The position numbers and the translations under genes are program-made. The notes beneath the pieces were generated by a model. That model was given only the letters and a program-made list of their open reading frames with translations. It was not told where the DNA came from and made no database searches. A DNA stretch of 64,000 bases, from contig CAYZFQ010000001.1 of the NCBI GenBank assembly GCA_964477895.1, positions 343,750-407,749 on the forward strand. Reading direction: 5' to 3'. Shown piece after piece: positions 1-64,000 of the stretch. The stretch comes from an uncultured Bacteriovoracaceae bacterium (lineage in GTDB: Bacteria > Bdellovibrionota > UBA2428). Positions within the stretch are counted from its first letter, which is position 1, and the number at the start of each line of letters is the position of its first letter.

Positions 1-177
1 TAGGGGGTCTTCAGATTTTGGCCGAGAGGACGCCGCCTTTTTCGGTTTTGATCCGCAGGACCAAAGAGTCCCAAGAAGACTCAAGCTCAAGATTAAATAG
101 AAGTTTTTTCCCTGCACCACTCCATTAAATCCCAAAATCGCCTAGGAGCCTACATTGCAACGTGTTACTATACATAT

Positions 178-420
178 ATGGCGAGGAAGAAGGTTTCCAC
201 CACGGTATACCTCACCGAAGAACAAGTGGTGGCCCTCAAAGAACTACACAATCGAACCCGCGTACCCATCGCAGAATATATTCGCTTGGGCATTGATTTG
301 ATTTTGGATCGTTATGCCGAGAATTTGCCGGGGCAGGTTTCTTTGTTTGATGGAGTGGCTAAGGATCAGCTGGGGTATCGCAAGAAGGCGCCTGGGGATG
401 AGGGACCTGATTTGGTGTGA
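178..420 (+). CDS. ribbon-helix-helix (CopG/ParG/Arc-like) DNA-binding protein, 80 aa
   Basis: The N-terminus TTVYLTEEQVVALKELHNRTRVPIAEYIRLGIDLIL fits a beta-strand plus two helices as in RHH repressors/antitoxins. No SD; ATG sits directly after TATACATAT (possibly leaderless). No partner toxin gene on the same strand. Confidence 0.4.
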   Translation: MARKKVSTTVYLTEEQVVALKELHNRTRVPIAEYIRLGIDLILDRYAENLPGQVSLFDGVAKDQLGYRKKAPGDEGPDLV

Positions 421-483
421 GGGTCCTCACGAACGAGGCGAAGCTTTCTATGCTTCTTTTGTTACGGGGTTATCCGTCCAGAT

Positions 484-624
484 TTAAGACCGGTTCTTGC
501 GTGAACTCCGTCGTCTTTTCCATGACTTATAAATACGGCTCAACTTCTCGATCAATGTGACGATAAGAACCATGCAGTACAGCATGGCTCCAACAAGACG
601 CAGGATATTGTTAGTATCTTGCAT
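484..624 (-). CDS. small membrane peptide A, 46 aa (MQDTNNILRLVGAMLYCMVLIVTLIEKLSRIYKSWKRRRSSRKNRS); type-I-toxin-like or small regulatory membrane peptide
   Basis: ATG at 624 is preceded by a perfect SD AAGGAGG with a 5-nt spacer. A hydrophobic helix is followed by a polybasic tail. Paralog of the 905..1024 peptide, with the same N-terminus and identical SD/spacer geometry. Confidence 0.45.
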   Translation of the reverse strand: MQDTNNILRLVGAMLYCMVLIVTLIEKLSRIYKSWKRRRSSRKNRS

Positions 625-833
625 AGTGGCCTCCTTTTGAGAGGACCATCCTTGGGCCGACCTCGTTCCGTGAGGACTAGGTTGGCCCAAGCAATTTTAG
701 TGCCTAGATTATTCTGCGCAGAGTTCGAAACATAATTAGGATTGGTGTTGAGGCGCGTTTGAGTCGTATTGATTAATAGAACCTCAGCACTTTGGAATAT
801 TATCAGCGTAAAAAACTTGGCATGAATAATGTA

Positions 834-872
834 GGGTCCGACCTCAACCCTCAACGGATTGAGGTCGGACCC
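834..872. repeat. perfect palindrome/hairpin: 14-bp stem GGGTCCGACCTCAA / TTGAGGTCGGACCC with 11-nt loop; contains tandem CCTCAAC heptads
   Basis: Read directly from the sequence. It lies about 30 nt upstream of the SD of peptide B. The 5' arm (GACCTC) could alternatively pair with the SD region (GGAGGTCC). The motif recurs at 13514..13542. Confidence 0.7.
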
Positions 873-904
873 ACGGATGGACAATCCTAAAGAAGGAGGT
901 CCAT

Positions 905-1024
905 ATGCAAGATACTAACACTATCCTGCAACTGATCCGAGAGCTAGTGAACATACTGGTTCTCCTATCGGCACTTGCCGATAGAGTCTTGAGCCGAAAA
1001 AAGAAGAAAAGGAAGAAATCTTAA
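905..1024 (+). CDS. small membrane peptide B, 39 aa (MQDTNTILQLIRELVNILVLLSALADRVLSRKKKKRKKS)
   Basis: Below the 60-aa ORF-track cutoff. Found by hand: AAGGAGG-tccat-ATG at 893-907. Hydrophobic core plus KKKKRKK tail. Paralog of peptide A, divergently oriented. Confidence 0.45.
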   Translation: MQDTNTILQLIRELVNILVLLSALADRVLSRKKKKRKKS

Positions 1025-1183
1025 ACAGACCTCAAGGATGAGCCTTTCTAGTGGAAAAACTTAACTTTTAACAAATGACGCAGGAATAGCGTCGCCCAAT
1101 CCGTTGGGGGCCTTTGATGGGCCATGGCCTTCTGTGCTGAAAATCCTAGATTTAAATCTCAGATTCTATGGACAAAGCTAGGT

Positions 1184-1528
1184 TCAAGTCATCCACTGAT
1201 GCGCGGAGAATTTCACAATGACGAAGATGTATACGATCCAAATTATCCAGGAAATGAAAAGGTATCGTCCAATGGCAACCAAATGCTGAACAGAGGAAAG
1301 CCTATGGCTCCTAGGCAGATAAAAGAAAACGGCCAGTGAAAGCACCAAATATGCCAATAAATTTAGCCCCGAAGCTAAAGAAAGAAGAACGGTTGAAAGG
1401 GCTAACAAGAAAATTTCAAGATAAAGCCTTCGGGGGGAGCGCCGTTTTACAAGAAAAAATAGAATCAAAGCCGCGAAGCCAAGTAGGCCCGGCAACAACA
1501 GAGTTGGATTCTTGTTTAGAAGCTCCAC
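1184..1528 (-). CDS. possible small integral membrane protein (114 aa, GTG start), uncertain
   Basis: Hydrophobic multi-TM-like ORF in an AT-rich (about 40% GC) stretch. No SD. Overlapping plus-strand ORFs at 1124..1339 and 1336..1569 are alternatives, so the coding strand is unresolved. Confidence 0.2.
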   Translation of the reverse strand: MELLNKNPTLLLPGLLGFAALILFFLVKRRSPRRLYLEIFLLALSTVLLSLASGLNLLAYLVLSLAVFFYLPRSHRLSSVQHLVAIGRYLFISWIIWIVYIFVIVKFSAHQWMT

Positions 1529-1676
1529 TATTTTATTGTATCCGGTTTTTTGGAAAATTTAATTTATAAATATCCAACGACTAAAACGCTCAACTTGCAT
1601 CGATAGCTCCGAGATTTTCCGAACATGCCAATTCACTTCCTTTTTTAACAACCCTAGCCTCCAAATCCCCCCCCCC

Positions 1677-1686
1677 ACGTCCCCTC
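1677..1686. repeat. homopolymeric C10 tract in a C-rich leader about 50 nt upstream of lepA
   Basis: Counted directly: positions 1677-1686 are all C, followed by CACGTCCCCTCCCCACCACC. Confidence 0.9.
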
Positions 1687-1734
1687 CCCACCACCTTCGA
1701 CGCCATCCCCGATCTCGTGTAAGAAAAGCTCTCC

Positions 1735-3591
1735 ATGCCAAGCACACCCGTAAACCGTATCCGCAATTTCTCGATCATCGCTCACATTGACCATGGCAAA
1801 TCTACTCTGGCCGACCGACTTATTGAATTCTGCGGGGGCCTCACCAAACGCGAAATGCAGTCCCAAGTCTTGGATTCCTTAGAGATCGAGCGCGAGCGTG
1901 GCATCACTATCAAGGCCCAAACGGTGCGCCTTAAGTACAAGGCCAAAGACGGCATCGAGTATATTTTAAACCTTATCGATACCCCCGGGCATGTGGACTT
2001 CACCTACGAGGTTTCGCGCTCACTTGCCGCCTGTGAAGGTGCCGTGCTGGTGGTGGACGCTTCTCAAGGCGTTGAGGCCCAAACTCTAGCTAACGTGTAC
2101 ATGGCCTTGGATGCCAATCTTTCCATCGTGCCTGTGATCAACAAAATCGACTTACCTTCAGCCGATATCGAGGCGGCTCGGGCGCAAATTGAAGATGTGA
2201 TTGGTATCGATGCTAGTGAGGCCATTCCTTGCTCGGCTAAAGAGGGAATCGGCATCCAGGAAATTTTAGAAGATATCGTTCGTAAGGTTCCCCCGCCTAA
2301 AGAAATTCTCAATGAGCCTCTGCGCGCACTCGTGATGGACAGCTGGTACGACAACTACCAAGGTGTTGTTTTGCTCGTGCGCATTATGGGAGGGATTCTA
2401 CGCAAGGGCGAACGCGTTCAGCTTATGTATATGAATGCGCAGATTCCCGACGATGAAACAAAAAAACAATATCTCGTCACTCGAGTGGGTTACTTCACTC
2501 CCAAGGCTACCGACATAGAAGAAGCCGGCCCGGGCGAGGTGGTCTTTGTGGTTTCGGGAATTAAGTCGGTGCGTGAAACCCGCATTGGTGACACCCTCAC
2601 TCATTGGCATCAGCAAAGTTCCGATAAAACTTTTGAAGTGGCCAAAGAGCCCCTGCCTGGATTTAAAGAAGTGAGATCAGTCGTTTTTTCAGGAGTCTTT
2701 CCCACGGATTCTAAAGATTTTGAAAACCTCAAAGAAGCTTTGGAGAAGTTGGTTCTCAATGACTCGGCCCTCACTTTTGAGCCCGAGTCCTCGGCGGCCC
2801 TAGGATTTGGCTTTCGCTGTGGTTACCTAGGACTTTTGCATATGGAAATAGTACAGGAGCGCCTCGAGCGAGAGTATGGCTTGGCGCTGATCTCCACCGC
2901 CCCTAGTGTGAAATATAAAATTCGTAAAACCAATGGCGAAGAGATTGAGATCGAAAATCCTTCTAAGATGCCAGCGCCTACTCTGATTGAAAAAATCGAA
3001 GAGCCTATGATTATGGGCACAATCCATACTCCCGCGGAATATGTGGGTGCGGTAATTACTCTCTGTGAAAAGCGTCGAGGAATCCAAGAGCGCATCGACT
3101 ATATTACTTCTGATCGCTGCGCCGTGATTTACCGTATGCCCTTGGGCGAAATGGTATTTGATTTTTATGATCGTTTGAAATCTCTCACCAAAGGTTATGC
3201 AAGTTTTGAGTACGAACTCGCCAGTATGCAGGAAAGCGACCTGGTGAAGCTTGATATTATGATCAACGGCGAGAATGTAGACGCTCTTTCGCTGATAGTG
3301 CACCGGTCGAAATCCTACGAACGGGGTCGCGATCTCACCGCCAAAATGAAGGAAGTCATTCCTCGGCAGCAATTTGAAATAGCCATTCAGGCCGCTGTGG
3401 GTGCCAAGATCATTGCCCGGGAAAGTTTGGGCGCTTTGCGTAAGAACGTCTTGGCCAAGTGCTATGGGGGCGATATCTCGCGCAAGCGAAAGCTCTTAGA
3501 AAAGCAAAAAGAGGGGAAGAAGCGCATGAAGAACATTGGCGTGGTGGAAGTTCCTCAGGAAGCTTTTCTTGCCGTCCTTAAAGTAGAGTGA
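1735..3591 (+). CDS. lepA: elongation factor 4 (LepA), 618 aa
   Basis: N-terminal G-domain [24 protein letters not shown] and NKIDL motifs. Length and C-terminal LepA domain are typical. Confidence 0.95.
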
Positions 3592-3607
3592 TACGGTCCC
3601 ATTTTTA

Positions 3608-4504
3608 GTGAAAGCCATCCGACATTTGATTTCGATCTCGGATCTCAGCGATGAGCAAATCCAGGGCCTTGTATTTCAAAGTCTCCACAATCCCCCTCAC
3701 GCCCAGGCCCTCGACCCTCTGAAAAAGGCCGTTGGTCTTATTTTTTTAGAACCCTCTACTCGCACTCGAGTTAGCTTTGAACGAGCCGGTCAGAACAATG
3801 GCCACCATACGATCTTGATGGATTCTAAGGGTACTTCCGTTGAGAAGGGCGAAAGCTTGGCCGACACACTTCGTACCGTTGCGGCCTACGGGGTAGGGAT
3901 ATTTGTAATACGCACTCCTTTTACTGGTTCGTTGAATTCCCTTACCCACCTTGGCCTCGGCCCTGTGCTTAATGCCGGAGATGGAGTGGGTGAACATCCT
4001 ACCCAAGCTCTTCTAGACTTGGTGACGCTTGTTAAGACCTTTGGGGGCGGTAAATTGGAAAAAGTGAAGGGTCTACGCCTAGGCATCATGGGGGACCTCA
4101 AGCGGTCTCGAGTGGCTCGATCTTGGTCGCTTCTGGGACCCCGCGTTGGGATCGAGCTTTCTTTTGTAAGTCCTAACGACTGGAAGCCTACGGACTGGAC
4201 TCAGAAATATGAGTGGAGTGCCGATAAACGGGAGCTCCAGTCGGTGGATGTGGTCATGGCCCTACGCGTGCAAAAAGAGCGCATGGTAACACTCGATCCT
4301 GAGGAGTCGAAAAAGTTTGCATTGGACTTTCAAATTCACTCCGCCGACCTTAAAGAGAAGCAACGACTTATGCATCCCGGTCCGGTCAACTGGGGAGTGG
4401 AAATTCATGAAGATTGGATTTCCGATCCTCGGTCCTTAATTGGCGAACAGTTGCGAAGCGGGATGCTATTGCGATCAACTCTTTTAGAGAATTTAGATGT
4501 ATAA
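3608..4504 (+). CDS. pyrB: aspartate carbamoyltransferase catalytic subunit, 298 aa
   Basis: STRTR carbamoyl-phosphate binding motif and HPTQ motif. Typical ATCase length. Overlaps carA start by 8 nt. Confidence 0.9.
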   Translation: MKAIRHLISISDLSDEQIQGLVFQSLHNPPHAQALDPLKKAVGLIFLEPSTRTRVSFERAGQNNGHHTILMDSKGTSVEKGESLADTLRTVAAYGVGIFVIRTPFTGSLNSLTHLGLGPVLNAGDGVGEHPTQALLDLVTLVKTFGGGKLEKVKGLRLGIMGDLKRSRVARSWSLLGPRVGIELSFVSPNDWKPTDWTQKYEWSADKRELQSVDVVMALRVQKERMVTLDPEESKKFALDFQIHSADLKEKQRLMHPGPVNWGVEIHEDWISDPRSLIGEQLRSGMLLRSTLLENLDV

Positions 4505-5690
4505 AAAAACGGACTTTTCCAAAGCCTCTCAACTCGTTGCTCATGACGTAACATTTTATTTAGAAAAAGGCGCTTGTTTTGAGGGACGGGCCTACGGCGA
4601 TTTTTCTCAGCCTCGATCCGGAGAATTTGTTTTTTGTACGGCGATGAGTGGAATTGAAGAGTCTCTCACCGATCCTAGCTTTGCTCGGCAAATTTTGGTG
4701 AGCACGGTGGCCCATGTGGGCAATACTGGGTACACCGCTGAAGACGCTGAGAGCGAAAAAATTTGGGCAGAGGGGCTCATTTGCCGGCGTGTGGAAAGCC
4801 AACCTTCCAATTGGCGCGCCAAAAGTTCTATCCCAGAGTGGATGGTGGCCGAAGGACGCTTTGTAGTAGAGGGGGTCGATACACGGGCGCTGACCACGAT
4901 TTTACGTGAAGAAGGTAGTCAGCGCGGTGTGGTTTTTTTGCGCGGAAAGATGACGGCAGCCGAGGCTCTCGATTTCATAAAAAATAAGGTGCCCGAGATG
5001 AAGGGCCAAGATCTCACCGGGCTTGTGACTTGTGCGCATGAGTATTCTTTTGATGAGAGTAAGAATCCCTATGGTTACTGGCCCATGCTGGCCGAACTTC
5101 CAAAAAAACAGGTCGAAAAACGCGGGCGTATTGCGGTGTGGGATTTTGGAGTGAAGCGCAACACCTTGCGGATTCTCAATTCCCTGGGAGCTCCCGTTCA
5201 AGTCATGCCCGCCACGGCTAAAGCCGAAGAACTTCTGGCGGCAGCTGAAAGTGGAATTTTTCTCAGCAATGGACCCGGAGACCCTGCAGCCGCGACTCAC
5301 ATCATCCAAGAACTCAAAAAGGTGATTGGCAAAAAGCCTCTATTTGCCATCTGCCTGGGCCATCAGCTGGTGGCTCATGCTGTGGGTGCTAAAACTTTTA
5401 AAATGAAATTTGGCCATCGTGGAATTCACCATCCCGTGGTGCAGAAAGACTCCAGTGGGCGTAGTCTGCGAACTTGGATCACGAGTCAAAATCACGGCTT
5501 TGCCGTCGACCGAGAATCTCTTCCCGTCTCGGTGCATGTGTCCTTTGAGCATGGCGACGATGAAACTGTTGAGGGTTTGAGTTTGCCGAACTTGCGCGCT
5601 GAAACCGTGCAATTTCATCCGGAGGCTGGACCCGGACCTACCGACTCTTGTGTTCTTATTCGGGATTTTGTGTTGGAGGGAATGAAATGA
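4497..5690 (+). CDS. carA: carbamoyl-phosphate synthase small (glutamine amidotransferase) subunit
   Basis: Class-I GATase catalytic Cys motif AICLGHQL and the N-terminal CPSase small-chain domain. Exact start is uncertain (ATG 4497 overlaps the pyrB stop). Confidence 0.88.
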   Translation: MYKKTDFSKASQLVAHDVTFYLEKGACFEGRAYGDFSQPRSGEFVFCTAMSGIEESLTDPSFARQILVSTVAHVGNTGYTAEDAESEKIWAEGLICRRVESQPSNWRAKSSIPEWMVAEGRFVVEGVDTRALTTILREEGSQRGVVFLRGKMTAAEALDFIKNKVPEMKGQDLTGLVTCAHEYSFDESKNPYGYWPMLAELPKKQVEKRGRIAVWDFGVKRNTLRILNSLGAPVQVMPATAKAEELLAAAESGIFLSNGPGDPAAATHIIQELKKVIGKKPLFAICLGHQLVAHAVGAKTFKMKFGHRGIHHPVVQKDSSGRSLRTWITSQNHGFAVDRESLPVSVHVSFEHGDDETVEGLSLPNLRAETVQFHPEAGPGPTDSCVLIRDFVLEGMK

Positions 5691-6328
5691 TTCAGTTGCG
5701 GGGCTATCTCGACCGGGTGCTCGAAGCCTATTCTAAGGGCGCTTATTACGAAGAAGTAAAATTCGCCAAAGAAGAGTTTTTTGAGAGGGCTGGACGTGTG
5801 GCCGAGGGCTCGGAAGTTTTCGAGACTCAAATGCGTGCTTTCTTGGACTGGTATATTTTTGATCGTCCTTTGAAAATTCACGACGTTGCGCCAGTGAAAA
5901 TGTTTGTGCTGGAGCATGTCGATACTTTAACCGAAGAAGATCAGCAGATTTATATTGCTCTGGCCAAATCAGTACATTCTCTTTTTGAGCTTACCAAAGT
6001 GAAGGGGTCCGACATTTACATCAAAGATCTCTTTGATGGAGTCAAATATGTGGTGCGAGAGTCTGAGGTTAACACTGGCTTCAGCAAAAAAGATCTTTTC
6101 GAAGCCCGACTTATTGAAATTGGCGACCGGCTTTATTTTGGAAACTCTTTTATTTTTCATCCCGGCGAAACCCGACCCTTCGTGTTGAAGCAAGTCAAAT
6201 CCACGCGTTATCTGGAGAGCAAGGAAAAGCTTAAGCTTTTGCATAAGCTGGCTAGTATGAAACTTAAAACCGACCAGTATTCACACATTGATGTGAAGCA
6301 TATCTATACGGAGAAACCGCTTTTTTAA
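5687..6328 (+). CDS. conserved hypothetical protein (213 aa) embedded between carA and carB
   Basis: ATG at 5687 overlaps the carA TGA (ATGA). Its TAA overlaps the carB ATG (TAATG), so it is translationally coupled on both sides. No recognisable domain. Confidence 0.6.
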
Positions 6329-9300
6329 TGGGAACCGTAGAGCTGAAAACCATTAAGAATGTTTTGATTCTGGGTTCGGGCCCCATCACTATTGGGCAGG
6401 CCTGTGAGTTTGATTACTCTGGCACTCAGGCCTGCAAAGCTCTCAAGGAAGAGGGTTTGCGGGTAGTACTTCTCAATTCCAATCCGGCCACCATTATGAC
6501 CGATCCGAATGTTGCGGATCGCACTTATATTGAACCGCTGGATCCCATGACCGTGATCGAGATCATTCGTAAGGAAGCTATTGACGCTATTTTGCCTACG
6601 ATGGGTGGGCAAACGGGTTTGAATTTAATTCTGGCTCTTTCAAAGATCCCTCGAGCCTTGGAGTCGGTCAGAATTTTAGGCGCCAACCTGAAAGCCATTC
6701 ACTTAGCCGAAGATCGCAGGGCCTTTAGGGAAGTGGTGACAGCTCTGGGAATGGACACTCCTAAGTCGGCCGTCATTCGTACTATTGAAGAATGCCAAGA
6801 ATTCGCCAAAGACACGGGGTTTCCCTTTATCCTGCGACCTAGCTTTACCTTGGGTGGCACCGGCCAAAGTTTTGTTTTTTCCAGCAGCGAGTTAATTGAG
6901 AAAACTCGCACGGCTCTTATGGAGTCTCCTATTGGGGAGGCCCTAGTGGAAGAAAGTGTTTTGGGTTGGAAAGAATACGAACTCGAAGTGATGCGCGATC
7001 GCCAAGACAACGCCATCATTGTTTGTTCGATTGAAAATTTAGATCCGATGGGTATTCACACGGGTGATTCCATTACGGTGGCTCCCGCTCAAACTCTTAC
7101 AGATCGTGAATACCAATCAATGCGCACGGATTCTTTGCGTCTGATTCGACGCGTGGGAGTGGAGACCGGCGGATGTAACGTCCAGTTTGCGGTTGATCCC
7201 AAAACGGGTCGACGCATTGTCATTGAAATGAATCCACGAGTCTCGAGGTCTTCAGCCCTCGCATCAAAAGCCACGGGTTTTCCTATCGCCTACGTCGCCA
7301 CTAAACTGGCTCTGGGATATACGCTGCCAGAAATTCAAAACACAATTACGAATACTACCAAAGCTTGCTTTGAACCTCCCATCGACTATGTGGCGCTAAA
7401 GATCCCGCGCTTTCACTTTGAAAAGTTTCCGGGAGCGAAAGACGAACTTCTCCCTCAGATGCAAAGTGTGGGAGAGGTTTTGGCTTTTGGGGGAAGCTTT
7501 GGTGAAGCTTTTCACAAGGCTCTAAATAGTTTGGAAAGAAAGTGGCCGATCTTTGATCCTGTGGACTCCAAGAATCCTGTAGAAGCATGGGAGCAAGAGG
7601 CGGATGCACTCTTAGTGAAATCTCACTCACGTCGAGGTTTCGCGATTTGGGATGCCTTGGCCTGCGGATTTGAGCCTGATCTTCTCGCTAAGATCATGTG
7701 CTTTGATCCTTGGTTCACTCGGGAGTTGCGCCGCTACCAAAAAATGACGGGCTTAGGTCCTCGCGCCACAAATTTCCCAAAGAGTCCGGTGCGTTTTGAA
7801 ATGATCGATACCTGTTCGGCTGAAACACGCGCTCAAACTCCCTTTTATTATTCCACGCGCGAGCCCTTGGGTCGCCCGGCAGACTTTATGGAAAAGTATG
7901 GAGCTTCTATTCTGAGCCCTGACTTTGAGAAAAAGCGCGGCCGGGTAGTCATTTTAGGCTCAGGGCCCAACCGCATCGGCCAGGGTGTAGAGTTTGATTA
8001 CTGCTGTGTTCATGCTTCTCTCGCTTTGCAACGAATGGGTTTTGAAACCATCATGGTAAATTGCAATCCTGAAACGGTAAGCACCGACCCGACGACCTCT
8101 ACTCGCCTTTATCTTGAGCCTTTGGCGGATGATTCTGTAAAAGCGGTGCTGGAAAAAGAATTAGATCCCTGTGTGAAGGCCGGCAAAGAAGCCTATGTGC
8201 TGGTGCAAACGGGGGGACAAACCCCACTTAAGCTTGCCGCGAATATCGAAGCTTGGGGATATAAAATTTTAGGAACAAGCAAGGCGGCGATAGATTTGTG
8301 CGAAGATCGCTCACTCTTTGCCAAGCTTTTGACCGAGCTAGATGTGGCTTATCCAGACTTTGCCGAAACCTCTACCTTTGATGAAAGTCTCACAGCTGCA
8401 CGTCGATTGGGTTATCCCATCCTCGTGCGCCCCTCTTATGTGCTGGGTGGGCGCGGCATGAAGATTTGTGGTTCCGATAAAGACTTGGCCAATGCCTTCA
8501 CCGAAGCCAAAGAAGTAAGTGAAGAGTATCCGCTCTACCTAGATAAGTTTTTAGTCAGTGCCATTGAGTTTGATGTAGATGGAATTTGTGATGGCACGAA
8601 TGCCTGGGTGGCGGGCATTATGGAACACGTCGAAGAAGCGGGCATTCATAGTGGTGATTCTTCGTGTGTCATTCCACCTTTTCGAGCCACTCCAGCTACG
8701 GTTCAAGAGATGGGCAAACTTGCGATTCGCATAGCCTTGGCTTCTAAGGCCAAAGGTTTGTTTAATATCCAAATGGCTGTAGTGAATGAGCGCATTTATG
8801 TTTTGGAAGCCAATCCCCGGGCTTCGCGTACGGTGCCCTTTTTAGCCAAAGCTACGGGATATCCCATCATTGAATGGGGTTTGCGCGCCGCTTTGGGTGA
8901 GCCGCTAAAAGACTATTTAAAATTAGCGCCCCGCTCGGAAGAATATCTTTTGCCCAGTGGGGGCTATGCCGTGAAGAGTCCGGTCTTTCCTTTTTCTAAA
9001 TTTAAAAATGTCGATCCGGTCTTGGGACCCGAAATGCGCTCCACTGGGGAAGTCATGGGAATGGATGCCTCTCCCGGAGCTGCTTTTGCCAAGGCTTTTA
9101 TGGCTGCTGGGGTAAGTTTGCCTACCAGTGGTGCGATTTTATTTAGTGTGAACGACACGGAGAAAAATCGTGCCCTCCAAACAGCGCGCAATCTGCAGCT
9201 GATGGGCTTTAAAATCATAGGCACTCCGGGGACGGCTAAGTTTTTCAGTCGTGCTGGGGTGAAGACGGAATCCATTGCTAAGATTGGCCAGGCACCTTTA

Positions 9301-9543
9301 GGTGAAGATTTGCTAGCCCTCCTTAAAGACTCCCATGTACAACTTGTAGTGAACACGACCGGCACTTTAGATTCTTACCGGGACGGACTTACTATCCGCC
9401 AGGCGGCCCTGCGCTACCGGGTCCCCTTACTTTCTACACTCTCAGCGGCGGAAATGGCCGCAATGGCCATTCAGACACTAACTCAAAGTGGGGTACGTAC
9501 TGTTTGCCTGCAGGATTTTACGCTTGGATCGTATACGACCTAG
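6328..9543 (+). CDS. carB: carbamoyl-phosphate synthase large subunit, 1071 aa
   Basis: Two ATP-grasp halves, oligomerisation domain and C-terminal MGS-like domain. Typical length. Confidence 0.95.
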
Positions 9544-9681
9544 AAAAGGCGTCAGTGAACTTTTTTCAGACGTCACCCACCTTAGATAATGTCTTCCGCG
9601 TCCGAGGAAACGATTGACCTTGCCCCGTATCAAGGCGCCGTTTGACGACAGCGGCGCTATCTGGCACTTTTACACCTCGAA

Positions 9682-10155
9682 ATGTCTGACAAGCTCCCCC
9701 TTACCGTTGAAGGTAAATTAGCTTTAGAAGAGGAATTAAAACGCCTCAAGCATGTCGATCGCCCTGCGGTGATTGAGCAAATTGCTATTGCTCGGGCACA
9801 TGGTGATCTGTCAGAAAATGCGGAATATTCCGCCGCCCGTGAAAAGCAAAGTTTTATTGAAGGTCGTATCTTAGATATCGGCGATAAATTAGCGCGTGCC
9901 GAAGTCATCGACGTGAGAAATATCCAGTCTGATAAAATCGTCTTTGGTGCTCACGTGGTAGCCCAAGATCCCGATGGCAAAGAAATTTCCGTGCAAATTG
10001 TGGGCGAGCCCGAAGCTGACTTAGCTCGCGGCAAGCTTTCCGTTTCAGCACCCCTGGCCCGCGCTTTGTTAGGCAAAGTTGAAGGTGACGAAGCCATTGT
10101 TAAAAGTCCTAAAGGCGACATCGCCTACGACATTATCAAAGTCGAATACAAATAG
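9682..10155 (+). CDS. greA: transcription elongation factor GreA, 157 aa
   Basis: N-terminal coiled-coil (LTVEGKLALEEELKRLK...) plus C-terminal FKBP-like domain. Typical length. Confidence 0.9.
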   Translation: MSDKLPLTVEGKLALEEELKRLKHVDRPAVIEQIAIARAHGDLSENAEYSAAREKQSFIEGRILDIGDKLARAEVIDVRNIQSDKIVFGAHVVAQDPDGKEISVQIVGEPEADLARGKLSVSAPLARALLGKVEGDEAIVKSPKGDIAYDIIKVEYK

Positions 10156-10165
10156 GATTTTACTC

Positions 10166-12349
10166 ATGCAAGCGGGGACAAGCCCTTCTGTGCGTCCCTG
10201 GGATCTCAAAGTTCAGTTTTTAAAGGGAGTCGGCGATAAAATCGCCAAGCTCTTTGCCCATGGTGATATCTACACTCTCTGGGATCTCTTTCTCTTTCTC
10301 CCCCGCACCTACGAAGACCGGAGACACTTCTCTAACTTTGACGAGATCGAGCAGGCTTCTCTCACGCAGTCGATGGTGATCGGCCGGGGTTGGATCGATC
10401 GCTACAATCATCGACCCGTAGGAGGGGGGCGAAAACGCGTTCTGGAAGCCGTGCTGCGCATGGAGAAGAACAATGCCCTCTCGCCTTATATTAATTTCAC
10501 TTGGTTCAACGACTTTGGCGGCTCGCTGATGAATCGCTTTCCTGCCGGGTCGGAGGTGATTTTTCGGGGCAAGGTCCAGGGCTTTCGTGGAGCTCTACAG
10601 ATTGTGCATCCTGATTTACTGGATGCGAACACCGTGTTGCCCGAATGGGAATTCGGCGCCTATGTGCCCGTCTACCGAGAAATCGGTGGACTTTCGACCA
10701 AGGTCATTCGCAAGATGATTTTCTACGCCTTTGGGCGCAAAGAATTTTTAGCCATTCCAGAGCTTCTTCCGCGCTCACTTCTCGATCGTTACAGTCTCCC
10801 CACTTTTCGGGAGAGCTTAAAAGAGATCCACTTTCCCAAGAAATGGGAACCTTCGGGGGCAGATCTGCGGGCGGATGGAATTTATTTTCGAAGAATTGTA
10901 TTTGAAGAACTTTTTATGATGGCCCTGGCTTTGCATTTGCGAAAAGCCCAGTGGCGAGCGGAAAGTGCCCGCGAAGTGGATCGCATTCCAGAGATAAAAT
11001 ACTCTGAGGCAAAACTTAGCCAGGAAATAAAGAAACTTCCCTATACTCTTACGGGCGATCAGCAAAAATCCTTGAATGATATTCTTCAGGATTTGTCACT
11101 AAGCAAAGATCGATCGCCCATGCATCGTTTGGTCCAAGGAGATGTGGGTAGTGGCAAAACCATAGTTGCCTTTTTATCAGCCCTAGCTGCTATGGATGCA
11201 GGATTTCAGGTGGCCTATATGGCGCCCACTGAAATTTTAGCTGACCAGCACTACCAAAATTTCTCAAAATTTTTCCCCGAGCACTCCCACCTGGCTTACC
11301 TGCTTAAGGGTGCTCTCACTCTAAAAAATAAAAAAGAAGTCAGGGCTAAGGTTGAAAGTGGCGAAGCAAGATTTGTGATCGGAACCCAGGCTCTGCTTAC
11401 CGAAGACACACTTTTTGAGAAACTTGGGCTTATCATCGTAGACGAACAACATCGCTTCGGTGTGGAGCAGCGCCTGGGCCTGAAGAGACAGAGCGCAAAG
11501 CTTTGGCCTCATTTACTTGTGATGACCGCCACTCCTATTCCGCGTTCGCTAGCGCTCAGTCTCTATGGCGACCTCAGTATGAGTGTAATTCGTGAGAAGC
11601 CTCCGGGGCGAACGCCTATTCGTACCCACATTGTAAAGCAGCGGGCTTATGCGGCTCTTAAAGAAAGGCTTCAGAAATTTTTAGATGAGGGTCGGCAGAT
11701 TTATATTGTCTACCCTCTGGTGGAAGAGTCTGAGGAGCTGGATCTTAAAGATGTGCAGAATGCTTTTAAAGAGTGGTCTCAGACTTTTGGCGAAAACCAA
11801 GTTGGGCTTTTGCACGGACGACTTAAGTCCAAAGATAAAGAGCAAGTCATGCGGGATTTCAAAGACGGCAAGATCAAAGTCTTGGTCTCCACCACGGTTA
11901 TCGAAGTCGGCGTGGACGTTCCTCAAGCCAGTGTGATTGTGATATTCCATGCCGAGCGCTTTGGCTTAGCCCAACTTCACCAGCTGCGCGGTCGGGTGGG
12001 GCGAGGTGCTACCCAAAGCTATTGTGTTTTAGTGGGGCCCGACAACCCGGGCCTACTCGTGGATGAGCGATTGAAGATTTTAGAACAAAGCGAAGACGGC
12101 TTTCTTGTGGCCGAAAAAGATTTGGAGATTCGCGGACCCGGTGAATTTTTAGGCCGCAAGCAAAGTGGTTTGCCCGGATTTCGGGTGGCTCATATTTTAC
12201 GGGATGTGGAGTTGCTCGAGGTCGCGCGCGAGGAGGCTCGGAAGATTTTGGAGGATGATCCTACGCTTAGGAAGGCGGAGAATCAGGCGCTGCGCGAAGG
12301 CTTGGTTTATTGGTGGAAGGGTCGCTTGGAGCTTACGCAGAGTGGGTGA
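10166..12349 (+). CDS. recG: ATP-dependent DNA helicase RecG, about 727 aa
   Basis: Helicase motifs GDVGSGKT, DEQHRFGV and QLRGRVGRG plus a wedge domain. Start chosen at ATG 10166 just after the greA stop; the track ORF begins earlier at 10079, inside greA. Confidence 0.9.
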   Translation: MQAGTSPSVRPWDLKVQFLKGVGDKIAKLFAHGDIYTLWDLFLFLPRTYEDRRHFSNFDEIEQASLTQSMVIGRGWIDRYNHRPVGGGRKRVLEAVLRMEKNNALSPYINFTWFNDFGGSLMNRFPAGSEVIFRGKVQGFRGALQIVHPDLLDANTVLPEWEFGAYVPVYREIGGLSTKVIRKMIFYAFGRKEFLAIPELLPRSLLDRYSLPTFRESLKEIHFPKKWEPSGADLRADGIYFRRIVFEELFMMALALHLRKAQWRAESAREVDRIPEIKYSEAKLSQEIKKLPYTLTGDQQKSLNDILQDLSLSKDRSPMHRLVQGDVGSGKTIVAFLSALAAMDAGFQVAYMAPTEILADQHYQNFSKFFPEHSHLAYLLKGALTLKNKKEVRAKVESGEARFVIGTQALLTEDTLFEKLGLIIVDEQHRFGVEQRLGLKRQSAKLWPHLLVMTATPIPRSLALSLYGDLSMSVIREKPPGRTPIRTHIVKQRAYAALKERLQKFLDEGRQIYIVYPLVEESEELDLKDVQNAFKEWSQTFGENQVGLLHGRLKSKDKEQVMRDFKDGKIKVLVSTTVIEVGVDVPQASVIVIFHAERFGLAQLHQLRGRVGRGATQSYCVLVGPDNPGLLVDERLKILEQSEDGFLVAEKDLEIRGPGEFLGRKQSGLPGFRVAHILRDVELLEVAREEARKILEDDPTLRKAENQALREGLVYWWKGRLELTQSG

Positions 12350-12539
12350 GGGGGCTAGTGAGGTTTTTGGGTGGGGTTTGCGCTGTTAAGGTATTATCTG
12401 TCAGATTTATAGTGCGGCAGTTGGGGTGAAATCTAGGGGGAAACAATCAAGAGGCCCATGCATTTCGCAACAATAGTCGATCGGTAGGCTTTAGTTTAAA
12501 ATCATGGGTTGAAATTTTACTTTAAGTCTTCATCATTCT

Positions 12540-13343
12540 TTAGTGCTTCTTCAACGGACTTGACGCCTGATCGCGGGGGTCCTGAGGTATTTTGATAGTT
12601 ATTATCGCGACTGGAACGAATTCGGAAACACTCTTAAGACTGCCTTCTTCTTCATAGGTGACTTTAGTGTCTCCGTATGAAAAATATGGGACCTCTATGC
12701 CATTCACTGGAATTTTCCCTTGTATTGGAGCAATAATTCTCATCTTTGGATCGCTGGGATCTCGGAGAACTATATTTTTTCCATCATATGACTCTATGAT
12801 TTGAGCATGACTGAATGCGACTTCCTTTGACGAGGGTTTCAAAAAAGCGGTTATTAAAAGCTTTAATTCATTAGGACCTGGTTTTAATCGATTCGCGTCA
12901 AATTTACTTATGGGTATTAACGAAGGGGAAACCGGGCCGACTTCTATTCCCATTTGCACTCCCTCGACATCAAATTTAAGGGGTGAAATTTTCTTCTGCA
13001 GTTCTTTAAGTGCGTTAACCACCTCAAGTGGGGTCATACCCCCATTAGGTTTAACTGCATCCTTAACAAAAACCTCTAATAATCGCTGAGGATTTTCAAT
13101 AGGATCCTGACCGGAAGCTGCCGCGGCTCCTTGAAGGACATTCACGATACAAGTTGCGCCACATAGACCGCGCCTGCCGATAATGGAGGTCTGGTTGACC
13201 AAAAGATTTTTCGATGCAAGATCTTCCCACGAAAACGGATGTAGGAGTTTCGCGGCCGAAGGTTCTTCTAAATCAGCTGTACCATGATCGGCCGCAAATA
13301 TCGCCCAGCTCAAAAACATAACCCAACAGCAAAAACGATTCAT
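12540..13343 (-). CDS. secreted protein with peptidase-C39-like (papain-fold) domain, 267 aa
   Basis: Signal peptide. A Gln lies 13 residues before CGATCIVNVLQ, and HAQIIESYDGKNIVLRDP follows later, matching the C39/C39_2 Q...CG...H..DP catalytic pattern. Confidence 0.4.
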   Translation of the reverse strand: MNRFCCWVMFLSWAIFAADHGTADLEEPSAAKLLHPFSWEDLASKNLLVNQTSIIGRRGLCGATCIVNVLQGAAAASGQDPIENPQRLLEVFVKDAVKPNGGMTPLEVVNALKELQKKISPLKFDVEGVQMGIEVGPVSPSLIPISKFDANRLKPGPNELKLLITAFLKPSSKEVAFSHAQIIESYDGKNIVLRDPSDPKMRIIAPIQGKIPVNGIEVPYFSYGDTKVTYEEEGSLKSVSEFVPVAIITIKIPQDPRDQASSPLKKH

Positions 13344-13513
13344 TTTTAAAATTTTAACATATTGAGCACCTGCGTTTCAGAATTTAAGTACCCCTGGATT
13401 TTCGGTCATACGCCGTCAAAAATCCATCTGCCTTATTGACCAATGATTTCCTAAGTAATCTTGCATCAATAACCGCGAAATTTTCCGCCCAACAACCTGG
13501 CACGAAAAATCTA

Positions 13514-13542
13514 AGGTCCAACCTCAACCCTCAACGGATTGA
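13514..13542. repeat. second copy of 29-nt motif GGTCC(G/A)ACCTCAACCCTCAACGGATTGA (28/29 identical to 835..863)
   Basis: Direct comparison of the two loci. This copy lacks the 3' stem arm and sits in the divergent intergenic region between 12540..13343(-) and 13615..14667(+). Confidence 0.7.
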
Positions 13543-13556
13543 AAGCAAAACGCCGG

Positions 13557-13567
13557 CCCCCCCCCCC
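13557..13567. repeat. homopolymeric C11 tract, 15 nt downstream of the motif and 48 nt upstream of gene 13615
   Basis: Counted directly (gg-CCCCCCCCCCC-tcactcc). Confidence 0.9.
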
Positions 13568-13614
13568 TCACTCCTTCTTGACATGATGCGCAAAAACCCA
13601 CTATCACTGCGAGG

Positions 13615-14667
13615 GTGATTCTAAGCAAATGCCGAGCCAAGCTCCTTATATCGCTGATATTTTTTTCAGGCGCTGCGCAGGCTAAATTAGATTTTGCTAC
13701 AGCAACTGAAATACTCCGGACTTCCAGAAGTCATAGCAGTCAGGTAATAGCAGCGGCCATTTCCGAGCTTTTTTCCTATCAAAGAATTGAAGGACAAAGG
13801 CGGCAAGTTTTCGAAAGTCTGCCTTTGGCCGACAAAACTCTTTTTTTAAAACAAATCTCGAAACTCAGTCCAGCGGAAGCTTTTTCCTACTTAGAGTTTG
13901 CACCAACTTATATAGGACTCGCGAGTGCCCAGGTCAGCTCTGATTTGGAGATGAAGGCCTACGTTGAGGTCTACCTCGAAGTGCTTTCCCAATTTCAAGG
14001 ACGAGGAGTTAATTATCTCTGGGGGATCGTATCGACTCTTCCGCACTCTCCTTTTAGTCCGCAAGCGATCTCCCAAAAGGATGCTGCCATCGCTGAAATA
14101 TATTCTCGGCTGAGTCTGCTTGAGCATGATGAGAGCTTTTTGAACGTTGAAATTAATCAGGTTCAAAGCAGCTATAAGGTGACTGATATTCAGCCTCTGG
14201 AACTTCTCGAGACCCAGATGAGGGAAGGGGCTGCTCCCTTAGCTTTTTCTGCATGGAATCGCCTAGCCTTTGGCCTTACTAACCACCGAGGTCCACGTGC
14301 CCAGGCCCTGCGTCAAGACATCTTAGATCGCGCGTCTCCCGACATGGCCATCGCCGTGCTGACCGGTCTTCTTCGAGGCCATAACGACGCCGATACCTTC
14401 TATATTTTGCTCCGGGCCCTAGGTGAAAACTTTCGACCGGACTCCCTTGCTATTCGGCAAGCGGCTTTAAGGGGCCTTCTACACTTCGAGGGGCCTGGCG
14501 TTGAATTTCTACTGGGGCGCGTGCTCTCGTCCACCTATGCCAAACAGGGCTTTGAGAAAGACCTCATTAAGCACCTTCGCACGCATAAGCTCGGTCGCCT
14601 TCTGTCGTGCCCGGGCGCCTTCCCCAATTCGGCATTGCCTGCCACTCCCGAATCCTCTAAAAGGTAA
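13615..14667 (+). CDS. hypothetical secreted protein, 350 aa
   Basis: N-terminal signal peptide (LLISLIFFSGAAQA). No recognised domain. Confidence 0.55.
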   Translation: MILSKCRAKLLISLIFFSGAAQAKLDFATATEILRTSRSHSSQVIAAAISELFSYQRIEGQRRQVFESLPLADKTLFLKQISKLSPAEAFSYLEFAPTYIGLASAQVSSDLEMKAYVEVYLEVLSQFQGRGVNYLWGIVSTLPHSPFSPQAISQKDAAIAEIYSRLSLLEHDESFLNVEINQVQSSYKVTDIQPLELLETQMREGAAPLAFSAWNRLAFGLTNHRGPRAQALRQDILDRASPDMAIAVLTGLLRGHNDADTFYILLRALGENFRPDSLAIRQAALRGLLHFEGPGVEFLLGRVLSSTYAKQGFEKDLIKHLRTHKLGRLLSCPGAFPNSALPATPESSKR

Positions 14668-14669
14668 GC

Positions 14670-14867
14670 ATGATTAGCTTTGGTCACCTTATTATTCTTC
14701 TCGTGATCCTCCTTCTCTTTTTTGGCCCCACACGCATTGAAGGCGTGGGTTCGGCTTTGGGCCGTGCTGTACGCGGCTTTAAAAAGGGATTGGATGGGTC
14801 GGAAGATGAAGTGGCCAAAGCCAAAGACGTTACGCCGCCCAATGAGAAGAGCAGCACTCCGGCTTAA
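14670..14867 (+). CDS. tatA: twin-arginine translocase subunit TatA/E, 65 aa
   Basis: MISFGHLIILLVILLLFFGPTRIEGVGSALGRAVRGFKKG matches the TatA TM helix, hinge FG(P) and amphipathic helix. No tatB/tatC adjacent. Confidence 0.85.
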   Translation: MISFGHLIILLVILLLFFGPTRIEGVGSALGRAVRGFKKGLDGSEDEVAKAKDVTPPNEKSSTPA

Positions 14868-15982
14868 GGCCCCACTTTTGCTGGAAACCCTAGGGTTGAT
14901 CGATGCAACTGGCCCTTGGCCTTTTCTACAAATACTTTGTTGTTCTTCGTTGAAAAGCGAATCAACTCGCCTTCCAAAACTTCCCGACCTTTTTTTACGG
15001 AGGCAATTTTCTCGAGAATAATGTCGCCCGTAGCTGGGAAAAACTGCGCTTCTTGGCAGGTGGCGTGGCGCTCGTCTACGTAAATTTCCACCTTGCCCGA
15101 CATTAAAATTCTCTGAACTCCGTCCACCTCGTCCATGGTCATTTTCTCAGCGCTCATGCGCACATTGTCTTTGGTCGTGGACGTTACGTTGCCAATGGCC
15201 TCCGATTTTTTCATGGATCCATCTTCGGCAAATTCAATATTTAAGCCCAAGCATTCAATTCGCATATTCTGCACATGGGCTTTAATTTTTTGGGCCGGAC
15301 GAGTTCCCAAGCCCGGAGTGTCGAGGGTCATTTTCTTGGGGCGTTGTTGATCGAATAAAATCAGCAGGCGTTCACCCTGGAGGTCGAGGGCTTCTGATTT
15401 TACATTCACAGAACGCAAAAAGTAGGCTTGGTGAAGGTCGGGATAAACTGTGGCGTTCTGAGCTTTGATTTCTAGACCCTTTCCCTTAGCAATTTTTTGT
15501 TCGGCCACCACATTTTGAAGGATCTGATACTTTTTCTGGATGAGTTCAATTTTTAGCCCCTGACCGGTCATTCTCAGGCTGGCGTCTTTGCGAGCGGCAG
15601 CCTCATTATGGGCCTCTACCTTCTCGTTGCTCGTCAAAATCTTCTCAGTTGCGTTGTAGGCTGCGTCGGTGGTTTTGAACAAAAAACCATCGGGACTTAA
15701 AACCTGGGATTCTCCGAAAATCTGGAAGTCTTGGTTGGCCGTGTTGAGCAGTCCCTGTCGTCCGCGCAGCTCGAAGGGCTCTTCCTTCTCCCCGTAGAGA
15801 AGGGCTAGGATCTGGTCCAATACGCTCAGGTTTTCGGCCTTAAAGATGCGGGCACTGTCGGCTCGAAGCTCCAGATTTCGCTTCTGCATTTTGCTTTCAA
15901 TCATGTGGAAGCCCTGAATCTCTACGGTGGGGCGTCCGTGAGGCATAACTAATGCGGCGAGTAACAGCGTGCCTCTCTTCAT
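14864..15982 (-). CDS. periplasmic protein, possibly OstA/LptA-like; about 372 aa from ATG 15982
   Basis: Track ORF runs to 16303, but a signal-peptide-like MKRGTLLLAALVMPHG begins at 15982. Beta-rich and lysine-rich. Functional call is weak. Confidence 0.45.
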   Translation of the reverse strand: MKRGTLLLAALVMPHGRPTVEIQGFHMIESKMQKRNLELRADSARIFKAENLSVLDQILALLYGEKEEPFELRGRQGLLNTANQDFQIFGESQVLSPDGFLFKTTDAAYNATEKILTSNEKVEAHNEAAARKDASLRMTGQGLKIELIQKKYQILQNVVAEQKIAKGKGLEIKAQNATVYPDLHQAYFLRSVNVKSEALDLQGERLLILFDQQRPKKMTLDTPGLGTRPAQKIKAHVQNMRIECLGLNIEFAEDGSMKKSEAIGNVTSTTKDNVRMSAEKMTMDEVDGVQRILMSGKVEIYVDERHATCQEAQFFPATGDIILEKIASVKKGREVLEGELIRFSTKNNKVFVEKAKGQLHRSTLGFPAKVGP

Positions 15983-16000
15983 GATGAAAAGTAATTTACA

Positions 16001-17668
16001 ATGGTGGGCATGGCCTTGAATACCGCAGTAGTGAAAAAATATATTTCTTTGGGCTTCCTTCTTTGGTCTGGGGTCATGCTCTTCTCCCCGGAATTGGGGG
16101 CCCAGGCGAAGAAAGCCCCGCTCCCGAAGGCCGCTGAGGTAAATAGCTCCACTAGCCCCTGGCCCTTTGATCATCGCCAGATCCTCCTCGTTAAGGACGA
16201 GAAACAGAACTTTCCCGACGATGCCGCAGTGGCGCAGTTGATGGATATTTTTGTTAAGAGGGGCCGGGTGCGCTGGGTGACCATGAAGGCAGGAACCGCG
16301 CAAATACTTCCTGTAGATGTTCCTCAGGATTTTGCCTGGCAGTCTACAAACGCTGTGCGTGAATTGGGTTTAAAATACAAAGTCGACGGCATTGTGCTCC
16401 TGGTTCAAAAAGGTGTGCAGCTTGATTTGCGTTGGTACGCCACTTTAGATGGGCAGCCACTTTTTTTTGAAACCCTCAGCTTGCCAGCAGCGGGTAGTCC
16501 GGTGGAGGAAGCTTTGCGCAAAAAGCGACTCCAGGATTGGACTCATGAAATCTGGGATCGAATTCCAGGCTTAGGTTATGTGGTGAATCGCGATTTGGGC
16601 ACTCTTAAAATTGAGGGGGTTGCACAGAATAATGTGAAGGTGGGGACCTCTTTAGAAATTCGCAGACTTGTAGATATGGAGCGACACCCACTTTTGAAAA
16701 CTTTAAATGGGATGAAAACGCAGCTTACGGGACGGGCCACTTTAGCAGATGTGGCGGACCCACTTTCGACTGCAAAAATTGATTACGAGTCTCAGGTGGA
16801 TCCCATTCAACCAGGTGATCGCTACTTAGTGGTGCTTGGAAAGAAAGTTGACCCAGCACCCGGCGAAGCCGTCGCGACGGCAAAGCCAGAGCCAAATATC
16901 GACGAACAAGGTCGGGAAAAACTTTCACTCTTTGGTGAAGAAAGTACTGAAGAGAAAAAAATTAGTGAGCCCAACTCGGGCGGACTCGTGGATGCTTGGG
17001 CGGGGATTGCCTTGGGAACAGCACGCTACCAGGAAAATACCAATAACAACGTGTATAAGAGCACGGGTTTCGCGCCCAGTGTTGAGATGGGGGCGCGGCT
17101 TTACGTAACCAGTGAATGGATTTTAGAGGGCGACTTCGCCATGTCCTTTATCAACTATCGCAACACGCCTGATGCCTATGGTTCATCCATTTCTTCCACC
17201 ACCAACAAAGTGGGGATGGGTGCGGCTTACCGATTTGTATTTATGGATGAGGGCCCTCAAAAAGGGGAAATGATCATGGGTTTAGGCTACCAACGCTTCG
17301 GAATGTCTATGAGCCAAGTGCGAGCTGCCATTTCACCCTCCAGCAAAAATTATTCAGGTTTCAATGTTAACTTCGCGGTGCAAATTCCCGTGATCGACAA
17401 CTATGCCGCCTTCCTCAAAGCAAATCGCATGTTTGGCACCAATCTTACTGAGAGCCCCGCCAGTTCCGGCGCCGATAGTTCTGATACATACTGGGATGTG
17501 ATGATGGGGGCGAAGTATCGCTTGAATCCGAGTGCCGACATTTTCGGAGGTTATCGAATGGTTACGGCGAGCAGTGATTTCACTCGGCAGGGAAGTCGGG
17601 CGACTATGGCCGATAGCTCGCTGTACCGAGCTAATTTATTTTTTGCGAATTATTTGTATCGGTTTTAG
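16001..17668 (+). CDS. outer-membrane beta-barrel protein, 555 aa
   Basis: Signal peptide and alternating amphipathic strands. C-terminal ...ANYLYRF ends in Phe, as in OMP signatures. Divergent from the gene starting at 15982. Confidence 0.55.
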   Translation: MVGMALNTAVVKKYISLGFLLWSGVMLFSPELGAQAKKAPLPKAAEVNSSTSPWPFDHRQILLVKDEKQNFPDDAAVAQLMDIFVKRGRVRWVTMKAGTAQILPVDVPQDFAWQSTNAVRELGLKYKVDGIVLLVQKGVQLDLRWYATLDGQPLFFETLSLPAAGSPVEEALRKKRLQDWTHEIWDRIPGLGYVVNRDLGTLKIEGVAQNNVKVGTSLEIRRLVDMERHPLLKTLNGMKTQLTGRATLADVADPLSTAKIDYESQVDPIQPGDRYLVVLGKKVDPAPGEAVATAKPEPNIDEQGREKLSLFGEESTEEKKISEPNSGGLVDAWAGIALGTARYQENTNNNVYKSTGFAPSVEMGARLYVTSEWILEGDFAMSFINYRNTPDAYGSSISSTTNKVGMGAAYRFVFMDEGPQKGEMIMGLGYQRFGMSMSQVRAAISPSSKNYSGFNVNFAVQIPVIDNYAAFLKANRMFGTNLTESPASSGADSSDTYWDVMMGAKYRLNPSADIFGGYRMVTASSDFTRQGSRATMADSSLYRANLFFANYLYRF

Positions 17669-18539
17669 ATTTGGAAGCTCGTCCTAAACTTTTACTCAAA
17701 AGATACAGCATCCCCGCCCAAATAAAGGTGAAACCCAAAAGCTTTAGCGAGGTCATGCGCTCACCATAAATTCCCACTCCGCACAAAAACATAAGTGTGG
17801 GCGCAATGAACTGAAAAAATCCCATGAGGTAATAAGGTAGTCTTCGAACAGCTTCGGCAAACCAGAAAAGGGGTAGGCCGGTGACTATACCTGAAGCTAT
17901 TAAAAGCCCCCATTGGTAGCTGCTATGGGCCGCGAGGTTTTCACGGGAGAAATAAAAAAATATAATTGTGAAAGGCAAAAGTAATAAGGTCTCCAGCTGA
18001 CCTCCGGCCAAGCTATCAATCGGTAAGAGCTTTCTCACGTAACCATAAAGACTAAAAGACACCGCGAGAGCCAGGGCGATCCATGGAATGCGGTGGGCTT
18101 CGAGCGTGATAAGCAACACGCCCACACTTACAATTGCGATGGCGAGTTTATGATATCCCTTAAGTCGCTCTTTGAGGAAAACAGTTCCCAGTAAAATATT
18201 TACAAGGGGATTTATAAAGTAGCCCAAACTCGATTCAACAATTTTTCCGGAATTCACCGCCCAAATGTAGAGAAACCAGTTTCCTGAAATAAGCACGGTG
18301 CTCAAAAATAAATAGATTGTGTGGCGTAGTGTGAGGGCGGAAAAAGGCAGGAATTTTTTATCTCGATAAAATCGTAGCAAGCTGTAAAAAATGCAGGCCC
18401 AAAAAAGTCGGTGGCAGAGGACTTCAAAGGCCGGGATGTCTTTGAGGAGCTTCCAGAAGATAGGTAAAAAACCCCAGCTGACATAGGCGAGCAGAGCGTA
18501 ACGTACGCCTTCGTCGAAGGAGCGGTTTTCGGACTTCAC
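17631..18539 (-). CDS. rarD: EamA/RarD-family (DMT) transporter, 302 aa
   Basis: Ten predicted TM segments. N-terminus GVRYALLAYVSWGFLPIFWKLL resembles the RarD signature. Confidence 0.75.
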   Translation of the reverse strand: MKSENRSFDEGVRYALLAYVSWGFLPIFWKLLKDIPAFEVLCHRLFWACIFYSLLRFYRDKKFLPFSALTLRHTIYLFLSTVLISGNWFLYIWAVNSGKIVESSLGYFINPLVNILLGTVFLKERLKGYHKLAIAIVSVGVLLITLEAHRIPWIALALAVSFSLYGYVRKLLPIDSLAGGQLETLLLLPFTIIFFYFSRENLAAHSSYQWGLLIASGIVTGLPLFWFAEAVRRLPYYLMGFFQFIAPTLMFLCGVGIYGERMTSLKLLGFTFIWAGMLYLLSKSLGRASKSKTDTNNSQKIN

Positions 18540-18540
18540 G

Positions 18541-18813
18541 CTATTTTTTCTTAGGCTGAGGAAGGTCGCGCTGAATGACAGAATCGTTGGCGCGCACGCT
18601 ACCTGCTCGATCGCGATTCTGATGAATTTCTATCTCGCGGTAGGCCTCACTTGTTCCGGGTGCCGTGGGTGGAGCCGGAAAGGGAGAGGGACTACCCGTG
18701 GGTATAGGAGGGGGCGGCAAAAGATGCACATTTGGCGCCTTCTTTTCAGAAGTCGCAAAGACAGATAGGGATAAAAAAGCACTTAGTTTAAGTGTGGTTC
18801 TTAGTGCGGTCAA
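18541..18813 (-). CDS. small proline-rich secreted protein, 90 aa
   Basis: Signal peptide plus a PPPPIPTGSPSPFPAPPTAP tract. Confidence 0.35.
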   Translation of the reverse strand: MTALRTTLKLSAFLSLSVFATSEKKAPNVHLLPPPPIPTGSPSPFPAPPTAPGTSEAYREIEIHQNRDRAGSVRANDSVIQRDLPQPKKK

Positions 18814-19072
18814 AGCGAGCTTTCTGGCGATTAAACCAATCGCGAAATTTGTCGTAAGACTCGTCTAATTCCAAAAGATTATCGAGACTTAGGTAATCCG
18901 TTCGAGCCGATACTTTTACTTTATCGGCATTGTAATAGGAATATTCGTCTTGGTTTAGTTCAACGGCTTCGACCCAGGCTTTAATGGCGTCTTTGAGCCA
19001 CATAGGAACGTTTCTGAGGTCGGCCTCGCGGGTATAATTTACCAGCTCCATTTTGATGTCATGTTGGTTCAT
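18788..19072 (-). CDS. hypothetical protein, 94 aa
   Basis: ORF only; acidic and helical. Confidence 0.35.
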   Translation of the reverse strand: MNQHDIKMELVNYTREADLRNVPMWLKDAIKAWVEAVELNQDEYSYYNADKVKVSARTDYLSLDNLLELDESYDKFRDWFNRQKARFDRTKNHT

Positions 19073-19075
19073 TGC

Positions 19076-19927
19076 TTATTCTTTTATCCTATCTAGGAGC
19101 CATTTGTGAAGAAATCCGTTGGAAGAAAGGATTTCTCCTGAAAAAAAATTAAGCTCTGAGCCATCGTGGTGACTGCATTCGCCGCCGGCTTCTTCCACAA
19201 GTAAAATTCCCGCTCCCGTGTCCCAGGGAGAAAGTCCCCATTCCCAGTAAGCGTCGATTCTTCCATTCGCAACAAAGGCCAAATCAAGGGCAGCAGAGCC
19301 GTCTCTTCTGACGCCTAGCGTTAATTTGGTAAGCTTTTTAAACAATTCAAAGGCTCTTTCCCCCGAGCTGGATCTTTCCGAGGCAAAGCCTGTGGTGAGG
19401 AGGGCCTGCGGGGGCTCTTTGACCTGGCTGACCCGAAGCTTTTGTCGGTTTAAAAAAGCTCCGTTGCCTCGGGAAGCCGTGAAGAGCTCATCGTTTACAG
19501 GGTTGTAGGTCACCGCACTTTGAACTTTCCACTTTCCATTTTTCTTTTCCGCAAACGCGGCCGTGGTGCAAAAAAAAGGATAGGCCCGGCTAAAGTTGGT
19601 GGTGCCATCGATGGGATCAAAAATCCAGAACGCATCAAAGTTTTTGGCAATTTCTTCGACCGACTTTTTGCCTGCAGCTACATTTTCTTCGCCAATTACG
19701 GGAATCCCGGGAAAGGCCGCTTCAAATTCGCTCTTTAAAAATTCGTCCATCCGTTTGTCGTAAAAAGTCACCAAATCTTTATGGGACGATTTTGTTTTCA
19801 TTTGCATGGAAGCGGTCCGACCCACAGCCGAGCCCGGGTTGGGAGCGTAGCCTTCCATGATCAAGGGTGAGCCTCGGCGTAGAATTTCTTCAGCCCGCTG
19901 GCTCATTTCAAGATAGGTTGCCTTCAT
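19076..19927 (-). CDS. suhB: inositol monophosphatase family protein (SuhB-like), 283 aa
   Basis: IMPase motifs WIFDPIDGTTNF and WDTGAG. Confidence 0.85.
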   Translation of the reverse strand: MKATYLEMSQRAEEILRRGSPLIMEGYAPNPGSAVGRTASMQMKTKSSHKDLVTFYDKRMDEFLKSEFEAAFPGIPVIGEENVAAGKKSVEEIAKNFDAFWIFDPIDGTTNFSRAYPFFCTTAAFAEKKNGKWKVQSAVTYNPVNDELFTASRGNGAFLNRQKLRVSQVKEPPQALLTTGFASERSSSGERAFELFKKLTKLTLGVRRDGSAALDLAFVANGRIDAYWEWGLSPWDTGAGILLVEEAGGECSHHDGSELNFFSGEILSSNGFLHKWLLDRIKE

Positions 19928-20931
19928 TCTTGAATTTCTCCGGCCAGATTTTTTTCAAATAATTTACGAAAAGGTTCCAGTGAGTAACCACGGCCAAGGA
20001 GGACCATCATTTTTACCAGGGCCGTTTCCCAGGTCATGTCACCTGCCGAAATCGCGCCCGACTCTGCGGCGGCTCTCCCGGTTTCATAGAGGGATAGATT
20101 CACGGAGCCGAAGAGAGCTTGAGAGCAGATTACAGTGGGGATTCCGCGTTCCGTGAGACTACGAATAAAGTGAAGAACGGATTTTTCTTCCATGGGGATG
20201 TCGCCCGGGCCAAAGGCTTGGAGCAGGACACCCTTAATTCCGCTGTGAATGAGTTTCAAAAATACCTCGGCGTCCACACCTGGAAAAAGAGTGAGGCACA
20301 ACACGCTGGTTTCAATTCGCGGGTCAAAGCTGTAAGGTCCTCGCGGAAGGGGAGAGTTATTGTACTCTGTTTTCACTCCCACCTTAGCCAGGGCGGGAAG
20401 ATTGGGGCTTTCAAAGGCACTGAAGCTCGGAATGGAAACTTTTTTGCTGCGATTTCCACGTATCAAAACAGAATCAAAAAAAACGCAAACCTCTTTCACT
20501 ACGGCTTCAGCGGCGATCTCAACAGCATAGAGAAGATTTCGGGGCGCATCAGACTTGGGATCTTCTAGTGGTCTTTGGGCCCCCGTTAAAATCACGGGCT
20601 TGGGCACGTTCTGCAGCATGAAACTCAAGGCGGCTGCCGTGAACGACATCGTATCGGTTCCGTGGGTAATTACAAAAGCGTCCCACTCATTCATTTGGCT
20701 GTGAAGCTTTTTGCCGAGTTCAATCCAATCTCGAGGCACCATATTGCTGGAGTCTTTGTTGAAAAGAATTTCAAAGTGAATGTGCGCGATGTCAAAAATA
20801 CGTGGCACGTATTTGCGTAGAGCCATTAAGAAGTTCTCGGCGCCGGCGCTGCCGGACAAAGTCATGCCGATGGTGCCACCCGTGTGTAAAATGCAAATAC
20901 GTTTTTTGGCAGACTGCTTAATTACGGACAT
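19924..20931 (-). CDS. ansA: L-asparaginase type I, 335 aa
   Basis: Threonine active-site motif ILHTGGTIGM, plus HGTDTM. 4-nt overlap with suhB. Confidence 0.85.
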   Translation of the reverse strand: MSVIKQSAKKRICILHTGGTIGMTLSGSAGAENFLMALRKYVPRIFDIAHIHFEILFNKDSSNMVPRDWIELGKKLHSQMNEWDAFVITHGTDTMSFTAAALSFMLQNVPKPVILTGAQRPLEDPKSDAPRNLLYAVEIAAEAVVKEVCVFFDSVLIRGNRSKKVSIPSFSAFESPNLPALAKVGVKTEYNNSPLPRGPYSFDPRIETSVLCLTLFPGVDAEVFLKLIHSGIKGVLLQAFGPGDIPMEEKSVLHFIRSLTERGIPTVICSQALFGSVNLSLYETGRAAAESGAISAGDMTWETALVKMMVLLGRGYSLEPFRKLFEKNLAGEIQE

Positions 20932-21349
20932 TGGAAATATCCTTAAATATGGCTTTCATTAAATCGCGGCGCGACACCACCCCCATTAGTTTTTTTCGAT
21001 CGTCCACCACCGGGAATCGTTTCACTCGATATTTAACAAGTAGAAGGAGCACATCTCGAAAGGGGGCCTTCAGGGGAATGGTTTTCGCAGGCTTGGAATA
21101 GGTGATGGGGCCATCGAGTTTCTGTCCGGCTCCCTGCAGCATGGCATCGAGCTCTGAATAGACTCCCAAAACAGTTTCGCTCTCGTCTACCACAACGAGT
21201 CCGCTGATTTTGTGATTGATCATCATTTCCATGGCGTGGCGAATGGTGGTGCTGGGCGTGGCGTAGATAACTTTCCGCGACATGAAATGAGAGATAGGAG
21301 TGAGGGCTAACTCAGTGGAGATGGGGGGAAGGGAGCTGGAATCGACCAT
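20918..21349 (-). CDS. CBS-domain pair protein, 143 aa
   Basis: Two CBS-like repeats (VIYATPSTTIRHAMEMMINHKISGLVVVD... and LKAPFRDVLLLLVKYRVKRFPVVD). Confidence 0.7.
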   Translation of the reverse strand: MVDSSSLPPISTELALTPISHFMSRKVIYATPSTTIRHAMEMMINHKISGLVVVDESETVLGVYSELDAMLQGAGQKLDGPITYSKPAKTIPLKAPFRDVLLLLVKYRVKRFPVVDDRKKLMGVVSRRDLMKAIFKDISNVRN

Positions 21350-21385
21350 AGGGTCTTTTTAACCGATAGAAATTCTTTTTTCGCC

Positions 21386-21835
21386 GTGGGGATGTTACTT
21401 TATTTCTTAGGGCAAAGAGGGGATGGGGTGATGGTCGCTAAAGGTAATAAACTAAGTACGGCGATGATCTTCACTCGTTCTGAGGAAAATGCAGCTTTGT
21501 TGCAGTCATTGCTGGAAAAAGAAGGGGTGCGTCTTTTGGAGTGGGTGGCGTCAGGAGTGAACTGGGCGGATGCCTGGACCAAGCATAAGCCGCAGCTCAT
21601 TATTGTGGATTTGCACCTTCCCAGACGCGATGGGTTGTTTTGTTTGGAGAAGCTGAGGGGACTAGATCCAGATTGTAATGTCATTCTCACCCATGCCTAT
21701 CTGGGCCAGATGGCCAACCAGTTGGAAATTTTAGCTTTGGCTAAGGGCGCGGAAGCCGTTTTGCAGCGACCTTTTACTGCGGCAAGATTTTCAAACACTC
21801 TTGCGCGGGTGGCCCGAAAAGTGGCGATGTCTTAG
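21386..21835 (+). CDS. stand-alone response-regulator receiver (CheY-like) domain protein, 149 aa
   Basis: LIIVDLHLPRRDG provides the phospho-acceptor Asp context and T/K positions are present. The N-terminal acidic pocket is atypical (TRSEEN). Confidence 0.55.
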   Translation: MGMLLYFLGQRGDGVMVAKGNKLSTAMIFTRSEENAALLQSLLEKEGVRLLEWVASGVNWADAWTKHKPQLIIVDLHLPRRDGLFCLEKLRGLDPDCNVILTHAYLGQMANQLEILALAKGAEAVLQRPFTAARFSNTLARVARKVAMS

Positions 21836-21862
21836 GGGCGCAAGGCATAGTCAGTTTTCTTT

Positions 21863-22477
21863 CTAGGAAAAGCCCAGCGAAATAAGATTTTGTTCCGCCC
21901 GAAGCTGTGCAATTTTTTGCAGCATCTCGTGCGCACTCAAGCGGTCAATTCCCAATAAATCCAAACGATTTTTCATTACGTAATTTTTTATCCCGACATA
22001 GTCCTTCCCCCACTCTACAATGCGAGTAAAGGGCCGGGCCTGCCAAAAATGTTTAAGTGAAGAAGCTTTTCTCCAGGCTCTACCTTTCTGAGCATCAAGA
22101 ATAGTGCGGGCCAAAATCCCGCTAAGAGCGCGGATAAATCTGCGATAAGCGTAAATAGACTTGGGCTGAATCACAAGATGGACATGGTCGTGAGCCACTG
22201 CGATATCTCGAAGTTGCACTAGGGTTTTATTTCCCACATCCCTAGTGATTTTCTCAATCTGACTCGCCATTAAGATAAGACTCGTGACACCTCCGACGTT
22301 GGAGGTGGAAAGCTTCATCCACGCCGATTTCATCACCAAATGCATAGGCCGCTTCACGGCAATAGGACGAGCGGTGCGGGGATTGCCTTTGGCTTTCCCC
22401 GCACCTCCAAAAGCCTGCGACTTTTTCCAATCAAATCCGGGGAGAGGTATTTGAACGGATCGAGCTGCGAACTTCAT
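21863..22477 (-). CDS. IS200/IS605-family HUH tyrosine transposase-like protein (REP-associated tyrosine transposase, RAYT-like), 204 aa
   Basis: HuH motif HDHVHLVIQP, then WQARPFTRIVEW, then the catalytic-Tyr region KNYVMKN, in the order expected for a Y1 transposase. No IS ends or subterminal hairpins flank it. Confidence 0.55.
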   Translation of the reverse strand: MKFAARSVQIPLPGFDWKKSQAFGGAGKAKGNPRTARPIAVKRPMHLVMKSAWMKLSTSNVGGVTSLILMASQIEKITRDVGNKTLVQLRDIAVAHDHVHLVIQPKSIYAYRRFIRALSGILARTILDAQKGRAWRKASSLKHFWQARPFTRIVEWGKDYVGIKNYVMKNRLDLLGIDRLSAHEMLQKIAQLRAEQNLISLGFS

Positions 22478-22720
22478 AAGGACTTTCTACTCCAATATTT
22501 TACCAATGTAAATGACATCGCTGAAAATAGTTTGACGGCTGTTTTTTACTCCGTATTTTGTATGGTCTAAAAATGGAATTTTGTTCGGCGCTAACCCATC
22601 TTGGTTTTTTTTCTGATTGGGGGGTCTTCACTTTGATGTTGTTGAGGCACTTGCGCGGTTCCCCCGATCCTCTGCAGGGTGGGTGACGTGTGCAAAAAGT
22701 TCTCTGACGCCTTCTAAAAC

Positions 22721-22764
22721 TAAAAAACCAGCGGGCCAGGATTTTGAAGTCCTGGCGCCGCTGG
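22721..22764 (-). terminator. rho-independent terminator downstream of flagellin gene 1
   Basis: Hairpin CCAGCGG-GCCAGGA-ttttgaag-TCCTGGC-GCCGCTGG, followed on the minus strand by TTTTTT. Confidence 0.5.
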
Positions 22765-22909
22765 CACGATGTTTCGGGCGAAAAAATCCGTCTCCGACGG
22801 ACACTCCGTTCCTTTAAGTTAGAGCTAAAGAAGGGAGGTTCTCCAACCCCGTCCTACTGGACAGAGTGCAAGTCGGTGGACCTCCCGCCCAAACCAAATT
22901 GGGCCTTAG

Positions 22910-23737
22910 TTACAAGAGCTTCAGAGCAAGTCCAGTGCTTTGGTTCGCTTGAGCCAAAGTTGCTACACCGGCGTTCTGAAGAATTGAAGTCTTGGCAAGC
23001 TCGGCCGACTCTACAGCCAAGTCAGCGTCCTTGATTCGGCTGTTCGCTGCCGACAAGTTCTCACGGTAAACTTCGATGTTGTTAATTGTAGAGCTCATTC
23101 GGCTTTGAACCGCACCGAAGTTAGAGCGCATTCCGGCTACCTTTGCGATGGCTTCTTCAACGCTATCCAAAGTGTCGCGAGCCGAAGACTTGGAATCTAC
23201 AGATATGCCCGATACCCCAAGTGACGACACTGTAGCGTTAGCTTTGCTGGCGTCGTAAGTGATGCGGTTATTTTCGCTACCACGAATACCTACTTGGAAG
23301 TCGAGTTCGCTAGCGCTTCCGTCCAGCAATTTGGTTCCGGAATATTCGGTAGTTTGGGCGATCCGTTCCATTTCTTGTTTGAGTTGTTGCACTTCGATGT
23401 TTACGAAGCCACGTTCTTTTTCGCCGATAGTATCGGAAGCGGCTTGAGTGGCCAATTCACGAAGTCGAACCAAGATGTTCGAAGTTTCGCTCAGTCCACC
23501 TTCTGCCACTTGCACGAAAGAAATACCGTCTTGGGCGTTACGTTGTGCTTGGCCGAAGGCTCTGATCGATCCGCGCATTTGTTCGGAGATCGCGAGGCCG
23601 GCCACGTCGTCCATCGACTTGTTGATGCGATAGCCAGAAGACAGACGCTCCATGGCTTTCTCTAATCCTGAACCGTTTTGGCGCAGGTTGCGTTGCGCGT
23701 TCACGCTCGCAATGTTTGTTTGAATTCTCAGACCCAT
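22910..23737 (-). CDS. fliC: flagellin, 275 aa
   Basis: Conserved flagellin N-terminus MGLRIQTNIASVNAQRNL and C-terminus LQNAGVATLAQANQSTGLALKLL. Confidence 0.9.
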   Translation of the reverse strand: MGLRIQTNIASVNAQRNLRQNGSGLEKAMERLSSGYRINKSMDDVAGLAISEQMRGSIRAFGQAQRNAQDGISFVQVAEGGLSETSNILVRLRELATQAASDTIGEKERGFVNIEVQQLKQEMERIAQTTEYSGTKLLDGSASELDFQVGIRGSENNRITYDASKANATVSSLGVSGISVDSKSSARDTLDSVEEAIAKVAGMRSNFGAVQSRMSSTINNIEVYRENLSAANSRIKDADLAVESAELAKTSILQNAGVATLAQANQSTGLALKLL

Positions 23738-23846
23738 AAAAAACCCTCCCTAAAACTCTGGGCACCATGCTCAGAGTTGTTTTCGATTGGGATGCTGGGT
23801 TGAGGCTTTGGGCCTCTAACGCATCGCATCAAAAACTGATATACCG

Positions 23847-23873
23847 GGATCGGCAGAGGGCGAAAAATCTTTA
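23847..23873 (-). promoter_or_regulatory. sigma-28 (FliA)-type promoter for flagellin gene 1
   Basis: Minus strand reads TAAAGATT-N11-GCCGATCC against consensus TAAAGTTT-N11-GCCGATAA. Located about 110 nt upstream of ATG 23737. Confidence 0.55.
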
Positions 23874-23945
23874 ATGCATTGCGTTGTGAATGGGCGGGGG
23901 GTTGGTGCGAAGTGCTGTGAGTTCAGCAACTTAAAGAATTATATA

Positions 23946-24013
23946 AAGTTTGTGTAAAAAAAAGACCCACCCCCAGGAACCCCTTTAAAGGGGTTCCCGA
24001 GGGTGGGTCTTTT
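23946..24013. terminator. bidirectional rho-independent terminator (long GC hairpin flanked by A-run and T-run) downstream of flagellin gene 2
   Basis: AAAAAAAA-GACCCACCCCCAGGAACCCC-tttaaa-GGGGTTCCCGAGGGTGGGTC-TTTT. A second small hairpin GTCCGCC-aga-GGCGGAC lies at 24033..24053. Confidence 0.6.
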
Positions 24014-24059
24014 AGATCTGATTAGAAAATTGAGTCCGCCAGAGGCGGACCCATCACAA

Positions 24060-24893
24060 TCAACCGATTAACTTCAGAGCCATTCCAGTGTTCTGGTTGG
24101 CTTGAGCTAATACCGAAGTCGAAGCTTGAGTCTTCACGGTGTCACGAGTCAGGCTCGCAGTCACATCCGAGAAGTCAGTATCACGAATTCGGCTCTTAGC
24201 AGCGCTGAAGTTCTCGATCGCAACTTCCGTGTTGTTGATCGTAGAACCTAAACGGTTTTGAAGGGCACCGAGGTTAGCACGATTGCTGTTCAACACGATC
24301 AGCGATTTATCGAGAGCATCCAAGTTGCTTTGAGCAGCTTGTTTGGTTCCGATATCAACTTTGCTCAGGCCAAGCGAATCCAAAGTCACGTTGGTTTCGC
24401 CAGGATTGTAGCTAATACGGTCCAAGAATTCGTCGTTCTTCACACCGATTTGAAACTCAAGCTTTTCGCCTTCTCCGCGAAGAAGGGGCGTGCCGTTATA
24501 CTCAGTAGACTGAGCAATTCGTTGCACTTCAAGTTTCAATTGTTGGGCTTCACGGTTGAGGTATTCGCGCTCTTTTAATCCGATAGTGTCGGAAGCGGCT
24601 TGTACGCTCAACTCACGAAGACGAACGATCATGTTAGAAATTTCGTTCATGCCACCTTCGGCCACTTGAACGAAAGAGATACCGTCTTGAGCGTTACGCG
24701 CTGATTGACGGAAGCTTCGGATGTTGGCATTCAAGTTCTCGCTGATCGCAAGACCTGCCGCATCGTCGGCTGATTTGTTGATTCGCGAACCGGAAGAGAG
24801 TTTCTCATATCCAGACGCTAGTTCGGCTTGGTTCGTACGCAAGTTTCTTTGCGCGTTGATGGCCGACATGTTTGTATTAATTCGCATTCCCAT
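24060..24893 (-). CDS. fliC: flagellin (second tandem copy), 278 aa from ATG 24893
   Basis: MGMRINTNMSAINAQRNL... and ...LAQANQNTGMALKLIG. AGGAG SD lies 8 nt upstream of ATG 24893. The track ORF extends further upstream without an SD. Confidence 0.9.
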   Translation of the reverse strand: MGMRINTNMSAINAQRNLRTNQAELASGYEKLSSGSRINKSADDAAGLAISENLNANIRSFRQSARNAQDGISFVQVAEGGMNEISNMIVRLRELSVQAASDTIGLKEREYLNREAQQLKLEVQRIAQSTEYNGTPLLRGEGEKLEFQIGVKNDEFLDRISYNPGETNVTLDSLGLSKVDIGTKQAAQSNLDALDKSLIVLNSNRANLGALQNRLGSTINNTEVAIENFSAAKSRIRDTDFSDVTASLTRDTVKTQASTSVLAQANQNTGMALKLIG

Positions 24894-25238
24894 TTTTAGT
24901 CTCCTGTATAAAGGTTCATAATTTTCCTTCCGTGTATAATTTCCAGGTGGAGCGTCCTGCCGGGACATCTCGCTTCATCCGAACCTGGGCTGCCATCAGT
25001 GGCATGTGGTTAAAGGTCAAAAAAAATTTTTAGGTCTATGACCGCCGCAAATGAATACTTCACTCGCAGAGTCCATCCTTAGCCCGAACAAAATGTTCTC
25101 AGTCTTCCGAACCCCCTTTCTCTCTGACCCGTAACCGCGTGCACCTTTAGGCTGTGAGCCTCGAGGAGCGTTTAGCGCCACGGAATCTTCAAGCTGAACC
25201 GAGAAAGTTTTTTGACGACTTTTCTCGATACATAGTGT

Positions 25239-25265
25239 CTATCGGGAAATTGACGCTGAACTTTA
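25239..25265 (-). promoter_or_regulatory. sigma-28-like promoter, candidate for flagellin gene 2 (would give about a 335-nt leader)
   Basis: Minus strand reads TAAAGTTC-N11-CCCGATAG. The distance to ATG 24893 is unusually long. Confidence 0.35.
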
Positions 25266-25370
25266 GGCAAAAACGAAAGAATTTCAGTGTTTTAAGGCGA
25301 GTTTTGTAATGCTGCGCGTAAAGTGCTCACAATCATTGTTGCTTTGCCTCGCTGACGATATGCTGAAAGA

Positions 25371-26237
25371 GTGAATCTGCAGCACATTTCAGTCTTGTTG
25401 GACGAGATTTTGGACTCAGTGCCGTCAAAATCTATGGGTTCTTACTTAGATCTCACGGCAGGTGGGGGCGGTCATTTAGCCGGAGTCTTAAAAAAATGTC
25501 CGACTTGGCTCGCGGAGGCCTGGGACCAAGACCCCTTGGCTGAAGCTCGCATCCGCCAACGCATCGGCAAACACTCTGGATTTGATTTTAAACTTAAAAA
25601 CTTTCGCGAAGAGCCGCGTGATGGGAAAAAGTACACCTACATTTTGGCTGATCTCGGGATTTCTTCCTTTCAGGTAGATGATCCAGAGCGCGGAATGAGT
25701 TTGTTTTCCGACCAACAACCAGACTTTCGTATGAACCCGCAAAAGGGTGAGAATTTTCTCACCTGGTTGAGGACAAAGAGTATAGAAGAGCTCAGGGCGA
25801 TCTTCGAAAATTTTGGCGAAGAGCCCCGGGCTGAGAAATTGGCTTCCGCGATGAAGTCGTGGGCCCCAGATTCTTTTCAATCCTCCAAAATTTTGGCGCA
25901 GAAAATTGCCGACACTCTTTCCTATAAAAGTCCTAGCCGTAATCATCCCGCAACCCGGGCTTTTCAGGCCCTGCGCATGGCGATAAATGGGGAGTTAGAT
26001 GCCCTCAAAGAGCTCTTGGACTGGGCTCCACAGGCCCTAGAGTTGGGGGGGCGCTTGGCTATCATCACCTTTCACTCTCTCGAAGATCGGCTGGTAAAAA
26101 ATCGCTTTCGTCGCTTGGCCCAAGAAGGCTCCTTCGTTATTCTAACAAAGAAGCCTGTGCTGCCTTCTTTGAGGGAGCTTGAGGAGAATCCTCGGTCTCG
26201 GAGTGCGAAATTGCGTATTCTTGAGCGGGGCGCCTGA
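25371..26237 (+). CDS. rsmH: 16S rRNA (cytosine1402-N4)-methyltransferase RsmH/MraW, 288 aa
   Basis: GTG start. N-terminal HISVLLDEILD and SAM-binding DLTAGGGGH motifs. First gene of the dcw cluster; no mraZ upstream. Confidence 0.85.
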   Translation: MNLQHISVLLDEILDSVPSKSMGSYLDLTAGGGGHLAGVLKKCPTWLAEAWDQDPLAEARIRQRIGKHSGFDFKLKNFREEPRDGKKYTYILADLGISSFQVDDPERGMSLFSDQQPDFRMNPQKGENFLTWLRTKSIEELRAIFENFGEEPRAEKLASAMKSWAPDSFQSSKILAQKIADTLSYKSPSRNHPATRAFQALRMAINGELDALKELLDWAPQALELGGRLAIITFHSLEDRLVKNRFRRLAQEGSFVILTKKPVLPSLRELEENPRSRSAKLRILERGA

Positions 26238-26265
26238 GGACCAGGATCAAAAGGGGGATGGGATT

Positions 26266-26553
26266 TTGAGACCTTGGTTAAAATTGTGTTCTTTTTTTCT
26301 GCTGTGCGTGGTCTTTCTTCTTTTTCATATTTGGACTCGCACCAAAGTTGTGGAGCTAAGTTACCGCAGCGCCGGGGTGCAGAAATCGGTTCAAAGCCTC
26401 GAAGCAAAGCTTATTCGTCTGCAAAGTGAACGTAGTCGGCAGCGAAGCGGAGAAAATCTAGAAGCCTGGGTGAGGCGCTATTCAGCCAAAGGGTTGATTT
26501 TTGAGAACCCAAAGCCCGAGCAAATACATTACTTTTCCACTGAGAGTCTATGA
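26266..26553 (+). CDS. ftsL: cell-division protein FtsL-like (about 96 aa from TTG 26266; start uncertain)
   Basis: Single TM helix followed by a coiled-coil (LEAKLIRLQSERSRQ), positioned between rsmH and ftsI. GGGGGA SD-like sequence lies 9 nt upstream of the TTG. Confidence 0.5.
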   Translation: MRPWLKLCSFFLLCVVFLLFHIWTRTKVVELSYRSAGVQKSVQSLEAKLIRLQSERSRQRSGENLEAWVRRYSAKGLIFENPKPEQIHYFSTESL

Positions 26554-28478
26554 TTCGGATTCGCTTGTATATTCTCAGTGGCTTCTTTGTGGGAATTTTT
26601 GCCCTTATTCTTTTCCGATCTTTTCAATTGCAACTTTTGCCTCACGAAAAGATAGAGGCTCTGGCCCGACGTCAATCTTCTCAAAAAATTGAAATCGCGG
26701 GACGGCGTGGGCCCATTAGCGATCGAGAAGGGCGCATTCTGGCCGTTTCTGTGAATTCTCAGTCACTCTTTGCCCACCCTCATCAAATTGCAAATCCTCA
26801 AAAAACTGCGCGCGCCCTCGCTCGCAAATTGGGATTGTCGGAGCGCCACATCTTGAACCGACTTAAGGAAAATCCCGAAAAAAGATTTGTTTGGCTTTCC
26901 CGTCAGCTTTCCAATCGTCAGCTTCAGAACTTATCCAAAATGAATCTGAAAAATTATCCTGGCATAGGTGTGGTGCAGGAATATCGTCGGGAATACCCGC
27001 GGGAAACTCTAGCTTCTCATATCCTGGGCTTTGTATCCTTAGACGGCAAAGGACTTGAGGGAATCGAAAAAAAGTTTGATGCTCAGTTGCAGGGCGAAGC
27101 CTCTGAGCTGAGTTTCAAGAGAGATGCCAAGGGCCGTGCACTTTTTCTGAGTTCTGAAAAACGCGATAGTCTTAGCCATGCCGGTCAATCGGTGGAGCTC
27201 TCGATCGACGCCAACCTCCAAGCTTCTACGGAACGGGCTTTGGCTCGGTCCGTAGCAAAATTTTCGGCCAACGGTGGGATTGCCATTGTGATGGAACCCA
27301 ACAGCGGTGAGATTCTTGCGATGGCCGTAAGCCCCGGATTCAATCCTAACGAAGCGGGAAAATTTGCAGCCGAACAGCGTCGCAACCGCAGCATCACCGA
27401 CCCCATTGAGCCCGGAAGTGTGGTGAAGCCCCTGGTGGTGGCCAAAGCCATCGAAGATAAAATTGTCACAGAAAAAAGTTTAATCAATGCCGGCCAAGGC
27501 TTTGTTCGGGTAGGTCGTAAAACAATTGGCGAGGCGGATGCAAAACATCGTTTTGACCGCGTAAGTATTGCAGATCTGATTCGAGTCTCGAGCAATGTGG
27601 GGACGGTTTTTCTACAGCAGAAAATGGGTTTTGAGAAAGTCGAAGAGATTTTTTTACGACTGGGTTTTAATAAATCGACGGGGCTTGAGGTGCCCGGCGA
27701 ATCTCGCGGACTTTTTAAGCCCGTGGGGCGCAATCAATTGCTCGAACAAGCGACAATGAGTTTTGGCCAAGGTTTTGCGATTACGCCGATGCAGATTATC
27801 AAGGCCTACGCGCCTCTAGCTAACGGAGGTTTTAATATCCAACCTCGTTTGGTCAAAAACGCTCCTTTGGCAGAGGGTGGAGTGCCCGACCGAGTTTTCT
27901 CTGAGTCCACGGTTGTAGCTATGCGAAAAATTTTAGAGCGGGTGGTGCAAGACGAAGGCACGGGCGTTCAGGCCAAAGTTGAGAATTTTTCTGTGGCTGG
28001 GAAAACCGGAACTTCCCAAAAAGTAGATTTCAAGAATGGTGGGTATAAAAGTGGGGCGTACTGGTCGTCCTTTGTGGGCTTCTTACCGTCTCAAAAGCCT
28101 CGATTTTTAATCTACACGATGATCGACGAAGCTCGGGGCCTTGAGTACTACGGAGGGCAAGTTGCAGCCCCTCTCTTTTCGGAGATCGCTCGGGATGCCT
28201 TGCGGCTGATACCCGAAAAACGAACTCCCCCTAAAGCCCAGGCAGGAGTTCAGTTGGCAAAAAAAAATAAGAAGGTTCTTCCCGAGGCAAGACCTCCGCT
28301 GATGGAGAAGGATGGCCCAGAATCTTTGCAGGAATTGCCGCTTCGCCAGGCTTTGCGAAAGTTAGAAGGTCATAAGGCGCGAGTGGAAATTCTCAACGTG
28401 GGAACCAAGGTCGACACAGCCGAGTATATTTACGACAAAAATTCGGAGCTCACCAAGGTCCGACTCAGGCTACGGTAA
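26550..28478 (+). CDS. ftsI: peptidoglycan D,D-transpeptidase FtsI (PBP3-type), 642 aa
   Basis: Transpeptidase motifs SVVKP (SXXK) and KTGTS (KTG) plus an N-terminal membrane anchor. Confidence 0.9.
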   Translation: MIRIRLYILSGFFVGIFALILFRSFQLQLLPHEKIEALARRQSSQKIEIAGRRGPISDREGRILAVSVNSQSLFAHPHQIANPQKTARALARKLGLSERHILNRLKENPEKRFVWLSRQLSNRQLQNLSKMNLKNYPGIGVVQEYRREYPRETLASHILGFVSLDGKGLEGIEKKFDAQLQGEASELSFKRDAKGRALFLSSEKRDSLSHAGQSVELSIDANLQASTERALARSVAKFSANGGIAIVMEPNSGEILAMAVSPGFNPNEAGKFAAEQRRNRSITDPIEPGSVVKPLVVAKAIEDKIVTEKSLINAGQGFVRVGRKTIGEADAKHRFDRVSIADLIRVSSNVGTVFLQQKMGFEKVEEIFLRLGFNKSTGLEVPGESRGLFKPVGRNQLLEQATMSFGQGFAITPMQIIKAYAPLANGGFNIQPRLVKNAPLAEGGVPDRVFSESTVVAMRKILERVVQDEGTGVQAKVENFSVAGKTGTSQKVDFKNGGYKSGAYWSSFVGFLPSQKPRFLIYTMIDEARGLEYYGGQVAAPLFSEIARDALRLIPEKRTPPKAQAGVQLAKKNKKVLPEARPPLMEKDGPESLQELPLRQALRKLEGHKARVEILNVGTKVDTAEYIYDKNSELTKVRLRLR

Positions 28479-29911
28479 TGGGATTAAAAGATTTGCTCAT
28501 CCAAAAGTTTCCTGAAGGGATATGGAAGGATCGGCGATTGGTTTGGGACAGTCGGCAAACGGTGGGAGATGAGAATCCCGAATGGGTCTTTCTCCCCACG
28601 GACTATCCGCTTTCGCCGGAGATCCAGCAAGATTTATTGAAGCGGCCTCAGGCCCAGCCCCTCGTTAAATCTCGTAAAGAGTGGGGAATGATTTGGTCGC
28701 AAATCTATCAGAACCCTAGTGCCCGCCTCAAAGTGTGGGGAGTTACTGGCACCAATGGAAAAAGCACCACGGTGGCCATCTTGCGCCAACTTATTCTTGC
28801 CTTTGGTGAAGACGTGGCGGAGTTGGGAACCTTGGGGCTTAGCTACTATAAAAACTTGAAAAGCGAAGAAGCTCAGCAACACTGGGAGACCGGTTTCACA
28901 ACTCCCGAGGCTCCCACATTGCAGAACTTAATGGCCCAGCTTCGGGACGCGGGCGTAAAAAATCTTGTGATGGAAATTAGCAGTCATGCTTCGACCTTGG
29001 GGAGAGTGGCAGGAGTGGATTTTGATGGACTCATATTCACCAATCTCAGCCAAGATCACTTAGACTTTCATCACAGCATGGAGGCCTACGAAGCGGCAAA
29101 GGCGGATTTGTTTTTAAAGTACTTGCCCCTAGAAAAATCGCACAAACGCAAGTGTGTAGCTATTAACACTCAGGATCCTGCGGGACTTCGAATATTTAAA
29201 CAGTTGCCTGAAGATTTTGCGGCGAAGCCTTTTGCCCCGCAGAAAAACTATCAAATACTTAAGAGTGAGGCCTGCGGATTAAAAATTCAAAGCGAATGGG
29301 GAGACGTTGAGAGCCCTCTAGTCGGGGACTTTAATGCCGAAAATATTATGGGAGCTCTCTCCCTGCTCAGCTTTCACCCGGCCTTTAGTTTTGACCGAGC
29401 TCGGGATGTTCTTAAAAATTTTAATGGTCCCCGAGGCCGTATGCAAAAGGTTCCCGACCCTTTGTCCAGGCGACATGTTTTTGTGGACTATGCCCATAGT
29501 CCCGATGCCCTCGAGAAAGTTCTTCTCACTTTGCAGAAAATTAAAAAGCCTGGCCAAAAGCTTAGCGTGGTTTTTGGCTGTGGTGGAGATCGAGACCGTT
29601 TGAAGCGGCCCCTCATGGGGAAAATTGCCAGCCTTGTTGCCGACCGTATTATAGTTACGAGCGATAATCCGCGCGGTGAAGACCCTCAGTCCATAATTGA
29701 CGAGATTGCTTTGGGAATCTTAGCAAGAGAGGGCATGGAGTGGAGTGAGGAAGTGTCGCGTGAAAAGGCCATCGGCCTAGCCATTCAAGCCATGAAAAAT
29801 GATGACTTAGTTCTGATTGCGGGCAAGGGCCATGAGGAATTTCAAATTATCGGCACTCAGAAAAATCGCTTTTCCGATTTTGAAGTGGCCCTCTCCTTCA
29901 TGCAATCTTAA
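28478..29911 (+). CDS. murE: UDP-N-acetylmuramoyl-L-alanyl-D-glutamate--2,6-diaminopimelate ligase MurE, 477 aa
   Basis: Mur ligase P-loop GVTGTNGKSTT and the MurE DNPR motif (TSDNPRGEDP). Confidence 0.9.
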   Translation: MGLKDLLIQKFPEGIWKDRRLVWDSRQTVGDENPEWVFLPTDYPLSPEIQQDLLKRPQAQPLVKSRKEWGMIWSQIYQNPSARLKVWGVTGTNGKSTTVAILRQLILAFGEDVAELGTLGLSYYKNLKSEEAQQHWETGFTTPEAPTLQNLMAQLRDAGVKNLVMEISSHASTLGRVAGVDFDGLIFTNLSQDHLDFHHSMEAYEAAKADLFLKYLPLEKSHKRKCVAINTQDPAGLRIFKQLPEDFAAKPFAPQKNYQILKSEACGLKIQSEWGDVESPLVGDFNAENIMGALSLLSFHPAFSFDRARDVLKNFNGPRGRMQKVPDPLSRRHVFVDYAHSPDALEKVLLTLQKIKKPGQKLSVVFGCGGDRDRLKRPLMGKIASLVADRIIVTSDNPRGEDPQSIIDEIALGILAREGMEWSEEVSREKAIGLAIQAMKNDDLVLIAGKGHEEFQIIGTQKNRFSDFEVALSFMQS

Positions 29912-29918
29912 CTCTTAA

Positions 29919-29940
29919 TTCACGCAATCTTAATATTTGC
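29919..29940. promoter_or_regulatory. conserved motif TTCACGCAATCTTAAT (copy 1; GCAATCTTAA also at 29902) upstream of CHAP-like gene
   Basis: Identical 16-mer at 31362..31377 upstream of the metalloprotease gene. Each copy is followed by a C-run and a TACAAT/TATAAT -10-like hexamer. Confidence 0.4.
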
Positions 29941-29968
29941 CCCCACTTTTTTACGTACAATAGAAGAG

Positions 29969-30892
29969 GTGAAAAACATCGGGCTATCTATTTCTAAGGC
30001 CAGCCTAGGATTGATTTTTCTATTTGCAGTTGAGGAAGCGGCACAGACAAGTCCGGTTGAGGCCATTAGGCGGGGAAACACTCAAGAGGTGGTGACGGCG
30101 GCAAGAGAAGGCGCTCAGAATGTGATCGAGATTTCAAAAAGAGCACCCAAGTCTTCTTCACGTTCACCAGCGGCTTCAAAAGTTCCGAGTAAAAAATCAC
30201 CAAAGAAAAAGGCGAGTTCTGTGGGGGAGCCTGACGGCGGTCCTCCCACTTCGTCGGCAACCTTTAATTTTCAAGATGCCCAAGAGGTCGAGGATTCAGA
30301 CGACAGTCCACGATCTTCCAGCCGCTCGTCCGGCTTTTTTTCTAATTTCGGGCAAAGGTCTGGACACAGGAGCACCCCTAGCGGCGATAGTGATATCAAC
30401 GGCGAAGATAGAGAATCTTCCAAAGATGCTTGGAAGAACTTTAAAGGTGGAAAGTATCCCAATCTCGATCGCTTATTTGATTCTGCAATTAGGCTGTCTC
30501 GAGGAAAGTTTCCAAGAAATATGTGTTACCGAGCTGTAAAGCATATGCTCTACGATGCCGGCTGTTTACCCAATCAAAGCTTACAGAGTAACGATGCCCG
30601 TCGAGCTATTAATTTTTTAAATAACGTCAATAAGTTTCCGGGGCACTTTCAAAAAATCAGCGTTCGTAGTCCGGAGGCGGCGCCTCCCGGAGCTATTCTA
30701 GTTTTCGCTTTTGCTGGAAAAAGCTGTTCTACGACTATGAGACACTCAAAGTTTGCTGGGCACATCGAGATTAAGTCACCGGTAGGGTATCATCACTTCT
30801 CCACCCGCAGTGGGGCCTTTGGTCGTCAGTTGTGTGGAGCTTATATGCCCCTTAAGTGTGGTACTTATGGATCTAAGAAAGGAAAGCGATGA
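29969..30892 (+). CDS. secreted protein with disordered S/P/K-rich N-terminal half and C-terminal CHAP-like Cys/His peptidoglycan amidase/peptidase domain, 307 aa
   Basis: Signal peptide. Putative catalytic Cys in NMCYRAVKHML and His in AGHIEIKS about 75 aa later, the spacing and context typical of CHAP. Confidence 0.4.
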   Translation: MKNIGLSISKASLGLIFLFAVEEAAQTSPVEAIRRGNTQEVVTAAREGAQNVIEISKRAPKSSSRSPAASKVPSKKSPKKKASSVGEPDGGPPTSSATFNFQDAQEVEDSDDSPRSSSRSSGFFSNFGQRSGHRSTPSGDSDINGEDRESSKDAWKNFKGGKYPNLDRLFDSAIRLSRGKFPRNMCYRAVKHMLYDAGCLPNQSLQSNDARRAINFLNNVNKFPGHFQKISVRSPEAAPPGAILVFAFAGKSCSTTMRHSKFAGHIEIKSPVGYHHFSTRSGAFGRQLCGAYMPLKCGTYGSKKGKR

Positions 30893-31335
30893 AAGCTCTA
30901 AAAGTCATTATTCTCGGACTCCTTCTAAACTCCTCAGCATTTGCCCAGTCTCTTATGCAATTAAGGACCGAGGCTGGTGTTTTAGAGGCGGGACTAGAAC
31001 ACATTTTAGAAAAGAAAAAAGAGGAGCGAGCGGCCGGTATTCAAGCCATCGTCACTCGTTCTGTAGAAGTCCTTTCTAAAGCCGTTGAGGAAATGGAGAA
31101 AAGACCACCTGAGCCCTTGGTTTTGGAAAAATTCCTATCCCTTGCCCTAAAAATCAATCGCTACGAGGGAACTCTAGCGATGGCCGAAGTCTTTGTTCCT
31201 ATCTACGAGACAAAGGAACAAATTGCTTTGTTGGATTCTGTCCTTAGGCTTAAGAAATTCGACTCTAAAGAAGTGAAAAAATTTCGCGAAGAACTTAAGG
31301 CTAAGCGTCTCGAAGCTACCGAAGGAAACGGCTAA
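30889..31335 (+). CDS. secreted all-helical protein, 148 aa, translationally coupled to the CHAP-like gene
   Basis: Its ATG overlaps the upstream TGA (ATGA). Signal peptide LLLNSSAFAQS. Possible inhibitor/immunity partner (inference). Confidence 0.55.
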   Translation: MKALKVIILGLLLNSSAFAQSLMQLRTEAGVLEAGLEHILEKKKEERAAGIQAIVTRSVEVLSKAVEEMEKRPPEPLVLEKFLSLALKINRYEGTLAMAEVFVPIYETKEQIALLDSVLRLKKFDSKEVKKFREELKAKRLEATEGNG

Positions 31336-31361
31336 AAGTTCTTCAGTTTTTCTTTCGTAAC

Positions 31362-31377
31362 TTCACGCAATCTTAAT
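31362..31377. promoter_or_regulatory. conserved motif TTCACGCAATCTTAAT (copy 2) upstream of metalloprotease gene
   Basis: Exact 16/16 match to 29922..29937. Confidence 0.4.
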
Positions 31378-31412
31378 TATTTTTTAGCCCCTACTACCCG
31401 TATAATGACGTA

Positions 31413-33194
31413 GTGCGTTACGGAATTTCTATGGCAATTTTATTGGGTGCAATCCTCTCAGGTTGTGGCCAAAGCAAACTCTCCAAGCAGTTCAACTCGG
31501 CCGCAAAAAAGCAAAGCGACTTAGATAGCATGCAACTGGAACTTTTTAGGCGCAGTCCCACTATTGATGGGGCAAATTTTAGTCTTACAGCTCGGAGCAA
31601 TATCGATGGAGTCCCGCGCTCACCTATCAGCTTTCCCAACTTAAAATCAGTTACGGGAACTCTTCAGAGCTCGCAATTTGATGTGGTTGACGACTTAGCA
31701 CAACAGTATTCACCAAGTTTTTTTACCTGGGCTGGCAAACTAGTTCCTAACTTTAGTTCGGATTTTCGCACCCTCATGGCTTACTCCCACCTCCAAAAAG
31801 CTTACAACTATGCCCAGGGAGTTCTTGGCTCTTCTTATAATTTGGAAGATCCAATTTACGATCCCAACAGCACAAGTACGGCAGAAACCTTTCATGTCTT
31901 TCCCCTCATTGTTGAAGCCAACAAAGTGGGCGACGCCACTCAGACTCAGTACGATTATCTCAATCGGAGCATACTTTTTTACCGAGACTATATCGAAACT
32001 CGCTATGCTACCGCCGATGAAGCCGATGTGATTTATCATGAGTTTGGGCACGTGGTGCAGCATGTGATCAACCCCCTTCTTTTCGTCGTGCCCGGCAATC
32101 GTGACCTCAATGCCATGTATGAAGGCCTTAGCGACTTTTTTGCCGCAGCTGTTGCTCGCGACGATAAAGTTTTGACTTATCTTGAGAGCAATTCCCCACC
32201 GCTTTTTTCAGATACTAATCAGCAGGGTCCCATTCACTCTCGTAGGATAGATAATAACCTTGCCTTCCCTGCGGCCTTCACCGGAGCCCATCACTTAGAC
32301 GGAAGAGTGCTGGCCAGTGCCCTTAACGAGTTTAGAAAGTATCTTCAGGGCAGCGGCATGGGTGAAGAGGCCGCCTGGGACAATACCTTTAAACTTTCCC
32401 ATACGGCCCTTAACCTGATGACTTCCAACTTGAGTTTTCGTGGTTACAGCAGCGCTCTTATTTCGCAATGTGGAAGCTTGAGTTGGTGTGACGCCACCAA
32501 GTCGTCCGTACTTTCGAGAATTCTTACAGAACGAGGTATACGCCTAGCCACGCTCAGTGCCCCTGTGACAACGGCACTGCCTATGTATGAAAGTCCAAGT
32601 TCGGGACTTTCTCTAAACTCTGTCCCACTTGGCTTTATGGAAATTCCCGGGCTCTCCAATCAAAACGGAAAGGTGGATCCCTGTGAGGTGGTCCTCATTT
32701 ATCCTAACGTCAAGGGTCACTCCACCCACGAGCTGACCAACGCCACCATGCAACTTCTCAATCTAGCGGCGCCCATTGGCTTTACGCCTTATTCGGCAAG
32801 AAACTCTGCTGGAGACGTGGGATCCGTGGAGCGAAACTGGATAGGTGAGCAGGTCACCAACAGCGGTGTGGTTCCGGCGCACTATACAAACATTACGCTA
32901 AAAGATTTTCCACGTTTGGCTCCCGGGGAAAACTATTCCGCACTGGCTTCCAATTTGAATTCGCGTCTGTACCAGACCCAGCAGAAGGCCTACTTTTCTC
33001 GCCGACCGAGCTCTACTACTTTTCCGGCGACTACGGGATGGATGGTGCGGGCGACTCAGGGTCAGGCCCGGATCCAGGCTAACTTTAAGATGATTGCTCG
33101 GTCGGCTTCTTCGCTTAATGACGTCTACGGAGCGCAGACTTTTAGTCAGCAGGTTACGATTGAGTCTACGAGTCCGCCGGTGAGCTGCAATTGA
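31413..33194 (+). CDS. thermolysin-like (M4/M36 gluzincin) zinc metalloprotease lipoprotein, 593 aa
   Basis: Lipobox LSGC. HEXXH in VIYHEFGHVVQH, and a downstream Glu motif MYEGLSDFF resembling the third zinc ligand (NEAFSD/EGWSD). Confidence 0.65.
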   Translation: MRYGISMAILLGAILSGCGQSKLSKQFNSAAKKQSDLDSMQLELFRRSPTIDGANFSLTARSNIDGVPRSPISFPNLKSVTGTLQSSQFDVVDDLAQQYSPSFFTWAGKLVPNFSSDFRTLMAYSHLQKAYNYAQGVLGSSYNLEDPIYDPNSTSTAETFHVFPLIVEANKVGDATQTQYDYLNRSILFYRDYIETRYATADEADVIYHEFGHVVQHVINPLLFVVPGNRDLNAMYEGLSDFFAAAVARDDKVLTYLESNSPPLFSDTNQQGPIHSRRIDNNLAFPAAFTGAHHLDGRVLASALNEFRKYLQGSGMGEEAAWDNTFKLSHTALNLMTSNLSFRGYSSALISQCGSLSWCDATKSSVLSRILTERGIRLATLSAPVTTALPMYESPSSGLSLNSVPLGFMEIPGLSNQNGKVDPCEVVLIYPNVKGHSTHELTNATMQLLNLAAPIGFTPYSARNSAGDVGSVERNWIGEQVTNSGVVPAHYTNITLKDFPRLAPGENYSALASNLNSRLYQTQQKAYFSRRPSSTTFPATTGWMVRATQGQARIQANFKMIARSASSLNDVYGAQTFSQQVTIESTSPPVSCN

Positions 33195-33195
33195 T

Positions 33196-34425
33196 ATGCG
33201 CGTCCGACTTTGGATGTTTTTTCTTTCAGCTCTTGCAAGTAATTTTACTGGGGCTCAGACCACTCACAATAATTCAAATGGTGATTTAAAAAACGAAGCC
33301 CGAGCTTCAATTGCAGCTCGCTTTGGCAAGCCCGTTTTTTGTGAGAATCCGGAGCCCTTTAAGGCGAAGCCTCGGCAAATGCTATCGGGAGTTCTTTCCG
33401 TAGTTGCCCCCCACAATTTACAAATGGAAAACGCCGAACCCTACTTTTATGCCCGGCGAATTGAGGGCAAGGGTCTACGAGTGTACTATCACGACGCGCG
33501 ACGAATCGAATCTCCTAGCACTTTGGTGGCCTACTTAGCGGACTCTGACTCAAATGGGGAGATCCAGCAAATTCTCTTTGTTCGGGGTAATCAGCGGGAG
33601 ATTAAGCTCGCAAAAATGCTAGATCTCGGGGCGGGCCTTTCTTCGGACCAAGAGGAAGCTGCGCCCTTTCGTGAAAAATTAGACAATATGGGAAAAAATT
33701 TTTTCAGAGTCGAAAACGCACCTAATGCCCACGGTCAGAAAGCCTTAAGTGAGCCAGAGCGAGAAAAAATCGCGGCTTGTTCCAATATGGATGATCTCAT
33801 GCGAGCGGTTGTAAGCGCGGGCAAGAGTGTGGGATGGAAGCCCTCAATGGCAGTAGACGATGGAGCCGGCGAGGATTTAGTTCGTGCTATTGGTGTGAAG
33901 TTCGCCAACCCTGCTCATTCCTACCTTGGGGCTCCCGCGCGCTTTGTGGGATCGGTTATAGACTTGGGCGAGGCCCGTAATGATTTTGTGGAGAATGAGA
34001 AAAAATGGGTAAAGAATGCGAAAATGGACGGAGCTTTGTCTGTTATCCCGCAGGGTGTTCAGCGAAATCTAGCTAAAGTCATGCTGCTGGACACTGCCCT
34101 ACAAAATGAAGCTAGCATTAGAACAGGCGCAAACTTTGTCGCCTCTATGGGGACAGGGATCGTGGGCAAAGGCAAAGCATTTATTAAAAGTGATTGGGAT
34201 GAAATGCAGCAGGTCGTTACAAATTCTGCAGCTGACCTCATATTTATCGGTGGAATTATAAAAATGGCTACCCCTCATGTGAAAGCTCCAAAAATAAACC
34301 TTCGTAAAACACCCGTCGTGAGTCAGGCCGCCGTTATAGATCAGACGGTGAACAATGTGGACCGACTCGGAAATACTGTGGGAGTGGGTGAAGAAGAGCG
34401 AGAAGCCAAGGAGCCTGCTCGTTAA
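33196..34425 (+). CDS. hypothetical secreted protein, 409 aa (same operon as the metalloprotease)
   Basis: Signal peptide. Starts 2 nt after the metalloprotease stop. Confidence 0.55.
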   Translation: MRVRLWMFFLSALASNFTGAQTTHNNSNGDLKNEARASIAARFGKPVFCENPEPFKAKPRQMLSGVLSVVAPHNLQMENAEPYFYARRIEGKGLRVYYHDARRIESPSTLVAYLADSDSNGEIQQILFVRGNQREIKLAKMLDLGAGLSSDQEEAAPFREKLDNMGKNFFRVENAPNAHGQKALSEPEREKIAACSNMDDLMRAVVSAGKSVGWKPSMAVDDGAGEDLVRAIGVKFANPAHSYLGAPARFVGSVIDLGEARNDFVENEKKWVKNAKMDGALSVIPQGVQRNLAKVMLLDTALQNEASIRTGANFVASMGTGIVGKGKAFIKSDWDEMQQVVTNSAADLIFIGGIIKMATPHVKAPKINLRKTPVVSQAAVIDQTVNNVDRLGNTVGVGEEEREAKEPAR

Positions 34426-34495
34426 CGAATTCTTAACACTTCGCTAACCGTATCTTGTTTGGATTGCTTCTATGCTCAACCACTACAATAGATAA

Positions 34496-35821
34496 ATGAA
34501 GGATATTTCCCGTCTTTTCTATTTGGGATTATTCGTTTTTGCGCCGGCACTTCGTGCCCAAGATACACCTGTGTTGGATAATACTAATAACGATGAGGTG
34601 GTTGAGAAGGCCAAAAAGGACGCCGAAGAGAGTGTGGCAAATCTTGAGAAGAATAAACAGAAGTTAGATGAAGCCGCTCAAGCCGGTGAATCGCTCCGCG
34701 AAAAACTTAAAGAATCTTTTTCTAAGTCTAAGGGTGGGGGCAGTAAGGACTCCGGCAATTCCGATAAGGAAGCGGGCGGAGCTGGAGCTCCGGCAGGAAC
34801 AACTACAGGCACTGGACATGGCAAAGCCGATGAGAATGGCGAAGCTATGGCTCCCCGCAAAGACGGCTCTACAGGTTATTACGCAGAATCGAAGGACCCC
34901 TCCGAAGTCATGGGTCCCAAAGAAGCCTACCGAAAACAAAACTTTAAAGGTCCGGCTGAATCTAACTTAAACTGGGAAGAAATAAGCGCACGACGCAGAG
35001 CTCGTTCGGACGCCCCCTTTGAACTCGGTTCGGACGCACTCAATGAATTTAAAGATGTGAATTGTGAAAATGGACAGTTCCCCCAGAACTCCCTTCAATT
35101 TATGTTGGAGGCGGGCCGAAATCGCCTAGAACAAGAGGGCAATCCCTCGGCCGAACGGTGTCGGATGGTCGGAGCCCAAGTTGCCAAACTGGCGGGTATG
35201 GCCGAAGGAGAAAGTAGTTTTAACTTTTCCTGCCTAACTTTGCACGGATCGGAAAAAGAGTCTGGTCGAGCAGGCTTTCGCTCCGTTTACACCCCCGACA
35301 ATAAACGATGGCAAATGTCTTCCTATGCATCTTATAAAAATGCACTCTCTGAGTTTGGTGGGAGTGTTAACCACACCACCAACAATGGGGTGATGCAGAT
35401 TTCTCCAGATCAGTTTATTCGTAAGGGAGCTACAGAACTTCTGGATTTCTACTCAAGCGGAAGTCCCGACGAAATCCTGAAAAAGTGTGGAACCGGTCGA
35501 GCATTCCATGACAGCGCCGATGCTCTGGCTGGAGAAATTGAAGAGTTAGCTGGACGTCGTACTTTGATGTTCAAGGAAAGAAATGGTCAAAAAATCTACA
35601 CTAACTTCGCTCGGAGCGCGCGCGACGTAAGTAGATGGCTAACCATATGTCCTGCCCTGAACTTTGCTATGGCTCAAATAATTTTAGATGACTACGGGTA
35701 CTCAGGCGGAGATTCATCCAAAATTCGAGCCTATTTCGGCACGGCCGCCAAAAAACCTCGTTGTGAACAAGTCATCCAACAAGCCCTCTGCGGCAGCTCA
35801 GGCCAGCTAGCAAGTAATTAG
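34496..35821 (+). CDS. hypothetical secreted protein, 441 aa, with charged low-complexity N-terminal region
   Basis: Signal peptide LFVFAPALRAQ, then a K/E/G-rich tract, then a Cys-containing globular part. Confidence 0.55.
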   Translation: MKDISRLFYLGLFVFAPALRAQDTPVLDNTNNDEVVEKAKKDAEESVANLEKNKQKLDEAAQAGESLREKLKESFSKSKGGGSKDSGNSDKEAGGAGAPAGTTTGTGHGKADENGEAMAPRKDGSTGYYAESKDPSEVMGPKEAYRKQNFKGPAESNLNWEEISARRRARSDAPFELGSDALNEFKDVNCENGQFPQNSLQFMLEAGRNRLEQEGNPSAERCRMVGAQVAKLAGMAEGESSFNFSCLTLHGSEKESGRAGFRSVYTPDNKRWQMSSYASYKNALSEFGGSVNHTTNNGVMQISPDQFIRKGATELLDFYSSGSPDEILKKCGTGRAFHDSADALAGEIEELAGRRTLMFKERNGQKIYTNFARSARDVSRWLTICPALNFAMAQIILDDYGYSGGDSSKIRAYFGTAAKKPRCEQVIQQALCGSSGQLASN

Positions 35822-35860
35822 CCCAGGCGCGTTAAGGTCCTCAATATTTTCGCAAGATCG

Positions 35861-35877
35861 CCGATAAGAGATATCGG
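35861..35877. promoter_or_regulatory. inverted repeat CCGATA-N5-TATCGG overlapping a GCCGATAA (sigma-28 -10-like) octamer, just upstream of flp1 SD
   Basis: Read directly. Candidate operator or FliA-type element for the pilin operon. Confidence 0.3.
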
Positions 35878-35891
35878 AAGGGGAGATAGAT

Positions 35892-36077
35892 ATGAACGTT
35901 AAGAAGAACAAAAAAAGAGGCCAAACTTCGGTGGAGTACATTCTCATTATCGGAGTCATTGTGGGCGTGATTATGCTTTTCGGAAAAACATTCCGTGAAA
36001 AAATCGCGGTTATCACGGATGGTCTTTTCTCGAACATCAACAGCAATATTCAGAGCAGCACCAACCCCGGAGGTTGA
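35892..36077 (+). CDS. flp: Flp/Fap-family type IVb pilin 1, 61 aa
   Basis: Basic leader then G/QTSVEYILIIGVIVGVIML: the Flp motif, with a prepilin-peptidase site after Gly and the conserved E-Y. Confidence 0.8.
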   Translation: MNVKKNKKRGQTSVEYILIIGVIVGVIMLFGKTFREKIAVITDGLFSNINSNIQSSTNPGG

Positions 36078-36078
36078 T

Positions 36079-36264
36079 GTGAAAAAACGAAAAGGACAGG
36101 CTCTTATCGAGTATGTCCTTCTCGTTGCCCTGCTTTCTACCGCGACATTGGTCTACGTGAAATTTTACGGCAAAGAAGTGTTGGGGAATGGTCTTAGGGC
36201 TTTGAAGGGGAGGATGGGGGATTGTATCTCTCATACGAATCGACAATGCAAATCTGGCCAATAA
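36079..36264 (+). CDS. flp: Flp-family pilin 2, about 62 aa from GTG 36079
   Basis: KKRKG/QALIEYVLLVALLSTATL. GGAGG lies 5 nt upstream of the GTG. The track ORF start at 35995 overlaps flp1. Confidence 0.7.
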   Translation: MKKRKGQALIEYVLLVALLSTATLVYVKFYGKEVLGNGLRALKGRMGDCISHTNRQCKSGQ

Positions 36265-36524
36265 AGAAGAAGCGAAAAAAGAATAAACGCAGCGGTCAGA
36301 CCGCCGTGGAATATATTCTGCTTCTGGCCGTTCTCACGAGTGTCCTTGTAGCAGGTCGCAAAGCTATGATGGAACCCCTCAATCAATTTTTTTCGATTTA
36401 CGTGCGCGGTTTTTCCAATACCTATAATCCCGAGACTTCCGCATCCACAGGCGGCAAAGATTTTACCCTTTATTACCTCAACGGCGGCTCCCCTGCCCCT
36501 ACCTCCACGGTCAAGGTACGTTGA
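36246..36524 (+). CDS. flp: Flp-family pilin 3 with C-terminal extension, about 92 aa
   Basis: KRSG/QTAVEYILLLAVLTSVLV. Start assigned at the internal ATG 36246. Confidence 0.6.
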   Translation: MQIWPIKKKRKKNKRSGQTAVEYILLLAVLTSVLVAGRKAMMEPLNQFFSIYVRGFSNTYNPETSASTGGKDFTLYYLNGGSPAPTSTVKVR

Positions 36525-36525
36525 T

Positions 36526-37146
36526 ATGAAAGGCGCATCTTCACGTTCTAAAAGCGGCCAAACAGTTATTGAGTTTTCTTTTGTTATTATTCTTTTTGTT
36601 TTTATGATGATGGTCACCATCAATGCGGTGATTGCCTTTTGCACCCACCAGTACGTATCTTATGCCGTTTTTATGTCGGCTCGGGCCTACCAGGCTGCGG
36701 GGGGCACGGCCGACGAATCTCACACCCGAGCTGTGGCAGCTCTTCAATCCTACCTACCGGGCATTCCCGACGACAGCGGTGAAGGCCTTAGTATTCCTCT
36801 CACCATGCCGGGGATGGCCAAGCCCATTGCCACTATCGAGGGCGTGAACGTGCGTTCCCCCCAGCTTTATGACTATGGCCCCGCTGGTGAAATCGCAAAC
36901 GTAGAAATTTATGTGGATTTTTCTGTTCCTTTTGTGGACCTCCCCTTAGGACCGGAAATGCGGGCGCGGTTCGGAAAAATTCCTCTCCGGGCCAGTTCAT
37001 TTTTTGGCCGAGAAGCCTCACAGCAAGAATGCCAAGCTTTTTTTAAAAGATTCTTAGAGTCTTTTAAGATTTCCGGAGAAGTCGCGGGAGCTTACGAGAA
37101 CTTTTCCTCGGAGTTTTTTGGAAATATGGAGGACAACGGATGTTGA
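36526..37146 (+). CDS. tadE: TadE-like pseudopilin, 206 aa
   Basis: N-terminus SKSGQTVIEFSFVIILFVFMMM, as in the TadE/TadG N-terminal domain. Confidence 0.65.
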   Translation: MKGASSRSKSGQTVIEFSFVIILFVFMMMVTINAVIAFCTHQYVSYAVFMSARAYQAAGGTADESHTRAVAALQSYLPGIPDDSGEGLSIPLTMPGMAKPIATIEGVNVRSPQLYDYGPAGEIANVEIYVDFSVPFVDLPLGPEMRARFGKIPLRASSFFGREASQQECQAFFKRFLESFKISGEVAGAYENFSSEFFGNMEDNGC

Positions 37147-37604
37147 TCACTTCAAAAAAAGGCCAGGCCATTACAGAGTTTCTTCCGGCCTGCATTATTT
37201 TATTTATGGTGATGACGGCCGCCCTTTCGTATTACCGGGTGATGCGCGCGGCTTCCATTCGCCAAGAAGTGGTGCGCAATTTGACCTTTGCTAAAATTCG
37301 CAATTCTGGACCTCTCACCACCACACCCGACCAACTCGCCGGTGGTTCAGGGTCGGGACTTCCGCGACTTAACATGGAGCGCATCAGCGTTTCCGGTGGG
37401 CGCAATGCCATTGCCGAGACTCCGGTGATGAATGCCGGAAATCACGACTTTATTCGCTTTGATTCCAACTGTTTCACCGTTTATCCGGCGGATCCCAAGG
37501 TCACGATAAAACTGGGTCCCCTCATGATGGCCGGTGACCTAGGGGATTTAGATTTTAGCACCTACGCCGTGATGTACCGGGGCCCGGGGGGCGGCTGTCC
37601 TTAG
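37140..37604 (+). CDS. TadE/TadF-like pseudopilin, 154 aa
   Basis: KKGQAITEFLPACIILFMVM N-terminal motif. Overlaps the previous gene by 7 nt. Confidence 0.6.
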   Translation: MLITSKKGQAITEFLPACIILFMVMTAALSYYRVMRAASIRQEVVRNLTFAKIRNSGPLTTTPDQLAGGSGSGLPRLNMERISVSGGRNAIAETPVMNAGNHDFIRFDSNCFTVYPADPKVTIKLGPLMMAGDLGDLDFSTYAVMYRGPGGGCP

Positions 37605-37662
37605 GCCAATTTAAGAATTTTCCGAAAAGTTCCGACAAGAACTTGAAAGAAATGGGGGATTT

Positions 37663-38580
37663 GTGAACCAGTCGAGAGCCTTCTTGATGAGCATCGTGTT
37701 TGCCGGCCTCGCCATGCTTTTGGTTTACTTTTACGTTTCCGAGCGTGAGAGCAGCATTTCCGCCGAATACGGCACGCCCATTGCGGTGATCGTTGCCGCC
37801 AAAGACATCAACGAGTTCGAAGAAATTCAGCAAAGCATGTTGGCCGTAAAAGTCGTGCCCATGAAATTTGCTCAGCCAGGCGCTTACAACATGATCAAAT
37901 CGGGTAAGACCGAAAAACTTTCGCAGTTTACGGTAGAAACTTTTGTGGGCGCCGTGGCTTCGGCTCCCATTCGTAAGGGTGAGCAGGTCCTCTTAAATAA
38001 AGTTTTACTCAAGGGCGTGGAAACAGGCTTGGCCTCACAAGTCGCCATTTCGCGCCGAGCTCTTTCGATTCCCGTGAACGACACCACGGGAGTGACTAAA
38101 CTTTTAAAACCCGGCGACCGCGTGGATCTTATCGCGAGCGTTCAGTACAAGGGTCAGGGCGGTCAGGAATCTGAAGTTAAAACCCTCATGCAAAACGTTC
38201 ACGTTTTGGCCGTGGGTGAAGTGATCCAAAATAAAATTCCTACAGCCTTTGAAGTGGATCCTCTTTCAGGAACCCGAAAGGCTTTGAACCTTCGGGGGAG
38301 CCGCCAGTTCGGAACCATCACCGTAGAGGTCACCCCCGGCGAAGCTCAAAATATTATATGGGCTCTTCAAAACGGTTCTGAAATTTATACCAGCCTTCGA
38401 AATCCCGTAGATCGTGTGGTGGCCTCCGTCCCCACATCAACTGTGGACGAAGTCTTGGGACCTAACTCCAAAAAGGCCGAGCGGGAGCGAGTCAAACCCG
38501 TTATCAAGCCCGTGGAAAAAGCTCCGCCTCCGCCACCGCCTTCCAGCTTCAGCAACTCGGGTGGGGGATTATTTAAATAA
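37663..38580 (+). CDS. cpaB: Flp pilus assembly protein CpaB/RcpC, 305 aa
   Basis: N-terminal TM anchor then SAF/beta-rich domains. Gene order conserved with the Tad locus. C-terminal PPPPPPSS tract. Confidence 0.75.
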   Translation: MNQSRAFLMSIVFAGLAMLLVYFYVSERESSISAEYGTPIAVIVAAKDINEFEEIQQSMLAVKVVPMKFAQPGAYNMIKSGKTEKLSQFTVETFVGAVASAPIRKGEQVLLNKVLLKGVETGLASQVAISRRALSIPVNDTTGVTKLLKPGDRVDLIASVQYKGQGGQESEVKTLMQNVHVLAVGEVIQNKIPTAFEVDPLSGTRKALNLRGSRQFGTITVEVTPGEAQNIIWALQNGSEIYTSLRNPVDRVVASVPTSTVDEVLGPNSKKAERERVKPVIKPVEKAPPPPPPSSFSNSGGGLFK

Positions 38581-38581
38581 T

Positions 38582-40414
38582 ATGAGAAAGTCTTTCTTAA
38601 AGTTTTCTCTTTTGGTACTCGGAGTTTTTATAGGCTCCCTTCGAGCTCAGGACGCCGAGCCGGCTCCAGATTCCTCAACTAACCGAAATCCAGCCATGGT
38701 TCCTCCGGCGGGTTCACCGGCCGAAGCTGAGCCCGCACCCACTCCCTTGGCTGAAGAAACCCCAGCTCCCACTCCGCTTAAGGAAACCCTTTCATTAATA
38801 GACGGGATTAAAAGCGATGTTCCTGGATCCATTGCAGATACCAACGTTAACCGAATCATGGAATCTAAGGTTAAGTCCCAAACTTTAAATCCTGACAAAG
38901 GCTTTGAAGACCTCTTCTTAACTAAGAACTCCAGTGCGGTATTAGACATTCATAAACTGCCCGTGAAAAATCCCGGGGAAGATTTGGAATGGCTCCAAAC
39001 CAATATTGGCATTGTGGCCAAATCAGAAAAAGACCCCTCAGGTGGTTTTCGTGTTTATGCGGGAACCCAAGTGGGTTCGACTCAAATTCTTGTTTACGAG
39101 CGCAAGGCCGCTGTTGCCGGTAAACGAGATCGTGGAAATCTCCTTAAAGTCTACCGAGTAACGGTAACCAGCGAAGACCTTCTTTCACTGCTCCAAGAAA
39201 TTAAGGCCCTAATCGGAAATGTGGAAGGTCTAGATATTCGAGTGGTGGGCACCCAAGTCGTGATTGATGGAGCGGTCCTTGTCCCCAAAGACATGCGCCG
39301 AGTGGTGGCCGTGGTGAGCAAATATCAAACAGAGAAAAAGCCAGTGATTAACTTAGCTGAGATCTCTCCTCTAACTACCAAGCTTCTGGCTGAAAAAATG
39401 GAAGAAGAAATTGCGGGTGGAAAAGACCGACCCCGCGAAATTAAAGTTAAAGTCGTGAACGGAAGGTTTTTCCTAGAAGGTGCGGTAGACAAACAGGCTG
39501 AGCGTGAAACCGCCGTTCGAATTTGCCAAGCCTACATTTCAGAGCGCTACACCCTTGAAAACTCAGCCTCGGTGCAATCGCCTCGAATTCCAGGCCTTAA
39601 TGAATGTGTGCTGATGGTAAAGATTCGCCAAGGCCAGCCGGCGGATCCCGATCCCATCATTAGTGTACGCGTGGATTTTGTTACTTTAGATCGAAACTAC
39701 CTTAAGAGCTTTAACTTTAGGTGGGCGCCTGGAATGAACTTGAAGGGCGAAGTGGGTTATTCCAGTGACGCCGGAAAATTTCTCACTTCCTTTGTGGGCC
39801 TCTTGGATAATCTATTTCCCAAGTTAGAAACAGCGGCTTCTCATGGACATGCGCGTATTCTTAAAACGGCAACTCTTCTTGTGCGAGACGGCGAGAACGC
39901 GGCCAAAGGTGGGGGAGCGCCGCCCGAGGCTCAAATATCTGAAGTGTTAAAACTTCCTGTAATGATTCAGGGCACCGCTAATTCGCCAGGATCTTTCACC
40001 ACGGTTCCGGTTGAAACCTACATTAAAATTTTGGCCAAATCGGTGCCAGGGTCCGACAAAGTGAATATGGATATCTCAGCCAAGCAGTCTGAGATTAAAA
40101 GCCAAAACAAAGAGCAAGGTCCCACCGTCTTAGACAACATGATCCAAACCAGTATCGTGGTGGCCAACGGTGAAAGTGCGGCCTTAGGTGGCTTGATTGC
40201 CGAACGTCGCAACGTAGATATCACCCGGGACCCGGCCTCCGATGGTAACGCGGCCACTTCAGCCCAAAATAAATTTGAACTCTTCGACATCGGTCGAGGT
40301 CATAGCTTCAGCGACTCCAAAGTGCAGTTTATTGTCTTTGCCACACCCGAGAAACTGCGCACACCCTCTGAAGGAACCGAAAAACTTAAGCGTAAGTTTA
40401 GGTTGAGGAAGTAA
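38582..40414 (+). CDS. cpaC: Flp pilus secretin CpaC/RcpA, about 610 aa from ATG 38582
   Basis: Signal peptide MRKSFLKFSLLVLGVFIGSLRAQ. C-terminal secretin signature VVANGESAALGGLI. The track ORF begins inside cpaB. Confidence 0.8.
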   Translation: MRKSFLKFSLLVLGVFIGSLRAQDAEPAPDSSTNRNPAMVPPAGSPAEAEPAPTPLAEETPAPTPLKETLSLIDGIKSDVPGSIADTNVNRIMESKVKSQTLNPDKGFEDLFLTKNSSAVLDIHKLPVKNPGEDLEWLQTNIGIVAKSEKDPSGGFRVYAGTQVGSTQILVYERKAAVAGKRDRGNLLKVYRVTVTSEDLLSLLQEIKALIGNVEGLDIRVVGTQVVIDGAVLVPKDMRRVVAVVSKYQTEKKPVINLAEISPLTTKLLAEKMEEEIAGGKDRPREIKVKVVNGRFFLEGAVDKQAERETAVRICQAYISERYTLENSASVQSPRIPGLNECVLMVKIRQGQPADPDPIISVRVDFVTLDRNYLKSFNFRWAPGMNLKGEVGYSSDAGKFLTSFVGLLDNLFPKLETAASHGHARILKTATLLVRDGENAAKGGGAPPEAQISEVLKLPVMIQGTANSPGSFTTVPVETYIKILAKSVPGSDKVNMDISAKQSEIKSQNKEQGPTVLDNMIQTSIVVANGESAALGGLIAERRNVDITRDPASDGNAATSAQNKFELFDIGRGHSFSDSKVQFIVFATPEKLRTPSEGTEKLKRKFRLRK

Positions 40415-40417
40415 ATC

Positions 40418-42607
40418 ATGGCTGATCCAAACCAAAGTCCGGGCGGTCACATCATCGCCATCGTAGGTGGTAAGGGTGGAGTTGGAAAATCAGTTTTTGC
40501 CGCCAACTTTGCCCTCTCCATGGCCATCGATGCCAAGAATGGCCCGGCTCTAATTGATATGGATCCTCAGGGTACCGGCGACTTAAATTTGATCTTAGGC
40601 ATCAAGCAGGTCAAAGGTTTCGGTGAGCAAGTGCTCGAGGGAAAGATTCGAGATTCTGCGGCCCTAAAGCAATTTCTGACCCCAGCTCCTAACACACAGA
40701 GCCCACTTTACACCTTGCAGATGATGAGCAACCCTGAGCGCCTTCTCGTCCAAGATGATGAGCGTGTGGATTTAGCCTTAAAATCTTTGCGCAAAGCCTT
40801 TCCTGTAACCATCATCGACTGTGGCACTTCACTTGAAGGGCCGATTCTTAAAGTTTTGGATTTGGCTTCGATGATCATGGTAGTGACCAACCCCGAGATT
40901 CTTGTTCTCAACCAGACGAAGAAGATCTTAGATAAAATCCAAACCCTGCTTTATCCGCCCGACATGACAAAAATAGTTTTAAACAAGGTTTCACCTCAAA
41001 GTCCCTACACGGCGCAATTTTTAGAGCAAAGTCTTAAGCGCCAGGTGATATCTGTGGTCCCTGAAGATGTGGCTGCCGCCAGTATGGGTTTGGCCAAAGG
41101 ATCTCCTTTTGTGGTGTCTTCACCTCAGTCCGGCGCCTCCAAAGCTCTTTTCCAGCTCAGTCGCCTGCTCATTGAGCGCAAAGTCTTAGATCAGCTCCAA
41201 ACTCTAAGTCGCCCCCCTCGTCCCAAAGCGGCCTTGGAAGTTATTGAGGGCGGAGCCTCATCGGTGGCTGCAGGCTCCAGCGGTAACAATGAGGTTAAGC
41301 ACGGACGTTTTGGAAAGGATCCCAGAGATCCGCGCAGCATTTTTAAACTCCGAGTCCATGCTCAGCTTGTTGAAAAAATGGATTTAAAAAAAGAACAGCT
41401 CGATCGGGCCTTAGACAACGAGAAAAAAGTGGAGCTTAAGAACAAAGCTCTTAAAATCGTGAGTGAGATCATGAATAACGAAGACCACCCTTGGAAGAGC
41501 CGCGAAGACAGCGCTCAACTCATCAAGGAAGTCTTAGATGAGGCCCTAGCCCTGGGGCCCTTAGAAGATTTGATAGCCGATGATTCCGTTACCGAAATCA
41601 TGGTGAACCGAGCTGACCTAATTTATATTGAGCGCGCGGGTCGCAATACTAAGTCTAAAGTAACTTTTTCAAGCAATACCCAGTTGATGGCGGTCATTGA
41701 GCGGATCGTCAATCCTATCGGCCGGCGCATTGATGAAAAAACCCCCTACGTAGACGCCCGTTTAGCAGACGGAAGCCGGGTCCATGCCATCATTCCTCCC
41801 CTTTCATTAGATGGTCCCATGGTCACCATTCGTAAATTTCCTAAAAAGCGATTGGGCCCTGAAGATTTAATTAAATACGGTTCGGTCACACCCGAAATGT
41901 CAGATTTTTTACGAGCCTGCATTGAAGCCCGCCTCAATGTGATTGTGAGTGGGGGTACGGGTTCTGGTAAAACCACTCTTTTAAATATTTTATCAAGTTT
42001 TATCCCAGCAACTGAACGTATCCTTACCGTGGAAGACGCGGCCGAGTTGCGGCTTAACCAAGAGCACGTGGGCCGTTTAGAAACACGTCCTCCCAATATC
42101 GAAGGCGCCGGTGCTGTTACTATTCGAGATCTGGTACGCCAAACTCTGCGTATGAAACCTGACCGCATCATCATTGGTGAAGTGCGAGCCGGTGAGGCGC
42201 TCGACATGCTTCAGGCCATGAATACGGGGCACGATGGTTCAATGGCCACGGTCCATGCCAATACTCCGCGAGATGCCATCGCTCGTTTGGAAACTCTCGT
42301 GATGATGGCGGGCATGGACTTACCCGCCAAGGCCATTCGCGACCAAATTTCTAGCGCTGTGCATTTGGTGGTTCAACAAAGCCGTTTATCCGATGGGTCT
42401 CGTAAAGTGACTTACGTGACGGAGATCACCGGGATGCAGGGAGATGTGATTTCTTCCCAAGATATATTTCAGTTTAAGCAACAAGGTTTGGATTCCAATC
42501 GCAAGGTAATCGGTAAGCACGTGGCGACCGGTTTTATTCCTAAGTTTATCGAGAGGATTGAGGCTTTGGGAATCAAAATTCCCCGAGGACTCTTTAAAGC
42601 GGCATGA
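40418..42607 (+). CDS. fused TadZ/CpaE-like ParA-type ATPase (N-terminal about 260 aa) and TadA/CpaF secretion ATPase (C-terminal), 729 aa
   Basis: Deviant Walker A IVGGKGGVGKS near the N-terminus (ParA/MinD). Later VSGGTGSGKTT, DRIIIGEVR and GHDGSMATVHAN (VirB11/TadA). A single uninterrupted ORF. Confidence 0.8.
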   Translation: MADPNQSPGGHIIAIVGGKGGVGKSVFAANFALSMAIDAKNGPALIDMDPQGTGDLNLILGIKQVKGFGEQVLEGKIRDSAALKQFLTPAPNTQSPLYTLQMMSNPERLLVQDDERVDLALKSLRKAFPVTIIDCGTSLEGPILKVLDLASMIMVVTNPEILVLNQTKKILDKIQTLLYPPDMTKIVLNKVSPQSPYTAQFLEQSLKRQVISVVPEDVAAASMGLAKGSPFVVSSPQSGASKALFQLSRLLIERKVLDQLQTLSRPPRPKAALEVIEGGASSVAAGSSGNNEVKHGRFGKDPRDPRSIFKLRVHAQLVEKMDLKKEQLDRALDNEKKVELKNKALKIVSEIMNNEDHPWKSREDSAQLIKEVLDEALALGPLEDLIADDSVTEIMVNRADLIYIERAGRNTKSKVTFSSNTQLMAVIERIVNPIGRRIDEKTPYVDARLADGSRVHAIIPPLSLDGPMVTIRKFPKKRLGPEDLIKYGSVTPEMSDFLRACIEARLNVIVSGGTGSGKTTLLNILSSFIPATERILTVEDAAELRLNQEHVGRLETRPPNIEGAGAVTIRDLVRQTLRMKPDRIIIGEVRAGEALDMLQAMNTGHDGSMATVHANTPRDAIARLETLVMMAGMDLPAKAIRDQISSAVHLVVQQSRLSDGSRKVTYVTEITGMQGDVISSQDIFQFKQQGLDSNRKVIGKHVATGFIPKFIERIEALGIKIPRGLFKAA

Positions 42608-43473
42608 ACGTTTGGCTTATCTCCATACTTTCAGCGCTGCTTTTCTTTTTTTCGCTGTATCTTTCTTTTGATTATTGGTTCGAAAAACTCTGGCTGGGTA
42701 ACATGGTCAAAACCACAGAAGAAGCCGTGCGAGTTTTTGAAGATGTCTTTCAGCCCAAAACTATTGAACAAATGCGCAACCTGCAACTATCTATTGCCGG
42801 TGGCTCTTCGGCTCTAATTTTATTCCTGTGTTGGCCGGAAGTGGCCATAGGTATCCCCGCAGCTTTAATTACTTTTTGGTACACCTGGAAGCTGCCCCTT
42901 GTTTATATCAAGTATTGGGTGCGCCCCCGTCGAATTACCCAGTTTTCCCACCAAATGGTGGACGCTCTGACTCTTATGGCTAACGGTCTTAAGTCCGGGC
43001 TCAACATCTCCCAGGCTTTGCAAATTGTGGTGGACGAGATGCCGGCCCCCATTCGGGAAGAGTTTGGTTTAGTGCTCAACGAGAATAAAATCGGGGCCAC
43101 CTTAGAGAAGGCTTTTGAGAACATGGGAGCTCGGATGCCGTCAGAAGACGTGAGCATGTTTGTGACCTCGGTAAACATTTTGCGCGAAACAGGCGGTAAC
43201 ATCGCCGAAACTTTTGAAACCATTACCAAAACCATCCGCGAACGCATCAAATTACAGAATAAAATATCAGCCATGACGGCCCAAGGGATGACTTCAGCCT
43301 TCATTGTAGGAGCCATGCCCTGGGGCATTGGCATCATGCTCTATGGGATCGACCCTGACACGATGCGGCCAGTCTTCACTCGGGCCGCGGGCATTGTGAT
43401 CTTAATGATTATTACGGCACTCGAGGTGCTAGGTTTCTACGTGATCGTCAAAATTGTGAGGATCCGCGTATGA
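42604..43473 (+). CDS. tadB: TadB/TadC-type (T2SS-F domain) inner-membrane platform protein, 289 aa
   Basis: Three TM segments with a T2SS-F fold. Only one copy present. 4-nt overlap with the ATPase gene. Confidence 0.75.
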   Translation: MNVWLISILSALLFFFSLYLSFDYWFEKLWLGNMVKTTEEAVRVFEDVFQPKTIEQMRNLQLSIAGGSSALILFLCWPEVAIGIPAALITFWYTWKLPLVYIKYWVRPRRITQFSHQMVDALTLMANGLKSGLNISQALQIVVDEMPAPIREEFGLVLNENKIGATLEKAFENMGARMPSEDVSMFVTSVNILRETGGNIAETFETITKTIRERIKLQNKISAMTAQGMTSAFIVGAMPWGIGIMLYGIDPDTMRPVFTRAAGIVILMIITALEVLGFYVIVKIVRIRV

Positions 43474-43553
43474 TACAGAGGGCCCATGAAAAACTATTGA
43501 CGCCTTACCGGATGAGAAACCGGGTTAGACTATTAAAAAGTTCAGGAGGGATT

Positions 43554-45149
43554 ATGGCTCGTACTCGAAATCTTTGGCTTCTTGGAGTTCTTTTATTCAG
43601 TGCTTCTATCTCGCAGGCGGGAGTGAACGTGAACAACGGGAATTTCTACATTGCGTATACGGATTTTTTCCTTCCCACTCCGGGACTGAATGTGGAAATC
43701 ACCCGCACCTACAATAGCCGATCAAACTATGCCAAAGGCTACTTTGGGATGGGTTGGTCCTCTGAAATGGAAGGTTACCTAGTTTTCGATAAGAGCACCT
43801 TGGTTTACTTCGAGGGAGGCGGAGGTAACGCCGTTCGCTTCGAGCCTGTGAAAGGTAAAAAAGGGGAGTGGTCTAACTCCATCTACGGAAATCAAAATAT
43901 TCGGCAAATCAAAAATGGCTATGTGCTGCGCACTCCCGTGGCTAAGGACCTCCAGTTTGATATGAAGGGCCGGCTGGCCAAGATTTCCGACCGCAATCGC
44001 AATTACATTGAGTTTGTCTACAAGGGTGTTCGCCCGCAGATGATCAAAGACAACCACAATAACCAAATCAAAATTAGCTGGAAAGACTTCGGAAAGTTCC
44101 CCCGAATTGTGGCTCTCGAGCGTGGTGAAATGAAAGCCCGATATGAGTATTCACCAACCGGTGATCTTGTTAAGGCCTCCGGCCTCGATGGCAACCCTTT
44201 CGAGTACGCCTGGGATGACGAACACAATCTCACCAAGATTTCTTATAAAGACGGCACCTACCGAGAAATCGCTTACAACAAAGTTCGCGACTGGGTTGTG
44301 AAGTACCGGGAGCGCGACAAATGGATTACCGACTACGAATATATCTCGGATACTTTAGATCCAGAGAATAAATTTGGAACCGTTGTGAGCCGCTACAAAG
44401 AGGGCTCAAAAGATAAAGAATCATCGCGCTACTGGTACGAGTTCCGCCGGCGCGCGGATGGCAGTCGTTACAATTACAAAGCCGTAACGCTAGCCAATAA
44501 CTTAGCGACAGAGTCCATCTTCACGGAGTGTTGCAATACTCCACTTGTCATTTCGCAGTGGAACAGCAATGACCCCAAACGAAGTGACGCACCGGATGCC
44601 TGGATTACAGCCAAGGGTCAAAAGCGCTCCACTTTTTTTGAATATTATGCCGATGGATTGTTAAAGAAGAAAACGGCTCCGGATGGAGCTGTAACTTTCT
44701 TAACCTACGATCCTAAAAATGGGAAAGTGGCCTCGGTAAGCCGTGCCGGTCGTAAAGTGGAATACAACTACGATGTGCGCGGAAACTTAGACTGGGCCTA
44801 CGATAGTGGCGACAATAAGCGCATTGACCTGACCTACGACCTTAAGGGTCGAATCACGGTAGTTAAAGAAGCGATCAATGGTGCCAAAGCCAGCTCTCGA
44901 CTCGTGTACTTCCGCTACAATGCTGAAGGAAAACCGATTGAGGTGAAAGAAAAAACTTCAGACGGCAACCAAGGATCCATTCAAATTGCCTACGATCGTA
45001 ACGGCGAAGTCTTAGCCATCACCAACAGTAAGGGTCGGGCCGTAGCTTCTGAGAACGAAATCGCAACGGCTCAGCGAGTGGCCATGACTTTCCAGAACTT
45101 AATGGAAATCGTGCAGCCCGCAGGGGTTAGCCTGAGTCCGGAAGGGTGA
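43554..45149 (+). CDS. secreted YD/RHS-repeat protein, about 531 aa from ATG 43554
   Basis: Perfect SD CAGGAGGG plus signal peptide. Repeated Y-x-YD/YEY motifs (YEYSPTGDLV, FEYAWDDEHNL, VEYNYDVRGNL, LTYDLKGRI). Plausible counterpart of Bdellovibrio hit-locus partner protein. Confidence 0.7.
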   Translation: MARTRNLWLLGVLLFSASISQAGVNVNNGNFYIAYTDFFLPTPGLNVEITRTYNSRSNYAKGYFGMGWSSEMEGYLVFDKSTLVYFEGGGGNAVRFEPVKGKKGEWSNSIYGNQNIRQIKNGYVLRTPVAKDLQFDMKGRLAKISDRNRNYIEFVYKGVRPQMIKDNHNNQIKISWKDFGKFPRIVALERGEMKARYEYSPTGDLVKASGLDGNPFEYAWDDEHNLTKISYKDGTYREIAYNKVRDWVVKYRERDKWITDYEYISDTLDPENKFGTVVSRYKEGSKDKESSRYWYEFRRRADGSRYNYKAVTLANNLATESIFTECCNTPLVISQWNSNDPKRSDAPDAWITAKGQKRSTFFEYYADGLLKKKTAPDGAVTFLTYDPKNGKVASVSRAGRKVEYNYDVRGNLDWAYDSGDNKRIDLTYDLKGRITVVKEAINGAKASSRLVYFRYNAEGKPIEVKEKTSDGNQGSIQIAYDRNGEVLAITNSKGRAVASENEIATAQRVAMTFQNLMEIVQPAGVSLSPEG

Positions 45150-45161
45150 TAGGGGAAGAAA

Positions 45162-45584
45162 ATGAAAATAAAAATTTTATCTCTTCTCAGTATTTTTACT
45201 CTCACAAGCTCCGCTTTTGCCCAAGGCTACATTCAGGGTAGGGGCGGCGGAGGCTGGGATCAGCAAGGCGGCACCCAAGAAACGATTCGTTATCGTGAAA
45301 GCTATAACCAGCAGGGCGGTCAGCAGGGCGCCTACGTGAATTGTATGCCGAATTGTCCACCCTCGGTGGTGATGCCACAGCGCTCCCAGGTGCTAGTTGC
45401 TGAAACCGGTGACATCATCAATGGTTGCGACACGGGCCGCTTTGATAAAAAAGAATGGCGCAACGACTACCGTGATGAAGGCGACGAACGCGAGCACGTG
45501 ATCAGAGAAAGAGTGTATGTACCACCTCGGTCAGAAGGCGATGGTAAAGAAGTGCCTCCAAGAAGTAACGGTTTAAAGAAGTAA
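45162..45584 (+). CDS. small secreted Gln/Gly-rich, four-Cys protein, 140 aa; candidate hit-locus (Bd0108-like) protein
   Basis: Signal peptide. GGGGWDQQGGTQ...NQQGGQQG repeats encoded by imperfect direct repeats CAGCA(A/G)GGCGG at 45261, 45309 and 45321. Position immediately after the tad genes and the YD-repeat gene. Confidence 0.5.
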   Translation: MKIKILSLLSIFTLTSSAFAQGYIQGRGGGGWDQQGGTQETIRYRESYNQQGGQQGAYVNCMPNCPPSVVMPQRSQVLVAETGDIINGCDTGRFDKKEWRNDYRDEGDEREHVIRERVYVPPRSEGDGKEVPPRSNGLKK

Positions 45585-47729
45585 TTACTTCGTAACTCCA
45601 CCTGTGTAAGAAGGCAGCCAGCTCCAGCCCCAAGTGCTGGGCTTATTCCAAATGCGCTTTGGAGGTCCCGCTTTTTTCGGCTGCCAGTTCCATCCGGGCA
45701 TTCCCTTAATGGAATAAGTTTGCTTTCGTTCTATTTCCCTTTCTTCAGCGGCAATTCTAATGGAACTTTCGCTCCACTGATCCGCTCTTTCAAAAGCCAA
45801 GCTAAGAGACTTAGCATCGTGCTGAGCACTGTCTAAGCGATTCAGGGAAGTGGTCTCTCTCCAGAACGGCTGGGTGGGTGTGGAAATTTCTGGCGTGGGC
45901 AGCTGGGCTTCCGCTTCAGGCAAATTAATTACCGCCACTACCCCTGGATGCTTTTCCAGATTAGCCATTTTTTCGGGACTGTGAGCTTCTTTTTCAGCGG
46001 CAGCCTCAGCTTCTTTGGTCATTGTCTTAATTTCTTCTTCAAGACCCTTTATGGCCTTGTCCAAGTTGGCAATGTCGCTAATGTCGAAGTCGCTTTTAGG
46101 AGGCCCAATGTCGTTTTTCTCTTGTATAAGTTTATACATTTCATCGCTTTTCGCCCGAATGGCCAAGTGGTCTTCTTTCGACATCATAGGACGAGCAATA
46201 ATCACAATAGACTTAGTCTCGGACGGTGGAGCCATGGGCATTGGGGGGCCTTCTAGCGCTGGCGCACCAGGCGGTAGCTTTCTAAACTCGAGTTGGGGTA
46301 TTTCTTCGTTGCCAGTCTTGGTGACATCGACCTCGATGAAGGGCACTAATTTTTCAACCGGAGCTTGTACTCTTTCTAAGGGCCAAAATCTTTTAGCAAA
46401 GGCGCCTTCAATCGCTGTGATAACATCTTCGGTTTTAGATAGGGCGCGAGCCACGTAAATCTCGCTATTCTTCGCATTGACTAATGCCGGACCATCGATG
46501 CCATTGTAAGTTCCAGCAAGATAGGCCGGTGAAAAGAATTTTTGGAGCATGGAGCGCACGAGCAGAAGATCTTCCCGATTTTGCTTCCACTGCTGATAAA
46601 AGGCACGAAGTTCTTCTTCTCTTTCCACTTCAGCAAACGAATTTTGTCCCAGATTCGAATGAATTCCTTCTAAATCAGGCATGAAATCATTTTTAACCAC
46701 ATCGAGATAGAGATCGCTGATATCTTTTTGAGCCCGGGCAAGGCTGTCGGCCACAGGATCTACACGGTAAACAGTGACCTTGGCTCGATAGGCCGTTTCA
46801 AGAGCGCCGACAACAATTCCCGCAATTGCAAGGCCAGAGGCGGTTTGACTCATGTGCCGACTCATCCCATCCATTAAATCTGGAATAAAGACCCGATTGC
46901 CGTAGCCTAAAAGGAGAGTGCCTGGCGCTGCAGGATTGGCGGGAGCCGTTGGAATCGCACCTTTCTTGGCGCGTTTCGCCAACACGCGTTTCCACTGTAA
47001 GTCGGAAATTCGTTTAGCATACCTGTTGCTAAACCAAAGTTGAGGTCGATGAGCTCGGCTTTGTAAACGATTGCCCGCCATCGAGAGGCCACCAATAACC
47101 ATGCGTCCGGTAAAGAGGGCGGCCGATGCCATGAGCCATCCTTCCGAGGCGTTATAGAAATTATTTGAGTGATATGAGAACTCTCCGTTTTGTTCGCGGT
47201 TTCGTTTAACTTCAAGCTCATTGCGCATTTTTGCTTGTAACGTGCTCATCAGCATGGAAATGGCGTCCCAAATGACGTCGGGCTTTTGAGGAAAGGTGAC
47301 GAGAGCGGTTCGAGAATAAACTTCTGTAATTTCTCCCATCATGGCTGCAAATGAAGCCTTCTCAGTGAGAGTATCAAAAAGCAAAGTTGCCACTTCGTCG
47401 GCTGCTTGCTCCGGGCTCAGAGAAAGAAGTACGGAGTTGGCGTAACGGTCGCGGCACCGCTTTCCATCGAGGCGTAACTCTTCGGCGGAAGCCTTGCCCT
47501 CCGGACTTTGAAGATTTTCATCAGGAGGCAAGAGCTTTCGATAAGTCTTAAAAGGTTCAGCGCGAGGGGTGGTGTCGAGTGCGGAGGCCTCTCTGTCTGC
47601 CAGAATACTTACGCACAGATATTCCGTGATTTTTTGCCGAGCGAGTTCGAAATCATCTTTAACTTCAGCCCCCTGGGCAGATAAAAAAGTGCCAGAAATC
47701 AACGCTAAGAAAAGGGTTTTGTAACTCAT
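45585..47729 (-). CDS. hypothetical secreted protein, 714 aa, Trp-rich C-terminal tail
   Basis: Signal peptide. C-terminus GMPGWNWQPKKAGPPKRIWNKPSTWGWSWLPSYTGG. Its stop codon abuts the stop of 45162..45584 (TAATTA). Confidence 0.6.
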   Translation of the reverse strand: MSYKTLFLALISGTFLSAQGAEVKDDFELARQKITEYLCVSILADREASALDTTPRAEPFKTYRKLLPPDENLQSPEGKASAEELRLDGKRCRDRYANSVLLSLSPEQAADEVATLLFDTLTEKASFAAMMGEITEVYSRTALVTFPQKPDVIWDAISMLMSTLQAKMRNELEVKRNREQNGEFSYHSNNFYNASEGWLMASAALFTGRMVIGGLSMAGNRLQSRAHRPQLWFSNRYAKRISDLQWKRVLAKRAKKGAIPTAPANPAAPGTLLLGYGNRVFIPDLMDGMSRHMSQTASGLAIAGIVVGALETAYRAKVTVYRVDPVADSLARAQKDISDLYLDVVKNDFMPDLEGIHSNLGQNSFAEVEREEELRAFYQQWKQNREDLLLVRSMLQKFFSPAYLAGTYNGIDGPALVNAKNSEIYVARALSKTEDVITAIEGAFAKRFWPLERVQAPVEKLVPFIEVDVTKTGNEEIPQLEFRKLPPGAPALEGPPMPMAPPSETKSIVIIARPMMSKEDHLAIRAKSDEMYKLIQEKNDIGPPKSDFDISDIANLDKAIKGLEEEIKTMTKEAEAAAEKEAHSPEKMANLEKHPGVVAVINLPEAEAQLPTPEISTPTQPFWRETTSLNRLDSAQHDAKSLSLAFERADQWSESSIRIAAEEREIERKQTYSIKGMPGWNWQPKKAGPPKRIWNKPSTWGWSWLPSYTGGVTK

Positions 47730-49141
47730 TCGGCAGCTCCATTTTTAGTGGTTCGGGGAAAGGTGGTCATATAATCATCAATGATAATTTCTACGGCTTT
47801 AGATGTGCGGCCATGGCGGTACATCTCACTTAAAGCTTGGAGGGCGAGAATTCCGGCATTTTGGGTGGATAGTCTCTGTGCTTCAAGACTGAGCGAAAAA
47901 GCAGCGGGATCCGCATCAAAGCGTTCCCATTCGGAGTAAAAAAGCTCGATGACTTTTGGATTGTTAAGCGCTTGGGAGCTATCCAAAAACTCTGCCGTGT
48001 CTCGGGCGACTGTTGCTTCATCAGTGGCCTCACGCACTTTTTCATAATGACTTTTTATAAGAACATGGGTTTTATCCATCGTGAGGCGGTAAAGATTAAT
48101 TGTTTGGGATTCGAAGCGGCGGAAGGCACTTTCTATATCCCAGGAATTGGCGGTTGATCTTAGCTTGCGAAATTCTTCTAAAGCCTCGAGGTATTTCTTT
48201 TCTGCCTTCAAATCCTGGTTGTAAAATTTGTTAACCCCAACGGCGATTCCAGCCGTGAGTAACATGGAAGAAAGCAACTGTTCGGGTTGAATGGTGTTGT
48301 AAACAGCTCTCCCTCCCTGCAGCATTTTTTTGGCCAAGCGCGGCCAGAGAGCCTTTTCATCGCTCAGAGCAAGTTGAGCTAAAAAAGAACAATTCTTTGA
48401 ATTTGACCACCGGCTAAAAGCCGAGGTCTCAAAAGCTTTTTCAACTACAAAGTTGGCCAAGGTGTTTTCCGCGCCGGCTAAGTAAAAATCTTCCACGTAT
48501 TCACGCAGAGCATTTTCCTCTAGGTCTACCGGAGCAACGTCGAGCTTTACACCTAGGATTTCAGCAGGTGATGTGGGGATTTTAAAAGAAGCCAAGGAGT
48601 TGCTCACTCCCTCGATGCCCTTAATCGACCCTGCCAGCGAAGCTGCGGGAATCGCCGAATAACCCAGTCGTAAAGCATTCTTTGACCAGGACCCACGAGC
48701 TGAGGCCAATAGATTGAGGTAGCGGCGCCTAAACACCGGGGTGCGGATTAAGCCGTTGAAGGCAAAGGCGGTATAAAGACCGTACTGAGCGCTTCGACCC
48801 AGAGACTCTTTTTTGAGGTCTGCAACTGTTGTTTCGTAGTTGGCGGTCCAGCGCTGTTGGGCTTTCCATAGCAAATCTAAATAAGCGTCATCAGTTTCTG
48901 AGAGTTCAGAAAAGTGTTCTAAAGTTTTGCGGTAGATAGGAGCAAAGGGGTCACGAAAGATTTCCGCGAGTATTTTGTTAGAATAGCGCCGCGCTAAATC
49001 CGGTTTTTGAGCATGATAATTTTTTACAAATTCGGCAGACCAGTTCTCGATCGGCATCTCCTCGGCATGCAAGAAGGCAGACAAAGCGAGGCCCAGAAAG
49101 GGACCTTTTTTCGCTAATGTCGTTAGAGCCTTCATTTTCAT
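47726..49141 (-). CDS. hypothetical secreted protein, 471 aa
   Basis: Signal peptide. ATGA overlap with the downstream 714-aa gene. Confidence 0.6.
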   Translation of the reverse strand: MKMKALTTLAKKGPFLGLALSAFLHAEEMPIENWSAEFVKNYHAQKPDLARRYSNKILAEIFRDPFAPIYRKTLEHFSELSETDDAYLDLLWKAQQRWTANYETTVADLKKESLGRSAQYGLYTAFAFNGLIRTPVFRRRYLNLLASARGSWSKNALRLGYSAIPAASLAGSIKGIEGVSNSLASFKIPTSPAEILGVKLDVAPVDLEENALREYVEDFYLAGAENTLANFVVEKAFETSAFSRWSNSKNCSFLAQLALSDEKALWPRLAKKMLQGGRAVYNTIQPEQLLSSMLLTAGIAVGVNKFYNQDLKAEKKYLEALEEFRKLRSTANSWDIESAFRRFESQTINLYRLTMDKTHVLIKSHYEKVREATDEATVARDTAEFLDSSQALNNPKVIELFYSEWERFDADPAAFSLSLEAQRLSTQNAGILALQALSEMYRHGRTSKAVEIIIDDYMTTFPRTTKNGAAE

Positions 49142-49160
49142 GCCTTCCTTAAAGTTTTCC

Positions 49161-52100
49161 CTAGTAACGCTCTTGGTAAAATTCTACGAGTTTTTGCTGC
49201 CGGATATTTGCCTCTTGATCGCGGCCCAATTTCCAGAGCTTTGTTTCCCAAGAAGTTAAGCCCGTAGATTTTTCGGCCAACAGAGCATCGACTCGGTAGG
49301 TTTTACCTAAGTTAATTTGCTCAATGAGGAAGTTACGGGCTTGCTCAATGGCGGTTGCATCAGCCTGAGCGTTGCGGGCTTTGGCAAGGTCAGAAAGAAT
49401 GCGAGCCTGCTCATTGATTTGAGCAACGTCCCACTCTCCCTCTTTAACCGCCAGGCGTTGAAAGGAAGACTTGGTCTGCAGAAGCCATTCGTAAAGTTTT
49501 CCGGGGGCTCCAAGACGCAGGCTGACGAGTTTGTATAGACCATAGCCACCCAGGCCGGTAAAAATCACCCCTGGAATAAAAAGGCGCAAGGCACTGGACT
49601 TGGCTTCGTCCTGGAATACGGCAAGCGCCGAAATATTATAAAAAGAAGAATTGGTGAGAGAGGATTGTTGGAGGTCATTTGCCAAATTGAGTTCCACCTT
49701 GTGGCGGCTAAAGTAGTCGCGTCCATCGTAATACATGTTAATGGCGATAAGGGGAATGATGGCCTTAAGCACTGTTCCTCCGAGGTGTGAAACGCCTCGA
49801 GAAAAACCTTCAGCTGCGATAATCCACATATTGCTGCGACCCACAAAGCGACGGGTCCCGAGGCGAGCGGCGTCTACGATAAGTAGGGCCCACAAACCCG
49901 CATTTACTGGCTGTAAAACCTGTTGGACGTAGTCTCGCGTGAAAACTTCAAAGGGATCTTTGTCGCTTAAGCCGTCGATGAACTCTTTCATGGGCTTTTG
50001 GTATTCTGGGAAACCTTCTAAAATCATTCTTCGAAGAATTGCAGATTTTAAGAGACCATCGAGCTCATAGTTTTTGTCGGACGTGAGGGCACTAATTTTT
50101 TGAATATTTGCCCGCGTTTCAATTTCTTGGATTTCCAAAGCCTTAGTGACGACCTTAGTGAGCATTCCGGGGAATTTTTTTGCCTCCAGAATCACTTCGT
50201 GTAGGGGGTGTGTTCCATTGGAAAGTTCCGTGAATTCAGTGCCTCGACCGGTTTTTAGGGGCATATTCAAGAAAGGTTCCGCTTCAAACTGAGCTTCTTG
50301 TTGTGCCGCTCGGTAGGAACTCAGGGCTGCAGGATTGTATTTGAAAACCGTTGCGGCATTGATGGACTGACGTTGGGCCGTGACGGGGTCAAAGAAGCGC
50401 AATTCCTTGCCCACGCCAACCCAGGCTTTAACCTCATCTTTAAGAATAGTCGCTTGGCTAGTGGCAATGCGCTGGTCGTACTTATCTTTAATGTTGGAAT
50501 CGGCGATCGCCTCATGTCCTTCCACGAATTTAAGGGCCGATTCCGCAGGATTGGTGGGATCCAACAATTTGGGGTCGATAAGCTCATAAAAACGCGAGAA
50601 GAAAACTTCACGCGCTCCAAGGTAGGTGCGGGGTTGGGGCTTAAGAGGATTCGTTTTATCAAGACCTAAGTCCACGAGCCACGGGCTAAGGCGCACGGAT
50701 TTGCCAAGGTGCAGCTTGGAGTTCGCTAAGGCGGAAGAAATGGCTTGGGGCATGGAGAGTGGCTGTAGGGCCGAATCATTTTTATAATCTTCAGCAGCCT
50801 TCACGATATGATAGGGAAAATCACTTTTACGCAAATCTTTTTCTTCGTTTTCCAAAGCAAGGACATTGCTGCGTTCAAGAAAGTCTTCGGCGTCTAAATT
50901 GAGGCGTTTTCGATAAGCCGCTTTCTGTTCTTCTAAACTCTGCTCAAGGCGATAGATGAGGGGCGCGAGTTTTTTATTTCGTTCCATGGCAGCTGCCTTT
51001 TGTGAGTCATCTTTCATGGCTGCAATAGCTGAGGGTCTCTGCCGAGCGAGAAAGGGAGACTTAAGCATGAGGCGAACTTTGGCTGTTTCAAACTGCGCTT
51101 CTACGATAGTTTTAAGAAGCATCTCTTCTCGAAGTTTGCGGGTGGTGCCTGAAAATACGTATTCGTGATTCTTTAAAATATTTGAGAAATTTTCCGGAAA
51201 GTCGATACGGAAGCCTTCGTTTAATTGAAGTCGGGCATTGTCCATCTGCATTTTTTTGTCGTCTGCGGTGATCTCGGGAATTTCTTTTATGAGCTCATCA
51301 AAAAATGAACTTAAATACTCGTCGGTGATAAAGGGTGGCAGCTGGGAATATTCCTTGTTTATCAACTCTAAAAGGGCGCGTCGAAAGCTGCTTTCCTTGG
51401 CGAGAATGGAATCTTCTCTGATCATTTCTGGCATCACTTTTAAGGCGGAATACTGGGCAGAAAAGGTCTTATTAAGTTCTCCTGGGCGACACTCTTCGCT
51501 CTTTTGACCGCGACGGCGACAGATGACTTTGAGATTGTCTTGCAATTGTTGAATGGCCAGAAATTGAGTGAGCTCAAAAAGAGCTTTTTTGTCGATGTTT
51601 TGTTTGTAGATGCGCTGGCCTTCGACCACCCCATGGATAAACCAAAGACTCAGTTGAACATTTACAACTTTGTCTTCTTTGGCTCTCGACCAGTCAAAGC
51701 TAAGGCTTCTGGATTTTCTTGGAAAGCGATCATCCACCTCATAGTTCATAAAGGGGAGGTTCATGGCCACCATTACAGGAACTCGAACGGTGAAACGTCG
51801 GCTAAAGTCATAGACTGAACTTTCGAGTGTAATTTCAGGGTTGCGCTCTCGGGCTAGGACCCGCAATGAGATAAGGCTTCGAACCAAATCGCGGTGGATC
51901 AAAATAAATCTCGCGAAATCGCCAGTAGTGCCCTGGAGGATTTGATCGCTTTCTCCATAGACTTCCATGAGCTTTGCCAGTTCACCGAGTTTGGTGTTGA
52001 GCAGGTGAGTAAATCCATCCACTTCTTTTTCGATGGCAAGAAGATCTTCGGTATTTACTAATTTGCTGATACCCGTGGTAGTCCCGTTGGGGTTCGTGGT

Positions 52101-52448
52101 CCCAGAATTTAAGAGCTCAAGTTTTTTCTCAATTGGCTCGGCATAGTTAAGGACTTCGGCGAAAGTTTTAAGCTTAAAATTGCCTAAAAGACTCGCGCGC
52201 TCTCCTTTGAGAATAATATGGCTTCCGTCCGCACTGACTTCGAAATTTTGCCCAGATGAGGGGGATTGAGTGGGGGGCGTTGGGGAGGGGGTCGAAGGAC
52301 TAACCGGAGATGAGGCTTCCTTCCCTTCGGTCGAGCCTCCAGAGGGTGAGCATCCCGCTAAAATCAGCGAGAATACGCTGAGAGCACCAAGTAAAAAATC
52401 CTTTTTTTGCCTTGCAAGTTTTTCCACGAGCCGCGGATTATAGCGCAT
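49161..52448 (-). CDS. large hypothetical lipoprotein, 1095 aa
   Basis: Lipobox LILAGC followed by an S/P/T-rich linker. No recognised catalytic motif. Confidence 0.6.
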   Translation of the reverse strand: MRYNPRLVEKLARQKKDFLLGALSVFSLILAGCSPSGGSTEGKEASSPVSPSTPSPTPPTQSPSSGQNFEVSADGSHIILKGERASLLGNFKLKTFAEVLNYAEPIEKKLELLNSGTTNPNGTTTGISKLVNTEDLLAIEKEVDGFTHLLNTKLGELAKLMEVYGESDQILQGTTGDFARFILIHRDLVRSLISLRVLARERNPEITLESSVYDFSRRFTVRVPVMVAMNLPFMNYEVDDRFPRKSRSLSFDWSRAKEDKVVNVQLSLWFIHGVVEGQRIYKQNIDKKALFELTQFLAIQQLQDNLKVICRRRGQKSEECRPGELNKTFSAQYSALKVMPEMIREDSILAKESSFRRALLELINKEYSQLPPFITDEYLSSFFDELIKEIPEITADDKKMQMDNARLQLNEGFRIDFPENFSNILKNHEYVFSGTTRKLREEMLLKTIVEAQFETAKVRLMLKSPFLARQRPSAIAAMKDDSQKAAAMERNKKLAPLIYRLEQSLEEQKAAYRKRLNLDAEDFLERSNVLALENEEKDLRKSDFPYHIVKAAEDYKNDSALQPLSMPQAISSALANSKLHLGKSVRLSPWLVDLGLDKTNPLKPQPRTYLGAREVFFSRFYELIDPKLLDPTNPAESALKFVEGHEAIADSNIKDKYDQRIATSQATILKDEVKAWVGVGKELRFFDPVTAQRQSINAATVFKYNPAALSSYRAAQQEAQFEAEPFLNMPLKTGRGTEFTELSNGTHPLHEVILEAKKFPGMLTKVVTKALEIQEIETRANIQKISALTSDKNYELDGLLKSAILRRMILEGFPEYQKPMKEFIDGLSDKDPFEVFTRDYVQQVLQPVNAGLWALLIVDAARLGTRRFVGRSNMWIIAAEGFSRGVSHLGGTVLKAIIPLIAINMYYDGRDYFSRHKVELNLANDLQQSSLTNSSFYNISALAVFQDEAKSSALRLFIPGVIFTGLGGYGLYKLVSLRLGAPGKLYEWLLQTKSSFQRLAVKEGEWDVAQINEQARILSDLAKARNAQADATAIEQARNFLIEQINLGKTYRVDALLAEKSTGLTSWETKLWKLGRDQEANIRQQKLVEFYQERY

Positions 52449-52541
52449 CGCGTCATGAATATCAAGGCTATAGAAATAAAAAAACCGACCCTTCCTGACG
52501 GAAGGATCGGCTGATCTGTGGATAAGGTTAAAGGTCTATAA

Positions 52542-53519
52542 TTATTGGGCGTAGGCTGCAGTTTGCATGTCGTCTGCATCAGGAAAACTAATACCTGCAG
52601 GGGCTTGTAATACTCGGCAGTTACCTGTGTAGAGGCCGGCACCTAAGCGTTTCATTATTTCAAGTTCACTCATTGCTTTGTAGGTAGCAGCCATTGCAGC
52701 TTTGAGGGCATTAAATACCGCTACACGAGCAGGTTCTCCGCTTTTACCCTCTGCGGCGCTAACGCCAGTCCATGCAATCTGAGCTGAATTACGCGATGCG
52801 GGACCAAAACCTTCGTTTTCTTCTGTGGCAGGGTTGTCTTTAAGACACGCTACGTCCGGTCCGAAAATCGAGGATACTGTAGGTGCACTGGCTAAAACCG
52901 ATCGGATAGCTTTAATGTTTGGGTTTGAGCAGTAACCTTCTTGAGTGCCACCACAATCCTTACGAACTGTAGCCATCAAGGCGGCGGCCTCAGCGCTGCT
53001 AATCTTAGTTTCAGCAACGGCAGTTTTCTCGGTGGAAGTGTTGAGACTCACCAATTCACCCATGGTGGATCCAGCAAGGGCATCAATACGAGCTGTGGAA
53101 AGGGGCTTTCCGTTTTCGGCGGCCACATCTGTAGCAATTTTTTGAACTAAAGAGGTCAATGAAGCGGCAACTTCCTTAGCGGCGGGGTTGGTGCTCGAGC
53201 TAAGAGCTTCGATCACTTGGCCTAGCTTTTGAGCGTTTAATTCTCCCGCGGGCATAACTTTTCCGGCAGTTTGCATTGCTTGGCGAGTTTCAGTGAAAAT
53301 ACCGCTCGATGTTTTAGCTGAACGATTGAGAACTGCTACGGCAGATTCGCCTACAGCAGGGTTCAACAGTGCTTCTAAAGCAGTTGCGCTGCGAGTTGCG
53401 GCACTCACATTGCCGCTGGCATTCGCCACTCCGATGCAGCCACCATGAGCCGCAACAGCAAGACTAAGAATTAAAGGAAATTTGTTCAGTTTCTTCATTG
53501 ATCCTCCACAATTGATCAT
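52542..53519 (-). CDS. hypothetical secreted Ala-rich protein, 325 aa
   Basis: Signal peptide. First gene of the minus-strand operon 53519 -> 45585. Confidence 0.55.
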   Translation of the reverse strand: MINCGGSMKKLNKFPLILSLAVAAHGGCIGVANASGNVSAATRSATALEALLNPAVGESAVAVLNRSAKTSSGIFTETRQAMQTAGKVMPAGELNAQKLGQVIEALSSSTNPAAKEVAASLTSLVQKIATDVAAENGKPLSTARIDALAGSTMGELVSLNTSTEKTAVAETKISSAEAAALMATVRKDCGGTQEGYCSNPNIKAIRSVLASAPTVSSIFGPDVACLKDNPATEENEGFGPASRNSAQIAWTGVSAAEGKSGEPARVAVFNALKAAMAATYKAMSELEIMKRLGAGLYTGNCRVLQAPAGISFPDADDMQTAAYAQ

Positions 53520-53728
53520 TTGATTTGTTGAGTGTGCTTAACGCAGAAAGCTATAAGACGCAATGCATTATCTCCCTTAAAAAGTATTTTATGCAGCTGC
53601 CTAAACTTTAGACAGTTCTGGCCAGAGACTAGTCAGATTAAGCCTTTTAAAATCAATGACTTACAGCTGGGCCCTTCATTGTAAACGCTGGCATAGCTTC
53701 TGCAACATTGTCAGAAGGAGGCTTTTTT

Positions 53729-53995
53729 ATGTTCCATGTCGGGAAAATTTCGCTCTTAGTATTATCAGTTTTGGTGGGTTCTAAGGCCTTCGCAGCTCCA
53801 TCTCATCAAGCTAATGCCCAACCACAAATGTCGAGGTCTGAAGCCACCCAGGGCAGCCGGGGTGCGGGTTATGATTTGAATTTTAATGCCGCTCTTTGTG
53901 GCGTAGATGGACCGAATATTGGTCGATTCCAAACCGACAGTCGCAGCGAAAATCCTCGCAACCGTGGATTCGACGATCACAATAACGACAGCTAA
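53729..53995 (+). CDS. small secreted protein, about 88 aa
   Basis: AGGAGG SD 7 nt upstream of ATG 53729. Signal peptide ISLLVLSVLVGSKAFA. Confidence 0.45.
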   Translation: MFHVGKISLLVLSVLVGSKAFAAPSHQANAQPQMSRSEATQGSRGAGYDLNFNAALCGVDGPNIGRFQTDSRSENPRNRGFDDHNNDS

Positions 53996-54308
53996 TTCCT
54001 ATCACCGAGCTTGGACGGCTTCCGTGGCCTCTTCTTGAGCTTCGCGATTTTTCCGTAGTCGTGGAGCAAACTCCACATAGAGAGCTTGGATCTTTTCACC
54101 TGTCCAGGTGAGGGGTCGCGCGATTGTCCAAAAAGTTTTCTGAAATTTCGGGTGATTCACCGCCTGATGATATCTATTCTCTAGGCTCTTTCCCTGAATC
54201 GGGATTTGGCCCAAAAGTGTGATCCACAAAAAAAACAACGCAATTCGGCCTATGTAACGAAGCATCCCCATATCGTCATTATAATGATTTCGAGATAGAA
54301 CTCTAGGG

Positions 54309-55619
54309 ATGTATCCATCGCTGAGTGTGGAAGATATCTTCCAAGGGAAAAAAAACGAGAACGACTCCGTAAAAATTCAGGGCTGGGTTTATAACGCCCG
54401 GTCGAGTGGAAAGATTAAGTTTCTTCTCTTGCGCGATGGATCAGCCACTATTCAGTGTGTCTTTTTTCCGGCCAACACATCGCCTGCGGCTATGGAGGAG
54501 TTCTCTAAGCTGAGCCAAGAGAGCTCGGTGGAGGTCGACGGTTTTTTGACGAAGTCGCCTAAGTCACCTGGTGGTTGGGAAATTCAGGTGAAAGAGCTCA
54601 AAGTGCTGCAGCAGGCGGTAGACTTTCCCATCACCCCTAAAGAACACGGCCCTGCCTTTTTGCTGGATCAAAGACATCTTTGGATTCGCTCAAAACGACA
54701 ACACGCCATTTTGCGCATTCGGGCTGAAGTGGTTTCGGCAGTGCGGACGTTTTTTGATGAGCGTGGCTTCATCGGTTTTGATGCCCCCATCTTCACACCC
54801 AATGCTTGTGAAGGCACAACAAATTTATTTGAAGTGAATTACTTCGATGATGCCAAGGCCTATCTGACTCAAAGTGGTCAGCTTTATGGTGAGGCCGGAG
54901 CGATGGCTTTCGGTAAGGCCTATGTTTTTGGGCCCACCTTTCGGGCGGAGAAATCTAAAACTCGTCGGCACCTTACGGAATTTTGGATGGTGGAGCCAGA
55001 AGTCGCCTTTATGGATTTGCAGGGCAACATGGAACTCGCTGAAGACATGATGTGCTACATCGTGGAGCGAGTGATAAAAAATCGTAAGCGAGAACTTGAG
55101 GCTTTGGAGCGCGATATGTCGAAGCTGGAGTGTGTGAAAAAGCCTTTTCCTCGAATTCATTACAAAGAAGCTGCCGCGATCTTAGAAAAAGAATCCAAAG
55201 ACAATTTTAAGATGGGGATGGATTTTGGCGGGGGTGATGAAACCATCTTGGCTTCAAAATTTGACCGTCCGGTTTTTGTCCATGGTTTTCCCACAGCGAT
55301 CAAGGCTTTTTATATGAAGGAGGATCCTTCGGACCCTACTTACACTTTGTCGTGCGACTTGTTGGCGCCCGAGGGTTATGGAGAAATTATCGGTGGGGCG
55401 CAGCGGGAAGAGGACATCGAAGTTTTAAAACGAAAAATTGCGGAACACGGTTTAGATCAGAAGGTTTTCGAGTGGTACTTGGATTTGCGTCGTTATGGGT
55501 CGGTTCCTCATGCGGGATTCGGAATGGGCATAGAACGCTGTACCGCGTGGATTTGTGGGACCGAACATGTGCGTGAGTGCATTCCGTTCCCGCGGATGTT
55601 GTATCGACTGAATCCTTAG
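54309..55619 (+). CDS. asnS: asparaginyl-tRNA synthetase (class IIb), 436 aa
   Basis: N-terminal OB-fold anticodon-binding domain (VKIQGWVYNARSSGKIKFLLLRDG). Class II motifs FRAE, GGAQREE and GFGMGIERC. Confidence 0.85.
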   Translation: MYPSLSVEDIFQGKKNENDSVKIQGWVYNARSSGKIKFLLLRDGSATIQCVFFPANTSPAAMEEFSKLSQESSVEVDGFLTKSPKSPGGWEIQVKELKVLQQAVDFPITPKEHGPAFLLDQRHLWIRSKRQHAILRIRAEVVSAVRTFFDERGFIGFDAPIFTPNACEGTTNLFEVNYFDDAKAYLTQSGQLYGEAGAMAFGKAYVFGPTFRAEKSKTRRHLTEFWMVEPEVAFMDLQGNMELAEDMMCYIVERVIKNRKRELEALERDMSKLECVKKPFPRIHYKEAAAILEKESKDNFKMGMDFGGGDETILASKFDRPVFVHGFPTAIKAFYMKEDPSDPTYTLSCDLLAPEGYGEIIGGAQREEDIEVLKRKIAEHGLDQKVFEWYLDLRRYGSVPHAGFGMGIERCTAWICGTEHVRECIPFPRMLYRLNP

Positions 55620-55987
55620 GCTGCGCTTTTAAGAAGGCGGCCTGTGCTGTTGCCAGAAAATCTATTTAAATAGATATCAATGATCTGTTCGTAGGGAAGG
55701 TGCCGAAGGACTTCGCCATTAGCTTTGCGAACGACCAGATGGGGTGCCACTCCCTCTTGCTTCACAAGTTCGGCTTTAAGACCGGCTTGAGCAAAAGCGG
55801 GCAGCTCGTTTAGCTTTTTGATGGCTTCTGATTCTTGTTCTGCACTCAGTACAGTAGGTTTTCGCTGGGGCTGGTAACCTGCGGATCCTTGGGAATCTCG
55901 ATCGGTAGAAGTCGGCACGGCTTTTTCCGCTTTGTTCATCAGCGAAGAGATTCCGCTTTTGATGCGATTGATGCCACCGATGTCCAT
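55616..55987 (-). CDS. FlaG-family-like flagellar protein, 123 aa
   Basis: C-terminal region LKAELVKQEGVAPHLVVRKANGEVLRHLPYEQIID resembles the FlaG signature (...vVkv.D..tgEviRqIP.e..l). Confidence 0.4.
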   Translation of the reverse strand: MDIGGINRIKSGISSLMNKAEKAVPTSTDRDSQGSAGYQPQRKPTVLSAEQESEAIKKLNELPAFAQAGLKAELVKQEGVAPHLVVRKANGEVLRHLPYEQIIDIYLNRFSGNSTGRLLKSAA

Positions 55988-56103
55988 ATGCCCTTATCGA
56001 CATCTTTTTAAAAAAGATTAGTCGGAGATTTGGCGCATACTTTATTCAAGAGGGGGGGGCTGCTTATTGCGGATTTCGCTAAGTGGTTCTAGTCTTAGGA
56101 GAT

Positions 56104-57255
56104 ATGGCGCAAGCGTTACCTATCTATAAAGAAGCAATGGATAAAGGCCTCGAAGGCGTCGTGGCCTGTAGCACGAAAGTAAGCAGTATCCAGGATGCCA
56201 CTCTGTGTTATCGAGGCTACACTATCGAGGACCTTGTCGAAAATTCTACTTTTGAAGAGACGATTTTTTTGCTTTGGAATTCCCGCTTGCCAACGGCCTC
56301 GGAATTGGCTGCTTTTCGAGGACAGTTGGGCGAACATATGTCTCTAGAGCCCGAGTTACAGGCCCTGTTGGCGTCTTACGCAAAGGCACTCCCGACCAAA
56401 ACTCATCCCATGGATTTTTTACGAACAGCAGTGTCGATGATATCGGCCTTTGATCCTGACGCGACAGATATGTCGGAAGCTGCAAATAAGAAAAAAGCCC
56501 TTCGTCTCACTGCCAAAATGGGCACGGCGGTTGCGGCATTTGAGAGGCTTCGCAAAAAGCAATCTCTTATTGCTCCAGAGCCGAGCAAATCATTATCGTG
56601 GAATTTTTTGAATATGCTTTTCGGTCAGGCACCAAAAGCAGAATATGAGAAAGTTTTTGATACTGCGCTCATCTTGCACGCTGACCATGAGCTCAACTGC
56701 AGCGCTTTCTCGGCGCGGGTGACAGCTTCTTCGCTCAGCGACTTTCATTCGGCTATTGTTTCGGCAATTGGGACCCTTAAGGGGCCACTGCATGGCGGAG
56801 CGAATGAAGCCGTTATGAAGATGCTGAAGGAAATTGGGACTGTAGATAAAGCTCGGTCCTTTGTAGAAAAAGCTTTGGAGGGCAAAGAGAAGGTGATGGG
56901 AATTGGCCATCGCGTATATAAAAATGGGGACCCCCGAGCAAAAATTCTACGAAAAATGAGTGAAAAGCTCACTCGTGACACCGGTCAGCCCGAGCTTTTT
57001 GAAATGAGCATATTGATAGATGACACTATGCAAGACAAAAAGGGCCTCATGCCCAATGTCGATTTTTATTCAGCTACGGTTTATAACGCGATGGGTATCC
57101 CAACAGATATCTTCACCCCAATTTTTGCAGTGAGTCGCATCGCGGGGTGGTCGGCCCATATTCTCGAGCAGTACTCTGTAAATCGGATTTATCGCCCCCG
57201 AGCTGAATACAACGGTCAGACGGGACTTCTTTGGAAACCAGTTGCGTCTCGCTAG
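56104..57255 (+). CDS. gltA: citrate synthase (type II, about 383 aa)
   Basis: GHRVYKNGDPRA and catalytic His/Asp context. AGGAGA SD before ATG 56104. Confidence 0.88.
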   Translation: MAQALPIYKEAMDKGLEGVVACSTKVSSIQDATLCYRGYTIEDLVENSTFEETIFLLWNSRLPTASELAAFRGQLGEHMSLEPELQALLASYAKALPTKTHPMDFLRTAVSMISAFDPDATDMSEAANKKKALRLTAKMGTAVAAFERLRKKQSLIAPEPSKSLSWNFLNMLFGQAPKAEYEKVFDTALILHADHELNCSAFSARVTASSLSDFHSAIVSAIGTLKGPLHGGANEAVMKMLKEIGTVDKARSFVEKALEGKEKVMGIGHRVYKNGDPRAKILRKMSEKLTRDTGQPELFEMSILIDDTMQDKKGLMPNVDFYSATVYNAMGIPTDIFTPIFAVSRIAGWSAHILEQYSVNRIYRPRAEYNGQTGLLWKPVASR

Positions 57256-57338
57256 CCAACTTATTCACGGAACGGTCGTCCTTTTGTTAAGGCCACATTT
57301 TATTAAGTTCCCAGGGTTAAACTCCGATAAAAAGGAAG

Positions 57339-58508
57339 ATGAAAGCTCTAAAGCAGCTCTTTGCCTTTTTCTTTTTGGTCGTGGCGGCTTTGGGCTTCGT
57401 TTATTTCGGTCCACGAGAATACACTAAAATTCTTACCGACAACTTAGTGTTCAAGGTTTATCTAAAACCCCTTTTTGATCGTTTGGAAGTTTTAAGCGGT
57501 ACACAAAGTGAAATCGTAGGCCTGCTTATAAAGTCGAAGGGAGATATCCAATTTCGCCCGGACACCGAACTTCTTTATAAAAATGCATCGACGGGACAAA
57601 AGTTTTCTCGTCGTACGCTGGTTTCGAGCGCAGGCAAATCTTCTGCGATCATTCGGCTCATCGATGATTCTATGCTTCGTTTGGATGAAAACAGCGTAGT
57701 CCTAATCGATTTGAAGCCCCAGATGGGAAGCAATAATTCAACCCTCACCCTGAAAGTCGTGCAGGGGGCCATGGTGGCTCGCAAAGCTGCGACTTCAAAA
57801 ATGGCCGTGAAAGTTTTGACCACAAAAGGTGTTGAGCGCGAACTAACTGAGGAAAAGCTACAAATTGTGGCTCCCCGAAAAATTCGAAATTCATCGATGG
57901 TGGCGGACGGGCAAGTCTCTGACCTGAGCTTGGAAACTGAAGAATATATCGGCGAACCGGTGCAGGATACTCAAGCCTTGGTCCAGGAACTTGAGGCTAA
58001 AAAACAAACTGAGATCGCCCAGCAAGAAGTTGAAAGAGCCGCTGCCGAAAAGCTTTTAGCGCAGCCGCCCTCTAACTTAGAAAGGGTGCCGGCAACTGTG
58101 GCAAGCTCCCAGGAGCTTGCCACTCCAGAAAAAGAAGCTGAAAGCTTAGTTCCTGATCGAATCATTCCGCGAGTGGTGCGTGAAAGCCAGTTGAGATGGA
58201 AGGCTCCTCCCATCGAGAATCATCTAACGCGCGCGATTTATGCTAAAAAACTCGGGAAAGATAGCGAAGCCCGTCGCTATGTAGCTCTAGCGACTTCCAA
58301 CCCAGGTTTTTTTGAAGACACCTTCAATGATGCCACTAGAATTGCAGCTGAGGGTTTGTTAGATGCTTATGTAGCGGAGTCAAAATGCCAAGTGGTCAAT
58401 GACACCCTTGGAAATATCCAGCGCCGTTATGCTCATGATGCCGCAGCTCGAGAGTGGGCTAGCGGCTGGCGCCTAAAAGCCGAAAAGTCTGGCTGCTCAC
58501 TGCGCTAG
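57339..58508 (+). CDS. hypothetical secreted/anchored protein, 389 aa
   Basis: N-terminal hydrophobic segment. Central coiled-coil and E/A-rich region. Confidence 0.5.
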   Translation: MKALKQLFAFFFLVVAALGFVYFGPREYTKILTDNLVFKVYLKPLFDRLEVLSGTQSEIVGLLIKSKGDIQFRPDTELLYKNASTGQKFSRRTLVSSAGKSSAIIRLIDDSMLRLDENSVVLIDLKPQMGSNNSTLTLKVVQGAMVARKAATSKMAVKVLTTKGVERELTEEKLQIVAPRKIRNSSMVADGQVSDLSLETEEYIGEPVQDTQALVQELEAKKQTEIAQQEVERAAAEKLLAQPPSNLERVPATVASSQELATPEKEAESLVPDRIIPRVVRESQLRWKAPPIENHLTRAIYAKKLGKDSEARRYVALATSNPGFFEDTFNDATRIAAEGLLDAYVAESKCQVVNDTLGNIQRRYAHDAAAREWASGWRLKAEKSGCSLR

Positions 58509-58571
58509 ACCAATACTGCTTCGTTTTTACTCTTCATTGTGAAAAATTCGTTTCCGCCGTAAATTTAAAGC

Positions 58572-59669
58572 ATGTGGTTGAAACTCCTAATGACTTCTTT
58601 TTGTTTTTCACCACTAGTGTTGCACGCCCAGACCGACATTCATAAGTTTCGTTTACAAGAGATCAGCTTTCAGTACACATCCACTTTGCCGGGGGTCGGA
58701 CGCTGTTTACAGTGGCTGCCGCTTGACGAAGACAACGCTCGACCCACCTTGGAATACGACGCTCAGGGGAATCCGTTTCTTCGAGCGAATGTGCGCGCTC
58801 GAGTGAGTGGAGACTGTCGGATAAAAATTGAAAATCAAAGCGCCATGAAGATTCTGGACCGAGAAGGCGAAATCGCCTCCTTTGAGGTTAGAGTATTGCC
58901 ACCGGCAACTCGCGTGGTTGTGAGTGGGAAAGATTTTCGTGACGAGCTTTTGCTAGAAGCCCCAATAAAAAAAATTGAAGAAACAAGTTTCCTAACAGTT
59001 TTTCGCAGATCCCGAGTGGCTTTTGAGACACGCTATGCGCGACTTAGCACCACAAATTCCGTTGCTCAAAAGTCGGCCACTATTTTTCCTGTGTTCGGTG
59101 GAGTATTCGTTTTTCCTCTGTGGGGGAATTTTCACTCTGGCTTTTCCATTTTTAATAATCTCGGTAATCTCAGCTCAAATAAACTCGTAGATGTTCAATA
59201 TAGTGAATTCGCCTTTGATGTGCGTTATTTGTTTCAACCTATTTCGAGAAATCCAGACTCTTTACTTTTGACTCCGGTGTTGGACTATAGGGGGCGAAAT
59301 ATTTATCAGACAAGCTTTACCCGCCCCTTCATTATTGGCTCAGTGGCACTGCCTGGATTTGGTTTTGATCTCCAAAGCTTTCCGTTTTTGAGTGCGAACG
59401 GAACTTCATCCAAGTTGAGGAACTTGGCATTAGACTTTTCGACCCGACTTTATTTAGGGGGAAGGGTGGGCGGCAGACCCTATCGTGCCTACCTTTACGA
59501 CATTGCGGTAGGCTATAAAGTAAATAAGAAATGGGCGCTCAGTTTGGGTTATGCGAGTCTCAACCAACAAGCGACTTTTTCAGGGGTAACAGCGACAAAA
59601 GTGACGGAGAAAATGAGCAGCGTCTTTGCGCGAATCAGCCTCATTCCCTACAGCCGAGGTCCCAAATGA
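58572..59669 (+). CDS. hypothetical secreted beta-rich protein, 365 aa
   Basis: Signal peptide MWLKLLMTSFCFSPLVLHAQT. ATGA coupling to the next gene. Confidence 0.5.
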   Translation: MWLKLLMTSFCFSPLVLHAQTDIHKFRLQEISFQYTSTLPGVGRCLQWLPLDEDNARPTLEYDAQGNPFLRANVRARVSGDCRIKIENQSAMKILDREGEIASFEVRVLPPATRVVVSGKDFRDELLLEAPIKKIEETSFLTVFRRSRVAFETRYARLSTTNSVAQKSATIFPVFGGVFVFPLWGNFHSGFSIFNNLGNLSSNKLVDVQYSEFAFDVRYLFQPISRNPDSLLLTPVLDYRGRNIYQTSFTRPFIIGSVALPGFGFDLQSFPFLSANGTSSKLRNLALDFSTRLYLGGRVGGRPYRAYLYDIAVGYKVNKKWALSLGYASLNQQATFSGVTATKVTEKMSSVFARISLIPYSRGPK

Positions 59670-60871
59670 TTCTTTTGAAACCTAGGTGTTATTTCCTTCT
59701 TTTAGGCCTAATTTTTGGGGCGCCCACATATGCTCAAGATCGGATAGCTTCTCGAGCCCCAAGGGGAACGTCGACGACTTCTTCCTATGTGCCAGCCCCA
59801 GATACTCCTCAAAGGTTTCGTTCGCAAAAAACCTGGCAAGGCAGTCGGTGGTATGTGTTGGGGCGCCTCTTTGATGCGAATAAAATTCAATGGATCGATG
59901 GAGGGATTTCTGAAATAAAATGGGATTCCCGGACCTGCTCCCCCGCGCGACTGGCGACACTACACCAAAGTAATTTTCAGATTCGTCGTGGCGAAGGCGC
60001 GGGGCTCAATCTGGAAATTCTCAAAAGCCGCGATTGGGTAGCTATAGAGGTGAACCCGGCTTATCTTAAAGAGGAATTTATAGTGAGCGTGGGATCTGCC
60101 GGGCGGGAGAATGCGTGCACGGGCATTGTGGCCATGACCTACATTTGGGATGCGGCTCAGGGAACTACTCAACCCCTCTTTTTCATATCGAAAACAGGCA
60201 ATCGATATTTTGGTAGTGAATTTTTGATCGAGAGCTCCGAATTTGAAGAACGAGCCGATATCCAATTGGATCTCCTGCTGGGTATCTCTCACAATCGCTT
60301 TCCAAATGCGGCGGCGGGAACAAAGTCTTCACTCATTTTCGCTCCCAACGCCATCGCTCGAGGTGAATGGCAGGTGCCTACCTTGCCTCAACTGGGGCTC
60401 ACCCTTGGACTCAGTCAAACGGTAGCCAGCATTGGGGGGGTAGCGAATCAAAACGCTCTCTATTCGGATTGGGCCCTGGGTTTGTTTTACCAAAAGATGT
60501 TGCGTGTGAGAGATGGTTTGCAGCTCCGAGCTTCACTGCGTTTTGCCCAACATTTATCAGACGACAATCAAACTTTGAGCACGATCGCGACTGCTAATAA
60601 AAATGCTCAGTATTTTATTTGGGGCTTTCTCGCCCAGATCTACCACTCTGAGCGTTGGTTAACTGGAGCGGAGTTAAGCTATGGCCTTCCCAATTCAATG
60701 GCGGGCCGAGGTGTGAAGCAGAGTTACATGAGTGCCCTGGCCCGCTTGGGTGTGAGAATGACCACCTCAATGTTTTTGATTTCGGAAGTAGATTATCAAT
60801 CCTTTATGGCGGCCACTTACAACCCCGAGACACAGCTTGCCGTCAATTTGGGCATGCGACTTGAGCTTTGA
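59666..60871 (+). CDS. hypothetical outer-membrane-like beta-rich protein, about 401 aa
   Basis: Signal peptide MILLKPRCYFLLLGLIFGAPTYAQD. Alternating hydrophobic pattern at the C-terminus (LAVNLGMRLEL). Confidence 0.5.
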   Translation: MILLKPRCYFLLLGLIFGAPTYAQDRIASRAPRGTSTTSSYVPAPDTPQRFRSQKTWQGSRWYVLGRLFDANKIQWIDGGISEIKWDSRTCSPARLATLHQSNFQIRRGEGAGLNLEILKSRDWVAIEVNPAYLKEEFIVSVGSAGRENACTGIVAMTYIWDAAQGTTQPLFFISKTGNRYFGSEFLIESSEFEERADIQLDLLLGISHNRFPNAAAGTKSSLIFAPNAIARGEWQVPTLPQLGLTLGLSQTVASIGGVANQNALYSDWALGLFYQKMLRVRDGLQLRASLRFAQHLSDDNQTLSTIATANKNAQYFIWGFLAQIYHSERWLTGAELSYGLPNSMAGRGVKQSYMSALARLGVRMTTSMFLISEVDYQSFMAATYNPETQLAVNLGMRLEL

Positions 60872-60875
60872 TTCC

Positions 60876-62615
60876 CTAAAAACTTTGATCGAGGCTCGAA
60901 AAGCCCCTTTGTAACATGCCAAGGACATCTGGGTTTAGGAGGGCGAGATTTTTGAGCTGGGCATGCGAGGCCTCTTTTAGAGATTGTAGACTTAAATCTA
61001 TCAAAGAAAGTTCAAAGATCTCGTAAGTGAGAAGCCAGTCGAGAGGAAATTGCTGCTCAAGTTTTTTTACGATCTTGAAGAGTTCGGAGGCCCGCTCAGC
61101 GACGTGACCGCTTTGGCGAATGTCGCGAACCTGGGAATAGAGCTCGTTTAGTTCGAGATTAGCAGGGGTAAGATTTGTTTTTGCAGAAAGATTTTGTGAT
61201 ACCCCAAGATAGTCGGGGGATATCGGCGCAAAGCGACTGCGGTCAGCGGCATCACCAAATACTGAAATAACTCTTTCCCCGCATGCTAGGTCAAAGGACC
61301 CCCAACTCGGATCAAAGAGCGTTTCCCCACCTAGCGTAACGCGACAATTTTTCAGTTGCACAAATAGGTTTTTCCCGGCGCGTTTGAGGTGCTTTACGTA
61401 AGATCCCTTAACTTCGATGCCGGAGGCAAAAATAAAGTGGGCTTTGCGAAGTTCGGCTTCAGTTAAAGCCGTGAGAGGAGCCGAGAAGTTTTTCAAAGGT
61501 CCCAGTGGAGTGCTGAAACCCATAGGGTGATGTGGGGGGCCTTGGTCAGGTAGTTCATGATCTTCAAAAGAGAGTTGGCAGGGGCCGGAATATTTTAAAA
61601 AGCAGGGGAGGGATTCATGAGTGCGAAAAGATTCCAACATTCCCGAAATTTGCAGCCCACTGTCGAACACCGTTGTGCTGAGGGCTCGTGCAGATCGGGC
61701 GCGTTCAATGGCGATAAGGCCACCCATACGGAACGACATTTTTTGAGAAAGTTCTTCCAAGGCATTCTCGAGAACTTGAAAATCTTGAGCTACAAAAAGT
61801 TGCGGTTGGGGTTTGGTGATGTCAAAATCTTGGCCAATAACCTCCAAGCTAAAGGGAATTTTAGGCACCTGGGGTCCTAAGCAGTGAAAGGACTCTTGTA
61901 CTGAGGATAAAAGACCGGCTCCGTAAATTTTGGGATCTTGCAGATCTCCCACAAGCCCATATTCAAAAGTCCACCATCCCATCCGGGATACCTGGGTCGC
62001 CTCGCTCACAAAAGTTATGGAGTCAATGGCAGCTTTGAGAGCCCTTTCGGCCTGGGCAATCATAGTCGGAGTCGATAACGGATTTTCCTTGATATCAGAG
62101 AGTCTGCGAATGGCATTATATACGGTGAGATCTTCGGAGGAATAAATGGCTTTGCGAGCCAATTCACCATAGCTTCGAAGGTAACGGGCATATTCTGGAT
62201 CAGCCAGAATGGGGGCGTGTCCTGCGGCTTCGTGAACAATATCTGGGGCCGGTGTATAAGCTAAGTGTTCCAGGGTCCGCATCTCGCAGGCAATGGGCAG
62301 CACACCCAAAGCAAAAAATTCCATAAAGGCCCCGGGCGGTATAAATCCACTCACGGGTACGGCGCGCCAACCGAAGCGGCGCAATTTTTCATCAATTTCG
62401 GAAATCAAAGGAATTTGTTCGGTATGAATCCCAGTTTCTTCGAGTCCACGCAGATATTTCTCATGCGCATGGTCTTTAAAAAAATGTTGGGAAAGTTTTA
62501 GAATAAAACGCCATCCCGCATGATCCATGGGGGTGTAGAGTTCAGGGCGTTGAGTCGCAATGTGAATACGTAGATGTGGAGGAATTTCTGAAAAAGCTCC
62601 GCCCGTTTGCTCCAT
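60876..62615 (-). CDS. phhA: biopterin-dependent aromatic amino acid hydroxylase (phenylalanine-4-hydroxylase-like) with about 280-aa C-terminal extension, 579 aa
   Basis: Iron-binding PDIVHEAAGHAPILADP (His-x4-His). WWTFEYGL, KIYGAGLLSS and IPLISEIDEKLRRFGW closely match bacterial PAH motifs. The C-terminal half has no match that I recognise. Confidence 0.7.
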   Translation of the reverse strand: MEQTGGAFSEIPPHLRIHIATQRPELYTPMDHAGWRFILKLSQHFFKDHAHEKYLRGLEETGIHTEQIPLISEIDEKLRRFGWRAVPVSGFIPPGAFMEFFALGVLPIACEMRTLEHLAYTPAPDIVHEAAGHAPILADPEYARYLRSYGELARKAIYSSEDLTVYNAIRRLSDIKENPLSTPTMIAQAERALKAAIDSITFVSEATQVSRMGWWTFEYGLVGDLQDPKIYGAGLLSSVQESFHCLGPQVPKIPFSLEVIGQDFDITKPQPQLFVAQDFQVLENALEELSQKMSFRMGGLIAIERARSARALSTTVFDSGLQISGMLESFRTHESLPCFLKYSGPCQLSFEDHELPDQGPPHHPMGFSTPLGPLKNFSAPLTALTEAELRKAHFIFASGIEVKGSYVKHLKRAGKNLFVQLKNCRVTLGGETLFDPSWGSFDLACGERVISVFGDAADRSRFAPISPDYLGVSQNLSAKTNLTPANLELNELYSQVRDIRQSGHVAERASELFKIVKKLEQQFPLDWLLTYEIFELSLIDLSLQSLKEASHAQLKNLALLNPDVLGMLQRGFSSLDQSF

Positions 62616-62629
62616 ACCACGAGCCTAGC

Positions 62630-63970
62630 TTAAGCAAAGAGAGCAAGCCAATGGCCGAAGTGACGCTTTGCGCGCGTCACAAGCTTTTGTTTCTTTTCTT
62701 TGTCTCGTTCGTCAATGCCGCTGAGCGGAACGAGCCCCCAGTTGATATTCATGGGTTGAAAATTCTTAATTTTGCCGTTTACAATAGCGTGAGCCAGGGC
62801 GCCCAGAGCTGTTGTGGCGGGAGGCAGGGGCACCTCTTCCATTCCCTTTAAACGCCGTCCCAACATTTTTCCCACTAAGGCCCCAATGGCCGTACTTTCC
62901 AAATACCCCTCCACACCAGTGATTTGGCCTGCAAACATTAAATGAGGAAAGCCTTTCAAGCGAAAGTTGCTATCTAGAAGTGCGGGGGAGGAAATATAGG
63001 TGTTGCGATGCAAACTGCCAAAACGATAAAATTCAGCTTGGGCGAGTCCAGGAATTAACGAAAAAACTTTTTTCTGCTCAGAGTATTTAAGTTTGGTTTG
63101 GAAACCCACCATATTCCATGAGCGGCCTTCTGCATCTTCCTTTCGAAGCTGCACCACTGCGTAGGGACGGGAATTGCTACGAGGATCGGACAAGCCGACC
63201 GGTTTCATTGGGCCAAAAGCTAGGGTGCGCCGACCGCGCTCCAATAAGGCCTCGATGGGTTGGCAGCCCTGAAAGTAAATGGCTTTCTCGAAGTCTTGGA
63301 ATTCCACTTTTTCGGCTTTTGCCAGGGCATCGATAAAGGCTTCATATTCCCCCTCGTTGAGGGGGCAATTGAGATAGTCGCCATCGTCACTCGAACCCTC
63401 AGCACCTTTGTCGTGACGATTTTGCATAAAGGCGATGCTGCGATCGATACTTTCACCCGAAATGATAGGTGCAATGGCATCATAAAAATAAAGTTGTTCC
63501 CCGATCACCTTTTTAAGGCTTTGGGCAAGGTCTTTAGCGGTGAGGGGACCTGTCGCTATCACCACAGGTTTCAAGAGGCCTCCTTCGCTGGGAATTAACA
63601 CTTCTTCCAAATGAACAACGGGCTCTCGAATTAAGGTGATGAAGGAGTTTTTTTCGAGTGCCTGAGTAATTTGCTGACTGAATTTATCGCGGTCAACGGC
63701 CAGCGCCTGACCTGCCGGAACCCGATTATCCATGGCTGATTGGAGGACTAAGGAGTGAAGAGCCTCAAGCTCAAATTTGAGTTGGCCAGGTGCGGATTCA
63801 GCATCCAAGGATTTGAGAGAATTGCTACACACAAGTTCGGCGCAAAGGGAACCTGTGTGAGCCTCAGTGCTACGCTGAGGTCGTTGTTCAATAAGGGCTA
63901 CGCGTAAACCCATTTGTGCAAGCTGCCACGCACATTCGGAGCCGGCCAAGCCTGCTCCAACTACGATCAC
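62630..63970 (-). CDS. trmFO: methylenetetrahydrofolate--tRNA-(uracil54-C5)-methyltransferase TrmFO (Gid), 446 aa
   Basis: N-terminal FAD fold MIVVGAGLAGSECAWQLA. Length and overall pattern typical of TrmFO. Confidence 0.85.
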   Translation of the reverse strand: MIVVGAGLAGSECAWQLAQMGLRVALIEQRPQRSTEAHTGSLCAELVCSNSLKSLDAESAPGQLKFELEALHSLVLQSAMDNRVPAGQALAVDRDKFSQQITQALEKNSFITLIREPVVHLEEVLIPSEGGLLKPVVIATGPLTAKDLAQSLKKVIGEQLYFYDAIAPIISGESIDRSIAFMQNRHDKGAEGSSDDGDYLNCPLNEGEYEAFIDALAKAEKVEFQDFEKAIYFQGCQPIEALLERGRRTLAFGPMKPVGLSDPRSNSRPYAVVQLRKEDAEGRSWNMVGFQTKLKYSEQKKVFSLIPGLAQAEFYRFGSLHRNTYISSPALLDSNFRLKGFPHLMFAGQITGVEGYLESTAIGALVGKMLGRRLKGMEEVPLPPATTALGALAHAIVNGKIKNFQPMNINWGLVPLSGIDERDKEKKQKLVTRAKRHFGHWLALFA

Positions 63971-64000
63971 ATCGGAGGGAGTGGATTTGAGCTGGCCGTG

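Follow-up and report, generated by a model that had tools for sequence, protein, structure and literature searches.

The window analysed here, a 64-kb stretch of DNA, carries a tad locus on its forward strand. The locus encodes pilins, a secretin, a platform protein and, in a single open reading frame (ORF), both a TadZ-like ATPase and the TadA motor. Its features are as follows.

35892..36524, + strand: three tandem Flp-type pilin ORFs (35892-36077; within 35995-36264; 36222-36524)
36526..37604, + strand: minor pilins, TadE-like (36526-37146) and TadF-like (37140-37604)
37663..38580, + strand: RcpC/CpaB
38414..40414, + strand: RcpA/CpaC secretin
40418..42607, + strand: tadZA, TadZ-TadA fusion ATPase; single ORF, 729 aa, stop codon included
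40445..41203, + strand: TadZ-like ParA/MinD ATPase domain with no receiver ahead of it (aa 10-262)
40472..40492, + strand: deviant Walker A motif KGGVGKS (aa 19-25), with signature lysine K19 and P-loop lysine K24
41204..41329, + strand: inter-domain linker rich in Pro, Gly, Ser and Ala (aa 263-304); core (aa 271-296) predicted to be disordered
41330..42604, + strand: TadA/CpaF motor module (aa 305-729), with an N-terminal three-helix bundle, an N-terminal domain and an ATPase domain
42604..43473, + strand: TadB platform protein
43470..45149, + strand: RHS/YD-repeat protein, homologue of Bd0109
45162..45584, + strand: 140-aa ORF for a secreted, Gly/Gln-rich low-complexity protein, at the position of the hit gene bd0108

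The three pilin ORFs carry processing motifs of the G/xxxxEY type (GQTSVEY, GQALIEY and GQTAVEY) and match class III signal peptides; their start codons are uncertain, and homologues were found in the related loci L002 and L003. The same two loci have kept both the TadE-like and the TadF-like gene, which match Pfam TadE and contain GQTVIEF and GQAITEF motifs. RcpC/CpaB (Pfam RcpC, 2.7e-21, and SAF) is 39% identical to its counterpart in the B. bacteriovorus Bd16 locus (L044). The secretin matches Pfam Secretin and BON. Its listed GTG start overlaps rcpC, and the true start is probably further downstream, because homologues align only from about residue 133. TadB matches Pfam T2SSF (6.1e-22). 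The RHS protein (Pfam DUF6531 and RHS_repeat) shares 27% identity over 590 aa with the product of the gene that follows tadB in L044. The 140-aa ORF resembles bd0108 by position alone, having no Pfam match and no tblastn similarity to the other loci compared.

We also searched the window for components that commonly accompany this machinery. The motor is encoded alongside one T2SSF gene (42604-43473) and not alongside both TadB and TadC, since tblastn in six frames of the 64 kb revealed no second T2SSF protein. Nor did the six frames contain an A24 prepilin peptidase (TadV), another ParA protein or deviant Walker A motif, or a separate tadZ. Pfam was run on the ORFs flanking the tad locus and on almost every window ORF of 150 aa or more; among these it detected no receiver domain and neither MinC nor MinE. 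The missing tadC does not argue against function, because the Tad repertoire of B. bacteriovorus is likewise dispersed, with tadC reported elsewhere in the genome (bioRxiv 10.64898/2026.07.08.737194).

The initial annotation had described one uninterrupted 729-aa ORF, and this holds: 40418..42607 starts with ATG and its translation contains no internal stop. The rcpA stop codon (40412-40414) lies upstream, a Shine-Dalgarno-like GAGGAAG lies 5' of the tadZA ATG, and the tadZA stop overlaps the tadB ATG (ATGA). From its gene order and junctions, rcpC-rcpA-tadZA-tadB-RHS shows the layout of a translationally coupled operon.

The annotation had also placed a ParA/MinD domain with a KGGVGKS motif ahead of a complete TadA module, and had called for the domains to be parsed with hidden Markov models. 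When this was done, the N-terminal part proved ParA-like and the C-terminal part TadA, with match scores far beyond chance. Pfam CbiA and AAA_31 (ParA/MinD) match at aa 11-221 (2.9e-16 and 3.4e-11) and NCBIfam MinD models at aa 11-260 (1e-22 and 2e-19). The switch I residues D47 and D49 and the Walker B residue D134 are invariant or nearly so among homologues, and judged by these positions and the two lysines the TadZ module shows an intact MinD-type nucleotide-binding residue set. As had been claimed, the receiver-like N-terminal domain is missing: neither Pfam nor NCBIfam detected Response_reg or any other receiver-like domain in the 729-aa protein, and the ParA fold begins at about residue 10.

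The C-terminal module matches Pfam T2SSE at aa 379-654 (8.9e-65) and the NCBIfam TadA family at aa 347-667 (2.5e-99). Its Walker A motif GGTGSGKT (aa 512-519, nt 41951-41974), its Walker B motif DRIIIGE and its His box are present, and GGTGSGKT, DRIIIGE and TGHDGSMATVHAN can be read directly in the translation. Compared with the solved Caulobacter CpaF structures (8rkd, 9e24), this part scored 1.2e-124, the next family reaching 2.7e-35, and an unfused TadA shares 51% identity with it. The protein as a whole reaches none of the NCBIfam equivalog cut-offs, including that of TIGR03819 (332.7, below the cut-off of 373.15). By its motifs and profile matches, the module is assigned as a T2SSE ATPase with Walker A, Walker B, Asp and His boxes that is closest to CpaF/TadA and not to PilB, PilT or GspE.

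In the predicted structure, from which the secondary structure of the TadA module, including its three-helix bundle, was read, pTM was 0.51 and pLDDT fell below 50 at aa 271-296. The linker also has the lowest conservation in the MAFFT alignment (0.27-0.35), where it is gappy and, depending on the homologue, 37-63 residues long. The TadZ and TadA domains are thus modelled as independently folded units joined by a variable, disordered linker, which in the window protein spans about 40 residues.

TadZ/CpaE is the factor that sets where in the cell the Tad pilus machine assembles, and TadA/CpaF is the hexameric motor behind the extension and retraction of Flp pili. We considered whether the N-terminal module descends from TadZ, or whether a MinD/FlhG-type ATPase was recruited independently onto TadA, so that comparisons with TadZ/CpaE would mislead. 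In an exhaustive profile search, the proteins ranking next after the fused family were 380-440 aa long and matched at about residues 120-180 to 370-415. These nearest unfused relatives consist of Response_reg and ParA domains, and some are named CpaE by JGI. Four of the five sampled lie in tad loci, three of them directly upstream of tadA, and one (P0154) lies outside any tad locus. Locus L086 has the order secretin-TadZ-TadA-TadB, as in the window, and several of the unfused relatives from tad loci carry the motif KGGVGKT. With the A1 profile, receiver-plus-ParA proteins identified as TadZ by their position in tad loci scored 147-169 bits, against 54-72 for bacterial MinD, 65 for FlhG and 53 for Soj.

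The MinD equivalog model TIGR01968 gave 69.9, far short of its cut-off of 212.9, and there is no minC, minE or separate tadZ nearby. In fold, the N-terminal module resembles MinD/FlhG more than it does 3fkq, a distant structure that is, to our knowledge, the only solved TadZ. Independent recruitment of a MinD/FlhG-type ATPase appears improbable, and we rejected the module as a MinD on its profile scores, its tad-locus position and the missed MinD cut-off.

As expected of TadZ/CpaE, the module is a ParA/MinD-superfamily domain in a tad locus immediately before tadA, although here it is fused in frame to it, after the secretin gene. The receiver-like domain characteristic of TadZ/CpaE is present in the nearest unfused relatives and absent in the fusion. 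Ranked by profile scores, TadZ/CpaE proteins from tad loci come nearer to the module in sequence than any other ParA/MinD subfamily compared. Together, these comparisons show what we read as a TadZ-derived ParA/MinD ATPase that lacks the usual N-terminal receiver-like domain. The TadZ-like identity proposed initially is upheld by the position of the module in the tadZ slot, between the secretin gene and TadA, and by the receiver-plus-ParA architecture of its nearest unfused relatives upstream of tadA.

The fusion is widely shared. Both Walker A motifs are present in 117 of the 120 best homologue matches (716-755 aa, 54-100% identity), which represent 117 independent protein clusters drawn from NCBI, JGI, ENA and Logan; KGG[VILM]GK[ST] is found in the same number, and the remaining three are N-terminally truncated. 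Scanning genomes with the N-terminal domain as seed yielded 80 loci, none labelled outside Bdellovibrionota, with some carrying generic names only, such as Proteobacteria. All 72 loci that are not cut by a contig end, the window's own (L001) included, have a single ORF (701-765 aa) that contains both motifs. Among them are complete chromosomes, namely those of B. bacteriovorus Bd16, Bdellovibrio sp. HCB209, HCB288 and HCB117, and qaytius. The closest loci, at 59% and 75%, come from metagenome-assembled genomes that bear the label Bacteriovorax stolpii or Bdellovibrionota.

Although the gene is one ORF, the cell might contain mostly two proteins, produced by internal translation initiation or by proteolysis of the linker. 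The disorder and variability of the linker would suit such processing, and codon 283 is an in-frame GTG with a GGAG-like stretch ahead of it. A search for an internal start that might yield a separate TadA, however, found neither a conserved initiation codon nor a strong ribosome-binding site around the beginning of the TadA module, and M321 lies inside a conserved helix behind an A/T-rich sequence. If separate proteins were favoured, re-splitting would be expected in some lineages, whereas all 72 complete loci are fused. Immunoblots of the B. bacteriovorus orthologue tagged with msfGFP revealed the full-length fusion (bioRxiv 10.64898/2026.07.08.737194). We consider it very unlikely that two proteins predominate, and retain a single TadZ-TadA polypeptide as the product.

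The remaining alternative, that errors in assembly, sequencing or gene calling merged separate tadZ and tadA genes, starts from the fact that a single NCBI contig is the sole recorded source of this exact protein sequence; it is effectively refuted by the conservation of the in-frame junction across the 117 clusters and the 72 loci, closed chromosomes among them, by a linker that is never interrupted despite its variable length, and by the full-length B. bacteriovorus protein, and is given almost no weight. The comparison with related genomes that the initial annotation had proposed was carried out here and found the junction in frame in each genome examined, so the risk of an artefact had been overestimated.

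The novelty of the fusion had been overestimated as well. TadZ-TadA fusion is already known and is not a new discovery: the TadZA protein of B. bacteriovorus HD100 (bd0111, tad locus 1) was described in July 2026 by Tesseur, Denise, Santin and Laloux, who also cite an earlier mention of the fusion (bioRxiv 10.64898/2026.07.08.737194). They report that TadZA lacks the receiver domain, is essential and is encoded in one operon with tadB, that its TadZ domain plus linker binds the polarity hub RomR, and that it localises dynamically between the poles with a bias to one of them (bioRxiv 10.64898/2026.07.08.737194). The names of bd0110-bd0113 follow PMC5430801, and those of the hit-locus genes bd0108 and bd0109, with the description of Bd0109, follow PMC3818213. 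By tblastn, RcpC, RcpA, the N-terminal domain, TadA, TadB and RHS occur in the same order in the Bd16 locus, with identities of about 34% for the N-terminal domain and 62% for the TadA part. The window ORF is therefore in all likelihood the orthologue of B. bacteriovorus TadZA from another member of Bdellovibrionota, with the TadZ module, linker and TadA conserved in one polypeptide. Because the N-terminal domain is only 34% identical, the partner interface of the TadZ module in the window may differ from that in B. bacteriovorus.

The initial annotation had proposed that covalent fusion hard-wires the localisation factor to the motor. Such coupling is a hypothesis for B. bacteriovorus TadZA, where it has been partly tested (bioRxiv 10.64898/2026.07.08.737194), and it extends to the window copy by analogy. 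If the window protein behaves as its orthologue does, its TadZ module and linker would bind RomR, whose degenerate receiver domain may replace the one lost from the TadZ module. RomR binding would then bias the motor, and hence assembly of the Tad machine, towards the invasive pole. We further infer that, with a TadZ module tethered to each subunit, a TadA hexamer would bear six of them, and that ATP-dependent sandwich dimerisation of neighbouring modules could link their nucleotide state to motor assembly or motor location.

A more speculative possibility is that the fusion is ancestral and has been retained by all Bdellovibrionota, genomes labelled Bdellovibrionia, Bacteriovoracia and Oligoflexia among them, and that its TadZ module acts as an ATP-driven oscillator that carries the pilus motor from pole to pole. 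A true oscillator is conceivable because the TadZ module of the window's clade keeps the complete MinD-type catalytic set. We know of no type IV filament machine whose motor is delivered between poles by an oscillator. Although we regard this combined proposal as doubtful, the oscillator, if real, would tie the origin of the fusion to an invasive-pole lifestyle. Fast pole-to-pole shifts of B. bacteriovorus TadZA have been reported without a cause, and the distribution of the fusion across taxa was not reported there (bioRxiv 10.64898/2026.07.08.737194).

Covalent TadZ-TadA is a natural experiment in which a positioning ATPase is coupled to a motor ATPase. The significance of Bdellovibrio TadZA, as part of an essential prey-invasion machine, is already recognised in the literature. 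Our addition is modest: a fairly divergent orthologue, the identification of the nearest unfused relatives, and the observation that the fusion, receiver loss and association with the RHS gene and hit locus are all conserved throughout the phylum. These data open no new question but are useful for comparative work and for studies of co-evolution, for instance at the RomR interface.

Among known systems, MinD, FlhG (FleN) and 3ea0, which we take to be an orphan ParA-family protein of Chlorobium tepidum, all have profile scores well below those of TadZ-type proteins. The fusion further differs from this group in lacking MinC/MinE partner genes, in leaving the MinD equivalog cut-off unreached, and in a C-terminus that enters the linker and motor instead of ending in a free amphipathic membrane-targeting helix.

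Its closest counterpart is B. bacteriovorus TadZA, with which it shares a ParA/MinD-like TadZ domain without the atypical receiver domain (ARD), followed by a flexible linker and a full TadA. The surroundings are also alike: rcpC, rcpA, tadB and the RHS gene for Bd0109 lie in the order bd0113 to bd0109, where tad locus 1 adjoins the hit locus, tadC and tadV are missing from the locus, and the tadZA stop and tadB start codons overlap. The window copy is divergent and known here from its sequence, whereas RomR binding, essentiality and pole-to-pole dynamics are B. bacteriovorus data.

The canonical arrangement, seen in Aggregatibacter actinomycetemcomitans, Caulobacter crescentus and the Bacillota and Chloroflexi loci L084, L086 and L088, has TadZ/CpaE and TadA/CpaF encoded by two genes. 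In the window they form one polypeptide from which the receiver-like N-terminal domain of about 130 aa is missing, and, in comparison with canonical TadZ, both Walker A lysines are kept. The likeness to the two-gene systems lies in a TadZ-type fold that directly precedes the motor, with order and locus position unchanged.

The tadZA gene is, as the initial annotation had it, a single uninterrupted 729-aa ORF (40418-42607, + strand); it begins with ATG and contains no internal stop codon. A GAGGAAG Shine-Dalgarno-like sequence precedes the ATG, which lies three bases past the stop codon of the upstream secretin gene, and the tadZA stop codon overlaps the ATG of the downstream gene. HMM domain parsing, suggested in that annotation as a check, recovered the claimed N-terminal ParA/MinD-type nucleotide-binding domain at residues 11-221 (Pfam CbiA, 2.9e-16; AAA_31, 3.4e-11), with the deviant Walker A motif KGGVGKS at residues 19-25, and NCBIfam MinD models match residues 11-260 at 1e-22 and 2e-19. 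The C-terminal part contains a T2SSE secretion-ATPase domain (Pfam, residues 379-654, 8.9e-65) within a TadA-family match (NCBIfam, residues 347-667, 2.5e-99), and the motor Walker A motif GGTGSGKT occupies residues 512-519. Solved Caulobacter CpaF structures match this part at 1.2e-124, and the next family at 2.7e-35. In an alignment with a stand-alone TadA encoded in a Bacillota tad locus, the match begins at residue 35 of that protein and residue 309 of the window protein (51% identity), which indicates that the motor module is essentially complete, as was originally proposed. Pfam and NCBIfam searches found no receiver-like domain before the ParA fold, which bears out the predicted lack of this domain.

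The fusion gene lies within a tad locus, listed here with a transposase ORF and flagellin genes found elsewhere in the window.

21863-22477, - strand: IS200-like Y1 transposase ORF, adjoining two tandem flagellin genes
22910-23737 and 24060-24968, - strand: the tandem flagellin genes
35892-36524, + strand: three tandem Flp-type pilins (processing motifs GQTSVEY, GQALIEY and GQTAVEY)
36526-37604, + strand: TadE-like and TadF-like minor pilins
37663-38580, + strand: RcpC
38414-40414, + strand: RcpA secretin
40418-42607, + strand: tadZA fusion
42604-43473, + strand: TadB
43470-45149, + strand: RHS/DUF6531 (YD-repeat) protein of 559 aa, Bd0109 homologue
45162-45584, + strand: secreted low-complexity Gly/Gln-rich ORF of 140 aa, in the position of hit gene bd0108

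The TadE- and TadF-like genes closely follow the Flp-type pilin ORFs. For the second and third pilin ORFs, the annotated starts run into the ORF before and have probably been placed too far upstream. In its longest form the secretin ORF shares 167 nt with rcpC (38414-38580); since its homologues align with it only beyond about residue 133, rcpA probably begins well past 38414. No TadC (second T2SSF), A24 prepilin peptidase (TadV) or receiver-domain protein was found in the 64-kb window, and the absence of TadC and TadV agrees with reports that the Tad genes of B. bacteriovorus are dispersed. A related locus on a 2.98-Mb contig (L001) has an A24 peptidase (4802-5320) and a duplicated RcpC (6468-8336). 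Upstream, five ORFs at 29969-35821 (+; 307, 148, 593, 409 and 441 aa) have no Pfam match; the 593-aa ORF may belong to the tad locus, since its homologues precede the tad genes in two related loci (L002 and L003). The large ORFs at 45585-53519 (-; 714, 471, 1095 and 325 aa) likewise lack Pfam matches. The remainder of the window is ordinary chromosome, with lepA, carAB, recG, the two flagellin genes, mraW and genes for a PBP, a Mur ligase, a class II aminoacyl-tRNA synthetase and citrate synthase.

We searched 1.84 billion representative proteins exhaustively for relatives of the N-module, using A1, a profile of the N-domain. Ranked next after the fused family are proteins of 380-440 aa, which match at approximately residues 120-180 to 370-415 and carry a Response_reg domain followed by a ParA domain; some bear the JGI name "pilus assembly protein CpaE". 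The genomic contexts of five sampled from these nearest unfused relatives are as follows.

P0143: Flp-TadE-Tad-RcpC-secretin-[P0143]-TadA-TadB-TadC
P0162: Flp-A24-TadE-TadG-RcpC-[P0162]-TadA-TadB-TadC
P0152: Flp-x-[P0152]-TadA-TadB-TadC
P0147: adjoins A24-TadB-TadC-TPR-TadA
P0154: outside any tad locus

It is modest new information that the nearest unfused relatives of the fusion are TadZ proteins with a receiver domain, from canonical tad loci. Recruitment of a MinD-like module onto TadA independently of TadZ is improbable, because positional TadZ proteins score 147-169 bits with A1 compared to 54-72 bits for bacterial MinD (3ea0, 102; archaeal MinD, 83-93; FlhG, 65; Soj, 53), and because the module directly follows the secretin, is fused to TadA, and is the only ParA found in the 64-kb window. 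Score ranking and synteny therefore support derivation of the N-module from a TadZ that lost its receiver domain. Another architecture in the family is seen in P0208 (680 aa), with a receiver domain at residues 7-117 and a TadZ-like ATPase domain at residues 418-663.

Among 60 aligned homologues, N-domain conservation is moderate, falls to 0.27-0.35 with gaps at residues 271-300, and recovers from the invariant D304; the segment matching residues 255-310 is 37 to 63 residues long, depending on the homologue. AlphaFold2 gave a pLDDT of 89.4 for the N-domain alone, and 85.8 with a pTM of 0.51 for the full-length protein, in which residues 271-296 fall below 50 and are followed by a three-helix bundle (residues 305-354) and then the N- and C-domains of TadA. 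The variable linker and these model scores predict two independently folded modules on a flexible tether. It is very unlikely that the gene yields two proteins through internal initiation or cleavage in the linker; we sought an internal start and found none that was convincing. The N-module retains K19 (the signature lysine), K24 (P-loop), D47/D49 (switch I) and D134 (Walker B), which suggests that it can bind ATP and dimerise. Unlike the window's clade, the deeper fused lineages represented by P0183 and P0207 have KGGVGQT in place of KGGVGKS; because the P-loop lysine is replaced, the TadZ module's need for ATP hydrolysis may differ between lineages.

Comparison with homologues, also proposed initially, drew on 5.8 billion proteins. 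Full-length relatives with the same domain pair are 54-100% identical among the matches listed, and in 117 of 120 listed relatives KGG[VILM]GK[ST] lies close to the N-terminus, with GGTGSGKT following some 490 residues later; the remaining three have a truncated N-terminus. A1-seeded scanning of GTDB genomes, one for each species, gave 80 loci, all labeled Bdellovibrionota (Bdellovibrionia, Bacteriovoracia, Oligoflexia) or with older generic names. Every locus uncut by a contig end (72/72, including L001) has a single 701-765 aa ORF with both motifs; the motor motif in L053 is the variant GGTGTGKT. With this recurrence, and with closed chromosomes in the fused set (B. bacteriovorus Bd16; Bdellovibrio sp. 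HCB209, HCB288, HCB117 and qaytius), an assembly-derived merger of tadZ and tadA is ruled out for practical purposes, and all three alternatives to TadZA are weak. Among the Bdellovibrionota sampled here, the fusion appears to be universal, again a modest addition.

The fusion is already known from B. bacteriovorus, so its novelty, implied at first, does not stand; a recent preprint credits its existence to an earlier source (bioRxiv 10.64898/2026.07.08.737194). [quoted passage not shown] TadZA-msfGFP shifts rapidly from pole to pole with a RomR-dependent bias to the invasive pole (bioRxiv 10.64898/2026.07.08.737194). The initial reading that receiver loss and fusion hard-wire the localiser to the motor is supported and lies close to this published hypothesis. 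Alongside the observed architecture, conservation, operon structure, TadZ ancestry and intact nucleotide-binding motifs, we consider a mechanism in which the TadZ module and linker would dock on the polarity hub RomR, by analogy with the B. bacteriovorus orthologue. The degenerate receiver domain of RomR may stand in for the one lost from TadZ, and docking would bias the TadA motor, and hence Tad assembly, to the invasive pole. We further infer that six TadZ modules would be tethered to each TadA hexamer, so that ATP-dependent pairing of adjacent modules could link the positioning ATPase's state to the assembly or position of the motor.

The window shares the order RcpC-RcpA-fusion-TadB-RHS with L044 of B. 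bacteriovorus and a further eight loci; in B. bacteriovorus it corresponds to bd0113, bd0112, bd0111, bd0110 and bd0109 (PMC5430801). The host-interaction (hit) locus comprises the RHS protein Bd0109 and the small disordered Bd0108, and bd0108/bd0109 are co-transcribed with bd0110-bd0111 (PMC3818213). In B. bacteriovorus, tadC is located away from these genes, tadV is missing from the tad loci, and the hit locus is a direct neighbour (bioRxiv 10.64898/2026.07.08.737194). An RHS gene follows tadB in 9/9 loci compared, and the 140-aa ORF has no detectable similarity to its small-ORF counterparts in those loci. In the window's lineage, the host-interaction locus of Bdellovibrio thus seems to have kept its position. 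Because the gene order matches bd0113-bd0109 and the hit genes adjoin, we take the window to carry the counterparts of both tad locus 1 and the hit locus. Compared with the B. bacteriovorus fusion, the window copy is 34% identical in the TadZ module and 62% in the TadA module, as judged from sequence a fairly divergent orthologue.

Follow-up and report, generated by a model that had tools for sequence, protein, structure and literature searches.

Of the genetic switches that move Bdellovibrio between obligate predation and axenic growth, the gene bd0108 is the best known. The small gene at 45162-45584 (+) of the window, by which we mean the whole 64-kb stretch of DNA analyzed here, raises the question of whether it is a counterpart of bd0108 and whether the short repeats within it act as a deletion hot spot. 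An earlier note, made from the DNA letters, proposed that the gene encodes a small secreted Q/G-rich protein, that it might be the hit homologue, and that deletions between its repeats could resemble the repeat-flanked in-frame hit deletions of host-independent (HI) conversion. The cited precedent agrees with the literature: of 54 host-independent mutants, 46% carry a 42-bp in-frame bd0108 deletion with 10-bp direct-repeat flanks (PMC3013116). The repeat is also seen in our reference hit locus, L086 (CP160489.1, B. bacteriovorus HD100-type, GCA_040746175.1), which was found via a Bd0108 fragment quoted in PMC3818213; it consists of two copies of CAAAGGCTCC spaced 42 bp and encoding KGS...KGS.

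Based on Pfam assignments, the operon upstream of the small gene encodes components of a Tad/Flp (type IVb) pilus, all on the plus strand: a Flp-type pilin (35892-36077; Class_IIIsignal, Flp1_like), a TadE-like pseudopilin (36526-37146; TadE), RcpC/CpaB (37663-38580), an RcpA/CpaC-type secretin (38414-40414; Secretin, BON), a fused TadZ-like/CpaF (TadA) secretion ATPase (40418-42607; CbiA and T2SSE), and a TadB/C-type platform protein (42604-43473; T2SSF). The identities to the HD100 counterparts are 36% for RcpC/CpaB, 29% for the secretin, 48% for the ATPase (against a 739-aa protein), and 36% for the platform protein. The next gene (43470-45149, +) encodes a 559-aa RHS/YD-repeat protein with Pfam matches to DUF6531 and RHS repeats, and it aligns end to end with Bd0109 at 28% identity (E 4e-53). 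It has the features of a Bd0109-type protein, namely a length of ~550 aa, a DUF6531 N-domain, YD/RHS repeats, and a conserved C-terminal helix, with no toxin domain. The AF2 model of this protein (pLDDT 81) is a YD shell made up of beta-hairpins throughout, and its Foldseek matches include Rhs cores and teneurin (E ~1e-21), with T6SS Rhs cores as the best structural matches; the modeled shell is approximately half the size of T6SS Rhs cores. In sequence comparisons, the nearest relatives of the neighboring genes are Bacteriovoracaceae-type genomes.

For two of these genes, the start of the longest ORF is probably too early. The real start of the RHS gene is probably M29 at 43554 rather than 43470, and that of the secretin gene is probably M57 at 38582 rather than 38414; both are signal-peptide-like and fit the lengths of relatives and the ends of the preceding genes. 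The AF2 pLDDT is <50 over RHS residues 1-47.

According to the ORF list and the sequence, the small gene is an ORF of 140 aa with an ATG start. Its N-terminus reads as a Sec-type signal peptide (residues 1-20, encoded at 45162-45221, +), MKIKILSLLSIFTLTSSAFA followed by QG; it begins with basic residues, continues with a hydrophobic core, and has its A-x-A cleavage site between AFA and QG. A ribosome-binding-like site, GGGGAAG, lies 7 nt 5' of the ATG. The RHS stop codon and the small-gene start are 12 nt apart, and both genes are in the same frame; judging from this spacing alone, the small gene is very likely co-transcribed with the RHS gene. The mature protein of 120 residues contains 18 G, 12 R, 11 Q, and 10 E, with a Q/G-rich N-terminus and a charged C-terminal tail. 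Its Cys residues are at positions 61, 65, and 89; C61-MPN-C65 forms a CX3C, and the CXXC disulfide motif is absent. The AF2 model has a mean pLDDT of 36 without secondary structure, which for a single-sequence model is weak evidence for disorder, and the protein is probably largely disordered. The ORF, the Sec-type signal peptide, and the mature composition all fit the small secreted Q/G-rich protein proposed for this interval.

Several further features surround the coding region. In the C-terminal tail (45518-45582), a second imperfect repeat encodes PPRSEGDGKEV and PPRSNGLKK; at the DNA level, this segment contains two copies of TAAAGAAGT spaced 29 bp and two copies of GAAGGCGA spaced 57 bp. 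The small-gene stop abuts the stop of a convergent 714-aa minus-strand ORF (45582-45587), with zero intergenic bases, and the same convergent arrangement is found 3' of the small gene at L083. The minus-strand ORFs of 714, 471, and 1095 aa (45585-52448) have no Pfam or NCBIfam match. Rfam has no match in the 64-kb window, and promoter and terminator scans gave signals at shuffle level only.

To relate the locus to hit, we compared the window with L086. Gene order and strand are identical from the secretin through TadZ/CpaF, TadB, and RHS to the small gene, with L086 ending in bd0109-bd0108. Because the operon is collinear and the small gene closes it, directly 3' of a Bd0109-type RHS gene, the gene is the positional counterpart of bd0108 in an orthologous locus. 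For the sequence comparison, wild-type Bd0108 (101 aa) was rebuilt from L086, which has a 1-bp insertion in the gene. The rebuilt protein agrees with all published residue numbers (D24, C56/C59, R73-Q101) and matches the NCBIfam model hit_Bd0108 (NF053838.1, an equivalog with a curated cut-off of 40 bits) at 102 bits (E 1.9e-29). This model has no match to the window protein at E<=0.1 and matches none of 25 positional relatives. Furthermore, BLASTP gave no alignment between the window protein and Bd0108, and hhalign profile-profile comparison aligned the signal peptide and nothing beyond. The alignment to Bd0108 that the earlier note had put forward as a check thus came out negative, so that the proposed hit homology stands for position and collinearity and falls for sequence similarity to Bd0108. 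Of the homology to hit-locus proteins on which that note had staked its proposal, that to Bd0108 is missing, whereas that to the flanking proteins is present (28-48% identity). Because sequence homology is undetectable, the argument for common descent with Bd0108 is one of position only.

Beyond position, the two proteins have several properties in common. Each is encoded by the last gene of the Tad operon, which directly follows a Bd0109-type RHS gene of the same orientation; both proteins are small (101 aa for Bd0108 and 140 aa for the window protein), have a Sec signal peptide, and contain a closely spaced Cys pair mid-protein. The window protein has the marks of a small exported disordered protein, with its AFA/Q site, low complexity, and, as weak evidence, the single-sequence AF2 model. 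Its low AF2 confidence parallels the disorder of Bd0108, which is proven by NMR (PMC4267844). Additionally, a perfect direct repeat of 10 bp, in frame, is present in both genes. The differences are equally clear. The window protein has a CX3C and a third Cys, in contrast to the CXXC (C56/C59) of Bd0108; CXXC is not universal, however, since the strain W homologue of Bd0108 is also without it (PMC4267844). The window protein has a Q/G-rich N-terminus and a charged C-terminal tail, and outside the signal peptide it shows no sequence similarity to Bd0108. Moreover, the perfect repeats are 12 bp apart, N-terminal, and encode QQGG in the window, whereas they are 42 bp apart, C-terminal, and encode KGS in bd0108. 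Because the protein regions and the encoded residues differ, the two sets of repeats arose independently.

The reference locus itself carries a mutation. In L086, bd0108 (9844-10150) has the 1-bp insertion (AACCCCTGG), which results in a 37-aa product, and the annotation calls only a 49-aa bd0108 fragment (P0122). This insertion equals the mutation c.98_99insC fs33+4 listed for the host-independent strain MHI353 (PMC11323537 Table 1), and the assembly is apparently that hit mutant.

A pattern search located the three in-frame copies of CAGCA(A/G)GGCG(G/C) at 45261, 45309, and 45321, as previously claimed. In all 64 kb of the window, CAGCARGGCGS has exactly three matches, which fall at codons 34, 50, and 54; shuffling gives a mean expectation of 0.19, and 0/100 shuffles reach three, for a pattern that was defined after seeing the data. 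Copies 1 and 2 encode QQGG, as claimed, but copy 3 encodes QQGA. Copy 1, CAGCAAGGCGG (45261-45271, +; Q34 Q35 G36 G37), is imperfect relative to copies 2 and 3, with a mismatch at the central base that leaves longest exact blocks of 5+5 or 5+4 nt. Copies 2 and 3, CAGCAGGGCGGT CAGCAGGGCGCC (45309-45332, +; QQGG QQGA), are two 12-bp units identical at 10/12 positions, and the exact 10-bp repeat, spaced 12 bp, is limited to these two copies. Two QQG peptides would share all 9 nt with a probability of 0.067 under local codon usage; because their codons are identical, copies 2 and 3 are probably an old 12-bp tandem duplication.

As a DNA feature, the repeats are real but neither exceptional nor rare in the window, which contains seven direct repeats that are exact over at least 10 bp and lie within 60 bp, compared with 2.6 +/- 1.4 in shuffles. 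Tandem Repeats Finder reported no array at the small gene, and the locus has only two 12-bp units in place of the multi-unit tract of a simple-sequence contingency locus. Further pairs of exact 10-11-bp repeats, direct and no more than 60 bp apart, lie at 39239/39299, 40719/40753, 35004/35028, and 49317/49341, which indicates that such repeats are common in the window; two of them fall within genes of the Tad operon, those for the secretin and CpaF.

Recombination between copies would always remain in frame, with deletions of 12, 48, and 60 bp giving products of 136, 124, and 120 aa, respectively. The predicted junctions are GGCTGGGAT joined to CAGCAGGGCGGTCAGCAGGGCGCC for the 48-bp deletion, GGCTGGGAT joined to CAGCAGGGCGCCTACGTG for the 60-bp deletion, and AGCTATAAC joined to CAGCAGGGCGCCTACGTG for the 12-bp deletion, while a 12-bp duplication allele would contain three consecutive CAGCAGGGCG units. 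In slipped misalignment, deletions become far less frequent when the homology is shorter or interrupted and more frequent when the repeats are close together. A 12-bp change is accordingly favored over the 48- and 60-bp deletions, and the likeliest slippage product would be gain or loss of one 12-bp unit (QQGG). The locus resembles slipped-strand contingency loci in having short in-frame direct repeats in the gene of a surface or periplasmic protein. Unlike those loci, it has two near-tandem 12-bp units and one imperfect distant copy, and ON/OFF phase variation is impossible because every deletion product is in frame.

From the sequence, it is plausible that the small-gene repeats are a deletion hot spot. 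A stronger reading is that they are a functional hot spot like that of bd0108, in which 48- or 60-bp in-frame deletions switch the cell to prey-independent growth; we regard this as unlikely. The small gene does occupy the bd0108 position, and TQETIRYRESYN, which alone in the N-terminal region is not of low complexity, would be lost in the 48- and 60-bp deletions. The 46% of HI mutants generated through the bd0108 repeat (PMC3013116) also indicate that a perfect 10-bp repeat is sufficient in B. bacteriovorus under strong selection. However, the pairs that would give the 48- and 60-bp deletions are interrupted by the central mismatch, with exact blocks of <=5 nt; homology with Bd0108 is absent, and the repeats lie in a different region of the protein. 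Moreover, B. exovorus, which has a recognizable homologue, yielded no HI variants (PMC4267844). No variant allele appears in the assemblies either: the window protein falls in a 90% cluster with one member sequence, two Logan contigs match the window without a single difference (100% identity) along 5.8 and 3.2 kb, and these three identical sources represent a single strain, a comparison that cannot reveal rare length alleles. A scan of JGI metagenomes for close relatives or alleles of the small gene found none.

To place the gene in its phylum, we examined what follows the RHS gene elsewhere in Bdellovibrionota. The 140-aa protein retrieved only itself in both a word-indexed search of 5.8 billion proteins and an exhaustive phmmer search of 1.84 billion representatives, and it had no match in Pfam, NCBIfam, or PDB sequence searches. 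The RHS protein, by comparison, has many relatives in Bdellovibrionota. Our genome scan covered 80 loci, mostly from Bacteriovoracaceae and Halobacteriovorax MAGs and isolates, and a small signal-peptide ORF (~55-130 aa) lies 3' of the RHS gene on the same strand at 79 of them; the sole exception is a contig ending 268 nt downstream. The products of these genes are secreted, Cys-containing, and of low complexity. L083 and L084, the loci with the closest RHS relatives (74% and 65% identical), both have a small secreted gene there. The L083 small protein is the sole detectable relative of the window protein (BLASTP 33% over 52 aa, E 6e-4), and the two share QRxQVxVAExxD...NGxxC..GR. In an alignment, 16 nearer relatives are Q/G/P/M-rich with a loose GE...GC...R...NG...GH core, of which the window protein keeps a part before its charged C-terminal tail; on these sequence features, it belongs to a separate Q/G/P/M-rich subgroup. 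In contrast, the marine-type relatives (tier-2 loci, RHS ~32% identical) are acidic, multi-Cys, and not Q/G-rich, and hhalign between the subgroups of small proteins found the signal peptide only and no further link.

The principle of a divergent small secreted gene at this spot is already known (PMC3526173, PMC4267844). Like the window gene, BMS0183 and BMS0184 of Bacteriovorax (Halobacteriovorax) marinus SJ are small secreted genes adjoining a Bd0109 homologue, BMS_0182, in a syntenic hit/tad locus; unlike it, they form a tandem duplication and are shorter (~67 aa). According to one study, they resemble Bd0108 only over the first ~18 residues (PMC3526173), and another describes them as showing 'no significant homology' to it (PMC4267844). 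The window lineage and its Q/G-rich subgroup are new examples of such divergent post-RHS genes.

Some details of individual small proteins are recorded here. Residues 54-66 of Bd0108 ('GDCRECIAYRTG') resemble a C-x-E-C-[IV]-x3-[TG]G motif, preceded by LGE..GC, in nine marine-type relatives (L050, L068, L072, L031, L052, L046, L049, L070, and L021). The C-x-E-C-[IV] motif common to Bd0108 and these nine was tried as a link and rejected, as hhalign gives it no statistical support. The small ORF of L084 (1786-2262) contains a collagen-like GPQGPQGLQGPQGPRGPQGERGPTG tract and a 12-bp direct repeat and matches collagen-like adhesin models. Among the RHS proteins, 71/84 have exactly two, adjacent Cys residues (CC), and Bd0109 has four scattered ones; in the window, the CC pair is C354-C355 at 44529-44534, and C61, C65, and C89 of the small protein are encoded at 45342-45428. 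The mature Cys number is odd in 73/79 small downstream proteins, 43 of which have a single Cys, counts that come from loci that are not phylogenetically independent and from guessed cleavage sites. These patterns hint that the small protein and RHS may be joined by an intermolecular disulfide, or that a dimer may form.

Pairwise comparisons show a much higher rate of evolution in the small gene than in the neighboring RHS gene. Protein identities for RHS and the small protein are 100% and 85% between L037 and L040, 97% and 71% between L058 and L078, and 94% and 70% between L025 and L027, respectively. Gap openings per 100 aa are 1-7 in the small gene and 0-1.8 in the RHS gene, and dN/dS is 0.07-0.29 in the small gene versus 0.02-0.06 in the RHS gene. 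The former range indicates relaxed purifying selection on the small gene and not overall positive selection. In the two Halobacteriovorax genomes L037 and L040, DNA divergence rises from ~2% in RHS to ~20% in the small gene (~7600-8000) and stays near 15% downstream, and dS in the small gene is ~6 times higher; this jump could mark the edge of a recombined segment or reflect a locally raised mutation rate.

We also inspected where these genes gain and lose sequence. In a DNA alignment of five relatives, in-frame indels cluster in a Q/M-rich stretch and a CAA/CAG run. Among moderately close pairs, with high divergence, a clear repeat-flanked signature was found in only 2 of ~17 indels, one a 21-nt indel with 7-nt microhomology and the other a CAA triplet slip. 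A direct repeat of at least 10 bp is present in 16/80 small genes, bd0108 and the window gene among them. The mean longest direct repeat is 8.45 bp in small genes, 8.05 bp in RHS segments of equal length, and 7.36 bp in shuffles, so the enrichment over the RHS controls is marginal. With 2 of ~17 indels repeat-flanked and means of 8.45 and 8.05 bp, slippage is not demonstrated as the main source of indels, and repeat-mediated slippage as their main cause in post-RHS small genes is plausible.

In Rhs/WapA polymorphic-toxin systems, a small hypervariable gene follows the rhs gene, and the small gene might accordingly be read as an immunity protein or a cargo/toxin partner of RHS. A small, fast-evolving ORF directly 3' of the RHS gene would suit this reading, as would the resemblance of the modeled RHS fold to T6SS Rhs effector shells and the proposal of Prehna et al. 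that Bd0108 is encapsulated by Bd0109 (PMC4267844). We nevertheless consider it very unlikely. At 559 aa, the window RHS protein amounts to approximately half a shell, and it has no variable C-terminal toxin domain, no DPxG autoproteolysis motif, and no extra Pfam domain; its C-terminus is instead conserved among relatives, being kept in 20 of them. RHS can be 100% identical while the small protein differs by 15%, the opposite of toxin-immunity co-variation. Furthermore, the small protein is exported and of low complexity, unlike typical folded immunity proteins, and the operon is that of a pilus, not of a T6SS or CDI system. An Rhs toxin-immunity pair was rejected on these grounds.

The idea that 45162-45584 is not a gene and that its repeats arose by chance in intergenic or antisense sequence could draw on the lack of database homologues and of Pfam/NCBIfam matches and on the low-complexity composition, but it is hardly credible in view of the canonical signal peptide, the ribosome-binding-like site, the 12-nt coupling to the RHS gene, secreted small ORFs at this position in ~80 genomes, the pairwise-detectable homologue at the same position in L083, and dN/dS <0.3 among post-RHS small genes; it is a genuine gene and the terminal member of the Tad (type IVb) pilus operon of an uncultured bacterium of the Bdellovibrionota.

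Taking the locus as a whole, we think it reasonably probable that the gene at the end of this Tad operon is a diverged positional counterpart of bd0108 and that its repeats are a by-product of low-complexity coding, prone to 12-bp slippage. On this reading, the small protein would be exported by Sec and stay largely disordered. By analogy with Bd0108 and Bd0109, whose interaction has been shown biochemically (PMC3818213, PMC4267844), it may be a periplasmic protein that binds the RHS protein weakly, or modulates it, at the Tad pilus, and the RHS protein may in turn affect pilus activity. The gene would be one of a phylum-wide set of small secreted Cys-containing low-complexity genes that have diverged beyond sequence recognition. 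The three QQGG-coding repeats would then follow from low-complexity coding, with copies 2 and 3 making the region somewhat slippage-prone, most likely toward gain or loss of 12 bp, which fits the high density of in-frame indels among post-RHS small genes. Nothing indicates a dedicated or selected switching mechanism at the small gene.

According to the usual description in the literature, bd0108 occurs only in Bdellovibrio, and many relatives lack it (PMC3818213, PMC11870529). Our survey differs in that, in essentially all of the related genomes examined, the window included, the Bd0109-type RHS gene is followed by a small secreted, Cys-containing gene of low complexity; sequence searches miss these genes because they diverge so fast. 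A bolder interpretation, to which we give little credence, is that the post-RHS slot holds a hypervariable switch gene throughout the predatory Bdellovibrionota, whose low-complexity, repeat-encoded sequence is kept because in-frame indels between repeats, like the 42-bp deletion of bd0108, offer a recurrent route between prey-dependent and prey-independent growth. If this were true, the QQGG repeats of the window would be one lineage's version of the device, and the published 'absences' of bd0108 in many genomes would be artefacts of divergence. At the window locus itself, hot-spot function is a conjecture, and the organism is known from its assembly alone. Collectively, concrete repeat alleles are now defined for read data, and position offers a route to candidate 'hit' genes in uncultured predators.

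Follow-up and report, generated by a model that had tools for sequence, protein, structure and literature searches.

The window, i.e., the whole 64,000-nucleotide stretch of DNA analysed here, carries a block of four minus-strand genes (A to D) that, as read from the sequence, is organised as two transcription units: gene A alone, followed by a B-C-D operon with its own predicted promoter. The evidence supports B-C-D as a real, conserved and undescribed cell-envelope module, and the reading that we favour, at a probability of about 45%, combines the two units with an inner-membrane-anchored heteromeric complex of B, C and D bearing large periplasmic helical domains. The original prediction had nominated the block as an undescribed predation or cell-envelope module; its envelope part stands, whereas a role in predation finds no support beyond the restriction of the module to Bdellovibrionota. 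Directly observed are the way in which the genes are laid out, the module's conservation, its missing domains and the pattern of hydrophobic segments and charge.

Organization of the locus

Four open reading frames are seen on the minus strand: A (52542–53519), B (49161–52448), C (47726–49141) and D (45585–47729). The C/D junction is an ATGA overlap that couples D translationally to C, the B-C gap measures 19 nt (19–25 nt depending on the choice of start), and the A-B gap measures 93 nt, so that the ORF coordinates bear out the arrangement described at the outset. The single four-gene operon proposed with it had to be abandoned, as the A-B gap holds a terminator and a promoter and A has no counterpart outside the window except in L003, the closest homologous locus. 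The predicted intrinsic terminator after A (52483–52512, minus strand) consists of a 13-bp stem, a GUCA loop and a U-run; its folding energy is −23.3 kcal/mol (z = −4.96), a stability that no sequence among 200 shuffles reaches. A predicted sigma-70-type promoter for B-C-D (52437–52465, minus strand; TTGATA-17 nt-TATAAT) agrees with the consensus at 11 of 12 positions. With so strong a terminator and an 11/12 promoter between A and B, the layout is that of A alone, probably a transcription unit of its own, and then B-C-D, and the A-B gap of L003 is also filled by promoter-like sites. Between B, C and D there is neither a terminator nor an internal promoter, and the three genes are kept together elsewhere, as an operon should be.

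Several starts were reassessed. Gene A most likely begins at Met8 (53498), yielding 318 instead of 325 aa, because a GGAGGA ribosome-binding site lies 4 nt upstream and the protein collection holds A solely as the exact 318-aa form. The resulting gene (52542–53498, minus strand) encodes an Ala-rich exported protein whose predicted signal peptide ends ANA|SG. Its sole relative, encoded in L003 upstream of B, is 280 aa long and shares 36% identity with it across the C-terminal 60 aa (E = 7e-6); A is best described as a lineage-specific companion of the module, outside the conserved core. The −10 box of the B-C-D promoter overlaps codons 3–4 of the long B ORF, and B may thus start at GTG (Val8, 52427), on an mRNA with a very short leader or none. 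For C, the start is probably Met3 (469 rather than 471 aa), given the better ribosome-binding-site spacing and the same form being called on DNA identical to the window.

Codon usage and GC content of the block match the remainder of the window, and no flanking repeats were found; with codon usage of this kind and no such repeats, the block is resident rather than recently acquired. Nothing marks it as mobile DNA or as phage or defence cargo: neither PADLOC nor PHROGs returned a significant match, and the composition is ordinary. A tblastn search against plasmids found nothing, and an Rfam scan of positions 44000–55000 returned no match. We advise annotating the block as one gene plus a three-gene operon.

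Conservation of the B-C-D module

An exhaustive phmmer search with B over 1.84 billion representative proteins recovered only six relatives, all remote (21–25% identity, ~1000 aa); the two that carry a taxon label both come from Bacteriovoracia/Bacteriovoracaceae MAGs. Five of the six loci continue past B with two tightly coupled genes, which are C- and D-like where DNA was at hand, and L003 has one gene after B before its contig ends. Most gene junctions in the homologous loci are 4-nt overlaps, and in L005 the trio is kept with C and D in swapped order. The C and D families were linked by phmmer and HMM searches: in a database of ~24 sequences from these loci, the C-family HMM scores the window's C protein (C471) at E = 7e-17, and the D-family HMM scores the window's D protein (D714) at E = 8e-4. 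The latter link is weak but collinear (hhalign P = 3e-4), the order of the shared motifs being kept. Those homologues that were recovered complete likewise have hydrophobic N-terminal segments.

Other searches added little. Word-indexed searches with B, D and the B alignment found nothing beyond the query itself, and a scan of public genome contigs with B alone found nothing; scanning public contigs with one family alignment yielded one truncated Bacteriovoracaceae MAG locus, and a metagenome scan one truncated locus. The Logan contigs L001 and L002 were left out as comparators, their DNA being 100% identical to the window and therefore uninformative for comparison. From what could be surveyed, B-C-D is confined to Bdellovibrionota, as an ancient module that diverges rapidly.

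The original prediction saw no recognisable domains in these proteins, and indeed none of the four matches Pfam or NCBIfam. Searches of A, B, C and D against Pfam, NCBIfam, PADLOC and PHROGs returned only noise, as did Pfam searches with each sequence in the three alignments of B, C and D; a faint Pfam hint in D, DUF6739 (E = 0.054), falls within a coiled-coil-like stretch. PDB sequence and profile searches gave coiled-coil noise only, save for a borderline match discussed below. Structure models of B (pLDDT 59.9) and C (pLDDT 38.8) are all-helical and of low confidence, and Foldseek against the PDB with a low-confidence model found no match (best E = 0.06, TM < 0.15). Paralogy among B, C and D was considered and set aside, as sequence comparison detected none, and the family alignments contain no catalytic-looking invariant residues. 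To call the families categorically new means solely that a relation to described families was not detected; it does not imply a new mechanism.

Predicted membrane topology and the proposed complex

Export was judged by eye and hydropathy from an N-terminal basic region, 10–15 hydrophobic residues and a small-x-small cleavage site. All of these are present in A, B, C and D, in keeping with the signal peptides originally assigned to all four. Topology was read by hand from hydropathy plus the positive-inside rule. All three of B, C and D have a predicted all-helical structure, and each family has conserved weakly hydrophobic hairpins; the connecting loops of C and D are rich in Arg and Lys with few or no acidic residues. 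In C, the conserved hairpin with its basic loop spans residues ~117–175 (window 48617–48793). In D (714 aa), the hydrophobic hairpin spans residues 197–315 (window 46785–47141) with an Arg/Lys-rich loop of ~75 aa, and the rest of the C-terminal region comprises a Pro-rich linker and a coiled-coil-like stretch. Three conserved weakly hydrophobic segments of B lie at residues ~844–977 (window 49518–49919); these peaks are conserved in the family, where loop 1 has 1–4 Lys/Arg and 0–1 Asp/Glu and loop 2 is mixed or acidic. Hydrophobicity in the window's own proteins is marginal (Kyte-Doolittle 1.2–1.7), and some of these segments could be amphipathic rather than membrane-spanning. Segments of some C homologues reach 2.5–2.6 and would act as stop-transfer helices.

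This pattern bears on the earlier description of the proteins as secreted, which is probably wrong for B, C and D, since conserved internal hairpins with basic loops point to membrane anchoring instead. We propose that each of the three would be exported via its Sec signal peptide and held in the predator's own inner membrane by the hairpins, with the short basic loops in the cytoplasm. Such anchoring would leave the large helical domains, i.e., ~800 aa of B, both halves of D and most of C, in the periplasm. The last 110 aa of B would be cytoplasmic, and B would additionally be lipidated in this genome. Rather than being released, B, C and D would join in a single heteromeric complex of the envelope, serving either as a scaffold or tether in the periplasm or as a cross-membrane relay; this topology, the joint assembly and any such function are what we infer. 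TolA, PilN/PilO and GspL/GspM may offer a parallel, in that they combine a membrane anchor with long helical periplasmic domains in heteromeric assemblies. They use single N-terminal anchors, unlike B-C-D, in which a cleaved signal peptide would be followed by internal hairpins, and no homology to them was detected in Pfam, NCBIfam or PDB searches.

The same hairpins could be read in the opposite sense, with B, C and D released and inserted into prey membranes as a tripartite alpha-helical pore-former or translocon. In the tripartite toxins AhlABC/SmhABC, Hbl and Nhe of the ClyA superfamily, each protein has a central hydrophobic hairpin, and the Gram-positive examples have signal peptides. 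B-C-D resembles them as three adjacent, co-transcribed genes for all-helical proteins with signal peptides and weakly hydrophobic Gly/Ala-rich hairpins. Confinement of the family to predatory Bdellovibrionota fits such a role, as does the very fast divergence to 21–25% identity, which is expected for prey-facing proteins. We nevertheless regard a prey-directed pore as unlikely. Strongly basic, acid-poor hairpin loops in all three families are the signature of loops in the producer's cytoplasm, which indicates retention in its own membrane, and the very hydrophobic segments of some C homologues would stop transfer in the inner membrane. No HBL/ClyA-type family is among the Pfam matches (listed to E = 5) of any protein in the three families. 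There is also no sequence or fold match (the latter with a low-confidence model), B, C and D are not detectably paralogous to one another, and the known toxin components are 2–3 times smaller.

Lipobox of B and Trp-rich tail of D

Gene B (49161–52448, minus strand) encodes a 1095-aa protein composed of a signal peptide, a lipobox, a tether, a helical domain, the hydrophobic segments and a C-terminal domain. The lipobox, L-A-G-C in the context ...SLILAGC|SPS, closes the N-terminal signal peptide and agrees with the pattern [LVI][ASTVI][GAS]C that was used to define lipoproteins at that position. B thus remains the lipoprotein candidate originally named, lipidation itself being predicted only, and is probably lipidated in this genome. 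After the lipobox come a flexible Ser/Pro/Thr-rich tether of 45 residues, with Ser at position +2, and the all-helical domain of ~800 aa. The six B homologues do not conserve the lipobox, so lipidation is no trait of the family. A lipoprotein additionally carrying three transmembrane segments is unusual.

The C terminus of D likewise has a feature of its own. The Trp-rich tail (45588–45710, minus strand; KGMPGWNWQPKKAGPPKRIWNKPSTWGWSWLPSYTGGVTK) is as unusual as first noted, with 6 of the 14 Trp of the protein in the last 40 residues. The suggestion that it could be a sorting signal did not hold up. Known C-terminal sorting signals place a transmembrane helix behind a short signature motif and finish with a cluster of basic residues at the very end of the protein; by hydropathy, the tail contains no hydrophobic helix. 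None of the NCBIfam sorting-signal models (PEP-CTERM, GlyGly-CTERM, MYXO-CTERM, LPXTG etc.) matches D714 above noise, and the tail has no counterpart in the other four D-family proteins, being seen solely in this genome.

The tail enters into two readings. For a prey-directed pore, its Trp and Lys residues could serve as a membrane-interface anchor. Alternatively, the lipid anchor of B and the tail of D could reach the outer membrane while the hairpins sit in the inner membrane, so that the complex would set or reinforce the spacing of the envelope. The lipobox followed by a Ser/Pro/Thr-rich linker, the Trp/Lys/Pro-rich composition of the tail and the long helical periplasmic domains are all in line with this variant. 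Both features that would contact the outer membrane are limited to this genome and missing from the homologues, and hence cannot be the conserved mechanism of the family; we consider the variant quite improbable.

A weak J-domain-like signal in B

The ~110-aa C-terminal domain of B (49164–49496, minus strand) has a predicted cytoplasmic location and a weak similarity to J domains. The best PDB match of its profile is the RabJ J domain, at a borderline E = 0.036. Aligned to a J-domain alignment with hhalign, it gives a probability of 48% (P = 1.8e-4) with helices I–III in register, and J alignment scores along the whole B profile reach 26 in this domain versus 13–15 in other regions. J domains are four-helix folds of ~70 residues in which helices II and III are joined by a loop with an invariant His-Pro-Asp. 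That HPD motif is absent from the window's B and is not conserved across its family either, two homologues having just the remnants HPA and RPD, and Pfam DnaJ does not match the domain. It is at most a decayed J-like domain. The arrangement recalls membrane-anchored J proteins such as E. coli DjlA, Sec63 and Pam16/Pam18, which place a small helical J-type domain on one membrane face; B differs from them in its missing HPD motif, the unmatched Pfam DnaJ and borderline statistics. DjlA, unlike B, is not known to have a large periplasmic domain.

Relationship to the neighbouring tad/hit genes

Upstream on the plus strand lie genes for TadE, RcpC/CpaB, a secretin, a TadZ-CpaF fusion, TadB/C, an RHS/DUF6531 protein and a small exported protein. 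The last of these (45162–45584, plus strand), outside the module, is a 140-aa Gly/Gln-rich exported protein; as its gene follows the RHS (Bd0109-like) gene, it occupies the position of Bd0108, an assignment made by position. Published properties of Bd0108 and Bd0109 were used for comparison (PMC4267844). The stops of this gene and of D abut as TAATTA at 45582–45587, which confirms the zero-nucleotide junction reported for the locus. No intrinsic terminator is predicted there on either strand, which disposes of a bidirectional terminator at the junction; the claim that the convergent transcripts overlap gains from this and stays at the level of a prediction. We also rejected the idea that an insertion had split an array of small hit-like genes, the 140-aa and a 95-aa exported protein being dissimilar, with no flanking repeats or compositional break.

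Adjacency of this kind would suit accessory components or regulators of the Tad pilus and hit locus, coupled to it by proximity and convergent overlapping transcription. The module adjoins the tad genes and the Bd0109-like and Bd0108-position genes, and with zero nucleotides between the stops and no predicted terminator, the two operons would have to transcribe into each other. Like the module, the Tad/Flp pilus and the hit locus (Bd0108/Bd0109) of Bdellovibrio bacteriovorus comprise envelope proteins of a predator. B-C-D differs in having no homology to any Tad/hit protein, in lying on the opposite strand and in having its own predicted promoter. The proposed tie to the pilus/hit region fails at the co-occurrence comparison: tad and hit genes are missing from all five homologous neighbourhoods that could be mapped (L003, on a contig too short to judge, was excluded). 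The genes found there are unrelated and include cytochrome oxidase, PrkA/SpoVR, MutL and alanine racemase. In B. bacteriovorus HD100, the genes after Bd0108 are two small hypothetical ones and Bd0102, a chemotaxis gene, and HD100 and other Bdellovibrio genomes keep tad/hit with the module missing at that position (PMC5941755, PMC10469934). An accessory role in the Tad/hit system is accordingly very improbable. The position beside tad/hit appears to be a peculiarity of this genome and no functional signature, and closeness to the pilus/hit locus should not be taken as functional linkage.

A bolder extension of the inner-membrane complex would have a Bdellovibrionota-specific B-C-D, spanning the inner membrane, sense or brace the envelope through its large helical domains in the periplasm, with the cytoplasmic J-like domain of B relaying that state inward. 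In this genome, it would be antisense-wired to the predatory switch, because transcripts of the B-C-D and tad/hit operons, with no terminator between them, would run into each other and exert mutual antisense control. We hold this to be highly speculative and give it very little weight.

Implications for the predator envelope

If the trio is a real envelope complex, as our preferred reading of an inner-membrane-anchored B-C-D assembly has it, three protein families would be added to the poorly annotated envelope of these predators. That envelope must survive squeezing into prey, and the trio would offer a compact target for deletion and localisation studies.

Gene Layout and Transcription Units

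The four minus-strand ORFs, named A to D in order of transcription, are located where the original prediction placed them: A at 52542–53519 (the long form as first stated), B at 49161–52448, C at 47726–49141 and D at 45585–47729. The 93-nt A–B gap, the 19-nt B–C gap and the ATGA overlap of C and D were all found, and the prediction as a whole was largely correct, with its operon call and functional framing in need of revision. For gene A, Met8 is almost certainly the start codon, which yields a protein of 318 aa: this codon is preceded at a distance of 4 nt by a GGAGGA site, and the public protein collection contains A solely in the 318-aa form. Gene C probably starts at Met3 (469 aa), given the better ribosome-binding-site spacing and a 469-aa gene call on DNA that is the same as the window's. 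Two Logan contigs are 100% identical to the window: L001 (SRR13208906) over 45132–50930 and L002 (SRR13208889) over 47614–50349. The organism is present in both of these runs, which are likely its source samples.

On the coding strand, the A–B gap contains a textbook intrinsic terminator, in which a 13-bp stem closed by a 4-nt loop precedes a U-run (folding energy −23 kcal/mol, z = −4.96; 0 of 200 shuffles folded equally well). It is directly followed by TTGATA-17-TATAAT, which matches the sigma-70 consensus at 11 of 12 positions, and the A–B gap of the closest homologous locus, L003, also carries two promoter-like sites, each 10/12. The terminator and promoter contradict a single four-gene operon; together with the sites in L003, they indicate, as read from the sequence, a layout of A alone, then B–C–D. 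Since the −10 box overlaps codons 3–4 of the long B ORF, translation of B may begin at GTG (Val8) of an mRNA with a short leader or none, and this start would provide a more typical lipoprotein signal peptide of 26 residues. Both in the window (52425–52448) and in L003 (2853–2886), the annotated B start coincides with a sigma-70-like −10 box or is a few bases away from one, which suggests that this start is leaderless or mis-annotated in both.

Conservation of the B–C–D Trio

As predicted, no recognisable domains were detected: proteins A–D had no match above noise in Pfam, NCBIfam, PADLOC, PHROGs or PDB sequences, and word-indexed homologue searches with B and with D returned the query alone. 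An exhaustive phmmer search with B, covering 1.84 billion representative proteins, revealed six relatives (972–1030 aa, 21–25% identity, E 2e-31 to 4e-5), one of which is annotated as originating from a Bacteriovoracia MAG. One further locus, from a Bacteriovoracaceae MAG, emerged when 185,579 species genomes were scanned with a pattern, and a scan of JGI metagenomes added one more, which is truncated.

In all five loci extending past B, two same-strand genes follow it and nearly all junctions are 4-nt overlaps; the L003 contig ends within the first gene downstream of B. According to phmmer and HMM comparisons, the downstream genes fall into two families, C and D. Searched against a database of ~24 sequences from these loci, the window C protein (471 aa) was placed in the C family with an HMM E-value of 7e-17, and the window D protein (714 aa) was the best outside match of the D family, albeit a weak one (E = 8e-4); hhalign of D with its family gave P = 3e-4 and a probability of 39%. 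The D alignment displays a shared order of motifs: a helix, PD-x-I, Trp with hydrophobic segment 1, a basic loop, hydrophobic segment 2 and R-(L/V)-D-P. In locus L005 (12988–16475), the D-like gene precedes the C-like gene (B–D–C), the reverse of all other loci, and the trio is kept. No paralogy was detectable among B, C and D. The three families are new, in that nothing described is detectably related to them. A relative of gene A was found in L003 alone (36% identity across the final 60 residues). In the Bacteriovoracia MAG contig L004 (5051–8825), the opposite strand upstream of B–C–D encodes an exported, lipoprotein-like protein of 798 aa and an exported one of 462 aa, both without a Pfam match.

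Predicted Topology

The proteins are predicted to be helical throughout, and every family member opens with a signal-peptide-like segment. Towards its C terminus, B carries three conserved segments of moderate hydrophobicity; the loop between the first two is short and basic (1–4 Lys/Arg and 0–1 Asp/Glu in 7/7 sequences), and the next loop is mixed or acidic. D contains two hydrophobic segments separated by an Arg/Lys-rich loop, which spans ~75 residues in the window protein, and C has a hairpin of the same kind with a basic loop. Under the positive-inside rule, this basic-loop pattern would place the hairpin loops of B, C and D in the producer's cytoplasm and their large helical domains in the periplasm, with the proteins anchored rather than released. 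In some C homologues the segments reach Kyte-Doolittle values of 2.5–2.6, which would certainly make them stop-transfer helices. The basic hairpin loops and stop-transfer segments oppose the reading of the trio as tripartite membrane-attack proteins released against prey, which is unlikely. The B lipobox and Ser/Pro/Thr tether were seen in this genome only, to which the Trp-rich tail of D is also confined; an inner-to-outer membrane tether, whose key features are unconserved in the family, is slightly less likely still. Family alignments contain no catalytic-looking invariant residues.

The last ~110 residues of the B-family profile gave RabJ as their best PDB match (J domain, E = 0.036, 59 columns in register). 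An hhalign comparison of this domain with a J-domain alignment, built from J-domain sequences plus that of RabJ, yielded a probability of 48% (P = 1.8e-4), and a J profile run against the full B profile ranked the C-terminal domain first (score 26 vs 13–15 elsewhere in B, C and D). The domain lacks the HPD motif, of which two homologues alone retain traces (HPA, RPD), and Pfam DnaJ does not match it; at most, it may be a J-like domain that has decayed. The cytoplasmic site predicted for it is at least compatible with the topology model.

Genomic Context

The zero-gap junction was confirmed: the D stop (45585–45587) abuts that of a 140-aa plus-strand gene (45582–45584) in TAATTA. No intrinsic terminator is predicted there; the convergent junction is real and could, in this genome, lead to transcriptional interference. 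The abutting stops lie within a perfect 14-nt palindrome (45578–45591, GAAGTAATTACTTC), present because both converging genes end in ...GAAGTAA. It folds to a 5-bp hairpin only, no more stable than shuffled sequence, and is probably due to chance, though it could be a protein-binding site.

The pilus/hit region is located beside D, as described. Upstream of the 140-aa gene, the plus strand encodes a Tad cluster (TadE, RcpC/CpaB, secretin, TadZ-like/CpaF fusion and TadB/C), followed by an RHS/DUF6531 protein and then by the 140-aa protein, which is small and exported. TadZ-like and CpaF proteins are usually encoded by separate genes in Tad clusters; the pilus ATPase of the window (40418–42607) is a 729-aa fusion of an N-terminal ParA/CbiA-type (TadZ-like) part and a C-terminal T2SSE/CpaF ATPase. 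The longest ORFs of RcpC/CpaB (37663–38580) and the secretin (38414–40414) share 167 nt; the GTG at 38414 is therefore probably too early a start for the secretin. Directly upstream of the cluster, three consecutive plus-strand genes (31413–35821; 593, 409 and 441 aa) without Pfam matches make up a further uncharacterised block next to the pilus genes. In their arrangement, the RHS/DUF6531 and 140-aa genes match what has been published on Bd0109 (an RHS protein of 62.5 kDa) and Bd0108 (101 aa, disordered, exported, with a Cys pair) (PMC4267844).

The block is flanked on the right by AsnRS and citrate synthase, neither with a relative of at least 90% identity in the protein collection, and on the left by LepA, CarB, RecG, flagellin, a PBP and a Mur ligase; its surroundings are ordinary chromosome. 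Recent insertion was ruled out by codon usage and GC in line with the rest of the window and by the absence of flanking repeats. Between A and AsnRS lies a small plus-strand ORF of 95 aa (53708–53995), whose product has an evident signal peptide and, once mature, is rich in Gly, Asn, Arg and Gln; the protein matches no family and shows no similarity to the 140-aa protein at the Bd0108 position.

The module's neighbourhood differs in every mapped locus (cytochrome oxidase, PrkA/SpoVR, MutL, alanine racemase), and none of the five has tad or hit genes beside it. In B. bacteriovorus HD100, Bd0108 is followed by two small hypothetical genes (BD_RS00505, Bd0103) and the chemotaxis gene Bd0102 (PMC5941755), and activated-sludge Bdellovibrionales bins carry short genes there, in arrays of two or three (PMC10469934). 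Judged by the prediction's own refuting condition, the proposed tie to the pilus/hit region fails, and a Tad/hit accessory role for B–C–D is very doubtful because synteny is not kept.

Interpretation

We hypothesize that B–C–D could form a self-contained three-protein complex, anchored in the inner membrane, facing the periplasm and apparently Bdellovibrionota-specific, with gene A as a lineage-specific companion. This is the best-supported reading, with a probability of about 0.45; any particular function is much less probable. The proposal of an undescribed predation or envelope module is retained insofar as three families lack described relatives; there is no evidence for a predation role or for an unusual mechanism. 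Moreover, this phylum is under-sampled, and operons of orphan envelope genes are common in it.

Follow-up and report, generated by a model that had tools for sequence, protein, structure and literature searches.

The gene at positions 60876-62615 raises the question of why an enzyme that resembles a phenylalanine hydroxylase (PAH) in its N-terminal part should be about twice as long as bacterial PhhA. An initial annotation of the window (the whole stretch of 64,000 nucleotides analysed here, from an uncultured Bacteriovoracaceae bacterium) had noted the hallmark motifs of PAH, an extra C-terminal domain without a recognisable match and the lack of an adjacent phhB gene, and several questions follow. 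Is the long form a real protein or an artefact of two adjacent genes? What is the extra domain, and has it been seen before? Which substrate does the enzyme use, and does the extension stand in for phhB? The answer that we consider quite probable as a whole is that the protein is a phenylalanine hydroxylase of a known long family, in which the extension serves as a structural or regulatory module, a role that we infer.

The open reading frame list gives a single unbroken frame of 579 residues plus a stop codon, starting with ATG on the minus strand (Table 1). Its product is a member of a known long bacterial aromatic-amino-acid hydroxylase family (NF010657 / PRK14056): residues 9-575 align with positions 5-574 of the 580-position NCBIfam equivalog NF010657, scoring 620.8 bits where the cutoff is 346, and on the N-terminal part PF00351 (Biopterin_H) of Pfam scores 97.7 bits (cutoff 22.7, E = 8.9e-28). 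The family also has a structural prototype in the PDB, 7VGM, the PAH of Bacillus cereus ATCC 14579 (592 aa, released in 2022). The sequence alignment with 7VGM spans residues 9-539 (E = 1.2e-128), and the AF2 model of the full-length protein (pLDDT 88.8, pTM 0.85) superposes on it over 576 columns with TM-scores of 0.86/0.88, an rmsd of 3.4 A and 39% identity. The assignment to PAH-type enzymes is borne out by both profiles as well as by the match to and superposition on 7VGM, and so is the doubled length, short enzymes having 260-300 aa; the gene is real and encodes an iron/pterin-type phenylalanine hydroxylase of 579 residues. The suggestion of novelty does not survive: the long form has already been catalogued, with the extension included in the curated model NF010657/PRK14056 and a crystal structure deposited, and it is spread over three phyla, Bdellovibrionota, Bacillota and Bacteroidota, the nearest relatives bearing names being Bdellovibrionota. 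Because its extra C-terminal half defines a catalogued and widespread family with a solved structure, the protein is an unremarkable representative of a known group. The NCBI pipeline would name it automatically via NF010657, and with a homologous structure already in the PDB it has little value as a discovery.

Table 1. Positions in the window of the long-form hydroxylase gene, its parts and its upstream neighbour
Feature	Position	Strand	Evidence
TrmFO, upstream same-strand neighbour	62630..63970	-	NF003739, 585.8 bits
Long-form aromatic amino acid (phenylalanine) hydroxylase, complete CDS	60876..62615	-	ORF, NF010657, 7VGM
Catalytic Biopterin_H domain, residues 27-292	61740..62537	-	PF00351, Foldseek; AF2 pLDDT mostly 85-95
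Iron-binding His-x4-His, H128-E129-A-A-G-H133	62217..62234	-	aligned to PAH HELLGH motif
Helical insertion in catalytic domain, residues ~156-207	61995..62150	-	split matches, AF2 model
E218, in WWTFEYGL	61962..61964	-	aligned to cPAH YWYTVEFGL
KIYGAGLLSS motif, residues 229-238, including S237	61902..61931	-	sequence, family alignment
Extension start: linker helix 299-309 and first small beta-barrel (strands 312-370)	61500..61739	-	AF2 pLDDT 94-97
Second small beta-barrel, residues 393-456	61248..61439	-	AF2 model, hhalign
Low-confidence linker, residues 457-483	61167..61247	-	AF2 pLDDT 59-73
C-terminal five-helix bundle, residues 484-579	60879..61166	-	AF2 helices

The PAH structures of Chromobacterium violaceum, human, Colwellia and Legionella found by Foldseek cover only the catalytic part of the window protein. 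Target-normalised TM-scores are 0.7-0.8 for the bacterial and catalytic-domain PAH entries; the structures from C. violaceum, Colwellia and Legionella score 0.73-0.81 over ~265-300 columns with a Foldseek probability of 1.00, and sequence E-values for short PAHs are ~1e-28. Alignments with short PAHs break into two stretches, residues 24-155 and 208-284, on either side of an insert of about 50 residues, which in the AF2 model consists of two long helices (160-177 and 183-198) and which is kept across the long family and missing from short PAHs. The hallmark motifs reported at the outset, His-x4-His (H128-x4-H133) and KIYGAGLLSS, are intact, as is E218; KIYGAGLLSS is kept in 75 family members, and R113, Y120, T121, D125, H128, E129, H133, W214, E218, S237 and E241 are invariant in 75/75. 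Residue roles presumed from alignment with human and C. violaceum PAH would make the N-terminal domain a non-haem Fe(II), tetrahydropterin-dependent monooxygenase: iron would be held by a 2-His-1-carboxylate triad of H128, H133 and, as third ligand, E218 (roles that we take from established PAH structures), the pterin would be contacted by E129 (presumably the equivalent of human E286), and the amino-acid substrate would be held by R113, T121 and S237 (which we take to be the substrate-binding Ser, S349 in human PAH).

Residue conservation and the genes that surround the hydroxylase in relatives point to Phe as the substrate, and conversion of L-phenylalanine to L-tyrosine would be the most likely reaction. 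At the position of human PAH W326, PAHs typically have Trp and tryptophan hydroxylases Phe; the equivalent residue here is W214. Beside the long PAH gene of relatives lie HPPD in 14 loci, homogentisate dioxygenase (HGD) in 12 and fumarylacetoacetase (FAH) in 10; in Bacillota the gene is clustered with all three and with pterin-4a-carbinolamine dehydratase (PCD), and Phe/Tyr catabolic clusters surround it in Bacillota, one Bacteroidales MAG and some Bdellovibrionota. From these clusters in relatives, mainly Bacillota, we infer that the long-form enzyme is a catabolic Phe hydroxylase. Another substrate or reaction (Trp, Tyr, or meta-hydroxylation of Phe), serving a non-catabolic purpose with a specificity shaped by the extension, would suit the window and most Bdellovibrionota loci, which are unlinked to homogentisate-pathway genes, as well as the generic NCBI family name, 'aromatic amino acid hydroxylase', and the known promiscuity of bacterial PAHs (review PMC9048412). 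However, the Trp at position 214 is invariant, relatives lie in Phe/Tyr catabolic clusters and the depositors of 7VGM named it phenylalanine hydroxylase, and we regard such a substrate as quite improbable.

Is the long form made of two genes? That it is an artefact of two adjacent genes is ruled out, as the window and 79 of 80 loci from Bdellovibrionota, Bacillota and Bacteroidota each have a single ORF. In all 80 the extension lies downstream of the hydroxylase domain; the two share one frame and ORF except in one locus (L035), which is frameshifted within the same gene; the long form reported initially is thus a real protein. A profile of the extension retrieves 1150 clusters, among which about ten extension-only representatives of 285-300 aa begin exactly at the conserved Met293. 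The only one of these that was checked (P0135) lies on a 1.3-kb contig, where the last part of the hydroxylase domain precedes it in frame; it is therefore a fragment or has a mis-called start, and not a stand-alone extension protein. The extension is an integral, family-defining module, neither a separate enzyme nor a separate gene.

What, then, does this module look like? Pfam gives no match on residues 293-579 (287 aa), and likewise no domain model across 24 members tested, in two of which Hfq appears weakly (E = 0.094). The sole sequence match in a PDB profile search with the extension is 7VGM, which the extension-only model also finds in Foldseek (E = 8e-24); the same program lists dozens of Sm, LSm and Hfq chains, weakly (E 0.03-0.1, probability 0.6-0.96, 56-82 columns). 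Searches for a known domain in the extension by Pfam, PDB profile and Foldseek therefore return nothing significant except 7VGM, and the description of the extra domain as unrecognised holds in that none of the three finds a common regulatory domain. Its fold can nonetheless be predicted and matches 7VGM: in the AF2 model the ~287 residues form two consecutive beta-barrels with a weak likeness to the Sm fold (about 311-456), followed by a bundle of five helices (484-579). hhalign detects homology between the barrels (probability 93%, E = 3e-7, 42 columns), which indicates a duplication. Residues invariant over the three phyla are G298, G299, T314, G320, Q322, G325, G344, H363, G366 and P370 in the region of the first barrel, and the invariants of the second are G404, W438, G439, D442, G446 and S451. 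The linker contains the invariant D458, a K(T/S)NLT motif at 479-483 that is present in close relatives and missing in B. cereus, and a two-residue insertion, G471-V472, found in the window protein alone among 75 members compared. The bundle helices span residues 484-502, 506-522, 527-537, 541-560 and 562-578, with Y493, R500, P524, D526, W527, L528, L529, E532, E535, L554 and G571 as invariants. The extension as a whole has 29 near-universal residues, and mean column conservation is ~0.55 in the two barrels vs 0.67-0.69 in the catalytic core.

How might such a module serve the enzyme? In 7VGM, a network of hydrogen bonds links R494, E530 and E533 to R32 and D62 (PMC10776388). By alignment the first three correspond to R497, E532 and E535 of the window protein and the last two to R36 and E66, and the network-equivalent residues are invariant in the family. 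The bundle would thus fold back on the helix at the N-terminus of the catalytic domain via the invariant charges R36, R497, E532 and E535, and the extension would most likely act as a built-in structural or regulatory scaffold, which stabilises or tunes the catalytic domain and may sense a small ligand. The same network bears on the idea that the extension chiefly serves oligomerisation, as the tetramerisation helix at the C-terminus of eukaryotic hydroxylases does. Its C-terminal position and helical-bundle end would suit such a role, as would the fact that Sm-like barrels often form rings, the Foldseek list consisting of ring-forming Sm, LSm and Hfq. We nevertheless find this role improbable, as the invariant charges of the bundle are used intramolecularly in the 7VGM network (PMC10776388) and the full-length monomer model is compact (pTM 0.85); the PDB copy of 7VGM is one chain, a weak point because crystal symmetry could generate oligomers.

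A more specific form of regulation would be allosteric. The tandem Sm-like barrels and the bundle might constitute an undescribed module that senses a small ligand, for example phenylalanine, as an independent bacterial counterpart of the eukaryotic ACT domain with analogous function and an unrelated fold, the putative effector site comprising H363, D442, S451 and D458. This fits the universally invariant polar residues T314, Q322, H363, D442, S451 and D458 in barrel loops and strand ends, the conservation of the extension, which approaches that of the catalytic core, its tight packing on the catalytic domain (pTM 0.85) and the absence of an ACT domain from the family. The invariant residues are, however, equally explicable as structural or interface residues, and Pfam, PDB profile and Foldseek searches give no match to a recognised ligand-binding family; both the sensor and its effector site are therefore tentative proposals, and rather unlikely ones.

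Does the extension then replace phhB? In the window, the neighbours of the hydroxylase gene are TrmFO and two unannotated proteins. The stop codon of TrmFO lies 14 nt ahead of the hydroxylase ATG, and thus the two are probably co-transcribed; no minus-strand terminator-like site was found in the gap. No functional link between TrmFO and the hydroxylase is evident. The initial statement that phhB is not adjacent can be extended, as no PCD was found anywhere in the 64 kb by tblastn with PhhB and human PCD sequences, by a scan for the HHP motif or by an HMM from the PCDs of relatives. HPPD, HGD and FAH are likewise missing from the window, pterin-synthesis genes are missing among 20 of its small and medium ORFs, and homologs of the recurrent Bdellovibrionota neighbours (an SDR, a 220-aa uncharacterised protein and a DUF423-like protein) are also lacking; across the 80 loci, no neighbour cluster except the hydroxylase recurs in more than 14. 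The SDR lies beside the long PAH gene in about 11 Bdellovibrionota loci. Within 10 kb, PCD is absent from every Bdellovibrionota and Bacteroidota locus examined. In Bacillota it is adjacent or fused in 8 of 21 loci, seven with the gene adjoining long PAH and one, Effusibacillus consociatus, with a 703-aa protein in which a canonical PCD domain is fused to the C-terminus after the extension. Because of these eight, the missing phhB characterises the window locus and those examined from Bdellovibrionota and Bacteroidota, not the family. The missing PCD genes, together with the invariant His and Asp in the extension, might suggest that the extension itself supplies the PCD or another pterin-recycling activity. 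A role as PCD substitute is rejected because of the coexistence of the extension with PCD, adjacent in seven Bacillota loci and fused downstream of it in Effusibacillus; in addition, the extension has no sequence or fold likeness to PCD, PCD genes are often unlinked and the search here covered 64 kb of the genome. Any such supply of pterin-recycling activity is accordingly very improbable indeed.

In the searchable literature we found no published function of the extension, no biochemical characterisation of a long-form enzyme and no primary paper on 7VGM or study of the long form, 7VGM appearing only as a methodological test case. Pfam has no model for this module of ~290 residues, which is almost as conserved as the catalytic core and occurs in more than 1000 clusters from three phyla. 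It could become a new Pfam domain family, and its characterisation could reveal how bacterial Phe hydroxylation is regulated or stabilised when no ACT domain is present.

Compared with known systems, the window protein shares the catalytic fold and the iron, pterin and substrate residues of short PhhA (C. violaceum, Pseudomonas, Colwellia and Legionella; TIGR01267 / NF008877). Short PhhA, at 260-300 aa, lacks both the ~50-residue helical insert and the 287-residue extension, and the window protein falls under the cutoffs of the two short-form models (146.9 vs 264.75 and 182.9 vs 247). In the classical arrangement phhB lies downstream of phhA (Zhao et al. 1994, cited in PMC1173090), whereas in the window, unlike in a phhAB(C) operon, no PCD gene adjoins the hydroxylase. 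The eukaryotic tetrameric PAH, TH and TPH likewise combine a catalytic core, which superposes, with extra non-catalytic domains, regulatory in eukaryotes. Theirs, an ACT domain at the N-terminus and a tetramerisation helix at the C-terminus, share neither position nor fold with the window extension, which is C-terminal, ~287 aa long and composed of beta-barrels and a helical bundle; Pfam finds no ACT domain in the window protein, and TIGR01268, TIGR01269 and TIGR01270 score 72-83 bits against cutoffs of ~650-705 (83 vs 704.8 for TIGR01268). The closest counterpart is 7VGM. The window protein comes from a different phylum than the B. cereus enzyme, its linker (457-483) differs, with K(T/S)NLT and C445 found in the window protein and close relatives and not in B. 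cereus, and unlike many Bacillota loci the window has neither a catabolic cluster nor a PCD nearby. It nevertheless shares with 7VGM the catalytic domain with its helical insert, the tandem beta-barrels, the helical bundle and the architecture of the whole protein, and keeps the residues of the interdomain Arg/Glu network.

The gene for the long phenylalanine hydroxylase (PAH) is a single open reading frame (Table) on the minus strand, a detail that the initial annotation left out. Pfam finds one domain in its product, Biopterin_H (PF00351; 97.7 bits, cutoff 22.7), which lies in the N-terminal half; it gives nothing for residues 293–579 (the extension) and nothing significant for 23 homologous extensions. 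The initial annotation was thus correct in describing PAH motifs in the N-terminal part and an extension without a recognised match. The long form is real and not two adjacent genes misread as one, an artefact that the same annotation had considered: among relatives from one-genome-per-species contigs (150 confirmed, 80 retained for locus analysis), the extension directly follows the hydroxylase domain in all 80 loci, in the same frame and ORF in 79. In the exception, L035 (Bdellovibrionota MAG JAZKJI010000010.1, 9114–10909), a frameshift, which marks a pseudogene or else an assembly error, parts the catalytic domain from the extension; 4-hydroxyphenylpyruvate dioxygenase (HPPD) and homogentisate 1,2-dioxygenase genes lie about 4–6 kb from the split gene.

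Features of the long hydroxylase and of the surrounding window
Feature	Position	Strand	Remarks
Long-form hydroxylase CDS	60876..62615	-	one ORF, ATG start, 579 aa
Catalytic domain	residues 27–292		
Helical insert	residues 156–207		about 50 residues, within catalytic domain
Linker helix	residues 299–309		start of extension
Beta-rich region, first half	residues 312–370		strands
Beta-rich region, second half	residues 393–454		strands
Low-confidence linker	residues 457–483		
Five-helix bundle	residues 484–578		C-terminal end
Unannotated protein pair	58572–59669 and 59531–60871	+	adjacent ORFs, downstream of hydroxylase
IS200-like Y1 transposase domain protein	21863–22477	-	PF01797, E 6.6e-9
Tandem flagellin genes	22910–23737 and 24060–24968		
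Tad/Flp-type pilus assembly cluster	36526–45149	+	TadE-like, RcpC/CpaB and T2SSF-family proteins, large neighbouring ORFs

The 80 loci belong to Bdellovibrionota, Bacillota (Alkalihalobacterium, Aneurinibacillus, Brevibacillus, Laceyella, Neobacillus and others) and Bacteroidota (Tenacibaculum, Polaribacter, Sphingobacterium and others). The best 120 of 8000 matches in a word-indexed search are all 549–661 aa long and 50–58% identical to the window hydroxylase, the named ones being 'aromatic amino acid hydroxylase' from Bdellovibrionota, Oligoflexia or Bdellovibrio. Searched against 1.84 billion representatives, an extension-only profile found 1150 proteins at E<=1e-3, of which 354 reach E<=1e-30. 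Some representatives of about 290 aa start exactly at the conserved Met293; one candidate stand-alone extension protein, P0135, was rejected as a fragment, since 'IFGAGLLSS...QPQLFV' lies upstream in the same frame on its 1.3-kb contig.

The catalytic domain holds a helical insert that short PAHs lack: their matches break at 155 and 208, and model helices span 160–177 and 183–198. All 75 sequences compared share R113, Y120, T121, D125, H128, E129, H133, W214, E218, S237 and E241. These residues align, in this order, with human PAH R270, Y277, T278, D282, H285, E286, H290, W326, E330, S349 and E353; from established PAH structures, we take them to form the iron triad or to contact the pterin or the substrate backbone. 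Judged from the alignment, all catalytic residues are kept in the window copy. The tryptophan at W214 is PAH-like rather than TPH-like, and a different substrate specificity of the hydroxylase seems quite unlikely.

In an AlphaFold2 model built with 28 homologs as input (pLDDT 88.8, pTM 0.85), the two halves of the beta-rich region form small barrels. They are mutually homologous (hhalign probability 93%, E 3e-7, 42 columns) and weakly resemble Sm, LSm and Hfq (Foldseek E 0.03–0.1; Pfam Hfq E 0.09 in 2 of 24 members). An oligomerisation role for the extension is unlikely. In an alignment of 75 sequences spanning three phyla, columns of the two barrels have a mean conservation of about 0.55 and those of the catalytic core 0.67–0.69. 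Universal residues in these sequences are G298, G299, T314, G320, Q322, G325, G344, L348, H363, G366 and P370 in the start of the extension and the first barrel, G404, W438, G439, D442, G446, S451 and D458 further on, and Y493, R500, P524, D526, W527, L528, L529, E532, E535, L554 and G571 in the bundle. A hydrogen-bond network of R32, D62, R494, E530 and E533 is described for 7VGM, the Bacillus cereus PAH structure (PMC10776388, a methods paper using it). Their aligned counterparts here are R36, E66, R497, E532 and E535, all invariant or nearly so among relatives except E66, and this retention indicates that the bundle docks on the catalytic domain at its N-terminal helix. The sole peculiarities of the window hydroxylase are minor. 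In the GxAADR motif that ends the second barrel it carries D455 (61251–61253) at a position that is Gly in 95% of sequences, and its flexible linker has a two-residue insertion, G471-V472 (61200–61205), found in 0 of 74 relatives.

The extension is always fused, packed tightly on the catalytic domain and strongly constrained, and it co-occurs with the family-specific insert; for these reasons the best-supported reading is that it would be an integral structural or regulatory module of the long hydroxylase. That it is, more specifically, an allosteric ligand sensor is conceivable, if doubtful.

The initial annotation had noted no adjacent phhB, and this was borne out: pterin-4a-carbinolamine dehydratase (PCD) is absent from the whole 64-kb window, no pterin gene is among 20 of its small or medium ORFs, and no PCD lies within 10 kb in the Bdellovibrionota and Bacteroidota loci examined. 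A PCD gene lies directly beside the long PAH gene in seven Bacillota loci (L020, L026, L032, L037, L047, L051 and L064), and in L067 (Effusibacillus consociatus NZ_JBHSHC010000097.1, 9119–11230) a 703-aa triple fusion carries a canonical PCD domain, with its DHHP motif, joined to the C-terminus of the extension; an aminotransferase-like gene, identified by eye, is immediately upstream. The long enzymes therefore still use canonical PCD. The extension was rejected as a PCD replacement on these grounds, and a pterin-recycling activity of it is highly improbable. Its absence from these 64 kb of the genome would most simply mean that phhB is unlinked.

Fourteen loci encode HPPD beside the long PAH gene, 12 encode homogentisate 1,2-dioxygenase and 10 encode fumarylacetoacetase, mostly in Bacillota, plus L030, L035, L039, L048 and L066. 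This gene context supports phenylalanine catabolism as the probable role of the long PAH; none of the three was found within the 64-kb window. In Bdellovibrionota (L001, L008, L011, L012, L014, L015, L018, L021, L022, L023 and L029), a generic short-chain dehydrogenase (SDR), under every NCBIfam cutoff, is encoded within about 400 bp, upstream or downstream of the long PAH gene and on the same or the opposite strand. As the SDRs include dihydropteridine and sepiapterin reductases, this one could act as a pterin reductase. In 14 Bdellovibrionota loci (L001, L003–L005, L008–L010, L012, L014, L021, L023, L027, L029 and L031) the adjoining gene encodes a protein of about 220 aa without a Pfam or NCBIfam match, and a small membrane protein resembling DUF423/PRK10873 is a recurrent neighbour in 10 loci. 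No homolog of these three neighbours was found in the window.

In the window, the upstream same-strand gene is TrmFO (NF003739, 585.8 bits), its stop 14 nt from the hydroxylase ATG, and a simple scan of the minus strand found no terminator-like site in this gap. Only 4 bp separate the hydroxylase stop codon from that of the convergent second ORF of the unannotated pair, whose proteins match nothing in Pfam or NCBIfam. As the two ORFs overlap by 139 nt, the second probably starts at a later Met, ahead of a signal-peptide-like stretch. Elsewhere, the transposase gene sits between a response-regulator gene and the flagellin genes, and the Tad/Flp-type cluster is unrelated to the hydroxylase.

The initial annotation was accurate, but what it described is ordinary, as the long form was already known from an NCBIfam equivalog, NF010657 (PRK14056, 'aromatic amino acid hydroxylase', 580 positions; residues 9–575, 620.8 bits, cutoff 346), and from 7VGM, titled 'Crystal structure of Phenylalanine hydroxylase from Bacillus cereus ATCC 14579' in Foldseek and released on 2022-04-27. 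No work devoted to the long enzymes came up in the searchable literature. In a PDB sequence search, the 592-aa 7VGM chain aligns with residues 9–539 (E 1.2e-128), and the model superimposes on it with TM 0.86/0.88 and rmsd 3.4 A over 576 columns at 39% identity; other PDB structures match in Foldseek over the catalytic domain only (query-normalised TM about 0.36). The window hydroxylase scores under the cutoffs of the short-PhhA models TIGR01267 and NF008877, and far under those of the NCBIfam models for eukaryote-type hydroxylases. With at most 58% identity to database sequences among the matches listed and 39% to the solved structure, it is one more, moderately divergent member of an established, curated and structurally solved family.
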